A stretch of DNA of 64,000 nucleotides, taken from a virus. How positions within the stretch are numbered: position 1 is the first letter of the stretch; each line of letters opens with the position of its first letter. The notes beneath the pieces are model-generated. The model saw only the letters and a list, made by a program, of their open reading frames with translations, ran no database searches and was not told where the DNA came from. The stretch is from IMG/VR virus record IMGVR_UViG_3300023178_000017, positions 32,001-96,000 of that record; one strand, 5' to 3'. The translations under genes were made by a program, and so were the position numbers. Positions 1 through 64,000 of the stretch are shown piece by piece.

Positions 1-999
1 AGATGTAACATCGAAGATACTAAATGTAGAGAAGTCAATACCTCTTCCTTGAGATACATCAACGGTACAAACATATACGTGGTCCTTAATAGGTTTTTCG
101 TAGACGTTAACACCATCTCTATTCCAATCTGGATCAACTGCTCTCATACCTAATAAAGTATTACTATTGATCAGTGTGTTACCTGTACCTAAGAAACTAT
201 TACCATACTCTTGTTCAAACTGTGCTTCTGAGGTGTTTGCAATGGTTTCTTTCTTCCATTCTTCATCTCTGCCAGGCACATCATACCAGTTGATTGTGAA
301 TGGTTTATACTCAGATTGTTCATGTATTGCAGATTCGTATATCTTATGGAACATATTACCCACACCATTTGCAGTTGATGTAATGATAACTTTAGAGTCT
401 TTACCTGAGGTAACTACAGGATATGTAGCAGTATAGAATGTCTCTGCATCTTCTACGAATGCAAACTCATCGAGGTATAACATGTTAATTGACATACCAC
501 GAATAGATGATGAAGATGTTGCAGCTGCCACGATCTTGGAATCGTTACCAAATTCTATATTACCCTTGTTAAGTATCTTTACACCTGGTTGGAGAAAGAA
601 TGGAACAGTCTCCAACATGGTTACGATACGTGCTATCATCTCCCTTGCAATTGCACCTTTGTTCGCTAGGATCGCAACCGTGACTTCGGGAGTGAACAGT
701 AGATACCATAGTAGATATGCACAAGAAGTAATAGATTTACCTGACTGTCTAGCAGCTAGAACTACACTAAAACGACTATCTTTGAAATGATTAATTAACT
801 TTTCTTGGTAACCACGAAGATTAAATGGTACAAGACCTTCATCTAGTGATATAATTTGTGTATAGTTTTGAATAAAATGACAAGGGTCAGTAGAACACTT
901 CATGTATTCTTTCAACTCTTCTTCGGTATATTGGTGTTCTACTCCTGCACGTTTGACAAGATTATTACCAAGATAACCTTCGTTTTTTGCCTTAACCAT
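1..999 (-). CDS. gp17: Terminase large subunit (truncated by window edge)
   Basis: Hand translation from ATG at 999: MVKAKNEGYLGNNLVKRAG...YQEKL...LAARQSGKS (Walker A)...LYLDEFAF (Walker B)...IITSTANG...VDVSQGRGIDFS; start overlaps the gp16 stop; absent from ORF track because there is no stop in the window. Confidence 0.95.
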   Translation of the reverse strand, partial: MVKAKNEGYLGNNLVKRAGVEHQYTEEELKEYMKCSTDPCHFIQNYTQIISLDEGLVPFNLRGYQEKLINHFKDSRFSVVLAARQSGKSITSCAYLLWYLLFTPEVTVAILANKGAIAREMIARIVTMLETVPFFLQPGVKILNKGNIEFGNDSKIVAAATSSSSIRGMSINMLYLDEFAFVEDAETFYTATYPVVTSGKDSKVIITSTANGVGNMFHKIYESAIHEQSEYKPFTINWYDVPGRDEEWKKETIANTSEAQFEQEYGNSFLGTGNTLINSNTLLGMRAVDPDWNRDGVNVYEKPIKDHVYVCTVDVSQGRGIDFSTFSIFDVTS

Positions 1000-1397
1000 T
1001 AATCTTTATTCTTTTTTAAAAACTTTTGCAACTCAGACGTTGACCCAACATACAAGTGATTGTGTTGTGTTCCTATCTTTTGTGTTTCTTCGTCTTCTAG
1101 TTTCTTTAACTTGCTTTGTAGGTCTATAAGTTTTTCTGCTGTTTCACCCACTGTTTTAATAAGTTGACCTGCAACTTCATAGGCCCGTGGATGTTCTGTC
1201 TCTTTGGATAGTTCTAAGATGCCATCGATTGCATCTTGTCCTCGTTCTACGAGATTATAGAGATTCTCTCTAGCGTATCGGTAGTCTGTTTCAATGTTGT
1301 CTGTTCTATCAGGCAACTTCTTAACAACCTCAGCTGTTTGAGTTTTAATTTCTGATTCGATATCCAAGATATCGTTTAATTTTTCGTCTGTGTTCAT
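999..1397 (-). CDS. gp16: Terminase small subunit
   Basis: DYRYARENLYNLVERG...EHPRAYEVAGQLIK...LYVGSTSELQK; between gp15 and gp17. Confidence 0.9.
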   Translation of the reverse strand: MNTDEKLNDILDIESEIKTQTAEVVKKLPDRTDNIETDYRYARENLYNLVERGQDAIDGILELSKETEHPRAYEVAGQLIKTVGETAEKLIDLQSKLKKLEDEETQKIGTQHNHLYVGSTSELQKFLKKNKD

Positions 1398-1411
1398 ACT
1401 ATATTTGACTA

Positions 1412-2458
1412 TTATGTAGAGTCTGTTGTAACTGTATCGGCATAATCGATGTTTGTACCATCGTCATAGAACGTTACAGTTTCAGCAACTACAAAGGTGT
1501 CACCTGGTTCTACAGAACCTACAAACATAATAGTTTTAGGTTCATCTAAAGTTATTGCAGCTGATAAAACTATTGATAATCTATCTTCTGCAATACTACT
1601 AATCGTTGGATTAGGTGTGTTACCTGTATAAAAAACTTCGTCTTCTACATTTATCTTACTATTTATTGCAGTATCAAAAGTCACTGTTGTAGAATTAGAT
1701 ACGACATTTGCAACAGCTGAAAATGCAGGTTCATAGTGTTTGACTTCTTTAACTAGACCAGAACTATTGATTTGAGATGTTGTAAACTGTCCAGATCCGT
1801 CTGATATAAAGTCTCTTTCGATAACATTAGTAATGATATCACCTGTGTAAACTGGTCCAAAGAAGTATAACTTCATTGTAAACCCTAATGTATATTCTAT
1901 AACTCTTCTACTTTCAAAGTCTGCCTCGTAATCGTCTGTCATAGACACACTGTTTAAAACAATAGGCACGTCTCTGACCTCAGACATATCATCTATCATC
2001 TTCATTGTTACTGTATATTCAGGTTGAAAATATGGTAATATTTGTTCTACAATCTGCAATGCATCGTTTTGATTTTTAGCTAGTACTGATAACTCAAACT
2101 CTATATCATATGGTGCTGGTGAATACTGAAATTTTCTATCGGTGTTGTTTGTCTCTATTGTTGCTTTCTTTGTTCTTATTAACTTGTTCTGTTGTCTATT
2201 TGCATCGTAGTTAAATGCTGAAATTTGGAATGCCATTCTTGGCAAACTAATAGCACTTCTATTGTTATCTGTTAGATCAGGCTCTTCTGCTAGTCTGTTT
2301 ATAAATTTTTGAGCAGGACCATATGAGATTGGCACTAATGTTCGAGATAGTACTGTACCATCTGATTTTGTTTTTTTGATATAGATATTATTGAACAAGG
2401 TACCAAATATTGATACCGATCTCTTAATAGTTTCGTTATAAAAATAAGTACCGAACAT
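1412..2458 (-). CDS. gp15: Tail sheath stabiliser / tail terminator
   Basis: MFGTYFYNETIKR...FGTLFNNI...VPISYGP..KF...LPRMAF...QIVEQILPYFQP; synteny. Confidence 0.92.
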   Translation of the reverse strand: MFGTYFYNETIKRSVSIFGTLFNNIYIKKTKSDGTVLSRTLVPISYGPAQKFINRLAEEPDLTDNNRSAISLPRMAFQISAFNYDANRQQNKLIRTKKATIETNNTDRKFQYSPAPYDIEFELSVLAKNQNDALQIVEQILPYFQPEYTVTMKMIDDMSEVRDVPIVLNSVSMTDDYEADFESRRVIEYTLGFTMKLYFFGPVYTGDIITNVIERDFISDGSGQFTTSQINSSGLVKEVKHYEPAFSAVANVVSNSTTVTFDTAINSKINVEDEVFYTGNTPNPTISSIAEDRLSIVLSAAITLDEPKTIMFVGSVEPGDTFVVAETVTFYDDGTNIDYADTVTTDST

Positions 2459-3312
2459 TATGGTTCACCAAATGGATTAGTTTCACTGAAGTCTAAGTAT
2501 GAAGACTCAGCATCTTCAAATTCTTTATTGTCTGCCTGAGGATCGTTAGACATAGTCATAACGTCATCAACCGATGAGACTGTAAATGAGGCTGATGAAA
2601 CAGCACCTAGTAATACATCACCAGTCTCTAGTGTTGTTGTATTATCTTTAAGTCTGAGTAATCTTGTATCTGCTCTCCATAGAACAACTTCACCCACAAC
2701 TGTACCATTTAGTGTGACATCTTCATTGACTGCAAACGTTCCTGTACCACCAGCATCCATTGTTAGATCAATGCTGTATGCTTGTTCGTCTTCTATCTGA
2801 TCTATGCCTGAGATATCTGTATCAAAATCTTCACCACTATATTCAAACAATTCACATCTAAGTTTAAATACAAATAGTTTACCAACTTGATAGAAAGGGT
2901 CTTCGTGTTCTACAAATTTGATTTCAAACATTGAACCTGATAAAGGAAAATATATCAGATCGCCTTCGTTAGGTCTTAGTGATGTTGCAAGGTTTGTATC
3001 TAAAGAAATGAATCTTTCCCATGACCTCAGAGAAATGACAAAGGTCGCTTGATCTCTAACTTGAATACCAAACTTAGACATGAGATCGCCTTCGCCTTCA
3101 AAACCATCAGTGTTTTCGATATACATCTCAACACTGTATGCATCACCAAAAGTGGACTGAACATCTTCATTAAAGATTGTGTCTTCTTCTACAATTTCTC
3201 TTGGTAAATAAAATGTTTCATGACCATACATACGTAGAGCTTCGACAACGATATCTTCATAAAGATGTTGCTCAGTGTTAACTGCATGATTAAAAAACAC
3301 ATTTGTTGGCAT
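2458..3312 (-). CDS. gp14: Neck protein
   Basis: E..LYEDIVVEALRMYG...YLPR...SKFG...RPNEGDLIYFP...FYQVGK...FSETNPFGEP. Confidence 0.92.
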   Translation of the reverse strand: MPTNVFFNHAVNTEQHLYEDIVVEALRMYGHETFYLPREIVEEDTIFNEDVQSTFGDAYSVEMYIENTDGFEGEGDLMSKFGIQVRDQATFVISLRSWERFISLDTNLATSLRPNEGDLIYFPLSGSMFEIKFVEHEDPFYQVGKLFVFKLRCELFEYSGEDFDTDISGIDQIEDEQAYSIDLTMDAGGTGTFAVNEDVTLNGTVVGEVVLWRADTRLLRLKDNTTTLETGDVLLGAVSSASFTVSSVDDVMTMSNDPQADNKEFEDAESSYLDFSETNPFGEP

Positions 3313-3314
3313 AA

Positions 3315-4130
3315 TTAACCTATCATATCAAGTACTGGCATTTCGTGGTTCAGTCTTGATTCTTCTTCTAATCTTCGAATTTCTTCCTGTGCTTCTGATT
3401 TCATTTGAGAAGCATCTAATTGTACACCACCTGGCAATGCAATACCTGTAAACTTGGATAAATTTTCACCCCATTGATACTTGACTAATGCTGTGGCATA
3501 TTTCTTTAACCACATATCATCGTATACATCTGTAAATGTAGTTGGGTCTAACTTTCTATAACACTCAATGATAATGTATTCATTGGCGCTAATACTATCG
3601 ACATCCATATCTAGGTACAATCTGTTCATATGTTGATTGTATCTAATTGGTTGTCTGCCAACTAACACTCTATCTAACAACTGAATGTGTTGTTGTACTT
3701 GTGTGTAGTATAAGATATTTGTTGAAGTTAAATCCCAAAGATCATTCAATCTTAATTGATATCTAAGATCAAACATATTGAGGTTGTTTTTGTCGTGGAA
3801 TGGAAAGATGTTCATTACTGCTGTAACAAACTCAGGCAATACGATATAGTTTTGTTGAAGTTCAAATGCTTCATCATCGTATGCATGTGTACCAGCTGCA
3901 CTCTCAGTTAAAGACTCATTCGTCTTCATAGTAGTTTTTTTGGCACTGGTTATCTTGTGCTTTAGATACACCTTCATCGAGCCATCGTAATGGTACTGAT
4001 AAAAGTACTGTAGCGCTTCGTCTACTCTATCATCTAATTGATCTTCATCAACGTTGATTTCAAGAACAGGCGCACCAAGTTTTCTTTTGATGTATTCTTT
4101 TAATTCGTCTTTGGTTGTTGGTTTTGCCAT
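3315..4130 (-). CDS. gp13: Neck protein
   Basis: LKEYIKRKLGAPVLEINV...WLKKYATALVKYQWGENLSKF.GIALPGGV. Confidence 0.93.
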   Translation of the reverse strand: MAKPTTKDELKEYIKRKLGAPVLEINVDEDQLDDRVDEALQYFYQYHYDGSMKVYLKHKITSAKKTTMKTNESLTESAAGTHAYDDEAFELQQNYIVLPEFVTAVMNIFPFHDKNNLNMFDLRYQLRLNDLWDLTSTNILYYTQVQQHIQLLDRVLVGRQPIRYNQHMNRLYLDMDVDSISANEYIIIECYRKLDPTTFTDVYDDMWLKKYATALVKYQWGENLSKFTGIALPGGVQLDASQMKSEAQEEIRRLEEESRLNHEMPVLDMIG

Positions 4131-4155
4131 AAGTAGTATTCCTGTCTGCTACTAC

Positions 4156-4163
4156 TATTTATG
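4156..4163 (-). promoter_or_regulatory. T4-type late promoter (CATAAATA) for gp13-gp17
   Basis: One mismatch from T4 late consensus TATAAATA, in the intergenic gap upstream of gp13. Confidence 0.6.
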
Positions 4164-4169
4164 CAAATT

Positions 4170-4430
4170 CTAATCTTGGAAATATGTTTTAGTTTGGAGT
4201 CTATCAAGTTTTTCGTCAATTCTCTCCATAGTTTCGATGATACGACCTAAATCTTTGTCTAGTTCAGTTCTGGTGACATATTCTTTTGCTACTTCTTCAC
4301 GTGTCTTATTGATTAAAATATCTAATCTTTTTTGTTCGGACAATATGTTACGTACTAGCAAACCTATCGGTGCTAATATAAACGTAAGAAGTACATTCCA
4401 TATGATGTGAGCGTCTATAACTATTTCCAT
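4170..4430 (-). CDS. Small protein with N-terminal transmembrane helix and coiled-coil tail
   Basis: IIWNVLLTFILAPIGLLV hydrophobic stretch followed by a charged helical region. Confidence 0.65.
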   Translation of the reverse strand: MEIVIDAHIIWNVLLTFILAPIGLLVRNILSEQKRLDILINKTREEVAKEYVTRTELDKDLGRIIETMERIDEKLDRLQTKTYFQD

Positions 4431-4439
4431 ATAATCTAT

Positions 4440-5135
4440 TTATAGGATCAAGTTGCCGCTTTCGTCTATATCATACTCAAAATTTGAATCATTCCAACCA
4501 ATTCGTGAATTTTTATCATCCATGCAATTGACATCTAAATTAAAAGATATACTGTATCGATCTTTGTTTGTTAGATTGGGTTCGACCATATGCATTAACC
4601 CACTAGGAAAAATGTATAAGTGACCTGTCTTAGGTTGTATCTGATAAGATTCAATCATTCTATTGTTGCCAGGAAATGCTCCTGCAACTTTATGATTTGT
4701 ATCTATGAAAGTTAAATCGCCTTCGTCACCATCAGCATGTATATAAAATACACCTGAATAGAAACAACCATTGTGTAAGTGAGGTCTGTTCCATGCACCA
4801 TTGTCATTAATGTTAGCCCATGAGTTATGCATATCAACACGGTGTGCATCTTTGTTTAATCCCATGAAAGGTAATAACTCGTCTCTGACTAAACGTTTAA
4901 TTGATCTTATACATTTAATAAAAGTTGGATGTTGATCGCAACCATCATTTGATTGCCAACCTGTATATGCATTTGATATCTTTCGACCAACAGGATCTTT
5001 CTTTCGCATACCATCAATCTCTCTTTTTAAGAGATCAAAGTATTCTGCATTCATCAATGTAGGTTCTTTATCTGCATCTTTGCCTAAAAAATCTCTATGA
5101 AAAACAAATGCAGGAAATAATAATTTTACACTCAT
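4440..5135 (-). CDS. 2OG-Fe(II) oxygenase-like protein (TIGR02466-like)
   Basis: SWANIN...NRPHLH...YSGVFYI...LYIFPSGLMHMVEPN...RYSISFN. Confidence 0.85.
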   Translation of the reverse strand: MSVKLLFPAFVFHRDFLGKDADKEPTLMNAEYFDLLKREIDGMRKKDPVGRKISNAYTGWQSNDGCDQHPTFIKCIRSIKRLVRDELLPFMGLNKDAHRVDMHNSWANINDNGAWNRPHLHNGCFYSGVFYIHADGDEGDLTFIDTNHKVAGAFPGNNRMIESYQIQPKTGHLYIFPSGLMHMVEPNLTNKDRYSISFNLDVNCMDDKNSRIGWNDSNFEYDIDESGNLIL

Positions 5136-5980
5136 TCTTCTACCTCATTATGAAAAGGACATTCAGGTGGTGGTTCATCTTCTTTGAAGTATTTACCTTT
5201 TTCTTGCCAATAACCTTCGTTTCTATATGGCCCAAGTTTAGTTCCCCTTAGTCTTGATTCATCGGAGTATTCTCTTCTACCTTGTTCATCCATAGACATC
5301 ATTTCTGCATGTGAAGTTACTGAACTTCTGTTGTCCTGAAATTCTCTAGGACTACGTAATGTATACGTAGAATTCCATTCTTCTCTTTTAAAAGGAATAA
5401 CCTGACACAATGGTGTGCCTTTTTTTATAGTAAATGAATGATTAACTCTAGGATAAAAAATTATTTGTGAATTATCTTGGCTCACATTGAACTTATCTGT
5501 ATCGATAATTCCTTGCCATGTAGCAAAGTATCTATTTTGAAATAAGAAAGGGTCTAAGTAAAGACATGAATAACCCTCTGGTGTTATAATGTTCCATGGG
5601 TTTCTCATTTTAAATGCATCTTTGACAGGACCATCATCGCCAAAATAATCGAAAGCATTTTCAAATTGTTCTTTGGGGTGTGTAGGTGAAGCGTAATGTT
5701 CTCCTGAAGGATCGAAAGTTCTAACGTCTGTTGTACTTACACCGTCTTTTGCATTGTTACCTACGATAACTTCCATGTCTCTGTTTGCAAGTAGGTACCA
5801 ACCACTCTTTAACCAATCATCCATAGCAGGACATGCTCTGATAGTTTGAGTATTAACACCACGTACTACTGCATTTACTTTAATTCTTTTCCACCAATCT
5901 GGATGCCATTTCTTTGCAAGAACTGGTTTAAAGTCTCTGAGAGTCTTCTCGTTATATGTAATAAAGTCTATCGTTGGCAT
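5132..5980 (-). CDS. Conserved-looking phage hypothetical protein (CP...NPW..TP.GYS...GIIDTD...KKGTPL type)
   Basis: 282 aa ORF overlapping both neighbours; motif string typical of aquatic T4-like phage hypotheticals; function unknown. Confidence 0.6.
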   Translation of the reverse strand: MPTIDFITYNEKTLRDFKPVLAKKWHPDWWKRIKVNAVVRGVNTQTIRACPAMDDWLKSGWYLLANRDMEVIVGNNAKDGVSTTDVRTFDPSGEHYASPTHPKEQFENAFDYFGDDGPVKDAFKMRNPWNIITPEGYSCLYLDPFLFQNRYFATWQGIIDTDKFNVSQDNSQIIFYPRVNHSFTIKKGTPLCQVIPFKREEWNSTYTLRSPREFQDNRSSVTSHAEMMSMDEQGRREYSDESRLRGTKLGPYRNEGYWQEKGKYFKEDEPPPECPFHNEVEE

Positions 5981-6689
5981 TATAAAACTCTTCGCTAACT
6001 CCTATCTCTACTTCATCGCCTCTTAAAACAATTGATCTTCTATCCATGTATCTAGCAGTTTCATTTGGTGCATCTGCACCGTGTGGTATTCTGCCGTCAA
6101 ACATTACTAATCTATTTGGTACAAACTCCACTTCAGCGATTTGGTGGTTTTTAATATGTTCGTTTCTACCTTCTAAACCCTGTTGAGGTTCATCATATAA
6201 TCTTAATGTGCCACCCCATTCGGGATTCCAATATGTATTGTAATAGTATAAGAAAGATAAATTCCATGAATCATTAGTATCACAATCTGCATGAGTTGTT
6301 CCATGACAACCCATTGTCTGTGAGTTTAAACCCATGTACTGAAATCTTTTCCATTTGAAACCGAAATCTGTACATATTCTTCTATTTAGATAGTGAGCAG
6401 GATAAGAATCTTTCTTATCAATATCTCCTTCAACATTGTGAAATCCGAAATCTTTATTGTCCCGATCAGCCTTGAAGAAACTTGCACCCCAAAAACTATG
6501 GTGAGGTAATCCTGTTGGGCTTTCGCTACCCACTTGATTTGTTTTAGACCAAATATTACTGCTTGTAAATCTTTGATTAATCCAATGCCATATAGAAGTC
6601 TCTAAGTAATTATCAATTATGTAGACTTTATCTAAAGGTAATGATTGAATATGAAAAGGAGAATCAACCTTTTCTACAAGCAGGCTCAT
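5952..6689 (-). CDS. 2OG-Fe(II) oxygenase (prolyl-hydroxylase-like)
   Basis: HAD (HxD)...WNPEWGG.L...FVPNRLVMFDGRIPH...RRSIV. Confidence 0.85.
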   Translation of the reverse strand: MSLLVEKVDSPFHIQSLPLDKVYIIDNYLETSIWHWINQRFTSSNIWSKTNQVGSESPTGLPHHSFWGASFFKADRDNKDFGFHNVEGDIDKKDSYPAHYLNRRICTDFGFKWKRFQYMGLNSQTMGCHGTTHADCDTNDSWNLSFLYYYNTYWNPEWGGTLRLYDEPQQGLEGRNEHIKNHQIAEVEFVPNRLVMFDGRIPHGADAPNETARYMDRRSIVLRGDEVEIGVSEEFYNANDRLYYI

Positions 6690-6690
6690 T

Positions 6691-7260
6691 TTATGCTATT
6701 AATGACTTTTGAGGTGATGGAAAATTATTTGAATAATACTCAAAGTCTTGTAGTGTGTCTTCTCTTGTTTCGCCTATTTCATTACATACATTAACGTATA
6801 CATTCCATATAACGTCTGAATATTCCATAACTCTTCTTGCATCTGATCTTAAAGGGTGATTTGAGCCCTCTCTTCCTGCTATAGTTACTTCTAGTAAATC
6901 ACGGAAACCATATGCTTGTACTTGATCATCGATATAGTTTTGAGCCATATCAGATAGTTTGTTTGCATACTGATTGTTTAATGAAACACCAGCAGGTGGT
7001 TCAGACTGATTGATATATTCTTCGATAGCATCTATTTCATCTGAGTTTAGATTTATTTTGACCTGATCGTTAAAACATTTATCTTCTTCCCATTTCTCAA
7101 TTTTAACTTCGATGTCATCGTACACCAATACATCATATTCAAAACCAAGATTTGGTCTATCTGTGTTTTCGAAAGAGTATTCTAATCCATTTGGTTTTCT
7201 AATGATTAGATTACTGTTTTCATCATAAATTAACATATTCATAATTACCTCATTATACAC
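6691..7260 (-). CDS. Hypothetical acidic protein (possible fibre assembly chaperone)
   Basis: 189 aa ORF tightly packed in the operon; the chaperone role is only a positional guess. Confidence 0.55.
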   Translation of the reverse strand: MYNEVIMNMLIYDENSNLIIRKPNGLEYSFENTDRPNLGFEYDVLVYDDIEVKIEKWEEDKCFNDQVKINLNSDEIDAIEEYINQSEPPAGVSLNNQYANKLSDMAQNYIDDQVQAYGFRDLLEVTIAGREGSNHPLRSDARRVMEYSDVIWNVYVNVCNEIGETREDTLQDFEYYSNNFPSPQKSLIA

Positions 7261-7276
7261 TTGTGTGTGTTAAATT

Positions 7277-8881
7277 TCAAGAGACTTTATTCGCTCTCGC
7301 ATACGCTCTTTCATATACGTCTAACATATTTATATCACTGGTATCCATGTCTTTTATCCATGGGCCACCACGTGTCCAGTGAATTGCTAAAGCATGTGGT
7401 TTGTCTAAATGTGTTTCATATCCTTCAGTTATAATATGTCTAGGTGGTATTCTACTGATCTTGTCTGTCCATTCAAATTGATGTAAATACTTTCCTGACT
7501 CTGTATTCACTACTTCTGGTGTTAACTTCTTACAGTCTTCGTGTGCATTATTGAATACCATAAGACTAGACCACAATTTCTTAGGATAAGAAACATTCTT
7601 TTCGCCATCAAATTTAGTATCACTATGATTTTCGAAATCGTATTGTACACAAGCAATAGCATCTTTTGGGTCTAAGAAATAGAATAGTGGTAGTATAGAC
7701 TTACTAAACAATATGTCATCATCTAAGAAGATACTGAAACCTTCATAATTTTCTAGGTAAGGTATTAAGAATCTACTATATGTAAACTCTGTTGATTGAT
7801 TAGCATACTCTCTAGTGTATTCAGGTATCTTTGATACATCTAGTATCTTAATATTAGGTTGCCAGTCTTTTATAAATTCATACATGTCACCTTTACCAAA
7901 ACCATATTCAATTCCTTTTTGAAGCAACTTAACATTTGTTTCAGCAAGATCACCATGACGACTATCGTAACCCACATAGATTGATATAGGTTTGCCTTTT
8001 GCCATTTTCATAATGTTTTTATTGAAGTCTGTAACTGTACTTCTAAAACCGATATCAGCAAAAGCACTATGCATTTCTATAAAACCCTCTGTATATGTAA
8101 ATGAAAGATGTGTTGGTTTATCTTTCTTTTCAACAAAGGCTTTCCATAATTCAATTACTTGTTCAGCTGATAGAACTTCTGAATCAAATAAATCAAACTT
8201 ATCCCATACAAACATTTCCATATCTGGATCATCTATCATTTCAAATACTGCTGATCTTACAGAACCTGGATGTATTCTAAGAGTGTATCGTTCTTCTTCT
8301 GAAGAAGGTTTGTTCACTACACCTTGGATTGGATTCCAAAGGCCTTCATGTTTGATACTATCAATTAACCAGTGTGCTTTAGCACTGTGATAATAAGTTG
8401 AATTATTGATTTCTAATTGTCTTTCAGTTGGGCCTTCTGCACCAAAAACATATTTTGTATAGTCTGTTATCTTTTGATATTCATCATTTCGGTTTTTGAA
8501 ATCAAAGCCAGAATGACCAGGTATTGGTGTTTCAGGTTTTTCAGTATAACCGTACTGCAAATAATATTGATAGACATATGCTTGATGTTGTAATTGATTA
8601 AACGGTTGTAATTTTGTTGTATCAGAATAATCGTATAATCTTTCGTCTATCAATTTAGAAGCTTCTTTCCATTTAACATGCTTTAGTTTTGGTAATTTAT
8701 TCTTCATCAACCAATCTAAAGACTTATATGCTTCAGTTTCCTTGTAGTCTTTGGATAGTTCGATACTACCAATATGACAATGATCCATGAAAATGACTTC
8801 ATCGCCACTATCTGGCCCAAATGGTGATCTTCTATTTTGAAATGCTTCTTGTACGGCTTCTAAGGTTTCTAATTTTCTCAT
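7277..8881 (-). CDS. Fusion: N-terminal ParB/Srx-like domain plus C-terminal GT-A fold glycosyltransferase
   Basis: C-half IYVGYDSR...STEFTYSRFLIPYL...IFLDDD...YPKKLWSSLMVFN...LHQFEW...HWTRGGPW (GT8-like); N-half LIDSIKHEGLWNPIQG...IHPGSVR. Confidence 0.8.
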   Translation of the reverse strand: MRKLETLEAVQEAFQNRRSPFGPDSGDEVIFMDHCHIGSIELSKDYKETEAYKSLDWLMKNKLPKLKHVKWKEASKLIDERLYDYSDTTKLQPFNQLQHQAYVYQYYLQYGYTEKPETPIPGHSGFDFKNRNDEYQKITDYTKYVFGAEGPTERQLEINNSTYYHSAKAHWLIDSIKHEGLWNPIQGVVNKPSSEEERYTLRIHPGSVRSAVFEMIDDPDMEMFVWDKFDLFDSEVLSAEQVIELWKAFVEKKDKPTHLSFTYTEGFIEMHSAFADIGFRSTVTDFNKNIMKMAKGKPISIYVGYDSRHGDLAETNVKLLQKGIEYGFGKGDMYEFIKDWQPNIKILDVSKIPEYTREYANQSTEFTYSRFLIPYLENYEGFSIFLDDDILFSKSILPLFYFLDPKDAIACVQYDFENHSDTKFDGEKNVSYPKKLWSSLMVFNNAHEDCKKLTPEVVNTESGKYLHQFEWTDKISRIPPRHIITEGYETHLDKPHALAIHWTRGGPWIKDMDTSDINMLDVYERAYARANKVS

Positions 8882-8910
8882 AATATAAAATATAGTTTAT
8901 TTAACTATAT

Positions 8911-10041
8911 TTATGACGTAATTGGAGATGCTGGCCACTGTTGTGACAATACACCGTCCCAACGATTCACTGGTGTTCTACCTTGTGTAGCGTAAGTACT
9001 TGGTGATCTATGTTGATAGGTAAACGGAGTTCTACCTTGTCTAGAATATGTACTTGGTGATCTATGTTGATAGGTAAACGGAGTTTGACCTTGTCTTGCA
9101 TATGTCACAGGTTGCCTATGTTGATATGTACTTGGCGATTGTGTTATTCTAGGATCTCTGTAAGTACTTGGTGATCTGTGTTGATATGTGCTAGGTACAC
9201 GATATGCTCTAGGATCTCTGTAAGTACTTGGTGATCTATGGTTATACGTGCTAGGTACTCTATAACTTCTTGGATCACGATATGTAGATGGTGATCTGTG
9301 TTGATATGTGCTAGGTACACGATATGATCTTGGGTCTTGATATGTAGACGGCGATCTATGTTGATATGTGCTAGGTACACGATATGATCTAGGATCACGG
9401 TATGTAAATGGCGATCTATGGTTATATGTAAACGGTGACCTATGTTGATACGTAAACGGTGATCTATGTTGATAAGTCGAAGGTTGTCTAGCGCCTCTAA
9501 TATTAGGTTCTTGTGCTGATACAGGGTGTCTGTAACCTGCTGGTTGTTGTGCTGATCTAATATTAGGTTCTTGTGCTGATACAGGGTGTCTATAACCTGC
9601 TGGTTGTCTAGCATTACCAATTACTGGTTGTTGTGCTGATACAGGTGCTCTATATGCTGCTGGTTGTCTAGCATTTCTAATATTAGGTTCTTGTGCTGAT
9701 CTGATATTAGGTTCTTGACCGCTTCTAATATTAGGTTCTTGTGCTGATCTAATATTAGGTTGTTGACCATTCGCAATATAAGGCGACTGGAAAGTAAACG
9801 GTTGCCTTGCGTTATTAGGTTGTTGAGCATTTGCAATATAAGGCGACTGGAAAGTAAACGGTTGCCTTGCGTTATTAGGTTGTCTAGCATTTGCAATATA
9901 AGGTGACTGATATGTAAATGGATTCTGGAATGTAAATGGATTCTGGAATGTAAATGGATTCTGGAAAGTAAAAGGTGTCTGCACAGGAACAGAAGCCTGT
10001 GTAATACCTTGAGCATTTGCTGGATAAAAACCTGTTGCCAT
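8911..10041 (-). CDS. Pro-punctuated repeat protein B (putative antiparallel partner of 10053-11828)
   Basis: Residues 23-356 are 47 units of 6, 8 or 10 aa (PFTFQN, PYIANARQ, PNIRSAQE, PSTYQHRS, PSTYRD, PRSYRV etc.). Confidence 0.85.
   Translation of the reverse strand: MATGFYPANAQGITQASVPVQTPFTFQNPFTFQNPFTFQNPFTYQSPYIANARQPNNARQPFTFQSPYIANAQQPNNARQPFTFQSPYIANGQQPNIRSAQEPNIRSGQEPNIRSAQEPNIRNARQPAAYRAPVSAQQPVIGNARQPAGYRHPVSAQEPNIRSAQQPAGYRHPVSAQEPNIRGARQPSTYQHRSPFTYQHRSPFTYNHRSPFTYRDPRSYRVPSTYQHRSPSTYQDPRSYRVPSTYQHRSPSTYRDPRSYRVPSTYNHRSPSTYRDPRAYRVPSTYQHRSPSTYRDPRITQSPSTYQHRQPVTYARQGQTPFTYQHRSPSTYSRQGRTPFTYQHRSPSTYATQGRTPVNRWDGVLSQQWPASPITS
8974..9975 (-). repeat. Coding tandem repeats (18/24/54/60-nt periods) of protein B
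   Basis: Near-identical 60-nt blocks visible at 9781-9900 and 9181-9420. Confidence 0.9.
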
Positions 10042-10052
10042 TTTACTTTAGA

Positions 10053-11828
10053 TTACTTAGGTGATGGTTTAAAGAAGAAGAAGTTGTGAGCTAATACACC
10101 ATTTGCAAAGAAATTGTGATTGTCGCCAACGTTCTTCAAGTTATACACCTGTTGTGAATCTTTCTCCTCTATTTTAATTATTTCTAGTCCTATTTCTGTA
10201 CCTAGTACAGCATCTGTCATGGTCATCAAATGATCACCGACTGCGATTTCTGAATTTACAAATTCATCTCCACCTTCTTCTTTGTGGAATTCTTTAAATT
10301 TCTCTAAGTTGATAACACCCCATTCACCATTCATTGTTCTAAATGGATGTTCTGAAGTTGTTTCAAGTATTCTACCGTCTGATAAATGTATCTCATGTAT
10401 TGATACTTCTCTTGGTTGCATCAACTCTTCGACTACACCGATCTCTAATTTATTTGTCTCTTCGTTCCAAGTCATTACGTCTTGACCAACTTCTACTGTT
10501 TCAATTGGTACATGACTGCCATCGCCCAACCATATCATTGTGCCGGCAACAAAACATCCTTTGCCACCTCCAGGAATGTTACCAGGTATTGGACCAAACG
10601 GTTGATAGAAGTACACTGCTGGGAAGATAAATGGATATCTTGCTGTTTGTTGTGTAGTACTTGGTTGCCTTGCGTTATTTGGTTGCCTTGCGTTGTTTGG
10701 TTGCCTTGCGTTATTAGGTTGTCTAGCAGCAACTGGTTGTCTTGCCTGATACGTAAACGGCGCACGGAATGTAAATGGAGTCCTTGCGTTATTAGGTTGT
10801 CTTGCCTGATACGTAAACGGCGCACGGAATGTAAATGGAGTCCTTGCGTTATTAGGTTGTCTTGCCTGATACGTAAACGGCGATCTATGGTTATACGTAA
10901 ACGGTGATCTGTGGTTATATGTAAACGGTGATCTGTGGTTATACGTATACGGTGATCTATGTTGATACGTAAATGGCACCCTATATGATCTTGGATCACG
11001 GTATGTAAATGGTGATCTGTACGCATACGTAAACGGTATCTGATATGATCTTGGATCACGGTATGTAAATGGTGATCTATGTTGATACGTAAATGGCACC
11101 CTATATGATCTTGGGTCTCTATATGTAAATGGTGACCTATGTTGATACGTAAACGGTGTTTGTGCGTTTCTGATATTTGGTTCTTGTGCAGACCTAATAT
11201 TTGGTTCTTGACCGCTTCTAATATTAGGCTCTTGAGCAGCAACTGGATGTTGATAAGATGCTGGTGTTTGTCTATTTCTTATAAACGGAGTCTGAGCACT
11301 TACAGGGTGATTATACCCAGCTGGTGTTTGTGCGTTTCTGATAAACGGATTCTGTGCATTAACAGGATGTTGATAAGAAGCAGGTTGTTGTGCGTTTCTG
11401 ATAAACGGATTCTGTGCATTTACTGGATGTCTATAGAATGCTGGTGTTTGTCTATTTCTTATAAACGGATTCTGTGCATTAACAGGATGTCTATATGATA
11501 CAGAGTTTTGTGCATTCGCAATATAAGGCGATTGAGCATTCGCAATATAAGGATACGGCTGTTGTGCATCTCTTATAAATGGATTCTGTCTATTAGCAAT
11601 ATAAGGATACGGCTGTTGTGCATCTCTTATAAATGGATTCTGTCTATTAGCAATATAAGGATATGGTTGTTGTGTAGGTTGTTGACCTGATGCGTTATTC
11701 CACCCACTAGGAGTTTTAATGTAAATTTGATCTACATCTTTCCAAGTGTTTGAAGCAGTTTTAACCCATGCACCTTGGGTTGAATTCCAACCTGAGGGGG
11801 TTTTTACTTTCTGTGAGCCTGTCGCCAT
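10053..11828 (-). CDS. Pro-punctuated repeat protein A with C-terminal Hint (intein-like) domain
   Basis: N-terminal triple x(V/I)KT..xW motif; residues 55-388 are 47 repeat units; residues 425-582 CFVAGTMI...TSEHPF...VYNL...HNFFANGVLAHN. Confidence 0.88.
   Translation of the reverse strand: MATGSQKVKTPSGWNSTQGAWVKTASNTWKDVDQIYIKTPSGWNNASGQQPTQQPYPYIANRQNPFIRDAQQPYPYIANRQNPFIRDAQQPYPYIANAQSPYIANAQNSVSYRHPVNAQNPFIRNRQTPAFYRHPVNAQNPFIRNAQQPASYQHPVNAQNPFIRNAQTPAGYNHPVSAQTPFIRNRQTPASYQHPVAAQEPNIRSGQEPNIRSAQEPNIRNAQTPFTYQHRSPFTYRDPRSYRVPFTYQHRSPFTYRDPRSYQIPFTYAYRSPFTYRDPRSYRVPFTYQHRSPYTYNHRSPFTYNHRSPFTYNHRSPFTYQARQPNNARTPFTFRAPFTYQARQPNNARTPFTFRAPFTYQARQPVAARQPNNARQPNNARQPNNARQPSTTQQTARYPFIFPAVYFYQPFGPIPGNIPGGGKGCFVAGTMIWLGDGSHVPIETVEVGQDVMTWNEETNKLEIGVVEELMQPREVSIHEIHLSDGRILETTSEHPFRTMNGEWGVINLEKFKEFHKEEGGDEFVNSEIAVGDHLMTMTDAVLGTEIGLEIIKIEEKDSQQVYNLKNVGDNHNFFANGVLAHNFFFFKPSPK
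10083..10556 (-). other. Hint / bacterial intein-like domain without endonuclease
   Basis: Cys1 (G|CFVAGT), block B TxxH (TSEH), terminal His-Asn; +1 residue is Phe. Confidence 0.88.
10665..11666 (-). repeat. Coding tandem repeats of protein A
   Basis: Exact 60-nt duplication at 10741-10860; 54-nt repeats near 11540-11660; 24-nt and 18-nt arrays. Confidence 0.9.
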
Positions 11829-11851
11829 TTAATCCTTTCTCGCTTTTTATC

Positions 11852-11859
11852 TATTTATC
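11852..11859 (-). promoter_or_regulatory. Late-type promoter (GATAAATA) upstream of repeat pair A/B and the modification genes
   Basis: One mismatch from TATAAATA, in the intergenic gap before an AAAGGA Shine-Dalgarno-like site. Confidence 0.5.
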
Positions 11860-11861
11860 AA

Positions 11862-14159
11862 TTATGAATAAAGAATCCATAGATCACCAACTGCTCCGTC
11901 ACCTGAAGTAGGTGCAGAAGTTGATTGATATATGTTTCTCGCAACACCACCACTATTTGAAGCGTATGATGTTGAAATTTGTGATGCTCTAAAGTTTGCG
12001 TCTGTTAATGTTAACGAACCTGTAGAAGCACCAGTTGCAGTTGTTGTAGCAACTACAAACTCATCAGCACTTTCGTCCCAACCCATAAATGCGTTGTCGC
12101 CAGTTGAACCTCTTTCTAACACAAGACCAAGGTCATTTGAGTTAGCACCTGTGTTACCAGACCCTAATTCAATCAATGCATCACTGATTGTTGTATTTGT
12201 AGAATCTACAGTTGATGTAGTACCATTAACTGTTAGGTTACCAGATAATGTTAAGTTACCAAATTGTACGTTACTTGTTGTAGCAACTGCCTGACCAATA
12301 CTTATTTCACCTGAACTAATTGAGACACCAGTTCCTGCACTAATATGACTTCTAACTTCTGAAGCGCTTGGGCCAGTATATGTGATTACACCAGTAGATG
12401 AATTGTATGCTAAACTTCCATCACCACCTGAATCAGTAACAGAGATTGAACCTCTTGCATCTGAATCAGCATATTGTGTAATTGTTGTTGCAAGTGTTAA
12501 GGTACCATTTACATCATCGTATGTTGATGTGATGCCTGTACCTGCTGTTACTAAAGCATTTACTCTGTCATCAACTCTTTCGTCTGTGAAGTATAAGTTT
12601 GATGAACCTTCTGTTAACGAATCTGTATCTGGTAATAATGCATTAACTCTAGCATCTGCTCTAGCGTTTGTAAAGTAAAGGTTTGAACCTTCTGAAATAT
12701 GAGCAGTTGTTGAAGGTATTGTAATAGCACCTGTACTTGAATCATATGCACCTGCACCAGAGTTTGTACTTAGAGATGCTCTTGCTCTAGCATCTGTATA
12801 GAATAAGTTTGTTGAACCTTCTGTAATGTCATCTGAATCACCACTTAGTTCACTTAATGCATCTGCTGTATCTACTTGTGCATCAACATAAGTTTTGACT
12901 GCTAACTGAGAAGGTACTAAAGTATCTGAAGCACTACCAAAATTAACATCTGTATCGATTGCATTTTGAACTCTAGCGTCTGCTCTTGCATTTGTAAAGT
13001 ATAAGTTTGTAGAGCCTTCTGTTATTTCATCTGTATTGTCTTTACTTGCGACTTGTGAATCTACATATGCTTTAACTGATTGTTGAGAAGGTATTCTTGT
13101 TTCACTATTAGACACCATATTATCTTCATCGATAAGAGCTGCTGTGATTCTAGCATCTGCTCTAGCGTCAGTGAAATATAAGTTTGAACCTTCTGCTAAA
13201 TCACCAGTGTCATGGTTAGCAATACTAGTAACTGTACCAGTTACGTTACCAGTTAAGTTTCCTTCGAATGTTCCTGCAACAAAAGTTTCTGAACCGACTG
13301 TCCATTTATCGTTGGTCTCATCCCATAAGAATGTTTTTGCAGTTGAACTACCTCTAGTTACACTCAAACCAGCATCTTCTGTTGGTGAACCTGAAGTAAA
13401 GTTACTGTTTAATGCGATTGTGTTGTCTGCAAGGTTAATTGTCTCTGAGTTTACAGTTGTTGTTGTACCTGAAACTGTTAGTGAACCTGAGATTGTAACA
13501 TCATCGTTAAGTGAAATAACACCATTTCCGTTACCACTCAATACTAAGTTAGTATCAGCTGATCTGGACACGATTTGATCAACTGCAATATTGTTACTAA
13601 ATGTGATGTTGTTTCCTGCACTGTTGGTAATATTGTTACCGTCTTCGATTTGAACTGGACCTTTAAGTGCAATAACACCTGATCCTGTTGCATCTAACTC
13701 TAAATCACCAGAACCACTTGTCTGTATAGACATGTTTTGGTTAGAGTCAGCACTAAAGACGATTGTACCTGAGTCATCTGAAATAACCTGTTGTCCGTTA
13801 ACATATAAAGAACCAGGTCCAACGTATACGTCTTTCCATGTTCTACTTGATGAACCTAAGTCGTATGTGTTATCTGCGCTTGGTATGATGTTACCTGCAA
13901 ATGTACCACCACCTAAGTATGATAATACATCTGAGTCGCCGTATTGGGCTGCACCTGCGATTGTTAGTGTGTTAGCAGAATCATCGTATGTTAATGTGAT
14001 GCCTGTACCTGCTGTTAAAAGTTGAGCGACTCTATCGTCTACTGACTCATCTAATGCTGATGCTGAAATTGAACCAACGTATGATCCAGAAGAGCTAATA
14101 ACCTCTGTTCCACCGATTGACAGGCCGTTTTTAATATTAAAATTCTTTTCCCCTGCCAT
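11862..14159 (-). CDS. Tail fibre-like protein
   Basis: Gly/Ser/Thr/Asp-rich; five EG(S/T)xNLYFTxxR repeats; GNLTVNGT motifs; C-terminal APTSGDGAVGDLWILYS. Confidence 0.75.
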   Translation of the reverse strand: MAGEKNFNIKNGLSIGGTEVISSSGSYVGSISASALDESVDDRVAQLLTAGTGITLTYDDSANTLTIAGAAQYGDSDVLSYLGGGTFAGNIIPSADNTYDLGSSSRTWKDVYVGPGSLYVNGQQVISDDSGTIVFSADSNQNMSIQTSGSGDLELDATGSGVIALKGPVQIEDGNNITNSAGNNITFSNNIAVDQIVSRSADTNLVLSGNGNGVISLNDDVTISGSLTVSGTTTTVNSETINLADNTIALNSNFTSGSPTEDAGLSVTRGSSTAKTFLWDETNDKWTVGSETFVAGTFEGNLTGNVTGTVTSIANHDTGDLAEGSNLYFTDARADARITAALIDEDNMVSNSETRIPSQQSVKAYVDSQVASKDNTDEITEGSTNLYFTNARADARVQNAIDTDVNFGSASDTLVPSQLAVKTYVDAQVDTADALSELSGDSDDITEGSTNLFYTDARARASLSTNSGAGAYDSSTGAITIPSTTAHISEGSNLYFTNARADARVNALLPDTDSLTEGSSNLYFTDERVDDRVNALVTAGTGITSTYDDVNGTLTLATTITQYADSDARGSISVTDSGGDGSLAYNSSTGVITYTGPSASEVRSHISAGTGVSISSGEISIGQAVATTSNVQFGNLTLSGNLTVNGTTSTVDSTNTTISDALIELGSGNTGANSNDLGLVLERGSTGDNAFMGWDESADEFVVATTTATGASTGSLTLTDANFRASQISTSYASNSGGVARNIYQSTSAPTSGDGAVGDLWILYS

Positions 14160-14419
14160 TAGATAGTACCTCCGTCAACTTGCGGTAATGAAAACTCACC
14201 CGTTGATGAGTTATAAGATAAATTCGTTTCTCCAGATGCTAATGAAATAGCACCTCTTGCTTTTGCGTTAGTAAAATATTGATTCGTTGCACCTTCTGTG
14301 ATGTCATCTGAGTCTAGTGCGGATACTGATCCAGCGGTAATTTTACCAGCACTAGTTATGACCTCTGTAGAACCGATGTTTAATCCGTATTCTATAACAA
14401 AATTATTTTGTGTTGCCAT
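14159..14419 (-). CDS. Small fibre-associated structural protein
   Basis: N-terminus paralogous to 11862-14159 (NF.I..GL.IG.TEVI); ITEGATNQYFTN repeat; ends VDGGTI. Confidence 0.65.
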   Translation of the reverse strand: MATQNNFVIEYGLNIGSTEVITSAGKITAGSVSALDSDDITEGATNQYFTNAKARGAISLASGETNLSYNSSTGEFSLPQVDGGTI

Positions 14420-14507
14420 GGTTAGTGTGTCCTAATTGAGTGTATACAGTATTATTTAGTAGAGATTACTCTTCAAAAAGGTGGTTTAAACAAAATTTAA
14501 ACAAAAA

Positions 14508-15248
14508 TCATACTTTAATTAATTGACGTGACCATTTGAATACAGTCGAGTTTGCAGAAGCAGGTGTAATCTTTAAAACTACATTACCACTTTCAACTGC
14601 AACTGATACTGAATACAACGAACTATTTGTAACTATCTCAGCGTATTGTGTAAAGTAAGCAGTTGAACCGTCATGAATTACAACAACTTCAGATGTGTGA
14701 TAGTTTGTACCCTCTGTTGCTTGTAAAATATACTTAGCACTTCGATAATTTGATAAAGAAAACGAATCTAAGTCTGTTTCCGATGTTGTAGTGGTTGTTG
14801 TACCTGTATTACTATCAACAACCAAACTATCGATTGTTAATGTGTCTGAAGCAGTGATAGTAGTGCATGTTAAATCACCAACTTCTAAAGCTGCTTTAGC
14901 GTAACCTGTGCCTGAAGTGTTAACTGTTGTAGTAGGTTCTACTTCTAAACCGTCAAATAATTTCCATGTAGAATCACTAGCATCTCTAAAAAGACCTGTG
15001 AACTCATTGCCGCTGTCTGATAAACCATCATCGTAGTTACCATATAACCCTATGTCAACTGTATCTGAACTCGTGTTTGAGTTCGCAAGTTCGATCATTG
15101 AGTCTATAACAGACGTGGTTGTACTGTTAACGGTAGTTTGTGTACCATTAACTGTTAAATTGCCTGTGATTGTCGCATCGCCATCGACCAACAGGTCTTG
15201 ACCTGTTTCTAGTCCTATGTCTGCATAAAATTTTGATTTTGTTGCCAT
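14508..15248 (-). CDS. Fibre-associated structural protein
   Basis: [14 protein letters not shown] motif; C-terminal domain shared with 15345-15755 and 15766-16593. Confidence 0.65.
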   Translation of the reverse strand: MATKSKFYADIGLETGQDLLVDGDATITGNLTVNGTQTTVNSTTTSVIDSMIELANSNTSSDTVDIGLYGNYDDGLSDSGNEFTGLFRDASDSTWKLFDGLEVEPTTTVNTSGTGYAKAALEVGDLTCTTITASDTLTIDSLVVDSNTGTTTTTTSETDLDSFSLSNYRSAKYILQATEGTNYHTSEVVVIHDGSTAYFTQYAEIVTNSSLYSVSVAVESGNVVLKITPASANSTVFKWSRQLIKV

Positions 15249-15276
15249 AATAATCTCAAAAATATATTCTCAGTAC

Positions 15277-15284
15277 TATTTATG
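15277..15284 (-). promoter_or_regulatory. Late-type promoter (CATAAATA)
   Basis: Just downstream of a terminator and upstream of 14508-15248. Confidence 0.55.
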
Positions 15285-15296
15285 ACTTTTTGGAAG

Positions 15297-15324
15297 TAAA
15301 AGAAAGGGGATCATGTGATCCCCT
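15297..15324 (-). terminator. Rho-independent terminator
   Basis: Inverted repeat AGGGGATCA/TGATCCCCT followed by TTCTTTT on the minus strand. Confidence 0.8.
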
Positions 15325-15344
15325 CTCAAGAAAGTTGCTTAGTT

Positions 15345-15755
15345 CTAAGCGCCTACTAAAGTCCTGTGGAATTTAATAGTTGTACTGTTTGCTGAGGCAG
15401 GTGTAATTCTGAGTCTCAAGTCGGAACCATTAATGTCAGCATCGAATGATGCAACACTAGTGTTTTTCAATGTACCGTATTGAGTCATGGTTACTGCGCT
15501 TCCGTCATGTACTAATACTATCTCAGTTGAATGATAGTTAGAACCTTCTGACATTGCAATAACATATCTAGCAGCTCTAAAGTCAGCATGGGCAAAAGTG
15601 TCCAAGTCGACTTGAGATGTAGATGTTGTTGTTAATGCTGTAGACGTTCTATGTTTAGTATCCAACTCTTTAGAAGTAGTGATGACATCATTAGATGAAT
15701 CGTAAGACAATACTCTAATTAACTCAGCGACTTTAAATGCATTTGTTTTAGCCAT
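15345..15755 (-). CDS. Virion structural protein (paralogous beta domain)
   Basis: LDTF....FRAARYVI...GSNYHSTEIVLVHDGS...TQYG, shared with both neighbours. Confidence 0.65.
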   Translation of the reverse strand: MAKTNAFKVAELIRVLSYDSSNDVITTSKELDTKHRTSTALTTTSTSQVDLDTFAHADFRAARYVIAMSEGSNYHSTEIVLVHDGSAVTMTQYGTLKNTSVASFDADINGSDLRLRITPASANSTTIKFHRTLVGA

Positions 15756-15765
15756 TGTCTACTCC

Positions 15766-16593
15766 TTATGATAACCTAATTTGGAAGGTTTTGAATGTTG
15801 TATTAGTATTTGCAGGAGTCACAAGCAATCTCATGTTTCCTGAATTTACATCTGAACTTAACGTGAATAATGAAGACGCTGAATATACATCGCCATATTG
15901 AACGAAGTAAGAATTCGAGCCATCATTAATCAATAATACTTCTGCTGAATGTGTGCCAGCTGATGCATGTGATGCCATGATCACATACTTAACTGCCTTG
16001 TTGGCAATTGCGTTTGCTGATAACACCTGATCTGCTGTAGTAGCAGTAGCTGATAATGTAGTGAAGTAACCTTGAACAAGGTTAGCTGCACTAGTAATAG
16101 CGACTACTTCAACAACATCACCATTTAAAGCATTTTCCGTTAATGTGATAGTTGATGAGCTGGTAGCAGTATAGTCTGCACCACCACCTACTAACTTAAC
16201 ACCGTTAATGTACACTTGTTCATAACCTGAGGTATATGAAAGTGAATTACCATTATCATCGTTACCTGTAATTGAAGTACCAGTTGATGATATAGTGTAA
16301 GTGAATGTTTGTACACCCGAAGATGGTTGGTCTGACCAACTCAAAGTTCCTGAACCATCAGTTTTTAAAATCTGATTTGAGGAACCATCACTTGTAGGAA
16401 AAGAGAAAGCATCATTAACAGTTAAAGAAGCTGGATTCGATCCAACTTCTACAACAGCAGCTGAGCCGTCATTCTTCTCGGTATAAAATCTACCATGATA
16501 AGTATTGACAGCTAATTCACCTAGTGATAGATCACCTATACCAGGCAAAGCGCTTTGTGTAGAACTCCTTTTAAATTGTATTAATGTTGCCAT
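15766..16593 (-). CDS. Fibre-associated structural protein
   Basis: MATLIQFKRS...LSLGELAVN N-terminus; FPTSDGSSNQILKTDGSGTLSW fibre motif; shared C-terminal domain. Confidence 0.7.
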   Translation of the reverse strand: MATLIQFKRSSTQSALPGIGDLSLGELAVNTYHGRFYTEKNDGSAAVVEVGSNPASLTVNDAFSFPTSDGSSNQILKTDGSGTLSWSDQPSSGVQTFTYTISSTGTSITGNDDNGNSLSYTSGYEQVYINGVKLVGGGADYTATSSSTITLTENALNGDVVEVVAITSAANLVQGYFTTLSATATTADQVLSANAIANKAVKYVIMASHASAGTHSAEVLLINDGSNSYFVQYGDVYSASSLFTLSSDVNSGNMRLLVTPANTNTTFKTFQIRLS

Positions 16594-16621
16594 TGTTCTC
16601 TCCTATAGATTAGATGTTAAA

Positions 16622-18190
16622 TTAGAATGTACCACCGTCTATAGCAGTAACAGATACAGCACCTGAAGAGACTGTAAAGTTACTTGAGTCGAATGAAGCA
16701 ATACCTTTAGCAGATGTTGTAGCATCATCGATTGCAACATCACCAGATGTTACAGTAAAGTATGAAGCTGAGAAAGATGCGATACCTTTATTAGCGTCTG
16801 TTGCATCTTCACCTGCTATTGTTATACTACCGTCAGCGTTTGTTACATCGATACCTTCGCCAGCTGAAAGAGCAGCAAGTTCCATATCTCCGTTAGAACC
16901 ATTACCAATTAGTAATTGTCCTGCTGTAGGAGCTGCACCGTCTATAGAAGTAATTGAACCTGAAAGTGCAAGTCCTGAAACTTCTAAGTTACCGAATACT
17001 GCGTTACCTACTGAACCAGAGAATACTGAAGATGTGTCTGTAGCGTCTTGGATAAATTTAAATTTACCGTCAGAATCATCCATACCAAAGAAACCAATTT
17101 TAGCAGTAGAACCATTGTGCCACTTAAATTTGATACCTCTGTCTAGGTTGTCATCTGAAGCGTCATCACCGATTTCAAACACTGGATCTGCAACTGAAGT
17201 AGTTGTAGAGTTTACAGTAGTTGTAGTACCGTTAACAGTCAAGTTACCTGAAACTGTTAAGTTACCTGAAGCGGCAATATTTGTTGATGTAATGTCATCT
17301 GAAGTTAGTGTACCATCTACTTGTACGTTGTTAAACTGTACGTTTGATGATGTGCCAACATCCTGACCGATTGCTAATGTTACGCCGTTGCCTGAAGCAG
17401 TTGATGAAACACCAGTACCACCTAAAACAGAAAGTACTTCTGAGTCAAGGTCGATAGCAATAGATGTAGTACCATCTGAGATGTCTAAATCTTGTGCTGT
17501 TACTTGTGAATCAACATATGCTTTAACAGATTGCTGTGTAGGAACTTTAACGTCTGAATCAGAAGCCATGTTGTCTTCGTCAACTAAGAAGTCAATGTTT
17601 CCTACTTGAACTGCGTTAGCTTGAATTGCAGTAACACCTGAAGCGTTAACTGTTATGTCACCTGAAAGTGAAACGTTATCAAATGAATCTGTACCATCAT
17701 AGATCAAAATTTGACCTGATGAAGGAGCAGAAATATCTGAGTCTGATGCACCAGCAAGTGTTGAAGTTGTAGATACGAAAGAAAGGTTTCCTGAAGCATC
17801 TGTTGCAAGAACCTGGTTAGCAGAACCATCAGCTGATGGTAATGTAAAGGTTACTGAACTTGCAACTGAATCAGGAGCTTTCAGACCAACGAAGTTTGAA
17901 CCGTTGTCTGAATCTTCTCTAAGTTGTAATGAAGCACCAGAAGTTGCACCGTTACCAACAATAAAGTTTGAAGGCGTTGGAGCATCACCGTCTACGATAT
18001 CGGTATAATATTTACCGCCGATTTCGTGAATAACAGCTGATGAGCCTGAGTCTACTGACTCGATATACAATTTAGCAGAAGCACCGTCATTCGATCTATC
18101 CTGTACATACGCTAATTCGCCTTCGCTCAAGTCTGAGACTGTTGGCGCACTCGCTCCTGTACTTCTTTTAATTTGAATAACTGTTGCCAT
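16622..18190 (-). CDS. Tail fibre-like protein
   Basis: [10 protein letters not shown]...LSEGELAY; [22 protein letters not shown]; [11 protein letters not shown]; ends IDGGTF. Confidence 0.72.
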
Positions 18191-18329
18191 TTTTTTCTCC
18201 TAAAAAATGAATTGGGTTTAATATAAAATTTGCAAATTTCTAGTTCACATATCCCTAGAAGATCATTATCTATCTCGTCCTCTCACAATGAGGGTCGTGT
18301 CTCACTGAATGACACCTTGATTGTAATAG

Positions 18330-18337
18330 TATTTATA
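18330..18337 (-). promoter_or_regulatory. T4-type late promoter TATAAATA
   Basis: Exact consensus about 140 nt upstream of the 18190 start. Confidence 0.7.
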
Positions 18338-18340
18338 AGA

Positions 18341-18583
18341 CTAAAATGTTCCGCCGTCTATAACAGTGGTAGTAACCCACTTATCAGACGATGCGTTATA
18401 TGCCAATAGGCCGTTATCTGTTTCACTAGCATCTACATCTGATAGTTCTTGTATAGATTTAGCTGATAGATTGACATTAGTAGATGAGTTACCAATTGCA
18501 ACTTGTTTTACTCTAAAGTTACCTTGACCTTGCACCTTTCCTGAGATGCCTGCTACTCTTCCTACTACACCTTTAATTGCCAT
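18341..18583 (-). CDS. Small fibre-associated protein
   Basis: LSDVD...GLLAYN...KW motif; ends IDGGTF. Confidence 0.65.
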   Translation of the reverse strand: MAIKGVVGRVAGISGKVQGQGNFRVKQVAIGNSSTNVNLSAKSIQELSDVDASETDNGLLAYNASSDKWVTTTVIDGGTF

Positions 18584-18585
18584 AC

Positions 18586-18921
18586 TTAACTCCTAGTTAC
18601 ACCTGGCGTTATAATAGCTTGTCCTTCGACAACTCTACTAGTTTGACCACCAGAACTTGTTATGTTTAAGTCATACAGATATCTGCCTGGATTTAGAGCA
18701 GTTGTTTGTGTATCTGTTAAAGACAAAGTGACCTGACCTGAAGCCTCTGAAATAGATGTAGAAAATGTTGCACTTACTGAAGAAGACGTATATGTTTTTC
18801 TCATTTGTGCAGCTGCTGAATAACCTGATAGGTCTAAAACTGAACCATCAGAGTTTGTTACATCTACTGTAATGCTGAAGTCTGAACCTTGATCTATGTA
18901 AAGATTTGCTATAATTGCCAT
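18586..18921 (-). CDS. Virion structural protein, BppU-N-like adaptor
   Basis: NLYIDQGSDF...DLSGYSAAAQMRK...LSLT..QT..L.PGRYLYD...RVVEG...TPGVT. Confidence 0.7.
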   Translation of the reverse strand: MAIIANLYIDQGSDFSITVDVTNSDGSVLDLSGYSAAAQMRKTYTSSSVSATFSTSISEASGQVTLSLTDTQTTALNPGRYLYDLNITSSGGQTSRVVEGQAIITPGVTRS

Positions 18922-18926
18922 ATTAC

Positions 18927-18934
18927 TATTTATA
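18927..18934 (-). promoter_or_regulatory. T4-type late promoter TATAAATA
   Basis: Exact consensus 5 nt before the ATG at 18921. Confidence 0.7.
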
Positions 18935-18938
18935 CGGA

Positions 18939-19868
18939 CTAATTATTTAATTGGGAATATGGGACTTTTGTATGTATTTTTTCTACTGTAGTTGGATCAG
19001 TTTTTACGTATGCTTCTTCTAATTGTTTTACAGTACCGTCTGCATCTTTAACATAAACTTGTTTAACTTCTGCTACAGGACCTATAGGTCTTCTGCTAGA
19101 ATATGTTATCTGATATGTAAATGGTGATCTATGTTGATATGTAGTTTGTACAACAATGTTACCACTTCTTGTATTCTGAGCATTTGCAATATATGGTGAA
19201 GGTTGAGAAGCAGAAACCCTATATGTATCTGGCGATCTATGTTGATACGTAAATGGTATTCTATGTTGATAGAACGATGGTGATCTATGTTGATACGTAA
19301 ATGGTGTTCTACCTGTTGTAGGATATGTTATAGGTTGCCTATGTTGATATGTTGTTGGTGTTCGCCCTGTTGCCTGATATGTTGAAGGCTGTCTTGCATC
19401 TCTAATAAATGGATTCTGTCTATCAACAGGATGTCTGTAAGTTGTAGGTGAAGGTTTATTTCTTATAAACGGATTCTGTTTATTTACAGGATGTCTGTAA
19501 TTAGCTGATATACGATAGCTACCAATTATCGGATTCTGTCTGTTAACAGGATGTTGATAAGCTGCTGGTTGACGTTGATTTGCAACATAAGGTGATGGTC
19601 TATTTCTAATAAACGGATTCTGTTGTTGTGCAATGTATGGTGATTGAAATGGACTTCTTGCGATAGCAGCTGTCTGTGCGTTTGCTATGTAAGGAATAGG
19701 CACTCTAGTATTAGCAACTGTCTGAGCGTTTGCTGATGCACGGGCATTAGCAATGTACGGCACAGGCGTAGTACCGTTAGTAGAATTTTGTCTATTAGCA
19801 ATATAAGGATACGGCTGTTGTCCTGGCGTTGCGTTTGAATTGCTATATGTTACTTGTACGGTTGGCAT
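18939..19868 (-). CDS. Pro-punctuated repeat protein D (putative antiparallel partner of 19870-21534)
   Basis: Residues 19-260 use the same unit vocabulary as proteins A/B; C-terminal VYVKD...AYVKT motifs. Confidence 0.85.
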   Translation of the reverse strand: MPTVQVTYSNSNATPGQQPYPYIANRQNSTNGTTPVPYIANARASANAQTVANTRVPIPYIANAQTAAIARSPFQSPYIAQQQNPFIRNRPSPYVANQRQPAAYQHPVNRQNPIIGSYRISANYRHPVNKQNPFIRNKPSPTTYRHPVDRQNPFIRDARQPSTYQATGRTPTTYQHRQPITYPTTGRTPFTYQHRSPSFYQHRIPFTYQHRSPDTYRVSASQPSPYIANAQNTRSGNIVVQTTYQHRSPFTYQITYSSRRPIGPVAEVKQVYVKDADGTVKQLEEAYVKTDPTTVEKIHTKVPYSQLNN

Positions 19869-19869
19869 T

Positions 19870-21534
19870 TTATACTATTATTGGCCCCCCACTACCTGCA
19901 TTATATGCTGCTCTTAAACTTATGGGGCTTGATGACCAAGAACCGTTGAAGTATGAAGCTATATGAAAATATGTATAATAAGTGTCTGTGCCTTTTGTTG
20001 CTTTTATTCCAAAATAAACATCATTTGATGTTAATTGTACTGGATTACCTGTGCTGTCGTATACACCCCACTTAAAAAATCTAGCAGTGCGAGTACCATT
20101 AAATCCACCCCTTGAAGTTGAACCAGACCAGAAATTATAATATTGGCCTCTGGTTTTTCCACAAACATGTGGATAAAATCCATAACTGTTTCCACCTCCT
20201 CCGTAACAATTTGTTTGAGCTTGAGTACCTGATACCGATTCACCACTTGCATAATATGCTACATCAAAATTCCAAGTATCGTCAATTATACCATTAGCAT
20301 TCAAATCGGTAATAGGCATATAAAATCTATAATAAAAACTCCAACCACTATTACTAAAAGAGTTATAATGACCATACGATATTCTAAAAGCCCCTAAAGG
20401 ATTTGTCTGAACAGTATTATTGTTAGCTGCAAAATCAAATTGCATATAACAACCACATTCGGTATGATTAAAACCAGGATTACCAGTTGCTAATTGAAGA
20501 GTATTCCAACTTGGTACACTAAACATAGAAGCAGTTCCTGAAGGTGGGTCAGAATTTATATAATTCGTACTACCACCAAAAGGATATACATCCCAAACAG
20601 GATTACTTATACCTGAGCCCCAAGGTTGAGGGTTCGGTTGATTAGCTAAAGTTGCACTTGTTGCTGTTGAACTTCCAGACAGTGCTGATTCGCCTACAAT
20701 ACCTTCATATGATGTTGGTACCTGAGCAGTCGATGGTGACTGATATATGTAAGGCGTTTGGCCTTGTGCTGAATAAGTCGAAGGCGATTGATAAATGTAA
20801 GGCGATGGTCTTTGCGCCTGATACGTAAACGGATTTTGATAAATCGATGGCACCCTATATGTTTGAGGACTTCTTTGTTGTGCTTGATAAGTTGAAGGCA
20901 CTCTATAAGGTACAGGTTGTTGATTTGACTCCTGTGCGTTTATATTTGCTGGTGACTGGTGTTGATACGTAGTAGGTTGTTGTGCCTGATATGTTACAGG
21001 ATTTCTGTAACTTCTTGGGTCACGATATGTACTAGGTGATCTATAAGCATAACTTACAGGATTTCTGTAACTTCTTGGGTCACGATATGTACTAGGTGAT
21101 TGATGTTGATACGCAACTATAACCTGTGCATTTCTTGGGTCTCTATAAGTTGAAGGACTTTGATGTTGATACGTAAACGGTGTTTGTGCGTTTGCAGGAT
21201 ACGGATACGGATTCTGTCTATTAGCAATATAAGGTGATTGTGCATCGGCCTGATAAGTATACGTTTGTTGTGCGTTTCTTATAAAAGGATTTTGTCTCGA
21301 TCTTATGTTAGGTTGCTGTGCGTTTCTTATAAAAGGATTTTGCCTATTAACAGGATTTCGATAAATTATTGGTTGTTGATTCTGATAAGTCGAAGGAGAC
21401 TGAAACGTATAAGGAACAATCGATGGTTGTTGTCTTATATTTGGTTCTTGAATGTTAGCAGGTTGCCTTGCTATGTAAGGTTGCTGAAAACTACCGCCAT
21501 TTAAATTGTGTTTAATGTAAATTTTATCTGCCAT
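19870..21534 (-). CDS. Pro-punctuated repeat protein C with C-terminal globular (putative receptor-binding) domain
   Basis: N-terminal KIYIKH; residues 19-260 repeats; about 280 aa aromatic/Gly/Asn-rich non-repetitive C-terminus. Confidence 0.85.
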   Translation of the reverse strand: MADKIYIKHNLNGGSFQQPYIARQPANIQEPNIRQQPSIVPYTFQSPSTYQNQQPIIYRNPVNRQNPFIRNAQQPNIRSRQNPFIRNAQQTYTYQADAQSPYIANRQNPYPYPANAQTPFTYQHQSPSTYRDPRNAQVIVAYQHQSPSTYRDPRSYRNPVSYAYRSPSTYRDPRSYRNPVTYQAQQPTTYQHQSPANINAQESNQQPVPYRVPSTYQAQQRSPQTYRVPSIYQNPFTYQAQRPSPYIYQSPSTYSAQGQTPYIYQSPSTAQVPTSYEGIVGESALSGSSTATSATLANQPNPQPWGSGISNPVWDVYPFGGSTNYINSDPPSGTASMFSVPSWNTLQLATGNPGFNHTECGCYMQFDFAANNNTVQTNPLGAFRISYGHYNSFSNSGWSFYYRFYMPITDLNANGIIDDTWNFDVAYYASGESVSGTQAQTNCYGGGGNSYGFYPHVCGKTRGQYYNFWSGSTSRGGFNGTRTARFFKWGVYDSTGNPVQLTSNDVYFGIKATKGTDTYYTYFHIASYFNGSWSSSPISLRAAYNAGSGGPIIV

Positions 21535-21535
21535 A

Positions 21536-23443
21536 TCATATCACAAACCATAAATGTCCAACTTCTTTACCTGTACCACTTGGTGTACCAGATAGTGAAG
21601 AAGCACTAACAACTTCATAATCTAACTCAACATCATCGCCGTCTAATTTAACACCGTTTGATGTGTTCACTGATAAAGTAGCAACACCATCTAATGAATC
21701 ACCTGAAGAACCTGCGTTATAAGATTTCGCAAGACCTGAACCAGCAGATATGACACTATTTACTCTATCATCTGTAAAGTATTTATTAGTTTGTTCTGAT
21801 ATAGAATCGGTACCTGTTGAGTTATCTGCAACTTGTAAATCACCATTAGAATCAAATACTAGTATTTGACCAGCAGATGCACTAGATGTACTACCTACAT
21901 CTGTTAAATCAGATATAGCAGAGTTCATTGTTGTGTTTATTGATACATTGCCTTTAGCAGTCTGTGTGACTGAACCTGTAACTGCACCAGTCAATGAAAA
22001 GTCTGAATTATCTAAAACTAAATCTAAAGTATTATCTGAGTCATCATAGGTAACTGAAAGACCTGATTCAGTGTTTGAACTAATCATTGTACCGACTGTG
22101 TCAGCAATTCTTTCTACAATGTCATCAACTACAAAACTAGAACCGTTGTACTTAAGAACACTATTAGTATTTGCGCCACTTGTATTTACATCTGAAAGAT
22201 CATCGATACTAGCAGCTGCGATTCTAGCGTCTGCTCTACCGTCTGTATAATAAAGATTAGAACTTCCTTCTGTTAAATCATCAGTGTCATGGTTTGATAA
22301 ACTTGAAACTGTACCTGTAAGATGTCCTGTTGATACATTTAAAACTGTTGTTGAACCGTCTGCTGTAATTGTAGATAATCTTGCAGTAGCATCGGTACCA
22401 TTTGTACCGTTATCGATGATTGTTTGACCACCACTTGATAGAACATCACCTTTTAGATTACCATTAAAAGTAGTTGCAGTCATGTCTGTTGCATGAATGT
22501 TCTGCCATTTTAGTATACTACTTCCAAGTTCGTGTGTGTTGTTAGCACTTGGTAAAACATCTGAGTCTATTGAACCTGTGAATGATATTGTATCACTAGA
22601 TGCGTTACCTAAATCGATGTTACAATTCAGTGATGATAATCCATTAACTGTTAAAGCGCCAGTAGTTGTAACTGTTGAGGCATTTAAATCACCGCCTGTA
22701 AGTGTTGCAGTTCCATCACTCAATGTACCCACGTTGACTGTTGCGCTAAAGTTTGCATTTACACCACCAGTAATACTACCTGAGTTGATACTCATGGTGC
22801 TATCAGTAATTGTAGGCGCAGTCATTACACCGCCTGTTGTGATTGTTATATCATCTTCTGCAAATGTTTTACCTGCAAGTTGAATGTTGAAACCAGTCTC
22901 TAATTCTGTTGTGTTATTTGTGTTTGAAGCATTAAGAATAACACCATTTGAGTTGTTGTTAAAGATTGAGTTTGTATCTGATAACTGCCAGTATGAAGCA
23001 CCTGTACTTGCTAATGCAGTACCTAAGTATGAACCTGTGTAAGAATATAGAACGAATCTATCGCCATTTGATAAACCAGAACCGTATGTAGCACCTTGTA
23101 AGTTAATTCTTCCATAACTACCATCTGAATTTTGGCTAGTGATCTGATAGTCTATACCTTCTATTAAGTGAGAACCGTTGACAAAGACCTGAATTCGGTC
23201 TTGTACAAATTTCATCACATTGTTAAACTGATCAGCGCCTTCGAAATGCGTTTCACCACCAGTTGCAATATACACATACTCTTGGAAGTAAAATGCTTTA
23301 TCTTCTACACTATTAACAGCGTCAACTAAAGTTGCTTGAGCAGTAGTTCTAAGACCACTAATATCACCCACGTCATTAGCCAACACATTATATTGTTGTC
23401 TAAAATTTTCTATAGTACTGAAACTGTCTACTGTTTTAGCCAT
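21536..23443 (-). CDS. Tail fibre-like protein
   Basis: LTEGSSNLYYTDGRADAR repeat; N-terminal DVGDISGL.T....LVDAVN; C-terminal PSGTGKEVGHLWFVI similar to the 11862-14159 C-terminus. Confidence 0.72.
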   Translation of the reverse strand: MAKTVDSFSTIENFRQQYNVLANDVGDISGLRTTAQATLVDAVNSVEDKAFYFQEYVYIATGGETHFEGADQFNNVMKFVQDRIQVFVNGSHLIEGIDYQITSQNSDGSYGRINLQGATYGSGLSNGDRFVLYSYTGSYLGTALASTGASYWQLSDTNSIFNNNSNGVILNASNTNNTTELETGFNIQLAGKTFAEDDITITTGGVMTAPTITDSTMSINSGSITGGVNANFSATVNVGTLSDGTATLTGGDLNASTVTTTGALTVNGLSSLNCNIDLGNASSDTISFTGSIDSDVLPSANNTHELGSSILKWQNIHATDMTATTFNGNLKGDVLSSGGQTIIDNGTNGTDATARLSTITADGSTTVLNVSTGHLTGTVSSLSNHDTDDLTEGSSNLYYTDGRADARIAAASIDDLSDVNTSGANTNSVLKYNGSSFVVDDIVERIADTVGTMISSNTESGLSVTYDDSDNTLDLVLDNSDFSLTGAVTGSVTQTAKGNVSINTTMNSAISDLTDVGSTSSASAGQILVFDSNGDLQVADNSTGTDSISEQTNKYFTDDRVNSVISAGSGLAKSYNAGSSGDSLDGVATLSVNTSNGVKLDGDDVELDYEVVSASSLSGTPSGTGKEVGHLWFVI

Positions 23444-23654
23444 TTATTTTCTCTTCTATCTTTCTAAGAAGTTCCTTAACTTCGGTTACTTCTTGTCTTA
23501 AACTATTTATTTCCTTTTTCTGAGAAGCAATGATTTGTCTTCTTCTCATTACCAATTTAAACTGTTCAACATCTGTATTGATAATTGCTTGTGAACTTTC
23601 TTCTCTAATTAGATTTGAATGTCCTTCAACCTTTATCATGCTAATGCTATACAT
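23436..23654 (-). CDS. Small coiled-coil hypothetical protein
   Basis: [18 protein letters not shown]...[16 protein letters not shown]; overlaps both neighbours; true start may be Met6 (23639). Confidence 0.7.
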
Positions 23655-26600
23655 CTAAGACCAGAAATTATTGGTACTTGAGATGTGTTTGTAGCCTGTC
23701 CTACAATCTTAATTATAAAACCTGTAAATTCAGGTAAGTTGTCTGCTGTGTATTCGTATTCTTTAAAGTTTCTAGCGTCTTGATCAATAGCTGTGTCAGG
23801 ACCACCAGTTGAGTTAAAGAATTCAAATCCTAAATCATCTACTGGTGTATCTTCATCGTTTTTGATGAGTTTGTATAAAACTTTAATGTCTGAGTTAGGT
23901 GGTCTAAAGTTATCTGATAAAACTTTCAATGATGTAGCAGGATTCTTTAAACTTACCAATCTTGTTGTGTATACCATTGCGTTGTTATCGCCATCTGGTT
24001 CTGTTGATGGTACGTAAACTTCACCATCTGATAGATCGGCAGCAGAATCAATATCATTAATTCTGTTCATAATACCTAGACAACCAATTGTACCTGTATC
24101 AATGTAAGGTGATACGTTTGGATTTGATGATCTCATTTGTAGTAATAATCTAAATGATCTCTGGTTACCCATTCTCTCTAATTCGTTGAGGGGTGATGCA
24201 ACAACACTTGGTCTACTGAAGTAAACGTTATCGTTTAATTTAATAAAGTCATTTGCAGTTCTTCTTACATATTCAGTATCTAAGTTTGAATCTTCTGGTG
24301 AACCCATACCTGTTCTATTAATACTTGAGAATATTTGAGTATTATTAAATGTTATAGAAGGTATCATTGTATGAATTGCATCATAATAGATGTTTCTTGT
24401 ACTTCTAACTTGACTACCACCGCCATCTACACTTTGAGTTGCAACAAAACTTGTGCCGCCTTCTAAGTCATAAGATGACATTACAGATGTTCTAGGTAGA
24501 ACATTAAATGAGTCTATACTATAATCTTGTAGACTCTCGTGTGTACCGTTAATAGCTGCAACTGGAATACCACCCAATGTGTTTTCAACATTGGTGACAC
24601 TTACTGTAAATGTTTGACTGTCGATTGTGACTGTAATAGTGTCGTTCACTGCGTAGTCACTACCTGGATCAGTAATCTTAATTGAGTTTACTGCATCTAA
24701 ATCTCCAGCGTCTACAACTACTTTGACTTTAAGACCTGTACCTGTACCACCTGTTACAACAGCATCATTACTTCCACCAGTCTCGTATGTCTGTGCTGTT
24801 ACGGCAGCACTAATAGCACTTGGTGTGCCAATCTCTACTACGCCATCTTCTTTATCGCCTTTCACGCCTGCTATTGTTACGTGTGAAGTTGTTTCGTACA
24901 TACCGTGTGAGTAGTTTAATATCTTAACATAACTTTGACCAGCAAATGTTTGAACTGGATTCTCTTGTAGTTTTACATCTCCGATAAAATCGTTTTCAAA
25001 CACAACTTCTGCAACTTTTGAGGTATCGAATTGTGCAATCTTAAGATTGAACTTGAGATCGTCTGTTTGTTCTGCTGTCCATGTTGATGCGTTTTGTGAT
25101 AAGAACAATGAACCAGCATATGGTTGTCCTGAAATTGTTTCACCAGTAATTAAATCGTTTTCGCCCATTCTGGATATGAAACATTCGTATTCGTTTGAGT
25201 TTGATAAAACTACGAAACAGTATTCTTTACCTTTCTCTAGGTATACAGGCGAATCAAATGTAAATGTTGTAGCACTTGAACCGTCTTCTGAAATATTAAC
25301 TTCGTTTGGATTCTTAGATACTGTTGAGAATGGTAATACTAACTGACCTGGATAACCATTCACCATGTTTCTAACTTGTACTGACACTGGTAGTGCATCG
25401 TCTTTAGTTCTAAAGAATAGATCAACTGAAGACAACATCATGCCACCATCCATATCTACTAAGAATGATTCTGCTAATGGATCGACCCACTCTGTCTCAC
25501 GCAATTCTCTCTCATCGAATATTCTAGGAATTCTAGGATCAACGTCCCAAAAATCTCTAGGGTCATCAATAGGCGGTGGTGACGGTATCGGCGTACTTGT
25601 TGGTGTCGGCGTTGGTGTCGGTGTCGGTGTAGGCGACGGTGTAGGCGCAGGAGTTGTTGTCGGCGCTGGCGTCGGCGTAGGTGTCGGTGTAGGACTTGGT
25701 GTAGGCTCTGGAGTCGGTGTTGGACTCGGTATAGGTGCCTCAGTAGGTTCTGGTGTAGGTGTAGGTGCTGGAGTTGCAGGTGGTTCTGGACTTGGCTCAG
25801 GTGGTGTACCTGTACCAGGTGTTACGTTTAATAACTCACCTCTTCTTACTATTTGTCTCTCAGCAGATAGCCTTTCAATAACTACTCTACCATTCCTTGT
25901 TGATACAATTTCAGTTTGTGAAGCTTGTAATAAACCTTGTGCTTGATAGATTGCATTACCTCGTGATGCTGGGTTAGAAAGGTTATTTGAACTTGATGTA
26001 ATAACCATTTCTCTAGCACCAGTTGGGAATCTCTGGAATCTATCGTTAGGTAAACTGAATGTTGCTCTTAATCTACCGTTACCATCTGTTTTTACTATTT
26101 GATCGTATGATGTACCACCATCTTTACTGTACAGTGTACTGAATGGTTTTACATATGAGTTTACATCGATACCATCAAAGAATACGTAATGGTTTGTGTT
26201 TGGTTTTAAGTTAACTGCATCTATTTCAATGTCTCTTGGTCTACAGAATGGTACAATTGTGACACTAACAATTCTATCGTTACGTGTTTCAACTAACTCT
26301 TCTACAACCGATGTTCTAACACCTGTTCTGATCTGAGACTCAGGTGTTTCTGTTACATTTCTTGTAACAGTAGTATTAGGTGTATATTCACCACCTTGTG
26401 AAGGATCACCGTTCCAAGCTGCTGGAACACTTGATAATGTCTCTGTCTCTACAACTGTAGGTTCACCTACCCATGTAGTCTGCCATGCGTTCCAAACAGT
26501 GCCTAATGCGTTTTCGTTCTCTGCTAATATTGCATCGAAGTTGCCTTCTCTGTTAACTCTTACTTCTGGTAATTGTTCTGTGTCTTGCCAGATGTCTGTC

Positions 26601-29600
26601 TCTGGACTTAGTTTAACGTGACCAATAAATGCAAACACAGCGTATGGGTTAACATTTAATGACCTAGATGCCTTATTTTGATTAACAAATGATCTTTCTG
26701 TATATGGTAATGTGATAATATCACCAGACTTCTTATAGTTACGTGACAATGCTGAGTTAGCAATGATATCAAAGAACTGAGTATGGTGTTTAGGTCTTAA
26801 TTGACCTAGTTTTGTATCGATAGCACATTCATAGTCTGGATGTGAAACATCACCAATCTTATGACCTCTAAAGTTATCTACTAAGAAGCCTGATTTATAT
26901 CTGTCAAATCCGTCTGCATCTAAAATTTGTTTTGATTGTGTATCTTTTTCTAATAAAGATAGTGCTGTAATTCTTTCAATGTTTGTAAGTCTTTGGTTTA
27001 TTCTACCAATATCTTTCATCGTATATCTACGATGATCAAATTGTTTTAAATTGATTTCTTTTAAGTTTGATGTGTAAGCAGGTATGAACAATTCGAACAT
27101 TTCAATTGCATCATCTAACTGATTTGGTTTTTGAGGACTAATATCAGGATAACCAATAGAAACTTCAAACTTACCATTTCTAGTTAAGAATACTTTATCA
27201 ATTCTAGGTACATAGAAATCTATATCTGCTGTCACTGAAGATGTAGGCATTGGACATGAAATTGTTCCATTGTCGACATCGTTAAACACCCTTGATGTGT
27301 ATACAAATGGTGCAGCTGTTACTTTTGTATTATCTGATAAGTTTAATGGATCGTTCTGATCATAAGCATTTGTATCATCATCTTGGAAATTAGTGCCAGG
27401 TAAAAAGTCTGTTGATGGTCTAAAGTCTACTGCATCTGATAATTCGAACTTACCGTCTGGTTCAAAACCACCTAAGTCTACTTTATTTGGTGAGTAATTT
27501 GGTATATCTTTGTACTCAACATCAGCACTGTTATAAGAATTTACTGAGTAGTAATCTCCTGTACCACCTCTACTAAACATGTCAAAGATAACAGTCACAG
27601 GATTGTTAGGTGCTGATCTACCTTGTTTTAAAACTAGTTTTGAGAAGTCATAATAACCATCTCTTTGGCCATTGTCTAAGAAATAGTTGTTCTTAATGTT
27701 TGGTGAACCTGCACTTAAGTTTGATAGTACAGCGATACCTGAACTTGTTTGGCCAACAATTGTCTCACCGTCAATGAAAGGTATATCATTTAAGTATACA
27801 AAGTATGATGTGTTTGTATCACCACCCCAATTGATCAATAATGCTCTTGCTGTTGATGATTGACCTACAATCTCTTCTTTTAATGCAAAAGAACCTGAAC
27901 TTATTGTTACAGTTGCGTTTGGTGGTGTTGCCTGACTATTTGAACCTGAAGTTGTGCCTGGAACTGCCTCTAAAACTGCATGTATTTTATAGACATCTGG
28001 TACACATAGATTCAATTCTTTGTGATCGTATGCAAGACCATAGAAAGGTTTATCACTATTAGATGATCTAAATGAAACTGATCTGAATTTTTCTAAAGCT
28101 TTTGACTTTACAGCAGGTGCTGTTCTCTTAACAGTATAAGTTGCTAATATTTGAGCACCTGATCCTGAATCACTGAATGTAACATCTAATGAAGTACCTG
28201 GTGTACCAAAAGTTACATCGTCTGCGACTAACACGTCACCTAATGCTACGACATCACCAGTTCCGTTTAGTGATAATTTAGTAAATTGATATTTGTCATC
28301 ACCAAAGTCTGAGAATGTTTCGTCTGACTCTTTTGTCAAAGTGATTGTACCATTTGACATTGAGAACAGTCCTTGTTTTCTGACTTCTACTGTTCCTGTT
28401 GGTGTTACATCTGAAACGTAATCTCTAGGCCATGCAAATATATTTGATGTCTGATCTTGGTCTGCAAGTTTTGCTCTTTTTCTGATAACTGCTACTTGTG
28501 TTGCCGCTGAAGGTGTCACTGCACCACCAGCTGTTGTAACTACATTTAACGATGTATCGTTAGTAACAACTGAAACTCTATGTTCTGTACCATTAACAAC
28601 GATATGATCACCAACTTTTACTTCTTTAGTAAACTGTGAACCAACACCTTGTAATTCATTTGTTGAGCCATTAAATGTACCTAAACCAGATATTACTGAT
28701 ATATCATCTAATACTACATCGGCACTAAAGTCTAGTCCTACGCTAGCAGGTGAAACTTGACCGACTGAGTGAGATTGACTTACATTAAAGACCTGAACAC
28801 TAGTTGATGCTACTGCTGATGCAGTTCCCTTACCTCTAACTGATACATTATTACCTGATACAAATTGTCCTACTACATCATGTAGATAAATGTTATTACT
28901 ATCGACATATGCAACAATACCTGTTGCGCCTGTAATATCGTCTGTTAGTTTATCACCGTTAGCATATAATGTTGAGGTTGCTGTTGTAACTCCAACTTTA
29001 GTAAACATTTTAATATCAAATAGATATAATTGATATTCATCTGTAGCTGACTCATCAAAATGTCTAACTCTTGCAAAACCAATATTCTCTGCACTACCAC
29101 TTAATGCTGATGCAGAAGATTTAGGTAGACTGTAAAGTTTGATTGGTTCGAAAGCATTTGTTGAAGCTGAATCACCAATTTCTGGCATTCCATAAATGTT
29201 GTTGATTTTTAATTTATTACCTATTCTAACTGGTGTTGATGCGTTAGATAGTTCTGCTGTTGTTCTTGCTTTATTAATTGTTAGGTTTGATGTACCTGCT
29301 TTTTCAATTTCGTATCCTCTAACATAAGCTTTACCAGCAGATATCTGCATGATAAACTTCTCTTCTTGTCCGCCTTCTGCTATTGGATAAAACCCTTTGT
29401 TATCTGAAGTTTTTAAATGTTCTCTGAAATTACTAGTAAATGGTCTTACAACAAAATCGCCATTGGCATCAAAGGTTCTTCGTGCCATAGTATTTTCTAT
29501 TTCAGAATAGATTGGTCTATTGATTGATAGTTCAATGATACCATTGTTAACTCTTGCTAATTCAATGAAGTTAACACTTGTAGTATCTGTTAGTGCTACT

Positions 29601-30403
29601 TTAGATAATGTAAGATCAAATTTTAATCTATCGGCACCAGGCGCATTATCGTTTGATGAGCCTTGTGCATTGTCTAAGAGACTATTATCTTCTGTTGATG
29701 ATATGATAGTTTCATTGATAGAAAGACCAACTCTATATGAAGGATTACCTGCATATTTTTCTAATACGATAAGTTGTTTGTCTACCTTTACAAAGAAACC
29801 TCTTGTAAAAACTACACCTTCTGAAATTTCTGCAATTGAAGCACGACCAGTTGGTGTTGATGATTGTGATAATGTTTTAAAGTAGTTGTTGTTTGTTGCT
29901 ACAGCAGAAGTTGATCCAAAACCGTCAGCTGAGAATTCTACTTCTCTTATTTCTTCTGAACCTTTGAATATAAAAGAACCATCGCTGTCTGTACCTTGTG
30001 ATAATGCTTTTACAAATAGTGTTATAGAATCATCTTCAGTTTCAGCAGTTGATGAAATAACTTTTGCTACTACACCTGTTGTTAAACCTTGAATGAGTTT
30101 GCCGTGAAAACTAGTTCTATAAGATTCTACGTTTAGATCGCCGTTTGCATTTGGATTTGAATTTTGTACTTTGACAAAATAGATGTCCATGTCAATGTTT
30201 GACTGAGCACCTGAAACAATAGAACCTTCTTTAAAGAAATGATCACCAAATTTCTCTACCTGATCTTGTAGAATAGATTGAGTTTGAGTTAACTCTCTCG
30301 CTTGAATTGGTCGACCAGCACGATACAGAACTTTATGAAATTTCTTGTCTGCATCGTAATCATCGTAATATGGTGTAATATTTAGATCCGTTTTCTCTGA
30401 CAT
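23636..30403 (-). CDS. Large virion structural protein (VrlC / DUF4815-like)
   Basis: [35 protein letters not shown]; APGADR; LARRTFD..GDF; [11 protein letters not shown]; DPLAESF. Confidence 0.85.
25570..25812 (-). repeat. Pro-Thr/Ser low-complexity linker (about 80 aa)
   Basis: [33 protein letters not shown]...PIPSPPP. Confidence 0.9.
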
Positions 30404-30441
30404 AGTTTTAAATTTTATTTAATGTTGTTTAAAACAACTAA

Positions 30442-31965
30442 TTACATTTCAATGATCAGTTTGATATCTTCAATCTGATCGGCTGCCCTTGACACAGGAC
30501 CTCTATTCTCAACATAGAGAATATCACCAGTAAATCTTCTCATCTCTGGATGATCTGCATCTACACCAGCGGCATTCACTGAAGTTACAATTGAACCAGA
30601 AGCATTGATGTAAATATCATCATTGTTTTGGAACAATATAAACTCACCACCGCCATTTGCTATCGGTTGATAACTTATAATATTACCTGACTTAGATACA
30701 ACTCTACCAACTGCTGTTGATGCGTTGTTTGTTGTACTATCTGTTATAATATCATCTACTGATATACCTGAAGCACTACCAACTGTAATTCTATTTGTTA
30801 CAGTCATTGTTGATAGTGTTGAAATAGCACCGTCTGAGTCTTGTAAAGGATTTTTAATTAGACCAATTTGTCTAAAATCGTTGTCTGTTGGGAAATCACC
30901 TGAGCCTTCGCCAAACTCTAATCTTGAGTTTACTACTACGAAGTTACCGCCTAGTTCGTCAACTGGATTTGCACCATGACCACCAATTGGTGACATTACA
31001 ACGTGAACTTCTGCACCTGAACCTGATGCTATAGGTGTAGCAGCTGAGTCATCTACGATGTTTGCATCGATAGTATCTAATGATGCACGTCTGTAACCTG
31101 AACCGTATGATGATGAATCTTTAAAATATGCATCTACTAATTCACCTGAGTCAAATGATAATGTTACAACAGCACCTGAACCGTCACCTTGGACTGGAAT
31201 GTCACATGTGAATGTACTTGAACCTCCACTTGTCGCAGTATAACCTGAACCAGCAGATTTAACAATATATCTAAACACTGCACCGTCAACCGCATCGTTT
31301 TCTACATCCCATTGAGCAGAACCGTCATCGGTTGCTGATGAACCGAATCCACCGTTTGTACCGATACCAGCAATTCCTGATTTAGCACCGAGAGTCTTTA
31401 CAGGAATAAAATCGTTAGTTACAAATTTAATAACATCTGAGGCAGTAATTTGATACATAAATTTCCACATATATCCGTCTGAGGTAGTTTCAGGATCAGT
31501 GGTACTAACTGAAGTTGGTTGGTCTGTTGAATTAACAGGATTTACACCGCTATAAGGTGTTTTTAAACACTTATAGACTTTATATTCGTCTGTAATTATA
31601 TAACCCTTACCATCAAACCAGTTCACTATTGAACCGTCTGAACTTGAAGGTACTGCTGTACCTACACCGTAATCGTCTCTATACTCGTCATATACTGTAC
31701 CTGATGTCCAGTCATATCTTACAAGTCCGTGTGATACATCACCTGAAGAAACTTGTTTAAGAGCAATCATATTTGATTGTGCTCCTAATATTTCCTCTAC
31801 TGAATTGTTTGGACTTGGTGGGTTATTATCGTCAATTGATGAATCATCAGCATCTACCCATGCGTGTGATCTACCAATGAATATGTAATTTTTAGAATCG
31901 CTGAAATCTGCAACAAATTCTTTTGCATTGTGCGTTCTAAAATTCTCTAAAATTATTGCTGCCAT
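30442..31965 (-). CDS. gp8: Baseplate wedge protein
   Basis: YIFIGRSHAW...RYDWTSGTVYDEY...YKVYKCL...DGYMWKFMY...GHGANPVDELG...DFRQIGLIKNP...GDILYVENR...QIEDIKLIIEM. Confidence 0.9.
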   Translation of the reverse strand: MAAIILENFRTHNAKEFVADFSDSKNYIFIGRSHAWVDADDSSIDDNNPPSPNNSVEEILGAQSNMIALKQVSSGDVSHGLVRYDWTSGTVYDEYRDDYGVGTAVPSSSDGSIVNWFDGKGYIITDEYKVYKCLKTPYSGVNPVNSTDQPTSVSTTDPETTSDGYMWKFMYQITASDVIKFVTNDFIPVKTLGAKSGIAGIGTNGGFGSSATDDGSAQWDVENDAVDGAVFRYIVKSAGSGYTATSGGSSTFTCDIPVQGDGSGAVVTLSFDSGELVDAYFKDSSSYGSGYRRASLDTIDANIVDDSAATPIASGSGAEVHVVMSPIGGHGANPVDELGGNFVVVNSRLEFGEGSGDFPTDNDFRQIGLIKNPLQDSDGAISTLSTMTVTNRITVGSASGISVDDIITDSTTNNASTAVGRVVSKSGNIISYQPIANGGGEFILFQNNDDIYINASGSIVTSVNAAGVDADHPEMRRFTGDILYVENRGPVSRAADQIEDIKLIIEM

Positions 31966-31984
31966 TTTTTTGTAACTCCTCGGT

Positions 31985-32003
31985 TATTTATAAACTATTT
32001 ATA
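31985..32003 (-). promoter_or_regulatory. Two tandem TATAAATA late-promoter boxes upstream of gp8
   Basis: Exact consensus at 31985-31992 and 31996-32003. Confidence 0.65.
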
Positions 32004-35000
32004 ATGCTGCTAGGGTTGAATTGGTAACTTTTGATGAAGAAACATAGGTAGAATGAGCTATATTAGTTCGTCTGTTCGCATATAGAGGTAATTCTGCTAT
32101 ATACATTAACCCTAATAGGTTATCTAACTGACTAATTCTTAGTCCTTCACTCTCGCTAGTTTCATCCAACATGAAACCTCCGCCACTTTCTAAAAGTATT
32201 CTATCACCAAAGTCTGGTTCTGTATTGATATTGTTTACAATATTTGATGCGTTGCCAGATTCTTGGTGGATATGATATGCTATCTTATAAGTTTGTTGAT
32301 ACGCAATCTTATTTAGTGATCTAAATGTAGACCCTATAGGAGCAAAACTATGTAAGTTACTACCTGAACCTAATCTTTCGTCTGTTATTGGATTGCCATC
32401 TTCAAAAATCATTCTATCACCATTTTCCATATAGAAGTATGGTTCGTACATTTCTGCCGATCTTTCAGTTACGAAATACTCTGGCATTTCTGGTACAGTT
32501 TCATCTTCTAATTCAACTACTAAACCACTTATGTCTTCATAACCACTTGTTGCTGGGTTGTATGAATCAGGATCATTAGGGTCACTTAATTCGTAAATCT
32601 TTGCATGATCTTCAAATACGATTCTTGGACCAACCTCATCTCTGTTTTGTGGTTCATGGTTTAGATAGTTTCTTGGTTCTTCACTTCTAAAGAGATTGCC
32701 GTCTTCTAATGCTATTCTTTCATCTAAGAACTCTGCAAATTGGAACACTGTACCTTGATCTGAAGGTCTAGCACCAATTGGTGACACCGCATCTTCTTTA
32801 GTCATAATCAGATAGTCTCTATCAGTGTTGTATAAGTTCAATACTGATACTACGCCATCTAATCTTGGTGATCTTTGATTTGATATTGTTATTTCTTCTG
32901 CAACTGGATCATGTGATATATTTTGATATTGTTTCTGTGATACAGGATCAATTGCTGAAATACCACTGTACCTCGATCTAAGTTTAGACTTAAGTACAGC
33001 ACTAATTAATGTTCTTACTGAGTTTATATTTAAATGTCTGTTTCTATGTGACGAATCTCCATACTCAGTTAATGGTTCTGTGATTGCGCCGTCTGTTCTT
33101 GGGTCTGTACCTGTTGTAGGTATGCCCGCTTCATCTAAGTTGATTTGCATTGCTAAATCTTCTAACTCAGATGCTGTAGTATGGAATAATACTAATGTTT
33201 CTTTCTTAGTAGATGCTTTAGCCTCGAATGCCTGTTCATTTTCAATATAGTAACCATCTTCTGTTAATATTTTGAACTTTCTTTGTTTTACATTGATAAG
33301 ATTAGGGTCTTGACCTGTATCTAAGTAACCTAGTGTTGCATCATCTGGATCTGCATCTTCTAATAATAAATGTTCTGAAGCATAAGTTGTAAGTAGTATA
33401 GTTGGTACGAATGTTGTATTCTGAATACCAAGTGTGTTTTTAGGATCGACTGTAAATCTTCCGTCTCTATCGTCTTGTACGATGTATCTATCAAGTGCAA
33501 CTTCACCAAAGAAAATGTGACCAGATGGATGGACTAAATCTTTAACTGCCGATCTATACGCATTGATTGATTCACCAACTTTAATCACATATGAATGTGA
33601 TTGATAGAATAGACCATCGTGTATGTTAGTTGTATCGCTAGATACATAACCTTTATTGCCGAAGAAGTTATCGTTTATTACACCTTCACCAGCATATTCA
33701 CCTCTTGCTTCGTATGGGTCATATCTCAATACTTCAAAGTATTGTCCGTTTGCATAATCAATAAATTCGTTTTCAGCAAATGTACCACTTACATTTGTAA
33801 ACTTAAGTAAATTTCTTTGTTCATCAAATGATATTACCTCACCTGTTGCACCAGATTTTCTGCCAGTAAACGTTACACCTTTTGTTAAATCAGCTACAGC
33901 AGTTGGATTACCAATCAACATATTGTAATATGAATCACCGCCTAAAACTGCATGTTCATCAAAGTTATAACCTTGTGATGTGATTCTGATCTTGCCAACA
34001 CCACCGACCTTAGATGACCAAGCAAATAGACTTGCACCTTCACCTGCTGTGACTGTTGATTGTTTAATTGTGCCTTCTGTACCAGAAGAAGAACCTGTTA
34101 TGATATCTGAAGTTACAAAGTGACCTATATTAGATTCAGTCTTTTTAATTACAAGTCTTTTGTTCTTTGAATCAATACGTGATATAACACCGTTTGCAGT
34201 AGCAGCCTGATTGGTTACAGTTTCACCAACTGTAAAACTATCGTAGTTATCTACATAAATGTAACCACCTGGAAATACTCTAGGTAGTGTTTGATATCCT
34301 GTACCACCTGAAGTAATTGCTATTCTTCTAATTCTCTGATCATTATCTGGATTATTACCATCTTCGATCATGACAACTGAACCATTGACGCCAGTTGTTG
34401 TTTGTTCTAAAGTAACTCTAGTAAACTCTGATATTAATTCAACTCTTTCACCACCAGCAGGTGTTGGTGATGTGTCAAATACCACTCTATCTAAAAAAAT
34501 TGTATAGTTTTGTCTGCTCTGTTCTATACCATCTACAAACACTTTAACTTGTAGACCATTCAGTGCGATAGGTTTATTATTTAAATCTCTTGCACCTAAA
34601 CCACCAAATGTAGTTTGACCAGCAGTTGCAGTAAATTCGTACTGATCAAATGCTGTAGCGTTTTCTAAAATAAGTTCGTCACCAGTAGCAGCTATTATCG
34701 CTTCTGCACCAGCACCCTCTGTACCTGCTTCTTCAAATACAATAATATCGTTTGCTGAATAACCTGTACCTGCATTTTCAATGTATATGTGTTCTATTGG
34801 ACCTCTAGTCAATTCTGATACAGTTGCTACTGCATCTATTTCACTAGCATCTACTTTTGAACCTGTGAATCTAATTTGATCGTTTAGATCATACATTGAT
34901 CCAACTCTTGCACGTTCAAATAATAACCCACCGCCCATCTCTGATTCGGTATTTGGGTTACTTTCTGTATAACCAGAAGAGGCATTTCCTGATTCGTATC

Positions 35001-36084
35001 TTAAACTACCTGAATTGTCTTCTAATTGAAAATAAGTGCCTGAGTCATCTTTTTTGACTTGAGATATGATACCTGTTAAAGTACCTGTATAAATTGTGAC
35101 ACCATCTCTATCTACAAGTTTAACTTGTTTGTTTGGTTGAAATGTGCCTCTGTGTGTTCTGGAAATTGTAAGTTGATACTGTCTGTCTATTTCAGATATA
35201 ATACCAACCTTTTCAACGATTGCTTCAGCAACTACTAAAGTTGCATCATCATCGCTGTATTGTAATATTTTGTCAGTCTCTTTTGGCACTTGGCCAACTG
35301 ACATGATGACATTACATTGTCTTTCTTCTTCGTACTCTGACTCTGAAGCAAAGAATGTTTCTTCTATAGGATATCTAACAGAAGAAGATTCACCATATAG
35401 AATTCTCATTAAGAATTGTATGGACTTTTCAGTACCTTTCTCTTTGTATAAAGTACCTATGTTCTTTAATGTAAGTCTAGGATTTTGTGTGTCTCTCAGA
35501 TTAAGAGACGGTATAAAATCTTTTTGAAAGTATTTTAAAAATGTTTCTAATGTTCTATCAATATCAGAATAGTCTAGTAATCTATTTGATGCGACAATAC
35601 TATTTTCTTTGTATGTTTTAACAACACCTGTTTGATTGCCTGATCTACCAACAATAGTTTCACCTACTGTGAAACCATTTCCTGATATTGTATCAACTAA
35701 AAATGTTTTATCATTTATAACTCTAATCTTAGCGATTGAACCACTAGATTGACCATAAATGTATTCATCTTTAGTAAAAGGGTCTGATTGAATATCAGAC
35801 AATGATGAGGCGTTGAGAAGTATCTTTGATGAGTCTGCTTCTGGATTGCCTGCAAAAGTATTCTTTTCAAAAAGGATGGCACCCCTTTCTTTCTGAGTGC
35901 CGTCCTCTAATCGAATGCCGTCTAGTGCTTGAATACTATCAAGCACTAGAATTTCGGACTCTAAGTACTCAAAATACGCCTCTAAAAAACTTTCAAATAC
36001 AGGTGCATCTTCTCTTAAATGATCTGGTAAGAGAGATGGTAACCTCGTTGATAGTCTGTCATAGACGTGATTTTGATGAGACAT
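31999..36084 (-). CDS. gp7: Baseplate wedge initiator (gp7-like)
   Basis: FLEAYFEYLE...LYKEKGTEKSIQFLMRILYG...IHDGLFYQSHSYVIK...VKDLVHPSGHIFFGE; between gp6 and gp8. Confidence 0.8.
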   Translation of the reverse strand: MSHQNHVYDRLSTRLPSLLPDHLREDAPVFESFLEAYFEYLESEILVLDSIQALDGIRLEDGTQKERGAILFEKNTFAGNPEADSSKILLNASSLSDIQSDPFTKDEYIYGQSSGSIAKIRVINDKTFLVDTISGNGFTVGETIVGRSGNQTGVVKTYKENSIVASNRLLDYSDIDRTLETFLKYFQKDFIPSLNLRDTQNPRLTLKNIGTLYKEKGTEKSIQFLMRILYGESSSVRYPIEETFFASESEYEEERQCNVIMSVGQVPKETDKILQYSDDDATLVVAEAIVEKVGIISEIDRQYQLTISRTHRGTFQPNKQVKLVDRDGVTIYTGTLTGIISQVKKDDSGTYFQLEDNSGSLRYESGNASSGYTESNPNTESEMGGGLLFERARVGSMYDLNDQIRFTGSKVDASEIDAVATVSELTRGPIEHIYIENAGTGYSANDIIVFEEAGTEGAGAEAIIAATGDELILENATAFDQYEFTATAGQTTFGGLGARDLNNKPIALNGLQVKVFVDGIEQSRQNYTIFLDRVVFDTSPTPAGGERVELISEFTRVTLEQTTTGVNGSVVMIEDGNNPDNDQRIRRIAITSGGTGYQTLPRVFPGGYIYVDNYDSFTVGETVTNQAATANGVISRIDSKNKRLVIKKTESNIGHFVTSDIITGSSSGTEGTIKQSTVTAGEGASLFAWSSKVGGVGKIRITSQGYNFDEHAVLGGDSYYNMLIGNPTAVADLTKGVTFTGRKSGATGEVISFDEQRNLLKFTNVSGTFAENEFIDYANGQYFEVLRYDPYEARGEYAGEGVINDNFFGNKGYVSSDTTNIHDGLFYQSHSYVIKVGESINAYRSAVKDLVHPSGHIFFGEVALDRYIVQDDRDGRFTVDPKNTLGIQNTTFVPTILLTTYASEHLLLEDADPDDATLGYLDTGQDPNLINVKQRKFKILTEDGYYIENEQAFEAKASTKKETLVLFHTTASELEDLAMQINLDEAGIPTTGTDPRTDGAITEPLTEYGDSSHRNRHLNINSVRTLISAVLKSKLRSRYSGISAIDPVSQKQYQNISHDPVAEEITISNQRSPRLDGVVSVLNLYNTDRDYLIMTKEDAVSPIGARPSDQGTVFQFAEFLDERIALEDGNLFRSEEPRNYLNHEPQNRDEVGPRIVFEDHAKIYELSDPNDPDSYNPATSGYEDISGLVVELEDETVPEMPEYFVTERSAEMYEPYFYMENGDRMIFEDGNPITDERLGSGSNLHSFAPIGSTFRSLNKIAYQQTYKIAYHIHQESGNASNIVNNINTEPDFGDRILLESGGGFMLDETSESEGLRISQLDNLLGLMYIAELPLYANRRTNIAHSTYVSSSKVTNSTLAAL

Positions 36085-36086
36085 AA

Positions 36087-36569
36087 TTAGCTAACTGTTA
36101 CTGTGCCTCTACCGCCAGATGCTAGATGGTACCATAACGAACCAATACCAATTAAAACAACTGAAGTATCAGATTCTAATGAAACTGAATCAGTAGTTGT
36201 ACCAGTATTCCAACCTGTTGCGTTAACGTTTAAGTCTTGAGCAACGTTGTCATCTTTTCTGACAATAATTTTAAGTTGACCTTCATGTGAAGGAGCATCT
36301 AAAGTCATAGAAACTGCTGTACCACCACCGTAACCAGTGAAGTCAACAATTGATACTGCTTCTGATGCTTCAATCTCTGTTGAAGATTCATCCAATGTTT
36401 CAACATCGTTAAATGCTAAAAATGATGGAACATTATTGAATAACCTTTTTAAGGTCATGTTCTTGTTTATAGGTGTTCCTGAAGGATCGTCAACGATGTG
36501 AAGTAAATCACCTTCGTTAATTTGTGCTTCACCTATTAAACTAAGCGCTGTTATTTTTTTATCTGCCAT
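36087..36569 (-). CDS. Virion structural protein
   Basis: MADKKITAL...GDLLHIVDD.SGTP.NK N-terminal motif typical of phage structural proteins. Confidence 0.6.
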   Translation of the reverse strand: MADKKITALSLIGEAQINEGDLLHIVDDPSGTPINKNMTLKRLFNNVPSFLAFNDVETLDESSTEIEASEAVSIVDFTGYGGGTAVSMTLDAPSHEGQLKIIVRKDDNVAQDLNVNATGWNTGTTTDSVSLESDTSVVLIGIGSLWYHLASGGRGTVTVS

Positions 36570-36640
36570 TCTCTTTTCCTCCTATAATCCAATTGAATGG
36601 GAAACTACTCACGGTAAATTCCGTGACCACTTTATGCATA

Positions 36641-38512
36641 TTAATAATTTGTGTTGGATGTAGAAGTGTATCCTACACCAGCACTACTCTCACCACTTGC
36701 GATGGTGTCTACTTCGCCGTCTACGTTTATATCATCGACACTGATATCAATTAGAGAACCTCTAACTGCAACAACATCGTTGCTAGAAGGTAGAACTGTG
36801 AAGTCGATTGAGGTATCACTATTGGTTGTACCAGTGATAGTGATGGCATCAATCGTAATCTTTCCTGTACCATAATCTATGGTACCTGCCTCGTAATCTT
36901 TTATAGTTCTAACACCAGAAGCTAAAACATATCTTCTGATCTTACCTGATCCGTCATCATCAAAGAAATGATCGTTGACTGAATCGCCTTGTACTTTGAA
37001 ACCAGATGATACTAAAATACCACCACCTGCTTTATTGTGTCCGTCATGAGGATGGTAGAAACCATTTCCAAATTTAATTTCTAATCCTTTTTGTTTGTTT
37101 AATTCTACCTTTTGAGATTTTCTCAATCTAATGTTTGTTGAGTTAGATAGAATCGATCCCTCTGATTCATCAATTGCTTTGACTAATTTTGAATGTCTAA
37201 AGATTGAATCAAAGTTACTTAAATTTGTATTGTCGAAATTTACGATAGCAGCTCTAACTACTGATTTCATTTCTCCAATTGAGAGTTGAGTAGCACGTGA
37301 ATCGTATTTAAATACAGTTGTTACCAGAATCTTAACAATGTCTGCATCAACAATTACTGGTTTAACTGTAACCATGTTTAATGCATTTAGTTTTTTGATA
37401 ACATCTGCTTTTTCAAACTCAGACAAATAATCTGAGTTTTGTGGTTTAAGTGACAAGAAGACTTTACCATAATCAGGTGGATCGTTATCTTCACCACCCC
37501 AAACTGCAACTGCATCGGCGTTTGGATAGTATTCACTTACTTTTGCTTTATAGTCGTTCAATGTGACCAATCTGTTTTGTGATGTGTAGAATTTTGTTGC
37601 TTTAAATTTAATAGAATCTATTGATTCTTTTTCAGCACCACCTGTTGCTTCAGTTACAGTTGTAACAGTAGCACTTATAAAACCATTGATTGGTTGTGTA
37701 AGTGTAAATCTTTTGGCACCCTCAGCATGTTCTAAATCAACTACTACATAAACTGCATTGATGATATCACCATCTAATAGTTGATTACCAAGAACACCAT
37801 CACCAAAATAAAACTCTACAAATCCTTCTTCGTTTTCTTGTGTATAAAAAACTTTAGATGATGAAGATATCGTAGAAATACTTTTAGCATCTACATACGT
37901 TTCTTCAACACCGTTTGAAATAACAGTGACTACTAATTTACTTTTATCAACTCTTTCATTTGATAAAACAAACTTTGAGTTTTTAATTTGTGAATCAAAA
38001 ACAAATTGATCTGTTACGTATTGACCTTGAACAAGTTCTATATTATTCCAATTGAAACTTTTATTTGATCTTGTAGGAGTGATTGATGATGTGCAAACAA
38101 AATTGTATGCTACATTGTCATAGATAGTTGTGAATTGTTGACCTCTTGATAATGTCATATCGCTTGGTGTAGGGATTGTACCATCTGCGTTAACAACATT
38201 ATCCATTTGCATATTGACATAAGCAGCTGATGCCTTCTCAGATGCAGGTACAAAACCTAAATCTTTAGCACGTGATACAACGTTCTTTCTCAGTTGTGCT
38301 GAATCTAAGAACATTTCTGAAGCTGCTATGTTTGTATTGATTGCACCGATGTGAGATGCATATGCTAACATGTCAATAAGAACTGACATGGTCGAACCTT
38401 CGAAGTTATAGTCTTTGAATAACTCTTGTCCTTTTAAATATGATTTAATATTACTTACGATATCATCAAAATCTTGATCTGTTGTATTAATTTGTGAACT
38501 CTTTACTGCCAT
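36641..38512 (-). CDS. gp6: Baseplate wedge subunit
   Basis: DFDDI..NIK.YL...FKDYNFEGS.MSVLID.LAY...EMFLDSAQLR...FGDGVLG...QNRLVT..DY...WGGE. Confidence 0.93.
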   Translation of the reverse strand: MAVKSSQINTTDQDFDDIVSNIKSYLKGQELFKDYNFEGSTMSVLIDMLAYASHIGAINTNIAASEMFLDSAQLRKNVVSRAKDLGFVPASEKASAAYVNMQMDNVVNADGTIPTPSDMTLSRGQQFTTIYDNVAYNFVCTSSITPTRSNKSFNWNNIELVQGQYVTDQFVFDSQIKNSKFVLSNERVDKSKLVVTVISNGVEETYVDAKSISTISSSSKVFYTQENEEGFVEFYFGDGVLGNQLLDGDIINAVYVVVDLEHAEGAKRFTLTQPINGFISATVTTVTEATGGAEKESIDSIKFKATKFYTSQNRLVTLNDYKAKVSEYYPNADAVAVWGGEDNDPPDYGKVFLSLKPQNSDYLSEFEKADVIKKLNALNMVTVKPVIVDADIVKILVTTVFKYDSRATQLSIGEMKSVVRAAIVNFDNTNLSNFDSIFRHSKLVKAIDESEGSILSNSTNIRLRKSQKVELNKQKGLEIKFGNGFYHPHDGHNKAGGGILVSSGFKVQGDSVNDHFFDDDGSGKIRRYVLASGVRTIKDYEAGTIDYGTGKITIDAITITGTTNSDTSIDFTVLPSSNDVVAVRGSLIDISVDDINVDGEVDTIASGESSAGVGYTSTSNTNY

Positions 38513-38931
38513 TACCTTACCCTACTTACGGTTAATTCTATGTTTTGTGCTCTTGATGCATTTCTGATTGTATAAAAAATTCTAACATTCATCTCATTAG
38601 TATCTTCATCATTCAATCCAATTTTAACGTTGTAGACTCTTGGTTCGTACAACTCAATCATTTCTGCTAATCTTTTAGCAAATTTTTCTTTTGATCTCTC
38701 AGTACGCAACTCAAATAGTTGATCTCTAAGAGAGGCACCAAAGTTTGGTTTAAAAGGTCTTTCAAATTTATTTGTTAAGACTATGTTACGGACCGATCTT
38801 TTAATTGCATCTGTATCTTTTTTAGTCATTATATCACCAGTAATTGGGTGAGCAACAAAAAGAGCATCAAGATCAGAATATGATTCTTTTACTGCATTAA
38901 CTTTGGCATTTGGTTTTAGATACTCGGTCAT
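38512..38931 (-). CDS. gp25: Baseplate wedge subunit
   Basis: YSDLD...AIKRSVRNIVLT...ERPF.P.FG...LFE...YEPRV. Confidence 0.92.
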   Translation of the reverse strand: MTEYLKPNAKVNAVKESYSDLDALFVAHPITGDIMTKKDTDAIKRSVRNIVLTNKFERPFKPNFGASLRDQLFELRTERSKEKFAKRLAEMIELYEPRVYNVKIGLNDEDTNEMNVRIFYTIRNASRAQNIELTVSRVR

Positions 38932-38936
38932 CTAAC

Positions 38937-38944
38937 TATTTATA
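38937..38944 (-). promoter_or_regulatory. T4-type late promoter TATAAATA
   Basis: Exact consensus 5 nt before the gp25 ATG. Confidence 0.7.
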
Positions 38945-38959
38945 CATTTCCTTTAGTGA

Positions 38960-40522
38960 TTATGTTGATACGATTGAAATTAATCCTCTATTTGGTGCTG
39001 TGTCGAAAATCACCAGTCTCAAAAGTGCATTTATTGAGTAATCTTCTGGTTCAACTATCTTGCCACTCACATATACTGAGAGATCGTTTACACTTACATC
39101 ACTAGGTATACTAAATTCTGTTTGTCCTGAAGATGCAAATTCCTTATTAGTTGCTACTGCGTATACAGTCTTGCCTTCTCCAGCAGGACTATCAAGTGTG
39201 ATAGATCCATCTTCATTTTCAGTAAAGTTTGATGTTCTCTGACCATCAACTAAAACGTATTTGTTTCCACCTGTGCCTTCTGGTGTAAACGTAGTCTGCG
39301 ACCCATTTGATTTTAACAATCCACCAGTCAATGCTAAAAGACTAGCATCTTTGATTGTTTCTGGATGAATAGGTTTTGGTAAAGTCGCATTACTTATGTT
39401 GATTGCAAAAGGGAATCCTATTAGATTGAGTAAATCACAAAATGTAAATGTTAAGAATTCAAAGATTTTTCCTAGACCGATTGCATCAAAGAACTTCTTC
39501 ACAATCTTTACCCATTCCATTAATAACTTCTTCTGCCAATTTTGTTTGAAGTCTTCTAATGCTAGTTTGAACTCCATAATTTTCTCTTCTAAAGATGCAA
39601 CATTCTCATCAATAAACCCACCAATAATACTTCTAACATTAAAACCGAAAAGACTAATATCTTCGATAGCACTTAATATGTCTGCATTAATTCTTGCTAA
39701 CTCTTCTTCGAGTTTTTCTCTTGCTTCGCCTACTGCATTTTGGACTTTCTCTACTAACTTGTCTCTTTTTTCTCTTAGTTTTGCAATTGCTTTTTCAATC
39801 TCAGCACCCACATCTAAAGTAAACAATGCAATTAGATTAGGCAGTCCAAGTAAATCCCATATTTCATCGAACATGTCAATCAACTTACCAAAGATACTAT
39901 GTAAACCGTTTGTTAGTAGTTCTTGTATTTTAGTTTTGATATACTGCCATGTCATCTTTGCTTTCCACTCATTACATAACACACCAAAGTCTGCTTTGAA
40001 TCCTTGAAACTCTTCGGCAACCTGTGCAAAAAACTTATCAACATCTTCTGCAATTTGAGTCTTGATTCTGAGTTGTTCTTCTTTAGTAAATATCTTTAGA
40101 AGATTGATTTCGATGCCAAGAACAGTTATATTAAAATCAAAAGGAATAAGTTTTGAGATAATTTCCATTATCTTCGTTGGAACATAGAGATGTAATTCCT
40201 GTAAGAGTTCAGTGATGGCATCTTTTGCTTCTTTTTGCCAATTACGAATAGTGCCTTTTTGCCAATACGGAGATAGTATGTCTGCTATCTTTTCCATGAA
40301 CTCAGAGATTTCATCTGATATTTTTTGTAATTCTTTTGCTACGTCTTCTGTTATCTCATCTTTCTTTTCCACTAAAAAAGATTTAATTTCACTTGGTATT
40401 TGTGCAATCTTATTGATTGCATTGAGTAACTCTTCTTTTGTAGGAAGATTAAAGATATCACCTGGTGGGCATGGAAATGCCGAGGGGATTTGTGGTACAT
40501 CATATGTTGGTGCTGTAGTCAT
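38960..40522 (-). CDS. Hypothetical baseplate-region protein (helical N-part, beta-rich C-part)
   Basis: 520 aa ORF whose start overlaps the gp5 stop. Confidence 0.65.
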   Translation of the reverse strand: MTTAPTYDVPQIPSAFPCPPGDIFNLPTKEELLNAINKIAQIPSEIKSFLVEKKDEITEDVAKELQKISDEISEFMEKIADILSPYWQKGTIRNWQKEAKDAITELLQELHLYVPTKIMEIISKLIPFDFNITVLGIEINLLKIFTKEEQLRIKTQIAEDVDKFFAQVAEEFQGFKADFGVLCNEWKAKMTWQYIKTKIQELLTNGLHSIFGKLIDMFDEIWDLLGLPNLIALFTLDVGAEIEKAIAKLREKRDKLVEKVQNAVGEAREKLEEELARINADILSAIEDISLFGFNVRSIIGGFIDENVASLEEKIMEFKLALEDFKQNWQKKLLMEWVKIVKKFFDAIGLGKIFEFLTFTFCDLLNLIGFPFAINISNATLPKPIHPETIKDASLLALTGGLLKSNGSQTTFTPEGTGGNKYVLVDGQRTSNFTENEDGSITLDSPAGEGKTVYAVATNKEFASSGQTEFSIPSDVSVNDLSVYVSGKIVEPEDYSINALLRLVIFDTAPNRGLISIVST

Positions 40523-41568
40523 TATGAATTAAGTTTAACAGTCTTACCATTTATGTCAACGAGAGGTGCGGTGATAGTCGTTGATATACTTGATGAGATT
40601 TTCATTGCTTTATCTGAATGTATGTCTGCTTTTCCATCAATATCAATTTTAGCATCACCACCGATATCGATGGTAGCATCTCCTAAAATTTTAACATTAC
40701 ATTTACCGCCAATGTATACATTATCGTCTTTACATATGACCGTATAATTATCGTTGACAACTCTATGTACTTCTGTTCCGTCTTTGTGTATCTCGTAGAA
40801 AGTACCTGATCTATGTGAGACTGCTAATCTCTCACCACCCACTGAGTCATCCATTTCTATCATGTGACCTGATTCTGTGTGATGAACTTTATTAAAAGGA
40901 TACAATGTCTTTGAACGATCTGGTTTAAAATCACCTAAATTTGGTAGATCATCAAATTGAGTATAGATTGCACCGCCCTTAGCAAATCTGTTAAGATCGG
41001 ATTCATTTTCATAATCTTTGAGAGGATAATATGGTCTTGTACCATCAAACAATTCGCTATCAGATGATTCTTCTATTTTACTTCCTTTACCTTTGTAATC
41101 TATCTCTAATGCTTTTGGTAATCTTGGAGAATGTTCGATCTTTAATGTTAGTTCGTTGCCTCTTGACGGCAATTCTGGTGGGTTTAGACCGTCTAATGTA
41201 CCAGAGTAATCTGTTCTTCTAGGATCATTGAAGCCTTTGTCGACTGATCTATCTAACAATTCACCTGTGATAGTTTCTTTATAACCAGTCTGGTTAATAC
41301 CCATGTTAACACCCATGACTACGAAGTCTTGCATGTCATCATCTCTAAACATACCAAACACGGTAGAACCTTCGACTAATGAATGACCGTGACCAAAACC
41401 TGAAAATCCTATAGCAGTCGTTGGTAGAATAACTGTAGACCAAGGCAGATCGGCAGAAGCTAATTGAGTTTTGTTATCCGTATGTACACTATGTACACGA
41501 ACTCTAACACGACCTATCTGTAATGGGTCGTTTCTATCTTCAACTATGCCGTAAAAAAATCTAATCAT
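40522..41568 (-). CDS. gp5: Baseplate hub/spike protein without lysozyme domain
   Basis: FFYGIVEDRNDPLQIGRVRVR...LPW (OB fold); YPFNKVHHTESGH.IE.DD...ERL...HRSGTF; beta-helix repeats. Confidence 0.9.
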   Translation of the reverse strand: MIRFFYGIVEDRNDPLQIGRVRVRVHSVHTDNKTQLASADLPWSTVILPTTAIGFSGFGHGHSLVEGSTVFGMFRDDDMQDFVVMGVNMGINQTGYKETITGELLDRSVDKGFNDPRRTDYSGTLDGLNPPELPSRGNELTLKIEHSPRLPKALEIDYKGKGSKIEESSDSELFDGTRPYYPLKDYENESDLNRFAKGGAIYTQFDDLPNLGDFKPDRSKTLYPFNKVHHTESGHMIEMDDSVGGERLAVSHRSGTFYEIHKDGTEVHRVVNDNYTVICKDDNVYIGGKCNVKILGDATIDIGGDAKIDIDGKADIHSDKAMKISSSISTTITAPLVDINGKTVKLNS

Positions 41569-43045
41569 CGTTTATTGGTCCTTCATAGTTATCAAGTGCT
41601 TGGATATCTTCTATTTTGTTTTTGTAACTTTCAGGAACTACCATTAGATTCATCATACCTCTATGTTGAGATGGTGTTACATTATGTACTATTTTAGTAA
41701 TTAGATATCTGTTGTCATTTAAAATATTCTTATCGCCAGACACTTTATGTTTAGGTAGAATTAGTGTTACAATCTGTCCTGCCATTATATCAGTTCTCAT
41801 AGGTATAGTTACTGAAATGGCAAATTGAGATAAAAGATTCAACATAGCATTTCTTTCTAAAATTGCATTGTCTCTGAATTCATTTCCAACTGGTTGTGTC
41901 TTTGCTGAATTTGTAGTATCGTCAATTAACTTAGCCTCGTCTGAGTATGCATTTGTAGGATTTACTCTATACTCGATGTGACCACCTGACAAATATGTTT
42001 GATGTAATGGATAGTCAACAAAGATTTCTTGCGCTTCAGCTGTATCACGTGAAACATCTGTACCTTCATGTGTTACTTCAAAATCGCCTGTACGTATCAT
42101 TGCAAATCCTGAAAGATGAGAGTCTTTGTTTTTTTCAAAATTTTCTTTTAGATCAAAATAGTATTCAGCATCAAGTTTTCTGACAGGATCGTATGTTATT
42201 AATTTTGAAGAATATGCGCCGTCCTCTAAACCTCGAAATGTATTTCCGCTCTCTTGTGTATAAAAACTTAATATCTGAGTCGATAATCCTTCTGGACTTT
42301 CTGGTGCGTATTTTTCTTGGTCTATATCTGCGTTTCTAGGATAAAAAGTAAATGGTATCTCTTGTTCAAACTGACCATTTAACATCGAACCTAATGACAT
42401 GAATTTAAAACCGCCATTTAGAGAACTGTATAAGAAACAACTATTTTTGTAAGGTCCTTTTATTTCAGGATCGGCATTGTCTACACAATAATTTATTGTT
42501 TTCATAATAGACCAATTTGTTGGAACTATTTGTTGTACACCTTTTGTTTTTTCCCACCATTCTATTTGATATTGTCTTGGTAGTTTTTCAAATTGAGCAT
42601 CTTTGTTTAAAACCTTCAAAAGTATTTCAGACATTGAACCCCTCAACACTCTATTGATTCTAACTTTTCTACACGTAAATAATTTTGGATCGACAAAATT
42701 TAATACATAAGTTTTAAGTTTTAAATCTACATCGTCTACATCTGATACGCTGAAAACTCTAAAAGTTCTGTAGATAGAGTTCTCTTCTGTTGTGAATCCA
42801 TCATCTGATACAACCGTTTTAACACGGTATTTGATAGTTAAACTTTCTTGACCTGTAATTTTATAATCTTCTAAAATTCCTAAACCATCTGCAACTGAAA
42901 CACGACCAGAGAGAAAAGGACTATCGATAGATTCAAAGATGGTAATATCAGTAACTAAATTTCTGATATCTACTGATTCTTGTTCTTGGTTGGTTAACAT
43001 GACCATTTCGACAGTTAACTCACCTGGTAGGAAGTTTTGGCTCAT
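41561..43045 (-). CDS. Baseplate hub protein (gp27-like)
   Basis: DIRNLV..ITIFESI.SPFLSG...D..G; C-terminal AGQIV.L...YLITKIVH; lies between gp53 and gp5. Confidence 0.65.
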   Translation of the reverse strand: MSQNFLPGELTVEMVMLTNQEQESVDIRNLVTDITIFESIDSPFLSGRVSVADGLGILEDYKITGQESLTIKYRVKTVVSDDGFTTEENSIYRTFRVFSVSDVDDVDLKLKTYVLNFVDPKLFTCRKVRINRVLRGSMSEILLKVLNKDAQFEKLPRQYQIEWWEKTKGVQQIVPTNWSIMKTINYCVDNADPEIKGPYKNSCFLYSSLNGGFKFMSLGSMLNGQFEQEIPFTFYPRNADIDQEKYAPESPEGLSTQILSFYTQESGNTFRGLEDGAYSSKLITYDPVRKLDAEYYFDLKENFEKNKDSHLSGFAMIRTGDFEVTHEGTDVSRDTAEAQEIFVDYPLHQTYLSGGHIEYRVNPTNAYSDEAKLIDDTTNSAKTQPVGNEFRDNAILERNAMLNLLSQFAISVTIPMRTDIMAGQIVTLILPKHKVSGDKNILNDNRYLITKIVHNVTPSQHRGMMNLMVVPESYKNKIEDIQALDNYEGPINDD

Positions 43046-43770
43046 GATGACATTACTTGTTCAAATTTTTTGACTATTCCATTTATTAAACTTGGTTTTA
43101 TAATTTTAATTGTTCTTTTTTCTTCGTTATGCTCATACTCGTGATCATAGTTACTTACAGCAACGTAATCAGTTGTTGGTACATTTGTTCTTGTACCATC
43201 AGCTTTTTTATAATAGCTTGGAGCATCTCTATGATCAATTACACTCTTTGGTGTAAAACTAGCACCAGATATTTTACCTGTTAGCGTTTCAGTTGTAGTG
43301 AATCCTTTTCCATCCACTACGATTTGTTTTTTCTCAGGCATTAAATGTATAATATTGCCTTTACCAGAAATACTGGTGACATCTTCACCTAGTAAAAACT
43401 TGGTGACTGCGCCAGTAGCTGCATTACGTGATACTATATCTGTAGAACTATTGGCTGTTATAACTAGACCATTGTATTTTGTGTTTATATACTTTTCAAA
43501 AGTGGCGTTGTCTTTATGCCAGTCGTAATAGTTCTCAAAGTCATTGACCAAGAAAAATGTCCAATGCAAGTCGCCACTGCCATACAGTTTAGTAGCTAAA
43601 ATATCTGGTCTCTCACCATCAACTATTTCATATTTTGTATATTCAACAATTGCGTTGACTGCTTCTTGTTCTATTTTACTTTTTCTAAAAAAGTCTTTTA
43701 TACGAACAACCTTACCTGAGTCTAAGGTTACTTTGATTTCGGGAAAATTTTTAAAGAATTGTTTTGCCAT
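43042..43770 (-). CDS. gp53: Baseplate wedge protein
   Basis: FFKNFPEI...YEIVDGERPDILA.KLYG...LHW...N...YEYEHNEEKR.IKI. Confidence 0.9.
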   Translation of the reverse strand: MAKQFFKNFPEIKVTLDSGKVVRIKDFFRKSKIEQEAVNAIVEYTKYEIVDGERPDILATKLYGSGDLHWTFFLVNDFENYYDWHKDNATFEKYINTKYNGLVITANSSTDIVSRNAATGAVTKFLLGEDVTSISGKGNIIHLMPEKKQIVVDGKGFTTTETLTGKISGASFTPKSVIDHRDAPSYYKKADGTRTNVPTTDYVAVSNYDHEYEHNEEKRTIKIIKPSLINGIVKKFEQVMSS

Positions 43771-43775
43771 AATTA

Positions 43776-44900
43776 TTATCCGTTAGGGTCTGGTGCAAGG
43801 TCTGTCTCTGTATCTCTTATAGAATCTTTTAGTAGTCGGCCGCCACCGCCTGCTCTAACTACATTGTAATTCTGTTGATGTAAAATTCTAATTTCTTGAA
43901 ACTGAAGTGTTAAAGTGGTTTTGATTGGCATACCGTCTTCATATGCAGAAAACTTTTGACCGCCAGTATGATCTACCTGTGCGTTTGTACAAACTGATGG
44001 TAAAAATCCGTCAATTTGATCGCCAAGAGGACCACTAAAACTTATATCAAACACATTAGGATAATTAAAGAAATTTCCTTCTTCATCAACATTTAGACCT
44101 GCTTTTTTTGCATCTTCCTGTTCTTTATCACCAGCAAAGAGTTTTCCTGTTGTTACAGCTGGTAACATTGCATATCTAAACGTTGTAATAATTTCTTTTA
44201 CTTGACTTGCTTCTTCTTCTGATCTTGGTAAGAAGTCAAATGTAAAATCCCATGTTCTAAAACCTAGACCTTGTAGTAACAATTCTTTTTGAGGATTTGA
44301 TGCTCGACCTTGTTTTAAATTTGTAAGTCCACCTGACAACTCATTCAACATATTGATGGCAAACTCTTTACCTACTTTCATACCTTGATCTTTCATAGTA
44401 CCTAAAAGGTCGCCTGAACCAAAGGCGTCTGCTATTTTAGAAATTGCTCTTTGAAATGTTCCTATGCCTTCTTCTGAGTACTGTACAGCTGCTTGTGAAA
44501 TTAAAGTATCTGGTATATACAAAGCAATTTCATCTGGCATTGTAAACTTAGTTTCTTCATCACCAATATTAACTCTTGTATCGGCACCATCTTGTCTTGG
44601 TCTAATATCAAAGACTAAGTAGTTAGCTAACTCATCATGATAAGGATAGACCAAACCTTTCTCCGCCATTTTAGGTGCTTGTTTAGCGTCTGTATTGGCT
44701 AATGCAACTCCAGACAAAGATTTTTCAAGACTTGTTCTTCTTTTATTGATTCTGTTTTCTGCTTCTTCAACTTGATCTGCTAATTGATCAATAGCAGTGT
44801 TATAGTTGATAGCTTGTATTTTAGCTGCTACCCCTTTTAAAGAGTTTATTGAACCTTGAATCTTATTGAATTTTTTGATGAGTTTATCGATATATGCCAT
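43776..44900 (-). CDS. gp48: Baseplate tail-tube cap
   Basis: IALYIP...NP..ELL.QG..FRTWDFTFDFLPRS.EEA..V..II..F...YP..F.I...LTLQFQE. Confidence 0.82.
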   Translation of the reverse strand: MAYIDKLIKKFNKIQGSINSLKGVAAKIQAINYNTAIDQLADQVEEAENRINKRRTSLEKSLSGVALANTDAKQAPKMAEKGLVYPYHDELANYLVFDIRPRQDGADTRVNIGDEETKFTMPDEIALYIPDTLISQAAVQYSEEGIGTFQRAISKIADAFGSGDLLGTMKDQGMKVGKEFAINMLNELSGGLTNLKQGRASNPQKELLLQGLGFRTWDFTFDFLPRSEEEASQVKEIITTFRYAMLPAVTTGKLFAGDKEQEDAKKAGLNVDEEGNFFNYPNVFDISFSGPLGDQIDGFLPSVCTNAQVDHTGGQKFSAYEDGMPIKTTLTLQFQEIRILHQQNYNVVRAGGGGRLLKDSIRDTETDLAPDPNG

Positions 44901-44904
44901 GTGT

Positions 44905-44938
44905 TATAAATACCTTGAAAGTCTTTTAGTTATTTATG
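44905..44938. promoter_or_regulatory. Face-to-face late promoters for the divergent gp4 (+) and gp48 (-) operons
   Basis: TATAAATA on + at 44905-44912; CATAAATA on - at 44931-44938. Confidence 0.6.
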
Positions 44939-45388
44939 TCAAAAAAACCATATAGTGGAAGGTTTAAACCCAAGAACTATAAAAAATATAAGGGTGATCC
45001 AACAAGGATATTTTATCGATCTCTATTAGAGAGACGATTCATGGTCTATTGTGATAACAATGAAAGTATCATTGAATGGGGTAGTGAAGAACTTATCATA
45101 CCTTATAGATCACCTTTAGACAAAAGAGTACATAGATATTTTCCAGACTTTTATATTAAGTATGTGAATAAACATGGTCAAGTGATAAGAGAAATCATAG
45201 AAGTTAAACCGCACAAACAATTGTTTCCACCAAAAGAACCTACTAGACGTACTAAACGATATTTAACAGAAGTAAACACATACATAATAAATCAGGCGAA
45301 ATTTAAAGCAGCTCAAGAATACTGCGATGACAGAAAGTTGAATTTCAGAATACTAACAGAAAGGGAGATTTTACCTAAAAACAAATGA
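44936..45388 (+). CDS. gp4: Head completion nuclease (TnsA-like)
   Basis: YSGRFKPKNYKKYKGDP..I.YRS..E..FM..CD...WGSEE..IPY...HRYFPDF...IEVKP...NQAK. Confidence 0.92.
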   Translation: MSKKPYSGRFKPKNYKKYKGDPTRIFYRSLLERRFMVYCDNNESIIEWGSEELIIPYRSPLDKRVHRYFPDFYIKYVNKHGQVIREIIEVKPHKQLFPPKEPTRRTKRYLTEVNTYIINQAKFKAAQEYCDDRKLNFRILTEREILPKNK

Positions 45389-45987
45389 AGAAGCTTTACG
45401 TTTTTGATTTAGACGGCGTCTTAATCGATTCTCTACCAAATATGAAACTATCGTGGGGTATTGTACAATTAAACCACAGAATAGAAATTCAATTCGAAGA
45501 ATATGCCAAACATATTGGTAAACCATTTAATGATATACTAGAAGAAATTGGTATACACCATGATCACGTTAGTATTAAAAAGACTTACGATGAAATGTCT
45601 AACACTATGTTAGATAAAATAGAAATATATCCAAAAACATTCGAAGTATTAGAAGAACTAAAAAACAGAGGTTGTAAGATTGCAATCTGCACATCTAAAG
45701 ATGGCGTTAGAGCAAAAACAGTATTAGAGTCATTAGGATTTCCTGAGTTTGACTTTATCTGTTCACCTAAAAAAGGCCTCAGAGGAAAACCTTCTCCTGA
45801 TCAACTACTAAATACTATTGCATTTTGTAATATCGATCCCAAAGATACAGTTTACATCGGCGATATGCAAAGTGATTGCGAATGTGCTCAGAGAGCAGGC
45901 GTAGATTTTATACATGCAAATTATGGATATGGACAAGTGAAATGCGAAGTCTCAGTGAACCAAATAGAACAACTCCTCTCACTGTAG
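45385..45987 (+). CDS. HAD-superfamily phosphatase (Gph-like)
   Basis: FDLDGVLIDS; CTSK; KPSPD; YIGDM.SD. Confidence 0.9.
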   Translation: MKKLYVFDLDGVLIDSLPNMKLSWGIVQLNHRIEIQFEEYAKHIGKPFNDILEEIGIHHDHVSIKKTYDEMSNTMLDKIEIYPKTFEVLEELKNRGCKIAICTSKDGVRAKTVLESLGFPEFDFICSPKKGLRGKPSPDQLLNTIAFCNIDPKDTVYIGDMQSDCECAQRAGVDFIHANYGYGQVKCEVSVNQIEQLLSL

Positions 45988-46694
45988 GGTTTATACCTGC
46001 AAGGTGGCACTCGACTCGTTTTGAGGGTAAACCTCTAGCACTCATCAATGGCGTACCAATGATTCAAAGAGTCTTTGATCGGGCTTGCATGTCAAAAAGA
46101 CTTGACACTATTGTTGTACTAACAGACGATGAACGTATTAGTCAATACTGTTCAATCAAAGGTATTCGTTGTATCGTTGTTAATGAAGAATGCAAGACTG
46201 GTACAGACAGGTGTTCAAAAGTCTTAGAGTTAGTAGACGGTACACATTTTGTAAATATACAAGGTGATGAACCTTTGATCAATCCAGATGCGATTGATAA
46301 ATTAATAGACTCACACGATGACAATATTGGAGTAACAAATGCTTATGTCGAAGTTAAAGATGATTACAAACTTCACGATAGAAACGTTGTTAAGACTGTT
46401 CTTGGTCTTAATGATACTGCCATTTATTACTCTCGCTATGGTATACCGTTTACTCAAAAAGTAGAAGTGCCATTCAATCAACAACTAGGACTGTATATGT
46501 TCAGTAGAGAAAAATTGGAAATGTTTCCAAAATTGAAAGTTGGTCCATTAGAAAGTGCTGAATCTGTAGAGATGTTAAGATTCTTAGAAAATGGTTATGA
46601 TGTAAAAATGGTCAAAGTCGATGATGAGGGTTTATCAGTAGACACACCAGAAGATTTAACAAGAGTGGAGAAATTTATAAATGCGTTTAATTGA
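45942..46694 (+). CDS. kdsB: CMP-KDO synthetase-like cytidylyltransferase (start placed at 45942; track start 45876)
   Basis: IPARWHSTRFEGKPLA.I.G.PMI...TGTDR...VNIQGDEP...VVK...YYSR..IP...GLY...LE..ES.E.LR.LENG...SVDTPEDL. Confidence 0.85.
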   Translation: MRSLSEPNRTTPLTVGFIPARWHSTRFEGKPLALINGVPMIQRVFDRACMSKRLDTIVVLTDDERISQYCSIKGIRCIVVNEECKTGTDRCSKVLELVDGTHFVNIQGDEPLINPDAIDKLIDSHDDNIGVTNAYVEVKDDYKLHDRNVVKTVLGLNDTAIYYSRYGIPFTQKVEVPFNQQLGLYMFSREKLEMFPKLKVGPLESAESVEMLRFLENGYDVKMVKVDDEGLSVDTPEDLTRVEKFINAFN

Positions 46695-47550
46695 TGATGT
46701 AGTAGAAACAGGTATTAGCAAACACGAGAAGTTTAAACACTTCTTTTTAGCTAACGATGATCAACAAGGAACTATTCTTAATGAAATGAAAGAATGTTTC
46801 GAATGGATTTGTGAAAACAGACGTAAACCATATCTAACAACTTATGGTGAACTTAAAGATAAACATCTGGTTGGTGCAGGTAATTATAACTACAGTCATT
46901 TAGTAGACTACGCTACTTATCTAATTAAGGGTATCGTATCAGACGTACCTAATTTAACAAAAGAAAACGGTCACTTGTTAGAAGGAGAATTCTACAATCA
47001 CTTCTATCATGCTTGTAAGATATCTTGGTTGATCAGCCAAGAACGAACAGTAGGTCTTTACTCAACATTACAAAGTAAAATGACAAAAGAAAACCAAATC
47101 TTTTTCCATCCAGGTATGTCACGTGTTCATGCTTATTTACAAATGGAAGCATTAGACAAAAAGGTCATCGTTTGGGACAATTACAACAAATTTGATACTG
47201 AACCTTTATCATTCGATCAATGGATGGATGTGTTCTCTAATACGCAACGTGATAAGTTTGGTGCAAATGTTGATGGTGAAATTTTAGAAATGCATGTAGG
47301 CGAAGAAAGAAGCGATCTTATCGCAACGATGTCATCGATGAGAGATATGTACAAAAGAGAGTTGCCTGTTTTGAAAGGCAAGTGTGATGATGAAATAACA
47401 GAATACTTTAGAACAGAAGGAGAAGGCGTAACCGTAGAAACGAAGAACGATTACGTATTTCAGAAGCAAGATTTGAGATACTTCTTAGAGTTATTTCCAG
47501 CAACACAACATATCGTAGAACATGAGTCGTTTACCATCAGAAGAGATTAG
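46681..47550 (+). CDS. Hypothetical protein with ParB/Srx-like HPGxxR domain
   Basis: YHACKISWLI....GLYS.LQ...FHPGMSR...VIVWDN...LEMH; paralog of the next gene and of the 7277-8881 N-domain. Confidence 0.7.
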   Translation: MRLIDDVVETGISKHEKFKHFFLANDDQQGTILNEMKECFEWICENRRKPYLTTYGELKDKHLVGAGNYNYSHLVDYATYLIKGIVSDVPNLTKENGHLLEGEFYNHFYHACKISWLISQERTVGLYSTLQSKMTKENQIFFHPGMSRVHAYLQMEALDKKVIVWDNYNKFDTEPLSFDQWMDVFSNTQRDKFGANVDGEILEMHVGEERSDLIATMSSMRDMYKRELPVLKGKCDDEITEYFRTEGEGVTVETKNDYVFQKQDLRYFLELFPATQHIVEHESFTIRRD

Positions 47551-48364
47551 AACTGACTATCATATTCATGATGTCGACCTAGAAGAAGCATTTTACAATT
47601 GTATCAGTGTACCAAGACTCTGTACTTATAGAGATTTAAGTGATTGGGGATTTGGTATAAGAGATTACACTGATCATAATCTATGTTTATTTGTCGAAGC
47701 ACTTCTACGAGACATAGAAAACGAATGGGAACCTGGCGATCTCATATCCGCAAAACAAAATCAGACCAAAGCATTTCACGCACTTAAGATCGGTTATCTA
47801 ATTAACGAAATAAAGACAACTGGACTCTATTCGCCTATTCAAGGGTTGTACAAACGGCCTTTTACGCACTTCAAAGCACCTAAGTTGCCATCAACACAAG
47901 GAATTTACATACATCCAGGAACTGCTCGAGTATATGCAATCCGGCAGACACGTAAGTTTGACGAACCTGTGATCATTTGGGATAATACAGGTGAATTTTC
48001 ACGTTTTAAAGAGTTAAATTTCAATGAATGGTTGAGTATGTTTAAAACGGAAAGTCTAGCAAGAAATATTTCTAATATTATCATCGAAATGCACGCTGAT
48101 GAGTCAATTAGGGGTATTTTAGACACTTCCAAAGAAATTCGAGACTCCTATTTGCGTTCCAAGCCGATCCTTAGGGGTGACGTGAGATATAACATTCGTG
48201 AATTATTCGACCTCTCAGGCGAGACAGGAGGCGTTGTAGTCGAAACAAAGGGTACATACGTCTTTAGTTTTGAAGATTTACGTTACTTTTTAGAATTACA
48301 CCCCCAAAACAATAGAATAATAGACACGGAAAATTTTACGATCAGCATAAATAATAGCAAATGA
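47522..48364 (+). CDS. Hypothetical protein with ParB/Srx-like HPGxxR domain
   Basis: FHALKIGYLINEI...GLYSPIQG...IHPGTAR...VIIWDN...IEMH; C-terminus VETK..YVF...DLRYFLEL.P shared with the previous gene. Confidence 0.7.
   Translation: MSRLPSEEIRTDYHIHDVDLEEAFYNCISVPRLCTYRDLSDWGFGIRDYTDHNLCLFVEALLRDIENEWEPGDLISAKQNQTKAFHALKIGYLINEIKTTGLYSPIQGLYKRPFTHFKAPKLPSTQGIYIHPGTARVYAIRQTRKFDEPVIIWDNTGEFSRFKELNFNEWLSMFKTESLARNISNIIIEMHADESIRGILDTSKEIRDSYLRSKPILRGDVRYNIRELFDLSGETGGVVVETKGTYVFSFEDLRYFLELHPQNNRIIDTENFTISINNSK
48346..48353 (+). promoter_or_regulatory. Late-type promoter (CATAAATA) for gp2
   Basis: One mismatch from consensus, 7 nt before the ATG. Confidence 0.5.
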
Positions 48365-48957
48365 GTCTATTAAAGAGATTAGCTGAAGAAACACCTAGCG
48401 GATTGCGAAGACGATCAGCTGATGCCATGAAATGGCTGACGAAACGAATTCGAAGACTAAAAATATCCTCAGATAGATTCTATACGAACACACGTCAAGG
48501 GACACAAAAAACTGCTAGACTTCTTGACGGTAGAATGTACTGTTTCTTTTACATAGCAAAGTATGAAGAAGTATTGCCTTACTATGATACTTTTCCATGC
48601 GTATTGATGATAGAGATGAACTATGCAAATAAGACTTTTCTAGGTTTAAACTTGCATTACATACCACCTCGTTATCGTGCTAGATTGTTAGATGAATTAT
48701 TCAAGTATACTAACAATCAAAACTACGATGAAACAACTCGTATACGTATGACTTATAAAATATTAAGTAGCGTCACACGTATGAAATATTTCAAACCTTG
48801 TTTAAAGAAATATAGGATGGACCATATTCAAGGCACAGCAATGGAAATTCTGCCTGAATATTGGGACATAGTTGCAATGTTACCACTTGCACAATTCGAA
48901 AAAGATACAGTCACAAAAGTTTATGCAGACAGTTTAAAGGTATTAACATCATCATAG
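48361..48957 (+). CDS. gp2: DNA end protector protein
   Basis: GRMY.F.Y.AK....LPYYD.FP...FLGLNLHYIPP..R..LL...KPCLKKY. Confidence 0.9.
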   Translation: MSLLKRLAEETPSGLRRRSADAMKWLTKRIRRLKISSDRFYTNTRQGTQKTARLLDGRMYCFFYIAKYEEVLPYYDTFPCVLMIEMNYANKTFLGLNLHYIPPRYRARLLDELFKYTNNQNYDETTRIRMTYKILSSVTRMKYFKPCLKKYRMDHIQGTAMEILPEYWDIVAMLPLAQFEKDTVTKVYADSLKVLTSS

Positions 48958-48965
48958 GATAAAAA

Positions 48966-49712
48966 ATGGCAGAAGATTACAATGTAGACAAATACGGAGA
49001 AACCGTAACTACAGCTAAGAAACGAAGAAAACAAAGAGAAGAATTAAACATAGATCGTCTTAGATTTAATTTTGATCAAGGTGCTAGATCAAATAGATTT
49101 CTTGTAAATCTATTTTTACCTGAAAAATTATCAGGTTTTAAGTTCGAAGGTATTAGATGTATCAGCGCCACATTGCCTGGTAGAACATTAGAAACAACAG
49201 AGTTTTCAGAATATGGCGCAACAAGAAAGATGCCATTTCAAACACAACATGACGAAGCTACATTTACATTTTTATGTGACTCAACGTTTGCAGATAGATT
49301 TATAATAGATGCTTGGCAATCCATAGTCTACACAGGTTCAGAAAGTACAGGCAATTCTGCAATGCCTATTTTCTCTTACTATAATGATTATGTTGGCCAA
49401 GTAGAAATTACACAATTAACAAGAAAAGGAGATAGTGCTTTAAAATATACATTGTACGAAGCATATCCCGTAGCATTTGCAGCTCAAGAATTATCTTGGG
49501 AATCTACAGATGAAATTATGAAATTTGAATGCACTATTGCTTACAGAACGTTTGATGTTTCATATGAAAAACCGTCAAACGTTAGCGGTCTAAATAGAGG
49601 AATAAGAGGCATTAGTGCTTTAAGAGATTTACTCGGAGTTTTTGGTAATAAGAGTAAGACTTTAAATAGATTTGAAAATAGACTGAGAGACTTAAGTGGT
49701 CTCTTTGGTTAA
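48966..49712 (+). CDS. gp54: Tail-tube-like baseplate protein (gp54/gp19 fold)
   Basis: ARSNRFLV...SATLPGR...TFLCD...WQ...DY.G.VEI.QL...L.EAYP...LSW...FECTIAYR. Confidence 0.72.
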   Translation: MAEDYNVDKYGETVTTAKKRRKQREELNIDRLRFNFDQGARSNRFLVNLFLPEKLSGFKFEGIRCISATLPGRTLETTEFSEYGATRKMPFQTQHDEATFTFLCDSTFADRFIIDAWQSIVYTGSESTGNSAMPIFSYYNDYVGQVEITQLTRKGDSALKYTLYEAYPVAFAAQELSWESTDEIMKFECTIAYRTFDVSYEKPSNVSGLNRGIRGISALRDLLGVFGNKSKTLNRFENRLRDLSGLFG

Positions 49713-49726
49713 TTAGGAGATAAATT

Positions 49727-50434
49727 ATGGAATTACCAATACAGGCGGCGCCTAAGTTTACGACTACACTGCCTATTAGTCAACAAGAAGTGACTTACAG
49801 ACCATTTCTTGTTAAAGAACAAAGAAATTTGTTATTGGCAAAAGAAAGTGATAGTCAAAAAGAAATATTTAAGGCGCTAGAAGGAATAGTTACATCTGTT
49901 TCAGACGGTTCTGTTGATGTCAAAGAGTTAACAACAACAGATATAGAATATTTGTTTTTACAAATAAGAACAAAGTCTATCGGTGAAACGGCTAGTGTAA
50001 CATTCAATTGTGTAGAAGATGAATGCGATGGCGAGATACCATCAAAGTTAAATCTTTTAGACGTAGAAGTTGTAGGCAACTACAAGGCAGAAGATAGAGT
50101 TCAACTCACAGAAGAATTGTTTGTTGATTTAAAATATCCATCTGCCCAGCAGTTAATCGACATCACTGATACAAAAGATGAAGAACTGCAAAACAAAAAA
50201 ATGATGAGGATGTCCATGAGACGAATTATCGACAGCGAGAATGTTTATGAATTAGATGAATATCCTGATTCAGAAATAGACAAGTTTGTAGATAGTTTAA
50301 CTGTAGACCAATTTAGTAAAATTACTAAATTCTATGAAGACATTCCAACATTGTCGCTTACAACAAAAACTGTCTGCCCTAAATGTAAGGATGAAAGAGT
50401 TAGACAGATTAAAGGCTTACAGAATTTTTTTTAG
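49727..50434 (+). CDS. gp26: Baseplate hub assembly protein
   Basis: LP....P.....LP.....V.YRPFLVKE...LL.A...DIEYLFLQIR.KSIGE...KYP...CPKC...GLQNFF. Confidence 0.9.
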   Translation: MELPIQAAPKFTTTLPISQQEVTYRPFLVKEQRNLLLAKESDSQKEIFKALEGIVTSVSDGSVDVKELTTTDIEYLFLQIRTKSIGETASVTFNCVEDECDGEIPSKLNLLDVEVVGNYKAEDRVQLTEELFVDLKYPSAQQLIDITDTKDEELQNKKMMRMSMRRIIDSENVYELDEYPDSEIDKFVDSLTVDQFSKITKFYEDIPTLSLTTKTVCPKCKDERVRQIKGLQNFF

Positions 50435-50631
50435 TAGCCCTTTCACATGATAACTTTATAAGTTATTATAAAACAAACTTTACTTTGATGCAGTATCATA
50501 AGTACAGTTTAACAGAACTTGAGAATATGATTCCATGGGAAAGGGAAATTTACCTAAATCTTCTGAAAGAACACATTGAAAAAGAAAACGAGAGAATGAG
50601 ACAGGCGAATAGTAAACGTAAAAGGAATTAA
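50431..50631 (+). CDS. gp51: gp51-like hub assembly protein in the -1 frame of gp26 (first ATG only at 50488)
   Basis: Hand translation LVALSHDNFISYYKTNFTLMQYHKYSLTELENMIPWEREIYLNLLKEHIEKENERMRQANSKRKRN*; absent from ORF track. Confidence 0.8.
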   Translation, partial: LVALSHDNFISYYKTNFTLMQYHKYSLTELENMIPWEREIYLNLLKEHIEKENERMRQANSKRKRN

Positions 50632-50632
50632 A

Positions 50633-51016
50633 ATGAGCGAAGTAGACAACAGAAACGAAGTCAACATTGATCTCGAAAAGTATACTGATCTAATGTTAAA
50701 GTTAGATGATGCTAACGACAAGATCAAAGAAATGGAAGAGATAACCAAAGACCTCAAAAAGGCAGCTATCGAAGCAAAGCCTAAAGAGAAGTTTTCACTT
50801 GGTGCTCTTTTCATGGATGACAATGCAATTAACGAAAAATCAATTATAGGTTTCATATCATTTGCAATGATGGTTGCTTTTGGTATTGTTGACCTAATCA
50901 CAGGTCTTAATGGCGTAGACTTAGTAATATCAGACACAATCTACACATCATTTGTTGTGGTAACATTAGGGTCATTTGGTATTGCAGAAGCTGGTAAAGC
51001 ATTCGGGAAGCAATAA
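50633..51016 (+). CDS. Membrane protein with coiled coil and two TM helices
   Basis: IIGFISFAMMVAFGIVDLI and IYTSFVVVTLGSFGI hydrophobic segments. Confidence 0.65.
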   Translation: MSEVDNRNEVNIDLEKYTDLMLKLDDANDKIKEMEEITKDLKKAAIEAKPKEKFSLGALFMDDNAINEKSIIGFISFAMMVAFGIVDLITGLNGVDLVISDTIYTSFVVVTLGSFGIAEAGKAFGKQ

Positions 51017-51019
51017 TAA

Positions 51020-53101
51020 ATGGCGACATTAGCATTACCAAATCCAAATCCTGGTGGCGGAAAAACATCTAAAGCATTACCTGTTACAATCATAGATGCT
51101 GAATTCACAGTAGTCAATGAAAAAAATGGTAAAAATGGTAAGAAAACAGATGATACCAACACCGTAAAAAATCAGAAAGAATTCTTTAAGAACTTCCAAG
51201 AAACTATGAAGAAGGCGTTTGAGCCTTTTAAAGAAGGTACTGATCAAATTAAGGGTGGTGTTAATGAATTGTTTGGCGGAGGCGGTGCTATGTTTACACC
51301 TCTGAAAATGTTGTTCGATAAACTCAAAGCAGTCTTTGATATTATAATGGGTCTTGGCAAGATTCTTGCAGTTCCTTTAAAAGCTATCTTTAAAAAGAAA
51401 GACAAAGATGATGATAAGAAACGTAAGAAAGAAAAGAAAAAAGACATAAAGGATAAAGACAAAAAAGACGCTAAAGCAAGAGGCGGATTATTAGGTGGTA
51501 TTGGTCGTTTACTATTGCCAATTCTAGGTTGGGGTCTGTTACTTGGTGCTTTAGTTCTTGGAATCATGGCGTTGTGGAACTATTTTAAGAAAGGTGAGTT
51601 TGTCACTGGTCTTAGAAACATGGGTTACAATATTTCTATTGGTATAGCTAAAGTTTTTGGTAAAGACGAGCTCGTTGAACAACTTCAACAAGAACAGATA
51701 GCAATGAATTTATCGTCTAACAAGTACATGGATGATGTTGGTGAATATCTAAAAACAACAGCGAAAACCAATCTCGAAACAATGAAACGAACAGGAGCAT
51801 CCGAAGAAGAAATTAAGGCTGCAGAAGAAAGACTTCGTAAAGGTGAGTATACAGATGAAGAAATGTTATTTGGTTTAAAAGAAGCTTTTGATAAATTGGC
51901 AAGAGATGGTATTATAGGTCCTGAAGAACTTGAAAAGTATAGAAAGAATATGTTCGCAGACGAAAGAACAGGAGTCATTGGCGATGTCATCACAAGAGAA
52001 TATGATCCAGAAGGACAAGTTTTAAGAGCAACAGAAGAGGTAGTCGATAGAATTAATGAACAACAATTAGACTCTAGTACCGAGATTGGCAAACAAAATG
52101 TTGAAAATATCAGTAAAGTTATAGAAGAATCTAAGATAGATAATGTAGATGTTGAGGCCAGAAATATTGATGACAATTTAATTATGCCTGATACTTTTGA
52201 TGGTTATTTAACTCTATCAAATCCAGATGGTTCACCAGTAACAGAAGACCAGTTCTTAAACGATGCATCTTTCGACAAATATCAAGCTCTTAGATATAGC
52301 ACTGGTTATCAAGTTGGAGCAGATGGCAATGTAATGATTCCAATACACGATCAAACTTTCTCAGTGGCAGCAAATGACAACAATCTTGGAATGTTCACAG
52401 GCGCAGGTGATCTTAGTTCACCATTTGAAAAAGTAGAAGGTGGTGGATTTAGAATTAAAACTGTTGAAGAATTGGCGGAAAACCTTGGTACTCAAAATAT
52501 GAATCTGTCACTTATGTCCGCAAATAGTTCACCATATGGTGGTTTTGGTATGAGTAGTTTAGATGATGAATCTGACGAATCGAAACTAAGGAGAGCACAA
52601 CAAATTATTGACAGGGCTGAAGCACAAATAGACAAACAAATAATGGATAGCGTTAATCTCCAATCATATGAAGGTGCTGTTGAACTTACACCTGATCCAG
52701 ATACGACATATGGTGAAGGTGTATTTGCAGCATGGCAAGAAGAGGCAGATGCTTTGGGTCCTCAATTCTTAACTATGTTGAAAGATATGCAAAACTTTAA
52801 TGATTGGTATGCAAAAAATGGTGATGCATGGGATTGGACAACCTCAACAGACGAACAAGGAGAATTTGATAGTTTTAAAGATTCTCAAAGAGAAATTAAT
52901 GACACTATAGAATCAATTGCAGCTAATACAGGCATAACCATAGAGGAATTATATGAAGCTCTAGGAAATTACGCTTCTGCTAATGATATTAATGCTACTA
53001 GCGTTATTCAAACTAATAATACCAATTACTCTCAAGGTGAATACGGCAATAGAGTTTCACACTTGAATTCTGCCTTATTTCCCAAAACAGCTAGTGATTA
53101 A
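51020..53101 (+). CDS. Putative tape-measure / gp29-like protein
   Basis: 693 aa helical protein with a Lys-rich patch and GGLLGGIGRLLLPILGWGLLLGALVLG segment; located after gp26/gp51. Confidence 0.5.
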   Translation: MATLALPNPNPGGGKTSKALPVTIIDAEFTVVNEKNGKNGKKTDDTNTVKNQKEFFKNFQETMKKAFEPFKEGTDQIKGGVNELFGGGGAMFTPLKMLFDKLKAVFDIIMGLGKILAVPLKAIFKKKDKDDDKKRKKEKKKDIKDKDKKDAKARGGLLGGIGRLLLPILGWGLLLGALVLGIMALWNYFKKGEFVTGLRNMGYNISIGIAKVFGKDELVEQLQQEQIAMNLSSNKYMDDVGEYLKTTAKTNLETMKRTGASEEEIKAAEERLRKGEYTDEEMLFGLKEAFDKLARDGIIGPEELEKYRKNMFADERTGVIGDVITREYDPEGQVLRATEEVVDRINEQQLDSSTEIGKQNVENISKVIEESKIDNVDVEARNIDDNLIMPDTFDGYLTLSNPDGSPVTEDQFLNDASFDKYQALRYSTGYQVGADGNVMIPIHDQTFSVAANDNNLGMFTGAGDLSSPFEKVEGGGFRIKTVEELAENLGTQNMNLSLMSANSSPYGGFGMSSLDDESDESKLRRAQQIIDRAEAQIDKQIMDSVNLQSYEGAVELTPDPDTTYGEGVFAAWQEEADALGPQFLTMLKDMQNFNDWYAKNGDAWDWTTSTDEQGEFDSFKDSQREINDTIESIAANTGITIEELYEALGNYASANDINATSVIQTNNTNYSQGEYGNRVSHLNSALFPKTASD

Positions 53102-53280
53102 TCTTTATATTTCTGTTTTCTAGGAATTACCTTAGTCTTATCTTTATGAACTTGGGTCTTGCCATGATCTGGCGTTACCTTACGAGTGAAGATATTATCC
53201 CACGCCTGAGCAAACTGATCGTTTGAAATGACCTGTGGTCTTCTTTTACTACCTTTTCCCGACATGTCGCACCAAATCAA
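53098..53280 (-). CDS. Small basic hypothetical protein
   Basis: MSGKGSKRRP...F...WD.IF; overlaps the gap stop. Confidence 0.55.
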   Translation of the reverse strand: MIWCDMSGKGSKRRPQVISNDQFAQAWDNIFTRKVTPDHGKTQVHKDKTKVIPRKQKYKD

Positions 53281-54259
53281 TTAAACGATTGGCAAATGCC
53301 CACTCGTTATCGTACCATGCAACAAGTCTAAAGGTTCTTGAATCTAAGAACTGAGTTTGATTCCAATCAACGATACATGATCTCGTATCATGGTTGTAGT
53401 CTGAACTAACTAGTGGTTCTTCTGATAATCCAAAGAACTCAGGACATTGCACTTCTCTTAATCTGAGATTATCTCTAATCTCTGCCTTTGTTGTAGGTCG
53501 TTCTGTTCTAAATGTAAAGTCTAACATAGAAACGTTCTGTACAGGTACACGTGTTGCAAATCCTGTAAGTTTGCCTTCTAAATGTGGTAGTATCTTAGCA
53601 ACTGTTTCAGCTGCACCTGTTTTTGTAGGTATGATATTGTTTGCACCTGATCTTGCTCGATACTTATCTTTATGGTGAGAGTCTACTATAACTTGGTCGT
53701 TGGTGTATGCATGAACTGTATTCATAAAACCATGTTCAAGTCCAAATGTCTCATCAATGATATCTGCTAACCATGATATACAGTTTGTAGTACATGATGC
53801 ATTAGAGAAGACTCTATCGGTGTCTTCGATTGTTTTGTGATTGATACCATAGACAATGGTCTTGTCTACGTTAGAAGCAGGTTGTGCTATGATTGTTTGC
53901 CATGGCATATTTCGAAACCGATCTCCGTCTGTAAATGCACCTGTACATTCTATAAGTACATCACAATTCCATGGTACAAGACTAGGGTTTCTTTTAGAGT
54001 GATACTCAATGTTTAAATGATTTGAATTAGCAACAGGATAATTCTTATCTTGTATTCTAAAACCACCTTCAGGCAATGCAAAGACATCTTTGTTAAATCT
54101 ACCGTGTGTAGAATCGTACTTAAGTAAATGTATATTGGAATGTATATCACCTAAATCATTTACTTGACAAACTTCTACGTCATAATCATTTCTCTCGTAG
54201 ATCGCCCTTAGGACGTTTCTACCTATTCGACCGAATCCATTTATACCTACTCTAATCAT
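53249..54259 (-). CDS. gap: Glyceraldehyde-3-phosphate dehydrogenase (type I)
   Basis: GINGFGRIGR; LLKYDSTHGRF; catalytic SNASCTTNC; HAYTNDQ; RAR...NIIPTKTGAA; RVP; AWYDNEW. Confidence 0.93.
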   Translation of the reverse strand: MIRVGINGFGRIGRNVLRAIYERNDYDVEVCQVNDLGDIHSNIHLLKYDSTHGRFNKDVFALPEGGFRIQDKNYPVANSNHLNIEYHSKRNPSLVPWNCDVLIECTGAFTDGDRFRNMPWQTIIAQPASNVDKTIVYGINHKTIEDTDRVFSNASCTTNCISWLADIIDETFGLEHGFMNTVHAYTNDQVIVDSHHKDKYRARSGANNIIPTKTGAAETVAKILPHLEGKLTGFATRVPVQNVSMLDFTFRTERPTTKAEIRDNLRLREVQCPEFFGLSEEPLVSSDYNHDTRSCIVDWNQTQFLDSRTFRLVAWYDNEWAFANRLIDLVRHVGKR

Positions 54260-54342
54260 AATCTATTTGTCCAAATCAACCACCAACGAAAGTATTTTCT
54301 TCCCTCACCATATGCAGCTGATTTAAGTTTATTGTAGATCAC
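54256..54342 (-). CDS. 28-aa ORF linking bS21 to gap
   Basis: GTG start overlaps the bS21 TAG and its TGA overlaps the gap ATG; MIYNKLKSAAYGEGRKYFRWWLIWTNRL. Confidence 0.5.
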   Translation of the reverse strand: MIYNKLKSAAYGEGRKYFRWWLIWTNRL

Positions 54343-54575
54343 TATCTACGTCTATAACCCTTTTGTTGAGACCTCTTAGCCTCTAACTTACGCTTTCTTT
54401 TGATAGCTTGATTCTTCTCGTTTCTCTTCACTGAAGGTTTGACATAATGTTCTCTGTCTCTCACTTCTTTGACGATGCCTTTCTTGTCACATAGTTTTTT
54501 AAATCTACGTAACATACGATCAAAAGGTTCAACGTTCCTAGTCTTAGGGTGTTGCCTTGGTTTTACACTTGTCAT
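54342..54575 (-). CDS. rpsU: Ribosomal protein bS21
   Basis: [32 protein letters not shown]. Confidence 0.9.
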
Positions 54576-54621
54576 AGTTATATTATATTAAAAATTGTTA
54601 GTTACTGTCTAGTGACTTTTT

Positions 54622-54780
54622 AAAAAAAGGTGTAGTCGCCCCAAACTGTTACAGCAGCCCGCTCTACACGAGATATCCCGCTTTTTCACGATATCCTTAC
54701 CCATACTGAGTTCCCCCATTTCCACGGTCTCAGTCAAGTAGTCGCTTTCATAGGACACATAATAAAAAACGACTACTCCC
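54622..54780 (-). ncRNA. Candidate structured RNA (four hairpins ending in a U-tract)
   Basis: Inverted repeats 54737-54748/54766-54777, 54705-54710/54729-54734, 54672-54677/54690-54695 and 54630-54635/54664-54669, then T7 on the minus strand; GC-richer than flanks. Confidence 0.5.
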
Positions 54781-54792
54781 TATTCCAAGAAA

Positions 54793-55692
54793 TTAGCTAT
54801 CAGCTAACTTCTTAAAGTAATCCATCGCATCATCATCTGAACTTTCTCCGACAGATGCTTCTGCTGATGAGATTACAGGCTCATTTGCAACCGCTTCAGT
54901 GTTGACATTAGACCAAGGCACTTCTTCTAGGTCTTCTGCAACTGATTCAGCAGTTGATGTTGAGACGTTACCTGAGAGACCTAGAACTCTGTCTAGTTTC
55001 TCTTTCAATTCATCATAGGATTTGAATTGATCAGGTGATATAATCTCGTTCAAAGAATTCAGTGAAGAATATATAGTATTCAACTGAGCTTCATCGTCAA
55101 ACAGTGGCATTTGAGTATCGAACTCTGACTTGTCATAGTTCCAATAACCATCAACCTTTCTGATTTTGATTTTGAAGTTCGCACCTTCTTCTCTGAGATC
55201 AAAGGGGTTAATAGCACTCTCATCTTCAAAAGCAGGTGAGATTGCTTCTTTCAACATTTCGAAAATCTTCTTACCATATCTGTATAAGAAAACTTTACCC
55301 TCGTTGTGAGGATTCTTAGGGTCTGAAACAACATAGATGTTAGACACATAATGAAGTCTACGCTTCTGTTTACGTGCAATCTCTTTGTTGGCTTCGATGC
55401 CTGTATTCCACAACTGACTGTTGTAGTCTGACACAGGGTCTTTTTTACCTAGAGTTGTCAAAGACTTCTCTATGTACCACCCACCAGGTCCTTGGAACCC
55501 ATGGTCGAAGTAAGATGCCCATGGCATTTCTTCTCCTTCAGGTGTTGGTAGGAATCTGATGATTGCATATCCGTTACCAGATTTATCTAATTCTGGTTTC
55601 CAGTACTTATCATCATCGTAGGATTTTGTTTCACCTTGAGTTGGTGAGGCAGTTTCCATTGCTGCCCTTAGTTTATCTAATGATGTCGACAT
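54793..55692 (-). CDS. gp32: Single-stranded DNA-binding protein
   Basis: WKPELDKSGNGYAIIRFLP...HGFQGPGGWYIE.SLTTLG..DPV...EGKVFLY.YGKKIF...NYDKSEF; acidic tail. Confidence 0.95.
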   Translation of the reverse strand: MSTSLDKLRAAMETASPTQGETKSYDDDKYWKPELDKSGNGYAIIRFLPTPEGEEMPWASYFDHGFQGPGGWYIEKSLTTLGKKDPVSDYNSQLWNTGIEANKEIARKQKRRLHYVSNIYVVSDPKNPHNEGKVFLYRYGKKIFEMLKEAISPAFEDESAINPFDLREEGANFKIKIRKVDGYWNYDKSEFDTQMPLFDDEAQLNTIYSSLNSLNEIISPDQFKSYDELKEKLDRVLGLSGNVSTSTAESVAEDLEEVPWSNVNTEAVANEPVISSAEASVGESSDDDAMDYFKKLADS

Positions 55693-55741
55693 TGTATTCT
55701 CCTATAGTATCGCATTGTATTAGCATTGTATCGCATTGTAT
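55690..55741 (-). repeat. ATACAATG(C) repeats in the gp32 leader
   Basis: gcattgtat at 55712, 55723 and 55733 plus cattgtat at 55690, which contains the start codon. Confidence 0.8.
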
Positions 55742-56499
55742 TAATCTAAAGATTCTTCGTCTGGTATTTCGAGTTCGAGTTCAATGAAGTCATTTTCGAA
55801 GCCGTGACCAAGAATCCACCTATCACTACTTTCATAGTAATCAAGTTTATTATACTCTATTTTTTCGTTTTCATCTAGTGAGTTTTTCCAATAAAAATCA
55901 ATATCTGGAAACTTCTTTAATAAAGCAATAAACTGAGAACGTTGTGCTGTGTACACACGTTCCTCTTTGGTATATTTAGGTAAATAATTGTATCTACCTT
56001 CATAAACATTACCTGGATTATCATATTGTAAAGCATCAAATCCAAGTAAGCATACCTCTTTATGACCTTGTGTTATAGCATGACCTACAGCACATAAACC
56101 TGTAAACATGTTCTTGAGCAGCGGAATATTATACATAACTATGTTGTTTCCGTGAGAGCTGGATATACCCACGAAGTCAACATACGAATCATTACCTTGT
56201 ATTATAAATCTATCGTGTTTCTCTAAGTCAACATCTACACGGATATCATTGTGCGAATATTCAAATCCTGTTCGCATCAATTCAAGCATTTCAATGCCAT
56301 GTATCTCCCATGAACCCACTGCTATCTTATGATCATGGTAATAATTATTTAACAACACCTCTCTTTGAGGTGCTAAGTCACTCACAAACAGTAAATCAGG
56401 AATGCAATCTTGGTAAATAGCATTACAACCCCACCAGTGATCTAACTCATTAAGATCATAGTTGAGTCTACTAGGTCCGTTACCTACTATTGTGAGCAT
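55741..56499 (-). CDS. Hypothetical Rossmann-like protein (GNGPS...GCN...LLGFD family)
   Basis: IVGNGPSR; WGCNAIY; PDLL; LLGFD motifs, as seen in MptE/DUF115- and sialyltransferase-like folds. Confidence 0.6.
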   Translation of the reverse strand: MLTIVGNGPSRLNYDLNELDHWWGCNAIYQDCIPDLLFVSDLAPQREVLLNNYYHDHKIAVGSWEIHGIEMLELMRTGFEYSHNDIRVDVDLEKHDRFIIQGNDSYVDFVGISSSHGNNIVMYNIPLLKNMFTGLCAVGHAITQGHKEVCLLGFDALQYDNPGNVYEGRYNYLPKYTKEERVYTAQRSQFIALLKKFPDIDFYWKNSLDENEKIEYNKLDYYESSDRWILGHGFENDFIELELEIPDEESLD

Positions 56500-57080
56500 A
56501 ATTTAATTAATAGTTTTTTAAACTTATCGTAATCGTATGATAAGAATACTTTGTATTTGTCTATCTTGTTCTGTATATCAGGATAGATTATAGTTTCTGA
56601 TATAAGTTTTCTCCAGTCTGTACTATAGTTTGTTATTGAATCTAGTATAGACATTGTTTCAATTGATATGTTATTTGCTAAGTATTGTTTCAGAAGCCAC
56701 GGATGACTTCCATTTTCTACCTTCAAAACCTCTTGTATTTTCTTCTTTTCCAGGATCTTTCCTACCTCTGTTTCGAACATATACTTTAGCTTTTGATTAC
56801 GTTTCTTCCATTCAGTGTAACGTTTGTGTGCATCTGGTTCTAATAGATCACCAACCCAATAGTCTTTGAATGAAAGATTCGCAATATAGAAATCTTGTAA
56901 GTCTCTATTATACTTACGTGCTAGTTTACCAAATTGAAACCTATCGTTACGTTTAAGAAATGATTTGAGATCAGCTTTGACTTTACCATTGTACTGAATG
57001 AAGTTATAACTGTCGGTATAAAAGTGTAACTTTATACCAAGATACAACTGATAAGCATCAAAACTATCTCTACTATTCAC
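56487..57080 (-). CDS. gp59: Helicase loader
   Basis: AYQLYLGIKLHF....YNFIQYNGK....SF.KRNDR.QF.KL...ISIETM.ILD. Confidence 0.85.
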   Translation of the reverse strand: MNSRDSFDAYQLYLGIKLHFYTDSYNFIQYNGKVKADLKSFLKRNDRFQFGKLARKYNRDLQDFYIANLSFKDYWVGDLLEPDAHKRYTEWKKRNQKLKYMFETEVGKILEKKKIQEVLKVENGSHPWLLKQYLANNISIETMSILDSITNYSTDWRKLISETIIYPDIQNKIDKYKVFLSYDYDKFKKLLIKLCSQ

Positions 57081-57373
57081 TACTTAACGATCTTACTATC
57101 TGGTGTTACAATTGAACCTGTAGCAAGTTGGTGTGCTTCAGTAACCTTATCGTTTGATTTACATACGAAGACAACTGTACTGAAAGTTGCTTCGGTTGGA
57201 TTCTCTTCACCTGTAACTGCAATCCCTTTAGCAAATCCCATTTGACCTGTTTCAGGATTAGATAAAATCATACGAGGGTCATCGATCACTAGACCTTTGT
57301 CTGACCATTCTCTCATTTTACCAACGTATTCACCGCTAACGGTTACAACTGATACTACATCACCTTTTTTCAT
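57080..57373 (-). CDS. Hypothetical protein (Sm-like fold suspected)
   Basis: GDVVSVVTVSGEYVGK...LVIDDPR...TGSIVTP. Confidence 0.55.
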   Translation of the reverse strand: MKKGDVVSVVTVSGEYVGKMREWSDKGLVIDDPRMILSNPETGQMGFAKGIAVTGEENPTEATFSTVVFVCKSNDKVTEAHQLATGSIVTPDSKIVK

Positions 57374-57382
57374 AATATACTC

Positions 57383-57616
57383 CTAGTTAAAAAAAGAAGA
57401 AAGAGACGCTCTCGTTGTTTTGCCTCTCTCTATTAGTTTAAGACCTTTTGCCTCTGCCTCTAGTTTCTCTTTAAGAGGAGTTGAAAGAAGTCTTTTTGCA
57501 CCTTCTGGTTCTATGTTATTTGTTTCACATACTTTAAGTATGGCACTCATAACATCTGCCTTGTTTCCTATTAGTAGACGTTCTACTTGTTCTGTAAATT
57601 CTTTTTTGCCTATCAC
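57383..57616 (-). CDS. gp33: Late transcription coactivator
   Basis: F...VE.......MSAIL..CE.NNIEPE..KRLLS.PLKEKLEAEA..L; next to gp59 and gp32. Confidence 0.85.
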   Translation of the reverse strand: MIGKKEFTEQVERLLIGNKADVMSAILKVCETNNIEPEGAKRLLSTPLKEKLEAEAKGLKLIERGKTTRASLSSFFN

Positions 57617-57954
57617 GATAATGGTGCTCCTTGAACTTCATCGTAATCAAAGTTCTCAATCCAATCCATCATGACTCTATAGTATGCATAGTATGTTGGA
57701 CTATGACCATTCATATCCATACCTTGTCCATCTTCTGAATAAGGAGTTTCTAAGTAATCAATAAGTGCTTGACATTCGTCTAAGTGAACTTCGGTAAGTT
57801 CGTCTTCACTTCCTATTTCAAGATACTCTAACATACTGTCATATGCATTATCGTATGCTTGTTGATGAATCCAATCATCTGCTTTATGAAATATCTTACC
57901 CCAATTCCAATCTTGTTTTAGAGTAAACTTCTCTTCGTTATAAAAATCTGCCAT
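57613..57954 (-). CDS. Acidic hypothetical protein
   Basis: 113 aa ORF overlapping both neighbours. Confidence 0.6.
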   Translation of the reverse strand: MADFYNEEKFTLKQDWNWGKIFHKADDWIHQQAYDNAYDSMLEYLEIGSEDELTEVHLDECQALIDYLETPYSEDGQGMDMNGHSPTYYAYYRVMMDWIENFDYDEVQGAPLS

Positions 57955-58412
57955 TAGAATATCTCCTTATCTGTTTCTTCTACTACAATTGGACCATAGA
58001 ATAGATATTCACAATCATAGGTATCCCAATCATTGTCCATGAACCAACCAGTTCCTTCGTCTTCAATATTTTCAATTAATGTTGATCTTTCATCATCATC
58101 GCCATCAAACTCTAGTATTTCAACATCGAATGAACAACCATCCCAACATTCTAAGAACTCATTTTCTTCAAATACTTGTGGTTCAAACCAATCAGAATCT
58201 CCTTGAGTCATTGCATCTGTTAGCATTTCGACTTCATCTTCATTCGTTGGTGTGATTAACCACTCACCGTTTCGCCACATGGTTTCTGTTTTGATACGCT
58301 TTTTGGCATCTTCACCATAGGCATCTGCCCAATACTCTAACTCATATACACTCTTTTTGTTTGCACATGAGATTTCATAAGTCTTACCGACTTCAATTTT
58401 CACTTCACTCAT
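57954..58412 (-). CDS. Acidic hypothetical protein
   Basis: 152 aa ORF with GGAG Shine-Dalgarno. Confidence 0.6.
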   Translation of the reverse strand: MSEVKIEVGKTYEISCANKKSVYELEYWADAYGEDAKKRIKTETMWRNGEWLITPTNEDEVEMLTDAMTQGDSDWFEPQVFEENEFLECWDGCSFDVEILEFDGDDDERSTLIENIEDEGTGWFMDNDWDTYDCEYLFYGPIVVEETDKEIF

Positions 58413-58420
58413 AATTACTC

Positions 58421-59014
58421 CTACGTAAATTTACTTTCTCTGAACCAGAGATTCATAGCATACTTCTCACCATACGTAACTGGTAAACCAGCGTGTTGAG
58501 AGATTTCTGCCCTTTTATTAGTTCGTGGTTCACAATTGAACCACACTATCATTCGACCTTTTTTAGGTTGAACGTTAATACCAAACTGATTAAATCCTGT
58601 TTCACCACCTTTGTAGCCATCGTTTAGATAACACAATGCAGTTAACATTCTTTGACCACCTCTGTCCCAATGTTTTGTTTTTTCTTCTTCTGTAAATGCA
58701 TTATAATCGAATGCATCGTAGTGATAATGATATTGTTCGCCTTCATCATAATATACAACTTGAAAACTCTCAGCGTTTTCTAATGGCATCTTTACTGTTT
58801 GTGCTATACGATCTCCAACTCTTTGTGTAATCTCACTATGATCATGTTTTAACCATGCATATGAATTAGTTCTTGCATGATGCATACCTGCAATAGTAGA
58901 TGCCTTTTTCATTTGACTTACAGATTGTGTAATGAAATGAGCACATTCTTCTTCTGTCAAAAAATTATCTACGATTGAAATCCATGGTTGATCATACTTT
59001 GCTATATTAATCAT
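58421..59014 (-). CDS. Prolyl 4-hydroxylase-like 2OG-Fe(II) oxygenase
   Basis: DNFLTEEEC...RTN...ESFQVV.Y..GEQY..HYD...GQRMLTALCYLND...GGET.F...PKKG...HAGLPV..GEKY..N.W.R. Confidence 0.9.
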   Translation of the reverse strand: MINIAKYDQPWISIVDNFLTEEECAHFITQSVSQMKKASTIAGMHHARTNSYAWLKHDHSEITQRVGDRIAQTVKMPLENAESFQVVYYDEGEQYHYHYDAFDYNAFTEEEKTKHWDRGGQRMLTALCYLNDGYKGGETGFNQFGINVQPKKGRMIVWFNCEPRTNKRAEISQHAGLPVTYGEKYAMNLWFRESKFT

Positions 59015-59691
59015 ACGCCGTATAAATTCTCATATCTCTTTCTGAGATCCCATAATTGTTCTACGTAATTTTGTGGGTCACCAGAAAACAACTGAAATCC
59101 TGCTTGACCTTCAACAGCAACGAGAGCATTAACTTCTGGAACTTCTATGCCTGTTAACTCTTCTACCATGATAGCGTATGCTGTCATTTGAATCATCCAA
59201 GGTGTAACTTGATCATCTGTCTTCATCTTAGATGATGTTTTGAAATCGATAATAGATAACACGTCTTCAAATAAACCAACACAATCAACTCGACCTGCCA
59301 TTTTAAGATTGACAGAATATAATGGTGCTTCAAGTGCTAGAGGTACAATACTATCTAATACAGGTCGAATACCTTTAAACATACCTTCTTGGATAATATC
59401 ATCAAACTCTATGAACTCTTTTTCTCTTCGAAGATAGTCTTCCACTAATTGGTGAAATGCCGTACCTCGTCTAGCAGCTCTATTAGATATAGCATCTGCT
59501 TTATCTTCACCAATTCTCTTACGCCACAATTGAATGTGTTCTCTTGTAAGTAAACTTGTAACTGTTGTGACACTTGGATATTTTTGACCTTGACCATCTA
59601 CATAGAATCTTTTACCGTCTTCTTGTATTGTGTCTAAGCTGATACGCTCTAGATCATCAAACTCCAGTAATCTGGTCTTAATTTTAGTCAT
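59011..59691 (-). CDS. PD-(D/E)XK exonuclease (Cas4-like phage exonuclease)
   Basis: YPSVTTV...W.KRIG...RGTAFH...E..LYS....AGRVDC...IIDFKTS...QMTAYA. Confidence 0.85.
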   Translation of the reverse strand: MTKIKTRLLEFDDLERISLDTIQEDGKRFYVDGQGQKYPSVTTVTSLLTREHIQLWRKRIGEDKADAISNRAARRGTAFHQLVEDYLRREKEFIEFDDIIQEGMFKGIRPVLDSIVPLALEAPLYSVNLKMAGRVDCVGLFEDVLSIIDFKTSSKMKTDDQVTPWMIQMTAYAIMVEELTGIEVPEVNALVAVEGQAGFQLFSGDPQNYVEQLWDLRKRYENLYGV

Positions 59692-59702
59692 ACTCTATCC
59701 TA

Positions 59703-60002
59703 TTATGATTTGTTCTGTTTGTCGATATGCTTTCTGACAATCTGTTCACTTTTTCTTCTCTTAAGTGACTTGTTGCCGTGACTATCACCTAGTGGTGAGG
59801 CTGGGTGTGCTTCACCGATTTTAGATAAGACTTCACCAAAACCACCAACATTATGTTTAGTCACACCACCAATAATACTTGGTGCTGATATCAATTGTTT
59901 GATGTTGGGGTTGTTTTCGAAAAACTCTTCTCGTTCAGCCAACTTAAGAAACACATCATATGTTTCTCCAGTATCGTAATTATGTACTGTATACATTGGC
60001 AT
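59703..60002 (-). CDS. FmdB-like small protein
   Basis: MPMY......TGE.........E.EEF...NP...Q...AP...GF.EVLSKI...HP. Confidence 0.6.
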   Translation of the reverse strand: MPMYTVHNYDTGETYDVFLKLAEREEFFENNPNIKQLISAPSIIGGVTKHNVGGFGEVLSKIGEAHPASPLGDSHGNKSLKRRKSEQIVRKHIDKQNKS

Positions 60003-60214
60003 TATAATTGTCCTGCAAAATGAAGAGTTTTCTCTACCTCTTCTATTACGTCTTTTTCTTTATACCAAAGACCACTATACATTTGTGTAGAGTCGTAGTC
60101 TGGTTGAATGTCTGATCTCCATTCTACAACATAACGTTTATAACCGAACGGTCTCTCTGAAAAAATACGAACACTACCTTCGCCTGTACTATAGTTTCGA
60201 ACTAGAACTCTCAT
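60002..60214 (-). CDS. Hypothetical protein
   Basis: 70 aa ORF overlapping both neighbours. Confidence 0.55.
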   Translation of the reverse strand: MRVLVRNYSTGEGSVRIFSERPFGYKRYVVEWRSDIQPDYDSTQMYSGLWYKEKDVIEEVEKTLHFAGQL

Positions 60215-60750
60215 GCTGTCATAAACCTTGGGACTGGTCTGTTAGTCCACTTTGCAAAATCTTTTTTGTATTTATTGTAGTAATTTTGATACGCTAGAAT
60301 GACGTTTGCATTTTTGACATCATCTGGCATTGCAGGTGGTGGTGCTGTAAAACGTCCATCAGGAAGATTATCTGGTGTATCAACTAGAATGTCTCTAAGC
60401 AATTCGTCTGTCTTATGAACTTTACCATATCGATGTGTGTACTCATCACACAAAGCACAAAAGAGTCTGTACAAGTATTCATAATTGCCTTTTGATTTAC
60501 GAGTCCAGACAGCAGTAGGGTGATTGATATGTGAAGCTTTGTAAATCATTGCTTCTTTATAAGCACCATTTAATCGCCATCTACGAATGTTTCTACCATT
60601 CTTAGTTTTATCCATATACTCAACACCATCTAACATACGATGAGCAGTTGACATAAGTTGAGCATATTCTATGATCATTTTGACCACGTGTTTGTCGCAG
60701 TGCAGTTTAGCACATGTAGTAGGTTTAGTGTCTAAGTAAAATAAATTCAT
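60211..60750 (-). CDS. Pyrimidine-dimer DNA glycosylase-like (DenV family)
   Basis: MNLFYLD......A..HCDKHVVKMI.EYAQL.STAH...YK..H.NHP..VW...EYT.RYGK.H...AMPD. Confidence 0.75.
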   Translation of the reverse strand: MNLFYLDTKPTTCAKLHCDKHVVKMIIEYAQLMSTAHRMLDGVEYMDKTKNGRNIRRWRLNGAYKEAMIYKASHINHPTAVWTRKSKGNYEYLYRLFCALCDEYTHRYGKVHKTDELLRDILVDTPDNLPDGRFTAPPPAMPDDVKNANVILAYQNYYNKYKKDFAKWTNRPVPRFMTA

Positions 60751-60759
60751 TCTTCCATC

Positions 60760-61326
60760 CTATCTGTAAAACAAGTGGTTGTCAATAGTGGTTGTCCTAT
60801 TTAAACTATCTGCCCAATAAGGATAAACAAAATCTGCATGATAATGAGTAGCGCCTTCTGTTATATCTGTCCATTCACCATCATAGACTCGCCTTGCAAG
60901 TAGCAAAGATTCAATCCATGTTTTACTATCTTCAGGATAATCCGATTTACCATCGCAGAACCAACTGAACTGACATTGATTAAGAACTGGCACCATATTG
61001 CCTTTCCAGTTTTCACGCCATTTCGCTTGATACACCACATCACATATTGTATCAGGATATAATGTACTCTCTACACGATTCAATACTACGTGTGATACTG
61101 CAATCTTACCTACCATAGATTGATTGCCTGATTCAAAGTAAATGTTTTGTGCTAGACAATACACTTCATTGTTCTGATCAGATGCATGGACTTTCATAGA
61201 TGCAAACATTATGAAAAGGCCCATTATAAAACCAACTGTTACTGAACTTAAACCAATGAGAAGCCGAATGATCAACTCCCGTTCTGCTTGTTGTCCGTGG
61301 ACTCCATACCTATGTCTGTTATTCAT
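60760..61326 (-). CDS. SleB-like cell wall hydrolase (Hydrolase_2) with N-terminal TM helix (track start 61347)
   Basis: CLAQNIYFES.NQ...GKIAV..VVLNRV....YP.TIC.VV.Q...CQFSW.CDGK...GATHYHA..V.P.W...IDNHLFY. Confidence 0.88.
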   Translation of the reverse strand: MNNRHRYGVHGQQAERELIIRLLIGLSSVTVGFIMGLFIMFASMKVHASDQNNEVYCLAQNIYFESGNQSMVGKIAVSHVVLNRVESTLYPDTICDVVYQAKWRENWKGNMVPVLNQCQFSWFCDGKSDYPEDSKTWIESLLLARRVYDGEWTDITEGATHYHADFVYPYWADSLNRTTTIDNHLFYR

Positions 61327-61454
61327 TTCCAAAACTCCTTCTCCCATATGAGAGGTATATTTTTCTTAGTTCGTTTCTCCTCACTTACCACACAACCGAC
61401 ATACGTGAATAGTCCCATGATTGTGAGAAAGATTATACCAATGAAAATATCCAT
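61323..61454 (-). CDS. 43-aa membrane peptide
   Basis: Hand translation MDIFIGIIFLTIMGLFTYVGCVVSEEKRTKKNIPLIWEKEFWK; ATGA overlap with the hydrolase start. Confidence 0.55.
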   Translation of the reverse strand: MDIFIGIIFLTIMGLFTYVGCVVSEEKRTKKNIPLIWEKEFWK

Positions 61455-61455
61455 T

Positions 61456-61629
61456 TTAGAATCCGCTAGTCCAGTGAGCGTACTCCTCTGAACAGTTTAC
61501 CTCACCACAAACACATGTGCCTTCAGGCAACGTATCTTCAGGTGACGGTGCAAAATCGTTAATATGGTGTTCTACACCATGATCATCCACAAATGTGGTG
61601 ATAATTTCTTTATTATTAGTTATACTCAT
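61456..61629 (-). CDS. 57-aa protein with CxCxxxxC...H motif
   Basis: Hand translation MSITNNKE...GTCVCGEVNCSEEYAHWTSGF; GGAGG Shine-Dalgarno. Confidence 0.55.
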   Translation of the reverse strand: MSITNNKEIITTFVDDHGVEHHINDFAPSPEDTLPEGTCVCGEVNCSEEYAHWTSGF

Positions 61630-61780
61630 TTGTATCCTCCACGTCTTTAATAAACCATAACATTAGTAGGAATCCTACCATTATAACACTTAAACTATCT
61701 AATGGTAAGAGGGTTTCGTGATTGTTCTCGATACCCCCAGCACCACCTAAAACTAAAATTAAACCTAGTATCAATCTCAT
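61616..61780 (-). CDS. 54-aa two-TM peptide
   Basis: Hand translation MRLILGLILVLGGAGGIENN...SVIMVGFLLMLWFIKD... Confidence 0.5.
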   Translation of the reverse strand: MRLILGLILVLGGAGGIENNHETLLPLDSLSVIMVGFLLMLWFIKDVEDTNEYN

Positions 61781-61783
61781 AAC

Positions 61784-62140
61784 TTACCTCAAATAATCAG
61801 GACCATATTTTCTCATACCAAACACATCGTAGCCATCGAATAGATTACCACGTGGTGCATTCAGAGCAGGTTTTGCCCACCCAGCAGATTTAAGAACATC
61901 ACCAACTTTGAAAGACACGCCTTTCTTGGTTGTGAACTCAGTCAGGTTAATGAAACCCCAAACACATCTTTGGTATTCATTGTTTTGGATTATCTTAAGA
62001 TACTTACGACCTATCTCATAATTCCAGTGATAGTCTGTAAGGGTAGGGAATTGATTAAGGTGTTCTGATTTAAGATCATCACACAATTTATCGCATAGAT
62101 AGATTAAGTCTTTCATATTGTCTCCTTTTTTAATCATCAT
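61784..62140 (-). CDS. Hypothetical protein common in T4-like phages
   Basis: GRKYLKI......VWGFI...GDVLKSAGW.KPALN..RGN. Confidence 0.7.
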   Translation of the reverse strand: MMIKKGDNMKDLIYLCDKLCDDLKSEHLNQFPTLTDYHWNYEIGRKYLKIIQNNEYQRCVWGFINLTEFTTKKGVSFKVGDVLKSAGWAKPALNAPRGNLFDGYDVFGMRKYGPDYLR

Positions 62141-62144
62141 GGTT

Positions 62145-62174
62145 ATCCTTACATTTTTTGGGGGTCATTGTCAA
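62145..62174 (-). promoter_or_regulatory. Sigma70-like early promoter
   Basis: TTGACA -35 followed by ATGACCCCCA, shared with the promoter at 62448-62477; weak -10. Confidence 0.45.
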
Positions 62175-62449
62175 CCCTTAACGTCAAGATAATGTCTCAA
62201 GGCAATACGTTCATTCTCAGTCAAATCAGTGACGGATTTGATACGAGACCATGGTGTTCCTATTGTAGTTAACTTATTGCCACATACAACGGCTGCATTC
62301 CACATCAAATCGTCTTTGGGATATAGTTTGTTTTCTTCACATAATGTAATCATGTGACGACCATACGCTACGAGTTGTTTGACAGCTTTACTGTCTTCGT
62401 AACACGAATAGTTAGACATAGTAATTCTCCTATTTAATATAAGAGACAT
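62171..62449 (-). CDS. Hypothetical protein
   Basis: ORF with AGGAG before the internal Met (MSNYSCY), the likelier start. Confidence 0.55.
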   Translation of the reverse strand: MSLILNRRITMSNYSCYEDSKAVKQLVAYGRHMITLCEENKLYPKDDLMWNAAVVCGNKLTTIGTPWSRIKSVTDLTENERIALRHYLDVKG

Positions 62450-62477
62450 AATACTAAAAAATGGAGGTTATTGTCAA
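62448..62477 (-). promoter_or_regulatory. Sigma70-like early promoter
   Basis: TTGACA-18 nt-TATTAT; spacer begins ATAACCTCCA. Confidence 0.6.
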
Positions 62478-62722
62478 ATACCTTTTTGGATATCGTTAAG
62501 TATTTGTATTTGTTTTTGGATCATTTCTGAACGATTAGGCCAATAGATATAATCCTTGTCACTATCTTTCATTAAATTTTCCAATAGAGGTCTGATAAAG
62601 TTATCCATCTTATCAATAACTTCATTTGCTGTTGTTGTTTTTTCTACGATCTTAGTATCTACAGAAGCAAGTTCTTCTGCATCCATAGCTGTAAAACCGA
62701 AATCGTTATATTCTATACTCAT
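62474..62722 (-). CDS. Hypothetical protein
   Basis: DFGFTA.D..EL...I.PLL.NL.K...KDYIYWPNR motif typical of T4-like phage small proteins. Confidence 0.65.
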   Translation of the reverse strand: MSIEYNDFGFTAMDAEELASVDTKIVEKTTTANEVIDKMDNFIRPLLENLMKDSDKDYIYWPNRSEMIQKQIQILNDIQKGI

Positions 62723-62730
62723 ATGGGTAT

Positions 62731-62919
62731 TTATATCTTATTCCACACTCTTTCGTGGACAAAGTATATGATCATCTTGGCAAAGAACTCAACACCACCG
62801 ATACTCAATGCGATTGATATATCACCAATAAAGATGTATGCGATGAGTATCGTTGTTATGGTGGCGGTTATTCTCCAACTAAATGTTTTAGCTAGAGACT
62901 TCTTTATTGAGTCTGGCAT
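62731..62919 (-). CDS. DUF2061-like membrane protein
   Basis: SLAKTFSWRI.AT..T..IAY...G....A..IG..E...K..IYF.HER.W. Confidence 0.8.
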   Translation of the reverse strand: MPDSIKKSLAKTFSWRITATITTILIAYIFIGDISIALSIGGVEFFAKMIIYFVHERVWNKI

Positions 62920-63259
62920 TTCTTATTTTAGTGGCACTGATACTTTCTATTTCAGCACCTAGTGTTTCTTGTTCTATCTTGTAACCAACATCACGACCAT
63001 ATGTTATGTGTGTAATGTTAGGAACTCTTAAAATTGTAAAATCATCTAGTACACTAAAACCCTCTTTTGCTAATGCAACAACGATTTCATTTTCTCGTTC
63101 TTCAAAATCAAAAGGGTTACTATCTGTACCGTCTTGTTCTCTAAGTAAGATAACTACTTGACCAGTTTTGGCAATTGCTCTTTTAAATAACTCTGTATGC
63201 CCTTGGTGCCACGGTTGAAATCTTCCAAGGAGTTGTGTAGTTGGTTTAGTCCAATCCAT
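62888..63259 (-). CDS. HxGH-type nucleotidyltransferase
   Basis: LGRFQPWHQGH...NPF....R...YGRDVGY...ISATKIR. Confidence 0.8.
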   Translation of the reverse strand: MDWTKPTTQLLGRFQPWHQGHTELFKRAIAKTGQVVILLREQDGTDSNPFDFEERENEIVVALAKEGFSVLDDFTILRVPNITHITYGRDVGYKIEQETLGAEIESISATKIRNARLNKEVSS

Positions 63260-63591
63260 TTTGTAATCCTTAAATCATATTTATCTGGTTCTTGAAAAAC
63301 TTTGTTGGTGTCTTCAAATCTACTTTCTTCGATTGTGTCCATCCATATGGTGAAATCAGCGTCTATCACGTCTCTCATCTTTGGTAGTGGACAAACAAAA
63401 TCAAATATACCGAAGTCATAGAAAGACATGCGATATGCCTGTCTAAGTCTTCCTTCATCCGAGAAATCCCAATCGTCTGCTTTTTCTCTTAACGTATCAG
63501 CATTAAAATGCGGAATTAAAAAGTGATAGGAAAGTTCTCTAGCTAGAGTTGTCTTTCCCGATCCTGGTAACCCCATGATCAATATTTTCAT
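63154..63591 (-). CDS. cysC: Adenylyl-sulfate kinase-like P-loop kinase
   Basis: ILIMGLPGSGKTTLA...NAD.LR....DWDFS.EGR.RQA.RM...DFVCP...WMDT...F..P. Confidence 0.7.
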   Translation of the reverse strand: MKILIMGLPGSGKTTLARELSYHFLIPHFNADTLREKADDWDFSDEGRLRQAYRMSFYDFGIFDFVCPLPKMRDVIDADFTIWMDTIEESRFEDTNKVFQEPDKYDLRITKWIGLNQLHNSLEDFNRGTKGIQSYLKEQLPKLVK

Positions 63592-63997
63592 ATATTACAA
63601 TGTGACGTTCCTTATCGTCTGTTTGTTCGATCATCTTCAAAGTTATACCGTTACCTACGGTAAACTTGCTATTATATAGTACGATGAATTGTGAATCTTC
63701 ATCTGGATTAATGTCTGTATATTTTGGGTTTCTTCTTGGATTAAACCAATACAATTTGCTCTTTTGTTGAGTATCAGATATTTTTAATACAGATAGTTCT
63801 AGTCTATCTTCTAGTTCATCTACCCATACATCATTGCATTCGTATCTACATCCAAGATAAGATGAAAAGAGAGGAGGTAAGTCCAAACGAACAGCACCCT
63901 CGATGTTCGAAAGTTCTGATTCGTAGTTTGGACTTATTTGTTCTGGTAATATATTTCTAACTATCGACCTAGAAATATCCACCGTCCCTGTGATCAT
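63539..63997 (-). CDS. Hypothetical protein (may extend beyond the window)
   Basis: Open frame running to the window edge. Confidence 0.45.
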   Translation of the reverse strand: MITGTVDISRSIVRNILPEQISPNYESELSNIEGAVRLDLPPLFSSYLGCRYECNDVWVDELEDRLELSVLKISDTQQKSKLYWFNPRRNPKYTDINPDEDSQFIVLYNSKFTVGNGITLKMIEQTDDKERHIVIYENIDHGVTRIGKDNSS

Positions 63998-64000
63998 CGG

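What the first reader, a model, noticed from the sequence alone, without database searches (positions are those of the whole stretch)
8911..11828. Two adjacent repeat proteins are unit-for-unit mirror complements: a candidate antiparallel protein duplex with its own pairing code
SEEN: cutting protein A (10053-11828, residues 55-388) at its prolines gives 47 units with lengths 10,8,10,8,10,8,(6,6,8)x4,6,6,8,8,8,8,6,6,8,6,6,8,6,6,8,8,8,8,8,6,6,8,6,6,8,6,6,6,6. PY-PY is counted as one 10-mer and one boundary has Ser in place of Pro. Protein B (8911-10041, residues 23-356) read from C- to N-terminus gives the same 47 lengths; both tracts are 334 aa. Aligned units are not identical but follow a fixed rule: P(F/N)IRxxQx opposite PxTY(Q/N)HRS; PV(N/S)AQx opposite PxTYRD; PAxYxH opposite PRSYRV; PNNARx opposite PFTFxx; PYIANxxQ opposite PxTYQxRQ; PYPYIANxQx opposite PxTYxxQGxT. 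The rule holds whichever chain carries which motif (polarity switches at unit 23/24). All units have even length, as beta-strand alternation would need. INFERENCE: A and B zip into a long antiparallel two-chain beta-ribbon, roughly 100-115 nm if fully extended, forming a distal tail-fibre extension. The irregular 6/8/10 barcode would fix register and partner choice. Well-characterised phage fibres are mostly parallel homotrimers; I know of no description of a sequence-complementary heterodimeric fibre.
Basis: partly seen in the sequence, partly recalled or inferred. Interest (0 to 1): 0.97.

Follow-up and report, generated by a model that had tools for sequence, protein, structure and literature searches.

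The report
Mirror-coded two-protein phage fibre shaft
Two neighbouring genes of an uncultured marine T4-like phage encode proline-punctuated repeat proteins that match unit for unit, in length and in opposite type, when one is read backwards; about forty related gene pairs keep this rule, so the two chains very probably pair head-to-tail into a long thin fibre shaft, a design I found described nowhere.

Summary
A (10053-11828, minus strand) and B (8911-10041, minus strand) each carry a 334-residue tract of 47 units of 6, 8 or 10 residues. A read N-to-C equals B read C-to-N exactly. Opposed units are of opposite class: 39 small-residue against aromatic, 7 Tyr against Tyr, 1 irregular.

It is not chance and not a DNA or RNA palindrome. 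In 41 distinct homologous gene pairs from viral metagenomes the barcodes differ, with about 26 to 73 units, yet the cognate pairs stay mirrored. A pairing matrix learnt without the window aligns A43-391 to B369-21 with no gap.

The conserved ends (A head, B tail) fall together next to a conserved carrier-fibre C-terminus. The variable ends fall together at the tip. A second pair in the window (D/E) follows the same code, and relatives of it exist as single fold-back chains.

Best reading: an antiparallel, in-register beta-strand duplex forming a fibre shaft. Stoichiometry is open: one duplex, or three as in the T4 gp37 needle. Structure predictors gave nothing, and binding is not shown experimentally.

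A ends in a non-splicing, BIL-type Hint domain.

This scan had already found the same kind of pair on other genomes. I found no published description.

The parts
10053..11828 (-). Gene A, 591 aa: head, repeat tract, linker, Hint domain
   Evidence: ORF list; translation
11667..11828 (-). A head, residues 1-54 (MATGSQKVKTPSGW..AWVKT..IYIKTPSGWNN); the conserved proximal end
   Evidence: Nearly invariant in all related loci. It follows directly on the conserved carrier C-terminus.
10665..11666 (-). A repeat tract, residues 55-388: 47 units of 6, 8 or 10 residues, net charge +33
   Evidence: The mirror alignment to B has no gap.
10557..10664 (-). A distal linker, residues 389-424: aromatic-rich then Gly-rich, ending GGGKG
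   Evidence: A homologues without a tip domain end in similar Tyr/Phe-rich then Gly-rich segments.
10083..10556 (-). Hint (bacterial intein-like) domain, residues 425-582: Cys425, TSEH 491-494, His581-Asn582, then Phe583 and only 9 residues in all after Asn582
   Evidence: Pfam Hint families just below their cut-offs. Best solved relative is 2LWY, a bacterial intein-like domain, E 6e-6. Residues read.
8911..10041 (-). Gene B, 376 aa
9976..10041 (-). B N-terminal 22 residues (variable distal end, lies beside A's C-terminal part)
   Evidence: Variable among loci. Position follows from the mirror alignment, where A residue i faces B residue 412-i.
8974..9975 (-). B repeat tract, residues 23-356: 47 units, the mirror of A's, net charge +32
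8914..8973 (-). B tail, residues 357-376 (PVNRWDGVLSQQWPASPITS); conserved proximal end
   Evidence: The pattern PV(I/A)RWDG.L.Q.WP.TP..S is conserved in all loci.
11862..14159 (-). Carrier fibre protein, 765 aa, ending ...DGAVGDLWILYS; probable attachment site of the A head and B tail
   Evidence: Similar to cyanophage structural and fibre proteins. The C-terminal motif is conserved upstream of A in every locus checked.
19870..21534 (-). Gene D, 554 aa: second long chain (head MADKIYIK, repeat tract about 19-290, C-terminal globular part of about 260 aa)
   Evidence: Mirror alignment D65-264 to E215-16, 81 bits against 25 forwards.
18939..19868 (-). Gene E, 309 aa: second short chain with tail ...VEKIHTKVPYSQLNN
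   Evidence: The same head and tail occur on the single-chain relatives P0083 and P0061.
21536..23443 (-). Gene C, 635 aa: second carrier fibre, ending ...GHLWFVI

Best explanation
A and B are the outgoing and returning halves of a fibre shaft that is split into two genes.

The two 334-residue tracts lie antiparallel and in register as continuous beta strands, with A residue i beside B residue about 412-i. Every unit between two prolines faces a unit of the same length in the partner.

One face of the ribbon (even unit positions) carries all the aromatic residues of class b units (Phe, Tyr, His). These face the Ala/Gly and polar residues of class a units, a large-against-small complement. PxxYxx units face each other, Tyr to Tyr. 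The other face (odd positions: Pro, Ile/Thr, Asn/Gln, Gln/Arg) is nearly invariant.

Because all units are even in length, every proline falls on the same edge and face of the strand. A continuous two-stranded ladder is therefore possible.

The irregular order of 6-, 8- and 10-residue units allows one register only. It also separates this pair from the second pair (D/E) made in the same cell.

The conserved A head and B tail meet at the proximal end and dock on the conserved C-terminus of the 765-aa carrier fibre. A's variable C-terminal part and B's N-terminus form the distal tip. Here that part is a non-splicing Hint domain, which probably cuts itself off at Gly424/Cys425.

Shown: the mirror, the class and parity rules, their co-variation, the co-location of conserved ends, and single-chain relatives of the sister pair.

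Inferred: beta conformation, direct contact, docking on the carrier, Hint self-cleavage. The number of duplexes per fibre is open. I lean to three, because the carrier is of a kind that is trimeric in known phages (my own knowledge).
For: Exact mirror in the window.

Mirror kept through different barcodes in 41 distinct pairs. Unit numbers of A and B correlate, r 0.85 over 37 complete pairs. Apparent outliers align without gaps at residue level, for example L020 A43-569 to B538-12.

Class complement: 983 a:b and 57 g:g of 1119 unit pairs.

A matrix trained without the window gives A:B 501 bits with 0 gaps in mirror, against 28 forwards.

Only even positions co-vary with even positions. The strongest cells lie at i+j = L+2 in 6-, 8- and 10-mers.

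Side-chain volumes of opposed even positions are anticorrelated, r -0.26 to -0.44. Odd positions opposed in the same (P:P) register are not (r 0.06).

Aromatic residues: 418 at even positions, 1 at odd. Pro spacings: 4100 even, 164 odd.

Conserved head, tail and carrier C-terminus against variable tips.

The single chains P0083 and P0061 carry a D-type head and an E-type tail. Arm 24-158 mirrors arm 432-298 with 0 gaps, 138 bits, against at most 62 for unit-shuffled arms.

There is no DNA complementarity that could produce the mirror.
Against: No experiment and no confident structure model exists.

Both tracts are strongly basic (+33 and +32, with almost no acidic residues). A bare duplex would carry about +65, which calls for counter-charges or a partner.

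The exact register is fixed only to an even offset. Co-variation favours Pro opposite Pro, while the volume anticorrelation is somewhat stronger two residues off.

Co-variation among repeat units can partly reflect joint duplication history rather than contact.

Each chain also has a partial self-complementary stretch (A 137-297, 201 bits; B 92-294, 209 bits), so hairpins or homodimers could compete.

Two loci (L018, L065) show an A and a B of unequal length. This could be repeat collapse in assembly or real mismatch.
Confidence: 0.8

Rival explanations
1. The pair binds antiparallel but forms a compact stack (a beta-solenoid or cross-beta arrangement). Each unit would be one rung with proline at the corners. 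The object would then be several times shorter than an extended ribbon.
For: Proline-delimited short units recall the strand-plus-corner units of phage triple beta-helices (my own knowledge). Nothing measured here gives the physical length.
Against: In a stack, neighbours along the axis come from successive units of the same chain. Here those differ in length and class. The strict even-length rule and the period 2 running through the prolines are needed for a continuous strand, not for rungs with corners. The co-variation is between opposed units of the two chains.
Confidence: 0.08
2. A and B do not touch each other. Both line up, in opposite directions, on a third periodic partner (the carrier fibre, a host polymer or nucleic acid), and that partner imposes the shared unit order.
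For: Both tracts are very basic and could bind a polyanion.
Against: A common template would call for like units at the same place. The data show strict opposite classes, volume anticorrelation, and co-variation between the two chains. The carrier varies from about 300 to 1300 aa without relation to tract length. Single-chain forms keep the two arms in one molecule.
Confidence: 0.05
3. Each chain folds back on itself or forms homodimers through its self-complementary middle. The A-to-B mirror would be a by-product of shared block structure.
For: Partial self-mirror in A (137-297, 201 bits) and in B (92-294, 209 bits).
Against: The hetero alignment is full-length and scores 2.4 to 2.5 times higher (501 bits, 349 residues, no gap). 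A's barcode is not palindromic: self-mirror edit distance is 16-26 in all loci, against 0-8 to the cognate B. The block numbers of A and B are matched crosswise in every locus.
Confidence: 0.04
4. The mirror is made at nucleic-acid level (an inverted repeat, antisense origin, or an mRNA hairpin) or by mis-assembly, and has no meaning for the proteins.
For: Long open frames exist on all frames and both strands of the repeats.
Against: The best ungapped reverse-complement identity between the tracts is 34%, against a mean of 25%. All blastn matches between A and B are plus/plus. The antisense frames do not encode Pro-periodic units. The mirror recurs in dozens of independent assemblies.
Confidence: 0.01

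Closest known systems
Needle (domains D10-D11) of the T4 long-tail-fibre tip protein gp37
   Same: A thin distal fibre part in which strands run out to the tip and back. D10 is built from residues 811-881 and 1010-1026 of one chain. A Gly in one strand packs against a Phe of another subunit (PMC6957217), which is a large-against-small contact like a6 Ala/Gly against b4 Tyr here. Relatives of the sister pair here are likewise single fold-back chains.
   Different: gp37 is one gene and a homotrimer. Its stem is held by seven iron ions bound to His residues. The tracts here have no HxH motif and no sequence similarity to any fibre family. They are 5-10 times longer, are split into two genes, and follow a unit code with a variable barcode.
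Streptococcal antigen I/II stalk
   Same: A long stalk made by two different repeat regions that run antiparallel and pair along their length, with functional domains at the far end.
   Different: There an alpha-helix pairs with a polyproline-II helix within one chain. Here both partners have Pro every 6-10 residues and a strict period of 2, which points to strands. They are two chains, and either chain can carry either unit class.
Antiparallel coiled-coil arms (SMC/Rad50 type) and heterospecific coiled coils (my own knowledge)
   Same: Long two-stranded antiparallel rods whose register and partner choice are written in a residue code.
   Different: Those are alpha-helical heptad codes. Here proline-punctuated strands carry a unit-length barcode.
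Bacterial intein-like (BIL) Hint domains, for A's C-terminal domain only
   Same: Cys at position 1, TxxH, terminal His-Asn, and no nucleophile at +1. BIL domains sit in variable regions of non-conserved proteins and cleave rather than splice (PMC7765530). The best solved relative is a BIL domain, 2LWY.
   Different: It sits at the tip of a phage fibre chain. Pfam scores are just below the cut-offs. Only 12 of 41 A homologues carry it.

Membership tests
T4 gp37-type fold-back needle | One chain runs out to the tip and back | tested here: not met
   A and B are separate genes on different frames. Single-chain forms exist only for relatives of the D/E pair. None was found for the A/B type.
T4 gp37-type fold-back needle | His-x-His motifs that bind iron along the stem | tested here: not met
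   No HxH in either tract.
T4 gp37-type fold-back needle | Sequence similarity to gp37 or other fibre families | tested here: not met
   No Pfam or PHROG family matches B or the tract of A.
T4 gp37-type fold-back needle | Homotrimer, six strands in cross-section | not testable with these tools
   The complex predictor gave no verdict and was run 1:1 only.
Hint / bacterial intein-like domain (A residues 425-582) | N-terminal Cys, block B TxxH, C-terminal His-Asn | tested here: met
   Cys425, TSEH 491-494, His581-Asn582. Alignment to 2LWY.
Hint / bacterial intein-like domain (A residues 425-582) | Score above a family's curated cut-off | tested here: inconclusive
   Intein_splicing scores 33.3 bits against a cut-off of 35.8. 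Four other Hint families match weakly. phmmer against PDB gives 2LWY at E 6e-6.
Splicing intein | Cys/Ser/Thr at +1 and a downstream extein to ligate | tested here: not met
   +1 is Phe583 and 9 residues in all (583-591) follow Asn582.
Collagen-like triple helix | Gly at every third residue | tested here: not met
   2 and 9 Gly in the 334-residue tracts, with no GxyGxyG.
Parallel homotrimeric beta fibres (triple beta-helix, triple beta-spiral) | Identical chains in parallel register | tested here: not met
   The forward comparison fails (edit distance about 17-28; 28 bits). The mirror comparison succeeds.
Cementoin repeat (PF10511) | Score above cut-off; Gln/Lys transglutaminase substrate repeats | tested here: not met
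   24.1 bits against a cut-off of 27. There is no Lys in the tracts.
T4-like phage fibre gene module | Position among fibre genes upstream of neck genes gp13-gp14-gp15 | tested here: met
   gp14 and gp15 Pfam hits. Synteny is kept in about 75 loci. Same layout as in Prochlorococcus phage P-HM1.

The most novel reading that the evidence does not exclude
Nature has a protein analogue of a nucleic-acid duplex. Two different beta strands hundreds of residues long find each other and set their register through a small alphabet of complementary units: large against small, Tyr against Tyr, and lengths 6, 8 or 10. Phages would lengthen, shorten and diversify the fibre by matched changes in two genes. 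Orthogonal barcodes would let several such duplexes assemble in one cell without cross-pairing.
Probability: 0.6. Interest if true: 0.95.

Novelty: categorically new. Interest (0 to 1): 0.9.

Why it matters
Known phage fibres are parallel homotrimers, or fold-back parts of one chain. A heteromeric fibre whose two chains are sequence-complementary, with a readable pairing code and a length barcode, would be a new principle of fibrous-protein assembly.

It would explain how an abundant group of marine phages tunes fibre length and swaps tips.

It would give structural biology a long, register-defined two-chain beta structure to study.

It would offer a natural set of orthogonal, programmable strand pairs for protein nanomaterials.

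The prediction is directly testable: co-expression, electron microscopy for length against unit number, and cross-linking following i+j near 412.

Tried and rejected
Complex prediction of A 1-400 with B 1-376: no verdict, ipSAE 0.00, partner pLDDT under 50. This is neither for nor against binding.

AlphaFold2 without alignment on D's C-terminal part (pLDDT 35) and on the self-complementary piece A 137-297 (pLDDT 51, no secondary structure): unusable, so no fold search was run.

blastn and tblastn of A and B against 50,697 phage records: no relative. The two weak hits are low-complexity matches. No cultured phage with this pair was found. The nearest cultured relatives of the neighbouring genes are cyanomyoviruses at 35-45% identity.

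DNA or RNA palindrome: rejected.

Search for single-chain A-B fusions. The long hits were either A/D-type chains with extra tip domains or unrelated low-complexity proteins (P0162, P0163, P0238). Only D/E-type single chains were found.

Public runs. Salt-marsh and marine metagenome unitigs match at 99% or more but break inside the repeats, so they do not independently confirm unit order. Pieces of both genes occur in metatranscriptome libraries, which is at most a weak hint of expression, since DNA can be present in such libraries.

Literature searches found no description of such a pair.

A functional link between the fibre pair and the downstream glycosyltransferase and oxygenase genes could not be tested. 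All loci belong to one syntenic lineage.
Full report
**What is there.** On the minus strand lie a 765-aa fibre-like protein (11862-14159), A (10053-11828, 591 aa), B (8911-10041, 376 aa) and a 534-aa protein with a glycosyltransferase part. Further downstream come two 2OG-Fe(II) oxygenases and the T4-type neck and sheath-stabiliser genes gp14 and gp15. The contig is a 105-kb piece of an uncultured T4-like phage. Neighbouring genes resemble cyanomyovirus genes at 35-45% identity.

**The observation.** Cutting at proline gives 47 units in A residues 55-388. This requires merging three PY dipeptides and reading one Ser as a boundary. B residues 23-356 also give 47 units. The unit lengths of A from N to C equal those of B from C to N exactly.
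- The 47 opposed unit pairs are 39 a:b, 7 g:g and 1 irregular.
- Class a units have small or polar residues at even positions (PVNAQx, PNNARx, PxIRxxQx, PYIANxxQ, PYPYIANxQx).
- Class b units are PxT(Y/F)-type. Class g units are PxxYxx.
- No shuffle came close. The minimum edit distance was 10 for unit shuffles and 7 for block shuffles, 20,000 each, against 0 observed.

**Not a nucleic-acid effect.** The two tracts show no reverse complementarity. The best ungapped value is 34% against a mean of 25%, and all blastn matches are plus/plus.

**Relatives.** A scan of viral contigs with B returned 77 loci, which hold 41 distinct barcode pairs.
- Barcodes differ widely, from about 26 to 73 units. 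Each A still equals its own B read backwards.
- Edit distance is 0 in L001, L039 and L047 and at most 8 in most loci. Read forwards it is about 20.
- The cognate B is the best of all Bs for 25 of 41 A's.
- Unit numbers correlate with r 0.85, and counts of super-blocks agree.
- The outliers I re-examined were parser artefacts or cut ORFs. At residue level L020 aligns A43-569 to B538-12 without a gap. L018 and L065 remain length-mismatched and may be collapsed assemblies.
- Over 1119 aligned unit pairs from 25 loci, 983 are a:b, 57 g:g, 7 a:a and 2 b:b. Both chains carry both classes.

**Cross-validation.** A residue-pair matrix learnt from the other loci aligns the window's A43-391 to B369-21 with 501 bits and no gap. 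The forward score is 28 bits.

**Geometry from sequence.**
- Pro-Pro spacings are even 4100 times and odd 164 times.
- Aromatic residues sit at even unit positions 418 times and at odd positions once. Ala/Gly are also mostly even.
- Within a:b pairs only even positions co-vary with even positions. The strongest cell is at i+j = L+2 in 6-, 8- and 10-mers, which puts Pro opposite Pro.
- Side-chain volumes of opposed even positions are anticorrelated: r -0.26 in that register and -0.44 two residues off. Odd positions in that register are not.
- So the parity is firm, but the register is known only to within two residues.
- My reading: continuous strands in a two-stranded ladder. One face carries the large-against-small complement. 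All prolines lie on one edge, where a missing NH costs nothing. That last point rests on general beta-sheet geometry and is my inference.

**Polarity of the fibre.** The A head and the B tail are nearly invariant in all loci. A's C-terminal part and B's N-terminus vary.
- The carrier protein upstream always ends ...DGAVGD(L/M)W(I/V)LYS, directly before A's start.
- The conserved ends therefore meet at the carrier and the variable ends at the tip, as antiparallel pairing requires.
- A's C-terminal part takes three forms among the 41 A's: absent, an unrelated domain of about 140 aa, or a Hint domain in 12.

**The Hint domain.** Residues 425-582 have Cys1, TSEH and terminal His-Asn, followed by Phe and 9 residues in all.
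- Pfam Hint families score just below their cut-offs.
- The best solved relative is a bacterial intein-like domain, 2LWY.
- Such domains cleave rather than splice (PMC7765530).
- I infer self-removal at Gly424/Cys425. A transfer of the thioester to B's N-terminus is conceivable but untested.

**Second pair and single chains.** The window holds a second trio: C (21536-23443), D (19870-21534) and E (18939-19868).
- D65-264 mirrors E215-16 at 81 bits, against 25 forwards.
- P0083 and P0061 are single chains of about 485 aa. They carry a D-type head (MADEIYIN) and an E-type tail (..VEKIHQSVP).
- Arm 24-158 of P0083 mirrors arm 432-298 without a gap: 138 bits, against 16 forwards and at most 62 for unit-shuffled arms. 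About 140 non-repeat residues lie between the arms.
- These are natural fold-back forms of the same design.
- Cross-scores are low (A:E 60, D:B 93), so the barcodes keep the two pairs apart.

**Open points.**
- Both tracts are very basic (+33 and +32) and lack Lys, Leu, Met, Trp and Cys. What balances the charge is unknown.
- Each chain has a partial self-complementary middle.
- Structure predictors gave nothing.
- Stoichiometry is untested. The T4 gp37 needle is a trimer whose chains run out and back, with a Gly-Phe contact between strands and iron bound by His (PMC6957217). It is the nearest known object, but its defining features are not met here.

**Known or new.** Five literature searches found no such pair. 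All homologues are unnamed metagenome proteins. Earlier notes of this scan describe the same kind of pair on other genomes. I used them as leads and re-tested the points listed under earlier findings.

**Verdict.** Antiparallel in-register pairing is strongly supported by comparative evidence. The physical structure, chain number and function at the tip remain to be shown.

Noticed in passing
window 18939-23443 (-): A second trio with the same layout: carrier fibre C (635 aa, ends GHLWFVI); long chain D (554 aa) with a C-terminal part of about 260 aa of no known family; short chain E (309 aa). D and E follow the same mirror code, but less regularly.
   Followed up: partly
P0083, P0061: Single-chain relatives of the D/E type: head, arm, a middle part of about 140 aa, mirror arm, tail.
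   Followed up: partly
window 4440-8881 (-): Directly downstream of B lie a 534-aa protein with a weak GT8 (glycogenin-type) match, a 189-aa protein, a 2OG-Fe(II) oxygenase, a 282-aa protein and a second 2OG-Fe(II) oxygenase. The order is kept in about 75 loci. They might modify the Pro/Tyr/Thr/Arg-rich tracts, but synteny within one lineage cannot show this.
   Followed up: partly
window 11862-11900 and 11667-11828 (-): The carrier ends in GDLWILYS, and A begins with two ..W(V/I)KT..GW strands. Together they resemble one strand-hairpin motif split over two genes. This may be how the shaft is clipped to the carrier.
   Followed up: partly
A residues 137-297; B residues 92-294: Each chain is partly self-complementary around its class switch (201 and 209 bits). 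Transient hairpins or homodimers are therefore possible before the partner is found.
   Followed up: partly
L018 and L065 against L020: Near-identical phages in which one gene of the pair is 44 or 88 residues shorter than the mirror requires. This is either collapsed repeats in assembly or real mismatched pairs.
   Followed up: no
P0005 (490 aa): A relative whose first 265 residues are self-mirror-complementary (275 bits), followed by a globular C-terminal part. It may be another topology or a truncated gene on a 1.9-kb contig.
   Followed up: no
P0121-P0125: D-type chains of 660-695 aa with tract, globular part, an acidic stretch, and then a Hint domain beginning CCVHE and lacking the terminal His-Asn. 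Hint domains therefore recur at the distal end of the long chains in several forms.
   Followed up: no
window 23636-30403 (-): A 2255-aa ORF directly upstream of the second trio. It was not examined.
   Followed up: no
window 9144-11498, both strands: Long open frames in other frames and on the plus strand inside the repeats (for example 10535-11242 minus, 10482-10907 plus). They are a by-product of stop-poor repeat composition and show no periodic proline pattern.
   Followed up: yes
window 8911-11828 in public runs: The stretch occurs at 99% identity or more in salt-marsh metagenomes of 2018 (several studies, possibly one campaign) and in part in marine metagenomes of 2024. Pieces also occur in salt-marsh metatranscriptome libraries.
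   Followed up: partly

What the first reader, a model, noticed from the sequence alone, without database searches (positions are those of the whole stretch)
9580..11500. Compensatory deviations at paired positions, recurring in both pairs
SEEN: rare deviant units sit opposite each other. A unit 30 PFTYAYRS (QH->AY) faces B PVIGNARQ (IR->IG). In the other pair, C PVSYAYRS faces D PIIGSYRI, the same His->Tyr / Arg->Gly swap. A unit 7 SVSYRH (Pro lost) faces the only PRITQS. A unit 44 PVAARQ faces PFTYQS, whereas PNNARQ faces PFTFQN. TYQA usually faces (I/V)AN and TYQH usually faces IR(N/S/D). INFERENCE: cross-strand size/charge complementarity (bulky Tyr opposite Gly), the protein analogue of compensatory base-pair changes, giving residue-level contact predictions.
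Basis: partly seen in the sequence, partly recalled or inferred. Interest (0 to 1): 0.8.

Follow-up and report, generated by a model that had tools for sequence, protein, structure and literature searches.

The report
Pairing code in two-chain phage fibre
Two neighbouring gene pairs of an uncultured marine T4-like phage encode repeat proteins that mirror each other unit for unit when one is read backwards. Facing residues co-vary by fixed rules across dozens of related phages, which points to a two-chain antiparallel fibre held in register by an amino-acid pairing code I could not find described anywhere.

Summary
A (10053-11828, minus strand) and B (8911-10041, minus strand) each have 47 proline-started units. 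They align without a gap, antiparallel, over about 340 residues. C and D do the same over about 240.

In 38 non-redundant gene pairs (36 from IMG/VR) the mirror persists while the paired span varies from 144 to 538 residues (186-538 in full-length A/B-type pairs). Pro-Pro spacings are even 3157 times and odd twice. Only even unit positions co-vary between chains: His faces Arg/Lys, Ala/Asn faces Ala, and Phe/Ile/Val or (Ser/Ala)-Tyr faces Gly.

A score matrix trained on the other phages picks only AxB and CxD, each in one register. Single-chain fusions of C and D sit at the same genomic position elsewhere.

Tyr after Gln/Asn faces Arg in 33 of 34 units. The AY/IG pair shared by both pairs is probably inherited. 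The "lost Pro faces PRITQS" pair is not general.

Structure predictions were uninformative, and there is no match in Pfam, PHROGs, NCBIfam or PDB. This scan has already reported the same kind of mirror pair on other genomes.

The parts
10053..11828 (-). Gene A, 591 aa. It has a conserved N-terminal domain (residues 1-54), an array of 47 units, an aromatic/Gly linker and a C-terminal Hint domain.
   Evidence: ORF; units; Pfam Intein_splicing E 5e-8
10665..11666 (-). Repeat array of A, residues 55-388. It pairs antiparallel with B residues 356-23.
   Evidence: Gapless alignment
10083..10559 (-). Hint (intein-like) domain of A, residues 424-582. Cys1, the block-B His and the terminal His-Asn are invariant in 18 orthologues. 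The residue after His-Asn is Phe, so there is no splicing nucleophile.
8911..10041 (-). Gene B, 376 aa: 47 units followed by a conserved C-terminal tail.
8974..9975 (-). Repeat array of B, residues 23-356.
11013..11036 (-). A unit 30, PFTYAYRS, the only AY unit of A.
9604..9627 (-). B unit 18, PVIGNARQ, the only IG unit of B. It faces A unit 30.
11487..11504 (-). A unit 7, SVSYRH (no Pro). It faces B PRITQS at 9136-9153.
   Evidence: not a general rule
10719..10736 (-). A unit 44, PVAARQ. It faces B PFTYQS at 9904-9921.
19870..21534 (-). Gene C, 554 aa: array at residues 19-260 (20755-21480), then a globular C-terminal domain of unknown fold.
18939..19868 (-). Gene D, 309 aa: array at residues 19-260 (19089-19814), then a conserved C-terminal tail.
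21037..21060 (-). C unit PVSYAYRS.
19509..19532 (-). D unit PIIGSYRI. It faces the C AY unit.

Best explanation
A with B, and C with D, are the two chains of a long antiparallel, in-register, extended (beta-type) fibre shaft in the tail-fibre module of a T4-like marine phage.

Each chain is a string of 6-, 8- or 10-residue units that start with Pro. The strictly even unit lengths keep one face of each chain (the even positions) turned toward the partner along the whole shaft. That face carries a pairing code:
- In 8-residue units, TY-type always faces I-type.
- Position 6 of the TY unit pairs with positions 4 and 2 of the I unit: His with Arg/Lys (plus Asn at position 2), Ala/Asn/Ser with Ala (plus Tyr at position 2), and Phe/Ile/Val or Ser/Ala-Tyr with Gly.
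- Position 2 of the TY unit pairs with positions 6 and 8 of the I unit: Phe with Ala/Gly plus Gln, Leu with Gln plus Glu, Ala with Ser plus Thr.
- In 6-residue units, Phe4 pairs with Asn2, Val6 with Ala2, and Asp/Asn/Ser6 with Val/Ser2.

I infer that the code, together with the barcode of unit lengths, fixes the partner and the register. This lets two fibre pairs in one virion stay orthogonal and stops hundreds of near-identical repeats from slipping.

The conserved N-terminus of chain 1 and the conserved C-terminus of chain 2 lie at the same end, presumably the attachment end. The variable end (Hint domain, globular domain or Gly/aromatic tail, plus the N-terminus of chain 2) would be the distal tip.

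Shown: the mirror, the co-variation, its persistence through length changes, and the fused forms. Inferred: physical binding, beta geometry, and the roles of the two ends.
For: 1. Gapless antiparallel coincidence of unit boundaries: 47 of 47 in A/B and 23 in C/D, far above shuffles, other offsets, parallel alignment and self-pairing.
2. 52 distinct adjacent gene pairs (38 clusters below 80% identity) from IMG/VR keep the mirror. Cognate pairs match a median 0.90 of prolines; non-cognate pairs match 0.51.
3. The paired span ranges from 144 to 538 residues (186-538 in full-length A/B-type pairs), yet the offset k minus length of chain 2 is 33-35 in 32 of 38 clusters. Chain-2 length correlates with span at r = 0.99. 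So insertions and deletions in one gene are matched in the other, although unit order differs greatly between loci.
4. Pro-Pro spacings are even 3157 times and odd 2 times. Only even positions co-vary, and they do so on antiparallel diagonals.
5. 633 of 673 paired 8-residue units are TY-type facing I-type; TY facing TY occurs 3 times and IR facing IR once.
6. Cross-validation: a pair-score matrix trained without the window gives positive scores only to AxB (+906 bits, one register) and CxD (+214 bits). AxD, CxB and all self-pairs are negative.
7. Fused forms: at least 12 single proteins of 446-610 aa carry a C-like N-terminus and a D-like C-terminus. Their N-arm and C-arm are complementary without a gap over 100-139 residues around a 130-282 residue middle part. 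Observed scores are 253-347 against at most 122 in 100 unit-order shuffles. They occupy the C/D position, about 7 kb upstream of an A/B-type pair, in related contigs.
8. There is no inverted DNA repeat between A and B, so the mirror exists only at protein level.
9. Context: baseplate wedge and fibre genes on both sides.
10. Weak: an AlphaFold2 model of fused protein P0083 has low confidence (mean pLDDT 35.5; 50-65 at the ends). It draws strands 14-37, 45-49 and 55-57 and strands 417-440, 405-409 and 397-399. If these pair with each other, all three satisfy i+j = 454. That is one of the two diagonals on which co-variation is seen; the code-based register is 456. Coordinates could not be inspected.
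Against: - No experiment and no confident structural model shows that the chains bind or that they are beta strands.
- B alone is predicted as unstructured (pLDDT 40). This fits a chain that needs its partner, but it equally fits a failed prediction.
- A 340-residue two-stranded ribbon with polar faces has no solved precedent. The true assembly may contain more chains, for example three A/B pairs.
- His facing Arg is not an obviously favourable contact.
- There are exceptions to the code: 38 of 364 His units face Ala, and 4 of 26 Gly units face His, Ala or Gly.
- Loci and repeat units are related by descent, so counts overstate the number of independent events. The within-locus shuffles control only for composition.
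Confidence: 0.75

Rival explanations
1. The chains do pair antiparallel and in register, but not as a hydrogen-bonded two-stranded ribbon. Extended strands might pack face to face, as in a steric zipper. Several A/B pairs might build a multi-chain beta-helix or prism whose core is the conserved odd face (Pro, Thr/Ile, Gln/Asn, Arg/Gln).
For: Phage fibres are usually trimeric (established knowledge). The odd positions are highly conserved and do not co-vary, which would suit a common core or a second interface. Co-variation falls on two diagonals (i+j = 8 and 10 within 8-residue units), which both geometries allow.
Against: Nothing in the sequences demands more than two chains. The fused hairpin forms show that one N-arm and one C-arm suffice for complementarity.
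Confidence: 0.2
2. B (and D) is not a permanent fibre subunit. It would be a matched template or chaperone that holds the repeat array of A (or C) extended and in register during assembly and is then released.
For: Phage fibres often need dedicated chaperones encoded next to them (T4 gp38 and gp57A; Pam3, PMC9608196 abstract). Complementarity alone cannot distinguish a transient partner from a permanent one.
Against: Fused single-chain forms keep both arms in one polypeptide, which makes release impossible there. The C-terminus of chain 2 is among the most conserved parts and lies next to the conserved N-terminal domain of chain 1, as expected for a joint attachment site.
Confidence: 0.08
3. 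The particular deviant pairs in this window (AY facing IG in both pairs, SVSYRH facing PRITQS) are coincidence or shared ancestry, with no compensatory meaning.
For: Within the window the chance of one AY meeting one IG is about 1/10 per pair. The A and C blocks share their flanking units and look paralogous. SVSYRH/PRITQS is not repeated elsewhere.
Against: Across 12 loci and in both chain orientations, Gly units face hydrophobic position-6 units in 22 of 26 cases, against 7 expected. The AY/IG pair has been kept on both sides through divergence to 59-65% DNA identity.
Confidence: 0.1
4. The mirror is a DNA-level by-product, for example an inverted duplication read on the other strand (sense/antisense peptides).
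For: None found.
Against: Only one 14-nt inverted repeat lies between the two genes. The reverse complement of the TY-unit codons contains stop codons in all frames (direct reading of the sequence).
Confidence: 0.01

Closest known systems
Streptococcal antigen I/II stalk (A-region helix wound with P-region polyproline helix; PMC3178794)
   Same: Two different repeat arrays run antiparallel and pair along their length. They form a long stalk with the variable head at the far end and both termini at the base. This is exactly the topology of the fused forms, and of C/D once split.
   Different: AgI/II is one chain made of an alpha helix plus a PPII helix with 82- and 39-residue repeats. Here the units are 6-10 residues with strict two-residue periodicity and Pro every unit, which excludes an alpha helix. 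The arrays usually lie on two separate gene products, and there is a residue-level code with mirrored unit lengths. There is no sequence similarity.
Heterodimeric leucine zippers (Fos/Jun type) and antiparallel coiled-coil arms of SMC/Rad50 (own knowledge)
   Same: Partner and register specificity is written in co-varying interface residues of a periodic sequence. SMC arms are antiparallel, with a head at one end and a hinge at the other.
   Different: Those have heptad periodicity and alpha helices. Here Pro occurs every 6-10 residues and the periodicity is even, with no heptads.
Beta-structured phage and virus fibre shafts: T4 gp34-gp37, gp12, adenovirus triple beta-spiral (own knowledge)
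   Same: The genes sit in the tail-fibre module of a T4-like phage. The shaft is long, repetitive and probably beta-rich, with a separate tip domain.
   Different: Known shafts are parallel homotrimers of one gene product. Here two different chains (or two arms of one chain) run antiparallel. There are no Pfam, PHROG, NCBIfam or PDB sequence matches.
Bacterial intein-like (BIL) / Hint autoprocessing domains (C-terminus of A only)
   Same: Cys1, the block-B His and the terminal His-Asn are conserved.
   Different: There is no +1 nucleophile, so cleavage rather than splicing is expected. Its position at the tip of a fibre chain is unusual.

Membership tests
Hint / intein-like domain (A residues 424-582) | N-terminal Cys/Ser nucleophile, block-B T-x-x-H, C-terminal His-Asn | tested here: met
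   Cys424, His494 and His581-Asn582 are invariant in 18 orthologues (alignment numbering is one lower than protein numbering). Pfam Intein_splicing scores E 5e-8 at 33.3 bits, just under the cut-off of 35.8. NCBIfam intein_Nterm scores 20.3 bits against a cut-off of 24.5.
Splicing intein | Cys/Ser/Thr immediately after the terminal Asn | tested here: not met
   The next residue is Phe in the window and F/G/M/L/A/K/Y in orthologues.
T4-type tail fibre proteins (gp34-37, gp12) | Sequence membership in a known fibre family | tested here: not met
   No PHROG, Pfam or NCBIfam family matches B, C or D, and only the Hint domain matches for A. tblastn against 50,697 phage records found no homologue.
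Collagen-like / PPII bundles | Three-residue periodicity (Gly-X-Y or PPII) | tested here: not met
   Unit lengths are 6, 8 and 10. Pro-Pro spacings are even in 3157 of 3159 cases.
Coiled coil (zipper, SMC arm) | Heptad periodicity, helix-compatible sequence | tested here: not met
   Pro opens every 6-10 residue unit.
Antigen I/II-type hairpin stalk | N-arm and C-arm of different repeat type pairing antiparallel with a head domain between them | tested here: inconclusive
   The topology is met by the fused forms at sequence level. Physical pairing is not shown, and the secondary-structure types differ.
Cementoin (trappin transglutaminase-substrate repeats) | Pfam PF10511 above its gathering score | tested here: not met
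   24.1 bits against a cut-off of 27, with no stretch passing on its own.
Sense/antisense complementary peptides | The two coding sequences are reverse complements | tested here: not met
   Only one 14-nt inverted repeat.

The most novel reading that the evidence does not exclude
These proteins embody a natural, modular protein-protein pairing code for extended chains, analogous to base pairing. There is a small alphabet of 6/8/10-residue units, each with a defined complementary unit, and at least two independently variable 'letters' per 8-residue unit. Evolution re-writes the code in two genes at once, to build fibres of any length and to keep several fibre pairs in one virion orthogonal. If it works as read, the code could be copied to design orthogonal, length-programmable heterodimeric beta zippers.
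Probability: 0.5. Interest if true: 0.92.

Novelty: categorically new. Interest (0 to 1): 0.82.

Why it matters
Fibrous proteins built from short repeats face a register problem. Known solutions are homotrimers nucleated from one end, or heptad codes in coiled coils. Here sequence data alone indicate a different solution: two chains, or two arms of one chain, whose repeat arrays are mirror complements in unit length and type, with residue-level co-variation confined to one face.

This gives direct, testable contact predictions for a fold that has no solved relative. It explains how one phage can carry two non-crossing fibre pairs. It also offers a possible natural template for programmable beta-type heterodimers.

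The family is confined to uncultured marine T4-like phages. It has 152 representatives at 50% identity among 1.84 billion, all unnamed. That may be why it has escaped description in the literature I could search.

Tried and rejected
- Complex prediction of A(2-423)+B with 18-row alignments: no verdict. It is not used as evidence either way.
- AlphaFold2 of B alone: pLDDT 39.9 with no secondary structure. Uninformative.
- AlphaFold2 of fused protein P0083 with 42 sequences: mean pLDDT 35.5. Only the terminal strands are cited, and only as a weak hint.
- tblastn of A, B and the N-terminal domain of A against cultured phage records: no homologue. The one hit was a 31% low-complexity match to a Ruminococcus phage.
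- PDB sequence search for B and C: nothing.
- ESM Atlas search for the C-terminal domain of C: only sub-threshold hits at 0.82.
- psbA (PF00124) is absent from the 105-kb record, which is 58% complete. The host therefore remains unknown.
Context came from the search for related loci instead.
- Co-substitution between near-identical relatives: only 9 substitutions were available, so no test was possible.
- Unit-level alignment between diverged loci: class changes in chain 1 go with class changes in chain 2 (1275 double against 314 and 396 single, odds ratio 17.7). The pairwise comparisons are not independent and positional orthology is doubtful, so this is not used as primary evidence.
- Intra-chain hairpin for A or B: rejected. 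Self-pairing scores are negative, and block counts fit only A with B: 5 twelve-residue blocks in the N-half of A match 5 in the C-half of B, and 3 match 3 in the other halves.
- DNA inverted-repeat origin: rejected.
Full report
**What is there.** The window is part of a 105-kb IMG/VR virus record, 58% complete, with about 35% GC. It carries T4-like baseplate-wedge and fibre genes, and its small terminase is 78% identical in DNA to that of Synechococcus phage S-RIM8.

Four minus-strand genes encode proline-punctuated repeat proteins:
- A: 10053-11828, 591 aa.
- B: 8911-10041, 376 aa.
- C: 19870-21534, 554 aa.
- D: 18939-19868, 309 aa.

A ends in a Hint (intein-like) domain. C ends in a globular domain of unknown fold. 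B, C and D match no Pfam, PHROG or NCBIfam family, and B and C, the two searched, match no PDB sequence.

**Checking the observation.** Cutting at Pro gives 47 units in A and 47 in B, each of 6, 8 or 10 residues.

I used a test that needs no segmentation. It counts places where a Pro in one chain meets a unit end in the other along each antiparallel diagonal.
- AxB reaches 47 coincidences at a single offset. The next offset gives 33.
- Parallel alignment gives at most 29, and self-pairing at most 31.
- Shuffling the order of B's units gives 23.6 +/- 2.2, with a maximum of 33 in 1000.
- CxD gives 23 against 14.7 +/- 1.2.

**Is the mirror a property of the family?** A scan of IMG/VR returned 77 loci. 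Nearly all hold two adjacent repeat genes on one strand.
- There are 52 distinct pairs. Together with the window's two pairs they fall into 38 clusters below about 80% identity.
- Cognate pairs match a median 90% of prolines on one gapless antiparallel diagonal. Non-cognate combinations match 51%, and the high non-cognate values all come from near-identical relatives or from one truncated protein.
- The paired span ranges from 144 to 538 residues (186-538 in full-length A/B-type pairs), yet the anchoring offset is constant: k minus chain-2 length is 33-35 in 32 of 38 clusters. Chain-2 length tracks the span at r = 0.99.
- The order of unit types differs greatly between loci.

Because the order differs, the mirror cannot simply be inherited. 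Each expansion or rearrangement in one gene has been matched in the other.

There is no inverted DNA repeat between A and B, so no DNA-level mechanism produces the mirror.

Among 673 paired 8-residue units, 633 are a TY-type unit (P-x-T-Y-...) facing an I-type unit (P-x-I-...). TY facing TY occurs 3 times and IR facing IR once.

Position 6 of the TY unit predicts position 4 of the I unit:
- His faces Arg/Lys in 325 of 364 units.
- Ala or Asn faces Ala in 179 of 180.
- S-F faces Gly in 8 of 8.
- N-I and N-V face Gly in 9 of 9.
- Q-Y and N-Y face Arg in 33 of 34.
- S-Y and A-Y face Gly in 3 of 6.

Mutual information between partners is high only for even positions:
- TY6 with I4: 0.82 bits.
- TY6 with I2: 0.80 bits.
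- TY2 with I6: 0.76 bits.
- TY2 with I8: 0.60 bits.
- TY8 with I2: 0.61 bits.

Odd positions that do vary (TY5, I5, I7) stay at or below about 0.17 bits. Shuffling partners within each locus, which controls for locus composition, gives 0.30 +/- 0.02 for TY6-I4 against 0.86 observed. The other pairs behave the same way.

A second 'letter' lies at TY2. Phe faces Ala/Gly at I6 in 415 of 432 units. Leu faces Gln in 31 of 34. Ala faces Ser in 16 of 21.

Six-residue units follow analogous rules:
- PFTF faces P-N-x-A in 54 of 57 units.
- TY..V faces P-A in 47 of 47.
- TY..D faces P-V in 24 of 24.

- Tyr alone does not call for Gly. It does so only after a small residue (Ser or Ala). Aliphatic Ile or Val after Asn do the same.
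- His+Arg, Ala+Ala and Phe+Gly do not conserve volume. 'Size compensation' is too simple, and 'specific pairing code' describes the data better.
- The AY/IG pair occurs in A/B and in C/D within the same local block, with identical 12-residue neighbours on both sides. The DNA of the two blocks is 65% (A/C) and 59% (B/D) identical, with fewer than half of shared residues using the same codon. This looks like one old event retained on both sides in two paralogous pairs, not two independent compensations.
- Independent support comes instead from other loci. There, Gly units lie at other positions and in either chain: 12 loci, 22 of 26 facing F/Y/I/V/L, against 7 expected from within-locus shuffles with a maximum of 14 in 2000.
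- The pair 'Pro lost facing PRITQS' is not general. Four other Pro-less units of that type, one of them in D of this window, face ordinary partners.

**Cross-validation.** I trained a log-odds matrix of facing residues on the 36 clusters outside the window and used it to score every antiparallel offset of every combination of A, B, C and D. Only AxB (+906 bits at one offset) and CxD (+214 bits) are positive. AxD, CxB, AxC, BxD and all self-pairs are negative at every substantial overlap. The code learned elsewhere therefore predicts both the partner and the register here.

**Fused forms.** Among the database homologues are proteins of 446-610 aa with a C-like N-terminus and a D-like C-terminus.
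- Their N-terminal arm is complementary, gapless and antiparallel, to their C-terminal arm over 100-139 residues, around a middle part of 130-282 residues.
- Observed scores are 253-347 against at most 122 in unit-order shuffles.
- In related contigs such a single gene (484-611 aa) occupies the position of the C/D pair, about 7 kb upstream of an A/B-type pair. Other contigs have the split pair at that position.
- One protein (P0005) appears joined at the other end: a D-like start, an array that folds back on itself, then a C-like tip domain.

Both kinds of fusion make sense only if the two arrays run antiparallel side by side.

**How it probably works.** Even-only spacing (3157 even against 2 odd) means the chain never changes face over hundreds of residues. 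That is the signature of an extended beta-type strand. It excludes three-residue (PPII or collagen) and heptad periodicities.

Co-variation limited to one face and lying on antiparallel diagonals fits that face being the inter-chain contact. If Pro faces Pro, the prolines occupy non-hydrogen-bonded sites on the outer edges of a two-stranded ribbon, where they would also block lateral aggregation (inference).

A fully extended A/B shaft would be about 110 nm long. The family range is roughly 60-180 nm (inference).

The conserved N-terminal domain of chain 1 and the conserved C-terminal tail of chain 2 lie at one end, presumably the attachment site. The variable end carries a Hint domain, a globular domain or a Gly/aromatic tail.

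Whether more than two chains assemble, and which diagonal is directly opposed, remain open.

**Structure prediction.** The complex job gave no verdict. B alone was unstructured. The fused protein gave a low-confidence model. Its only strands, at the two ends, would pair with i+j = 454. That is one of the two co-varying diagonals and two residues from the code-based register of 456. This is a hint, not evidence of weight.

**Comparison and novelty.**
- By architecture, the closest thing I know is the antigen I/II stalk of streptococci (PMC3178794).
- By logic, the closest are heterospecific coiled coils.
- By biology, the closest are beta-structured phage fibre shafts.

None of these shares the defining features found here: two different chains, mirrored 6/8/10-residue units, strict two-residue periodicity and a residue-level code.

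I found no description in the searchable literature, and all database members are unnamed.

Earlier notes of this scan describe the same kind of mirror pair on other genomes, and on this stretch, with the same reading. I re-derived everything here independently. New in this report are the even-position co-variation analysis, the correction of the Tyr/Gly rule, the cross-validated matrix and the syntenic fused forms.

Noticed in passing
window 10083-10559 (-): The Hint domain at the C-terminus of A has invariant Cys1, block-B His and terminal His-Asn, but Phe follows the Asn. It probably cleaves itself off and does not splice. It sits just after a Gly run that resembles the C-terminal Gly/aromatic tails of Hint-less homologues.
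   Followed up: partly
window 7277-8881 (-): A 534-aa protein lies directly downstream of B. It has a weak glycosyltransferase family 8 match (E 7e-5, below the cut-off) and a strong phrog_28018 match (E 1e-41). It could modify the fibre.
   Followed up: no
L017 6160-6443, L029 5365-5670, L050 5416-5732, L058 5547-6076: In loci where chain 1 ends in a non-Hint globular domain, a small non-repeat ORF of 85-95 aa lies between the two repeat genes. It may be an assembly factor or adaptor.
   Followed up: no
L086-L093 (about 8001-9600 in each): Single-gene fused hairpin forms replace the C/D pair at the syntenic position. L108 and L109 also hold a 512-531 aa gene with high self-complementarity at the A/B position.
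   Followed up: partly
window 11664-11828 (-) and 8914-8973 (-): The N-terminal 54 residues of chain 1 (a duplicated K-T-P-x-G-W-N motif) and the last roughly 20 residues of chain 2 (R-W-D ... W-P) are the most conserved parts of the family. They lie at the same end of the predicted duplex.
   Followed up: partly
window 11862-14159 (-), 16622-18190 (-), 21536-23443 (-): These three large fibre-like proteins flank the two repeat pairs. The first and third carry the repeated motif 'NLY(F/Y)T..RA(D/R)AR', and the first two match phrog_697.
   Followed up: no
L009 5431-5749: In this locus chain 1 carries about 95 extra repeat residues beyond the part paired with chain 2. The 320-nt gap before chain 2 is itself repetitive without a clean ORF. 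This may be a frameshifted or third pairing segment.
   Followed up: no

What the first reader, a model, noticed from the sequence alone, without database searches (positions are those of the whole stretch)
18939..21534. A second, diverged gene pair obeys the same antiparallel code with a different barcode
SEEN: protein C (19870-21534, residues 19-260) read N->C aligns without gaps to protein D (18939-19868, residues 260->19) over 242 aa and about 33 units. Examples: PVNRQN/PDTYRV, PFIRNAQQ/PFTYQHRS, PNIRSRQN/PSFYQHRI, PYIANRQN/PTTYQHRQ, PYPYPANAQT/PSTYQATGRT, PFTYQHQS/PFIRDARQ, PSTYRD/PVDRQN, PRSYRN/PAAYQH, PVTYQAQQ/PYVANQRQ, PSTYSAQGQT/PYPYIANRQN. Some boundaries near the ends lack Pro and were placed by me. 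The unit order differs from pair A/B, and the repeats are more degenerate. Gene layout is the same as pair 1: fibre gene, long chain with tip domain, short chain. INFERENCE: independent replication of the rule, with distinct barcodes keeping A:B and C:D from cross-pairing in one infected cell.
Basis: partly seen in the sequence, partly recalled or inferred. Interest (0 to 1): 0.9.

Follow-up and report, generated by a model that had tools for sequence, protein, structure and literature searches.

The report
Mirror-coded two-chain phage fibre stalk
Two neighbouring genes of an uncultured marine T4-like phage encode proline-punctuated repeat chains whose unit order is the exact mirror image of each other, a pattern kept by matched insertions and deletions and by natural single-chain fusions in dozens of related phages, which points to an undescribed, sequence-addressed antiparallel protein pairing that builds a fibre stalk.

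Summary
A pairing matrix trained only on A/B, or only on 48 pairs from other contigs, recovers that register. Parallel, shuffled and cross-pair (A/D, C/B) alignments do not.

C/D is not peculiar to this window. IMG/VR marine viral contigs hold about 68 distinct A/B-type and 14 C/D-type pairs in the same three-gene layout, and 24 loci carry both types. In the A/B type, indels are compensated by same-size indels at mirrored sites. In the C/D type, array lengths match (r=0.91). More than ten contigs encode C and D fused in one chain whose two halves are complementary in the same geometry.

All 69 Pro-Pro spacings in C and D are even.

Best reading: an antiparallel, in-register two-chain stalk carrying a variable tip. 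The structure itself is not shown, because the structure predictions gave nothing usable. The "barcode prevents cross-pairing" idea is only partly supported. No family, solved structure or paper matches. This scan has notes on it only from this same genome.

The parts
19870..21534 (-). Gene C, the long chain (554 aa): N-terminal anchor motif, repeat array, C-terminal tip domain
   Evidence: ORF. No Pfam or PHROG family. Relatives with the same N-terminus and variable tips are aligned.
21481..21534 (-). C residues 1-18: conserved N-terminal anchor motif (M-[AS]-D-x-I-[YF]-[IV]-[NK]...QQ)
   Evidence: M1, D3, I5 and Q18 are invariant in 13 C-type chains. The same N-terminus heads the fused single-chain forms.
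20698..21480 (-). C residues 19-279: Pro-punctuated repeat array (38 Pro, units of 2-18 aa, all spacings even)
   Evidence: Pairs antiparallel with D 260->19.
21082..21354 (-). C residues 61-151: strongest in-register complementary segment (faces D 128-218)
   Evidence: score 67 over 91 residues at offset -31 with the externally trained matrix.
19873..20697 (-). C residues 280-554: aromatic-rich tip domain of unknown fold. This position is hypervariable among relatives (some carry a Hint-like domain instead)
   Evidence: Alignment: only L080 has a similar tip. The AF2 single-sequence model is unusable (pLDDT 34.5).
18939..19868 (-). Gene D, the short chain (309 aa): mirrored repeat array plus C-terminal anchor domain
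   Evidence: ORF. No Pfam, no PDB relative. D-type relatives are aligned.
19083..19829 (-). D residues 14-262: repeat array (33 Pro, all 32 spacings even), the mirror image of the C array
18942..19082 (-). D residues 263-309: conserved C-terminal anchor domain with two V-Y-V-[KN]-type motifs and a K-I-H-x-x-x-P tail. It overhangs the N-terminus of C by about 31 aa
   Evidence: Conserved in 13 D-type chains. Overhang is 31-35 aa in split pairs and 36-41 aa in fused forms.
21536..23443 (-). Upstream fibre gene (635 aa) ending ...G-H-L-W-F-V-I. It always precedes C-type genes
   Evidence: Its length correlates with D-type length (rho 0.86, n=9).
18586..18921 (-). 111-aa gene downstream of D, conserved at every C/D-type locus; LtfC-like beta-sandwich (below Pfam cut-off)
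   Evidence: 110-111 aa, M-A-I-[IL]-A-N... at all loci. (PF23926, E=4.6e-5, 24.4 bits against a 27-bit cut-off).
8911..11828 (-). Paralogous pair A (10053-11828, 591 aa, C-terminal Hint-like domain) and B (8911-10041, 376 aa), used as the training set
   Evidence: 47 of about 50 Pro boundaries coincide at offset 34. (PF14890, 33.3 bits, below cut-off).

Best explanation
C and D are the two strands of one elongated structure in the tail-fibre module of a marine T4-like myophage.

Their repeat arrays (about 245-260 residues each) lie side by side, antiparallel and in a single fixed register. Each unit of one chain faces a complementary unit of the other:
- aromatic 'x-T-Y' units face 'x-I-R/x-I-A...Q' units;
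- 'x-T-Y-R-D' faces 'V-x-A-Q-x';
- 10-mers face 10-mers.

The N-terminus of C and the C-terminal domain of D meet at one end and form the anchor, probably on the fibre encoded just upstream. The variable tip domain of C sits at the far end, next to the N-terminus of D. In some relatives the two chains are one polypeptide that folds back on itself, with the tip region as the connecting loop.

Shown by sequence comparison: the mirror order, the matched array lengths, the compensated indels (A/B type), the position-specific covariation (A/B type) and the fusions.

Inferred:
- The pairing is a beta-ladder-like ribbon. The grounds are strict two-residue periodicity of Pro and covariation between same-parity positions.
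- The ribbon is a virion stalk rather than a transient template.
- The aperiodic unit order sets the register and helps cognate choice.
For: (1) Register and code
- unique antiparallel register; A/B-trained matrix z=7.1.
- an externally trained matrix recovers it; gapped z=8.6; parallel orientation scores 13 against 67.
- the type code holds beyond the length code (19/5000).

(2) Conservation
- 12 of 14 other C/D-type pairs have their best antiparallel offset at -32 to -35.
- 9 of those 14 recover it by matrix with z 3.3-5.5.
- Composition-defined long-chain array length tracks short-chain array length (r=0.91, n=15, range 188-293 aa).

(3) A/B-type pairs
- In about 40 of 45 distinct pairs, 90-97% of short-chain Pro boundaries coincide at offset 34-35.
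- In 2063 unit pairs the partner class is 86-100% predictable for the main classes.
- 47 of 88 long-chain indels between relatives have a same-size indel at the mirrored site of the short chain, against 6 under a parallel rule. Indel order is reversed in 10 comparisons and the same in 0.

(4) Rosetta-stone fusions
- At least 12 distinct single ORFs of 445-611 aa carry the C-type N-terminus and the D-type C-terminus.
- Their N-half array is antiparallel-complementary to the C-half array, with z up to 19.6 and the same terminal overhang of 36-41 aa.

(5) Beta-type periodicity
- Even Pro spacings: 37/37 in C, 32/32 in D, and 773/788 in other C/D-type pairs. Elsewhere in the same proteins about half are even.

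(6) Covariation (A/B type)
- alpha2 couples with beta6/8 and alpha6 with beta2/4, but not the reverse. The strongest diagonal lies one residue off the unit-boundary register. That places both Pro in the same class of ladder pair.

(7) Context
- The genes sit in a conserved fibre module of a T4-like tail/baseplate region.

(8) No DNA-level cause
- Nucleotide complementarity is 0.23-0.33, and the longest reverse-complement match is 10-11 nt.
Against: - There is no physical or structural evidence of any kind; the conformation is inferred from periodicity only.
- The compensated-indel and covariation evidence comes from the better-preserved A/B type. For the C/D type the indel comparison was too noisy to read.
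- 5 of 14 C/D-type pairs give no gapless register with the A/B-derived matrix.
- The window's C/D arrays are degenerate. Only a 91-residue core scores positively in one run, and with the external matrix the full-length gapless z is only 2.8.
- Uncompensated indels of 18-44 aa exist between 99-100% identical contigs. They are either short-read assembly errors in repeats or tolerated mismatches.
- Most sequences are short-read metagenome assemblies of repeats.
- Short-chain length also correlates with the length of the upstream fibre, which a three-partner model would explain equally well.
Confidence: 0.7

Rival explanations
1. D is a dedicated template or chaperone. It pairs antiparallel with the array of C during folding or assembly, sets its length and register, and is then released or degraded, so it is not part of the virion.
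For: - Small genes just downstream of fibre genes are often fibre chaperones. This is established knowledge; an example is the Alteromonas phage V22 paper listed, PMC7289586.
- D has no tip domain.
- All the pairing evidence fits this reading equally well.
Against: - The fused forms keep both arrays in one chain permanently.
- D carries its own conserved 47-residue terminal domain with the same motif type as the N-terminus of C, which suggests a joint anchor.
- No chaperone family is matched.
Confidence: 0.15
2. C and D do not touch each other mainly. Both lie in opposite polarity on a third periodic partner, the shaft of the upstream fibre, and the mirror order reflects that common template.
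For: - Short-chain length correlates with the length of the upstream fibre protein (rho 0.69, n=51 for A/B type; 0.86, n=9 for C/D type).
- The three-gene layout is invariant.
Against: - Facing units are complementary rather than alike, and the relation is symmetric whichever chain carries which class.
- Covariation is between specific facing positions of the two chains.
- The upstream fibres show no matching unit pattern and no even-Pro rule.
- The length correlation is not corrected for shared ancestry.
Confidence: 0.1
3. There is no pairing. The mirror order is chance in low-complexity sequence, or a by-product of DNA-level events (inverted duplication, sense-antisense coding) or of misassembled repeats.
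For: - The arrays are built from few unit types, so local matches arise easily. Cross pairs reach z 3.3-3.9 in gapped local alignment.
- The contigs are short-read assemblies.
Against: - Unit-order shuffles never reach the observed scores.
- Parallel alignments fail.
- Compensated, order-reversed indels occur across dozens of independent contigs.
- There is no nucleotide complementarity. An inversion would not give mirror-ordered peptides in any case.
Confidence: 0.02
4. Each chain pairs with itself, as an antiparallel homodimer or a hairpin, rather than with its neighbour.
For: A and B each have a 160-residue self-complementary core (scores 139 and 113).
Against: - For C and D the self scores are at background: C/C 42 (z 1.6) and D/D 33 (z 1.0), against C/D 67 (z 8.6).
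- A/B scores 289 over 349 residues, against 139 for A/A.
- Indels are compensated between chains.
Confidence: 0.03

Closest known systems
SMC/Rad50-type antiparallel fold-back arms (own knowledge)
   Same: Two long segments run antiparallel in register. N- and C-terminal ends meet at the base, and a separate domain sits at the apex. The fused C-D forms have exactly this topology.
   Different: Those arms are alpha-helical coiled coils with heptads. Here Pro occurs every 2-10 residues with strict two-residue phase, which excludes helices. There is no sequence relation, and this system also occurs as two separate chains.
Bovine ultralong CDR H3 'stalk and knob' (PMC5994613, listed)
   Same: An antiparallel two-strand beta-ribbon stalk holds a small variable binding domain away from the body. 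Aromatic residues alternate along the stalk.
   Different: That stalk is about 10-12 residues per strand within one chain. Here each strand is 190-560 residues, is often on a separate polypeptide, and has a unit code and matched indels. The beta-ribbon conformation here is inferred, not seen.
Triple-stranded beta-helix of T4 gp5 and related fibre shafts with octapeptide repeats (PMC4576200, listed)
   Same: A phage tail protein whose shaft is built from short repeats of about 8 residues in extended conformation.
   Different: gp5 is a parallel homotrimer with a Gly-containing V-x-G repeat of uniform length. Here two different chains are mirror-ordered, units of 6, 8 and 10 residues are mixed aperiodically, and the punctuation is Pro. 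No Pfam or PDB match.
Tail-fibre gene followed by its chaperone or assembly gene (T4 gp37/gp38, Tfa proteins; PMC7289586, listed)
   Same: A small gene lies directly downstream of a fibre-type gene with a variable tip and is presumably needed for its assembly.
   Different: Known chaperones are globular and act on the tip or trimerisation domain. D is a full-length mirror image of its partner's shaft and matches no chaperone family.
Spectrin alpha/beta antiparallel heterodimer; designed orthogonal coiled-coil zippers; collagen heterotrimer register codes (own knowledge)
   Same: Partner choice and register of long repetitive chains are set by the order of complementary repeats.
   Different: The folds and repeat sizes are different. 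None is encoded as mirror-ordered 6-10-residue units, and none shows mirrored compensated indels between two genes.

Membership tests
Mirror-repeat fibre pair, C/D type (family defined here from IMG/VR contigs) | Long and short repeat genes adjacent on the same strand, downstream of a fibre gene ending ...G-H-L-W-F-V-I and upstream of a 110-aa LtfC-like gene | tested here: met
   Window layout; the same layout at 13 other loci.
Mirror-repeat fibre pair, C/D type (family defined here from IMG/VR contigs) | Long chain starts M-[AS]-D-x-I-[YF]-[IV]-[NK]. Short chain ends with two V-Y-V-N/K motifs and K-I-H-x-x-x-P | tested here: met
   Alignments A1 and A2.
Mirror-repeat fibre pair, C/D type (family defined here from IMG/VR contigs) | Antiparallel gapless register in which the short chain's C-terminus overhangs by about 31-35 aa, and unit classes are complementary | tested here: met
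   Offset -31; relatives at -32 to -35.
Mirror-repeat fibre pair, C/D type (family defined here from IMG/VR contigs) | All Pro in one two-residue phase along each array | tested here: met
   37/37 and 32/32 even spacings.
Phage tail-fibre assembly chaperone (Tfa / gp38-like), considered for D | Match to a chaperone family profile | tested here: not met
   No Pfam family for D at E<=0.01.
Phage tail-fibre assembly chaperone (Tfa / gp38-like), considered for D | Acts on the fibre during assembly and is absent from, or only at the tip of, the virion | not testable with these tools
   Needs virion proteomics or a structure.
Triple-stranded beta-helix / gp5-like octapeptide shaft | Uniform 8-residue V-x-G-type repeat in a parallel homotrimer | tested here: not met
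   Units of 2-24 residues, Pro-punctuated, almost no Gly, mirror-ordered between two chains. No PDB sequence relative.
Collagen-like fibre | G-X-Y triplets | tested here: not met
   No Gly periodicity; the period is 2, not 3.
Hint / intein-like autoprocessing domain (present in A and in some C-type relatives) | Profile match with an N-terminal Cys and a C-terminal H-N | tested here: not met
   No hit for C. A has PF14890 at 33.3 bits (cut-off 35.8), with G-C-F... and ...A-H-N present. L083 and L122 C-type tips end ...V-H-N-K or similar.
Antiparallel coiled coil (SMC/Rad50-like) | Heptad repeats compatible with long alpha-helices | tested here: not met
   Pro every 2-10 residues throughout both arrays.

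The most novel reading that the evidence does not exclude
Marine T4-like phages use a natural, sequence-addressable antiparallel beta-type 'zipper'. It has two complementary unit classes in three lengths, strung in an aperiodic order that fixes partner and register residue by residue. Length is freely tunable by matched insertions, from about 190 to 560 residues per strand. It is usable as two chains or as one fold-back chain, and two mutually selective pairs work in the same infected cell. That would be a new class of fibrous protein architecture and a ready-made programmable scaffold, comparable in logic to coiled-coil zipper sets.
Probability: 0.4. Interest if true: 0.95.

Novelty: categorically new. 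Interest (0 to 1): 0.86.

Why it matters
If the pairing is physical, this is a fibrous protein principle with no described counterpart. Two chains, or two halves of one chain, find each other and their exact register through a mirror-ordered code of 6-, 8- and 10-residue units. Evolution maintains the code by matched insertions and deletions in two genes.

- It would explain how an abundant group of uncultured marine myophages builds fibres of very different lengths with exchangeable tips.
- It gives a rare natural case of compensatory indel evolution between proteins.
- It offers a simple, testable rule set for designing register-specific beta-type assemblies.
- It shows that current structure predictors are blind to this class.

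Tried and rejected
Tools that gave nothing
Gene context was taken from IMG/VR through the search for related loci instead.
- Complex prediction on C(1-285)+D with alignments gave no verdict (ipSAE 0.04 and 0.03; controls not run). It is not used as evidence either way.
- AF2 of the C tip domain from a single sequence: mean pLDDT 34.5, unusable, so no fold search was run.
- AF2 of a natural fused C-D chain with a 12-row alignment: mean pLDDT 29.7. Only the terminal motifs came out as strands and the arrays as coil, so there is no model.
- tblastn of C, A and D against 50,697 phage records found no relative; A gave two spurious low-complexity hits.
- A search of the fused form's loop region in the 5.8-billion-protein set found nothing.
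- PDB by sequence: nothing.
- ESM Atlas: only unnamed viral clusters, and structural hits below TM 0.5.
- Six literature searches, including one for the motifs themselves, found no description.
- One relative turned up in 185,579 prokaryote genomes, on a 7.8-kb contig of a Verrucomicrobiales MAG that is probably viral.

Ideas rejected
- Sense-antisense or inverted-repeat origin.
- Self-pairing of C or D.

Analyses that were too noisy or partly failed
- Indel comparison within the C/D type was unreadable at 60-70% identity, and my truncation forced the net lengths. It is not used.
- Gapless scoring fails for 5 of 14 C/D-type pairs.
- A first version of the array-end estimate failed on three chains and was corrected.
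Full report
WHAT IS THERE

The window is part of a 105-kb IMG/VR virus record, estimated 58% complete. Its genes for baseplate wedge, tail tube cap, sheath stabiliser and a DUF4815 giant protein mark a T4-like myophage. It is only about 20-23% identical to cyanomyophage and pelagimyophage proteins.

Four repeat proteins lie on the minus strand inside a run of fibre genes:
- A: 10053-11828, 591 aa
- B: 8911-10041, 376 aa
- C: 19870-21534, 554 aa
- D: 18939-19868, 309 aa

C stops 1 nt before D starts. Cutting the proteins at each Pro gives units of mostly 6, 8 and 10 residues.

CHECKING THE OBSERVATION

At that offset 23 Pro boundaries coincide, against 15 for the next offset and 18 for the best parallel one. 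Every quoted unit pair is present. For comparison, A against reversed B gives 47 coincident boundaries out of about 50, with the runner-up at 33.

- A log-odds matrix from A/B alone gives C/D a single outstanding register: -7 against -101 for the second best. None of 1000 unit-order shuffles reach it (z=7.1). A/D and C/B have no full-length register.
- A matrix trained on 48 pairs from other contigs, with the window left out, finds the same register (z=2.8 gapless; z=8.6 with gaps). The parallel orientation scores 13 against 67.
- Permuting D blocks only among blocks of equal length still beats the observed score in just 19 of 5000 trials. Both the length order and the unit-type order are therefore mirrored.
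- Every one of the 37 Pro-Pro spacings in C and the 32 in D is even. Elsewhere in the same proteins about half are even.

THE FAMILY

B has over 400 relatives in marine metagenomes, none named. No relative appears in 50,697 phage records, the PDB or Pfam. IMG/VR scans with B, D and a fused form gave 179 loci.

Almost every locus with enough flank has a long and a short repeat gene side by side. There are two types.

A/B type:
- The upstream fibre ends ...G-D-[LM]-W-[IV]-L-Y-S.
- The short chain ends ...Q-Q-W-P-x-x-P-[IV]-x-S.
- A protein of about 525 aa follows.

C/D type:
- The upstream fibre ends ...G-H-L-W-F-V-I.
- The long chain starts M-S-D-E-I-Y-[IV]-N.
- The short chain ends with two V-Y-V-N motifs and K-I-H-Q-S-V-P.
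- A 110-aa LtfC-like gene follows.

Twenty-four loci carry both types, 5.8-8.5 kb apart, as in the window. C/D is therefore an old paralogous module, not a local duplication.

COMPARATIVE EVIDENCE FOR PAIRING

(a) In about 40 of 45 distinct A/B-type pairs, 90-97% of the short chain's Pro boundaries coincide with the long chain's at a constant offset of 34-35. Examples are 61/65, 70/73 and 71/74. This holds even though array length ranges from about 200 to 560 residues.

(b) In 2063 unit pairs from 48 pairs, the partner class is highly predictable:
- Y-I-A units face x-T-Y units in 94%.
- x-I-R units face x-T-Y-x-H-R units in 92%.
- N-N-A units face x-T-F units in 100%.

(c) Between relatives 80-98% identical, 47 of 88 indels in the long-chain array have a same-size indel in the short chain at the mirrored place, against 6 under a parallel rule. 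When several unequal indels occur, their order is reversed between the chains in 10 comparisons and never the same. One example is L126 against L144: +8 and +12 in the long chain, +12 and +8 in the short chain, with r+s=236 for both.

(d) For the C/D type:
- 12 of 14 other pairs have their best offset at -32 to -35.
- 9 recover it with the A/B-derived matrix (z 3.3-5.5).
- A composition-based estimate of where the long chain's array ends tracks the short chain's array length (r=0.91, n=15).

(e) Fusions. At least twelve distinct ORFs of 445-611 aa start like C and end like D.
- In L156, L157 and L111 the N-terminal array (about residues 20-160) is antiparallel-complementary to the C-terminal array (about 290-430), with z of 17.7-19.6.
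- In 7 of 8 tested the register leaves a 36-41-aa C-terminal overhang, as in the split pairs.
- Joining the tip end of C to the N-terminus of D is possible only in the antiparallel arrangement, so this is Rosetta-stone evidence for that arrangement.

(f) The relation exists only at protein level. Nucleotide complementarity in the register is 0.23-0.33, and the longest reverse-complement match is 10-11 nt.

WHAT KIND OF PAIRING

The strict two-residue phase of Pro points to an extended, beta-type backbone. It excludes helices, and it excludes collagen or PPII, which have period 3.

Within 8-mer and 6-mer unit pairs, covariation is position-specific. Position 2 of the aromatic unit couples with positions 6 and 8 of its partner. 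Position 6 couples with positions 2 and 4. There is no coupling the other way round. The variable position 5 of either unit couples with nothing.

In that register the Pro of both chains fall in the same class of ladder pair, as a regular antiparallel ladder needs.

This part is inference. It rests on A/B-type data and is not corrected for shared ancestry. Whether single ribbons or bundles of them form the fibre is open.

THE BARCODE IDEA

Only cognate chains have a full-length register, both in the window and in L080 and L102, where cognate scores are 94-271 and cross scores 32-59.

However, C/B and A/D share complementary stretches of 33-83 residues, and A and B have 160-residue self-complementary cores. 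The two types also differ in their anchor domains, and each pair is translated from adjacent genes.

So the aperiodic order may serve register setting as much as partner choice. The claim that it prevents cross-pairing is plausible but not shown.

STRUCTURE PREDICTION

The complex job gave no verdict. Neither AF2 model was usable.

VERDICT

The best reading is a two-chain (in some relatives one-chain) antiparallel, register-coded stalk that anchors at the C N-terminus and D C-terminus and displays a variable tip. No known family, solved structure or paper in the searched library describes it. Earlier notes of this scan concern only this same genome.

Noticed in passing
L156:3001-4464, L157:149-1612, L111:963-2435, L158:3001-4833 and others: Natural single-chain versions of the C/D module: one ORF with the C-type N-terminus, two mutually complementary arrays separated by a 120-140-aa non-repeat middle, and the D-type C-terminus.
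   Followed up: yes
window 10053-10580 (C-terminal ~175 aa of A): A carries a Hint/intein-like domain (PF14890, 33.3 bits, just under cut-off) that starts with Cys right after the array and ends A-H-N followed by F. Many relatives have it above cut-off. In the antiparallel geometry its scissile bond lies next to the N-terminus of B, so self-cleavage or even ligation at the stalk tip is conceivable.
   Followed up: partly
window 7277-8881: The 534-aa gene just downstream of B is conserved (about 500-550 aa) at nearly all A/B-type loci. It has a weak glycosyltransferase family 8 match (E=6.8e-5, below cut-off) and belongs to phrog_28018 of unknown function. It might modify the Thr/Tyr-rich arrays.
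   Followed up: partly
window 18586-18921: The 111-aa gene downstream of D is conserved at every C/D-type locus. It has an LtfC-like beta-sandwich match below cut-off (PF23926, E=4.6e-5).
   Followed up: partly
window 11862-14159 and 21536-23443; loci: The length of the upstream fibre protein correlates with the length of the short chain (rho 0.69, n=51; 0.86, n=9). The stalk and the fibre may therefore be length-matched. The correlation is not corrected for phylogeny.
   Followed up: partly
L010 vs L028; L012 vs L068; L075 vs L077; L120 vs L135: Between 99-100% identical contigs, one chain differs by 18-44 aa while its partner is unchanged. These are either repeat misassembly or standing uncompensated variation.
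   Followed up: no
window 10941-11420 (A 137-296) and 9220-9699 (B 115-274): A and B each contain a 160-residue stretch that is antiparallel-complementary to itself, so the A/B duplex has a pseudo-dyad and homodimers are conceivable.
   Followed up: partly
L140:7874-9347, L141:8971-10444, L142:1265-2738: Here a 217-aa chain with the B-type C-terminus comes first and a 269-aa repeat chain second, the reverse of the usual gene order.
   Followed up: no
L180 (NYWG01000077.1, 7.8-kb contig of a Verrucomicrobiales MAG): This is the only relative of B among 185,579 prokaryote genomes. It is probably a viral contig binned with the MAG, so it is at most a weak host hint.
   Followed up: no
window 23636-30403: A 2255-aa DUF4815 protein with a long Pro/Thr/Ser/Glu-rich linker in its middle (roughly nt 25450-25760, estimated) lies directly upstream of the C/D fibre module.
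   Followed up: no
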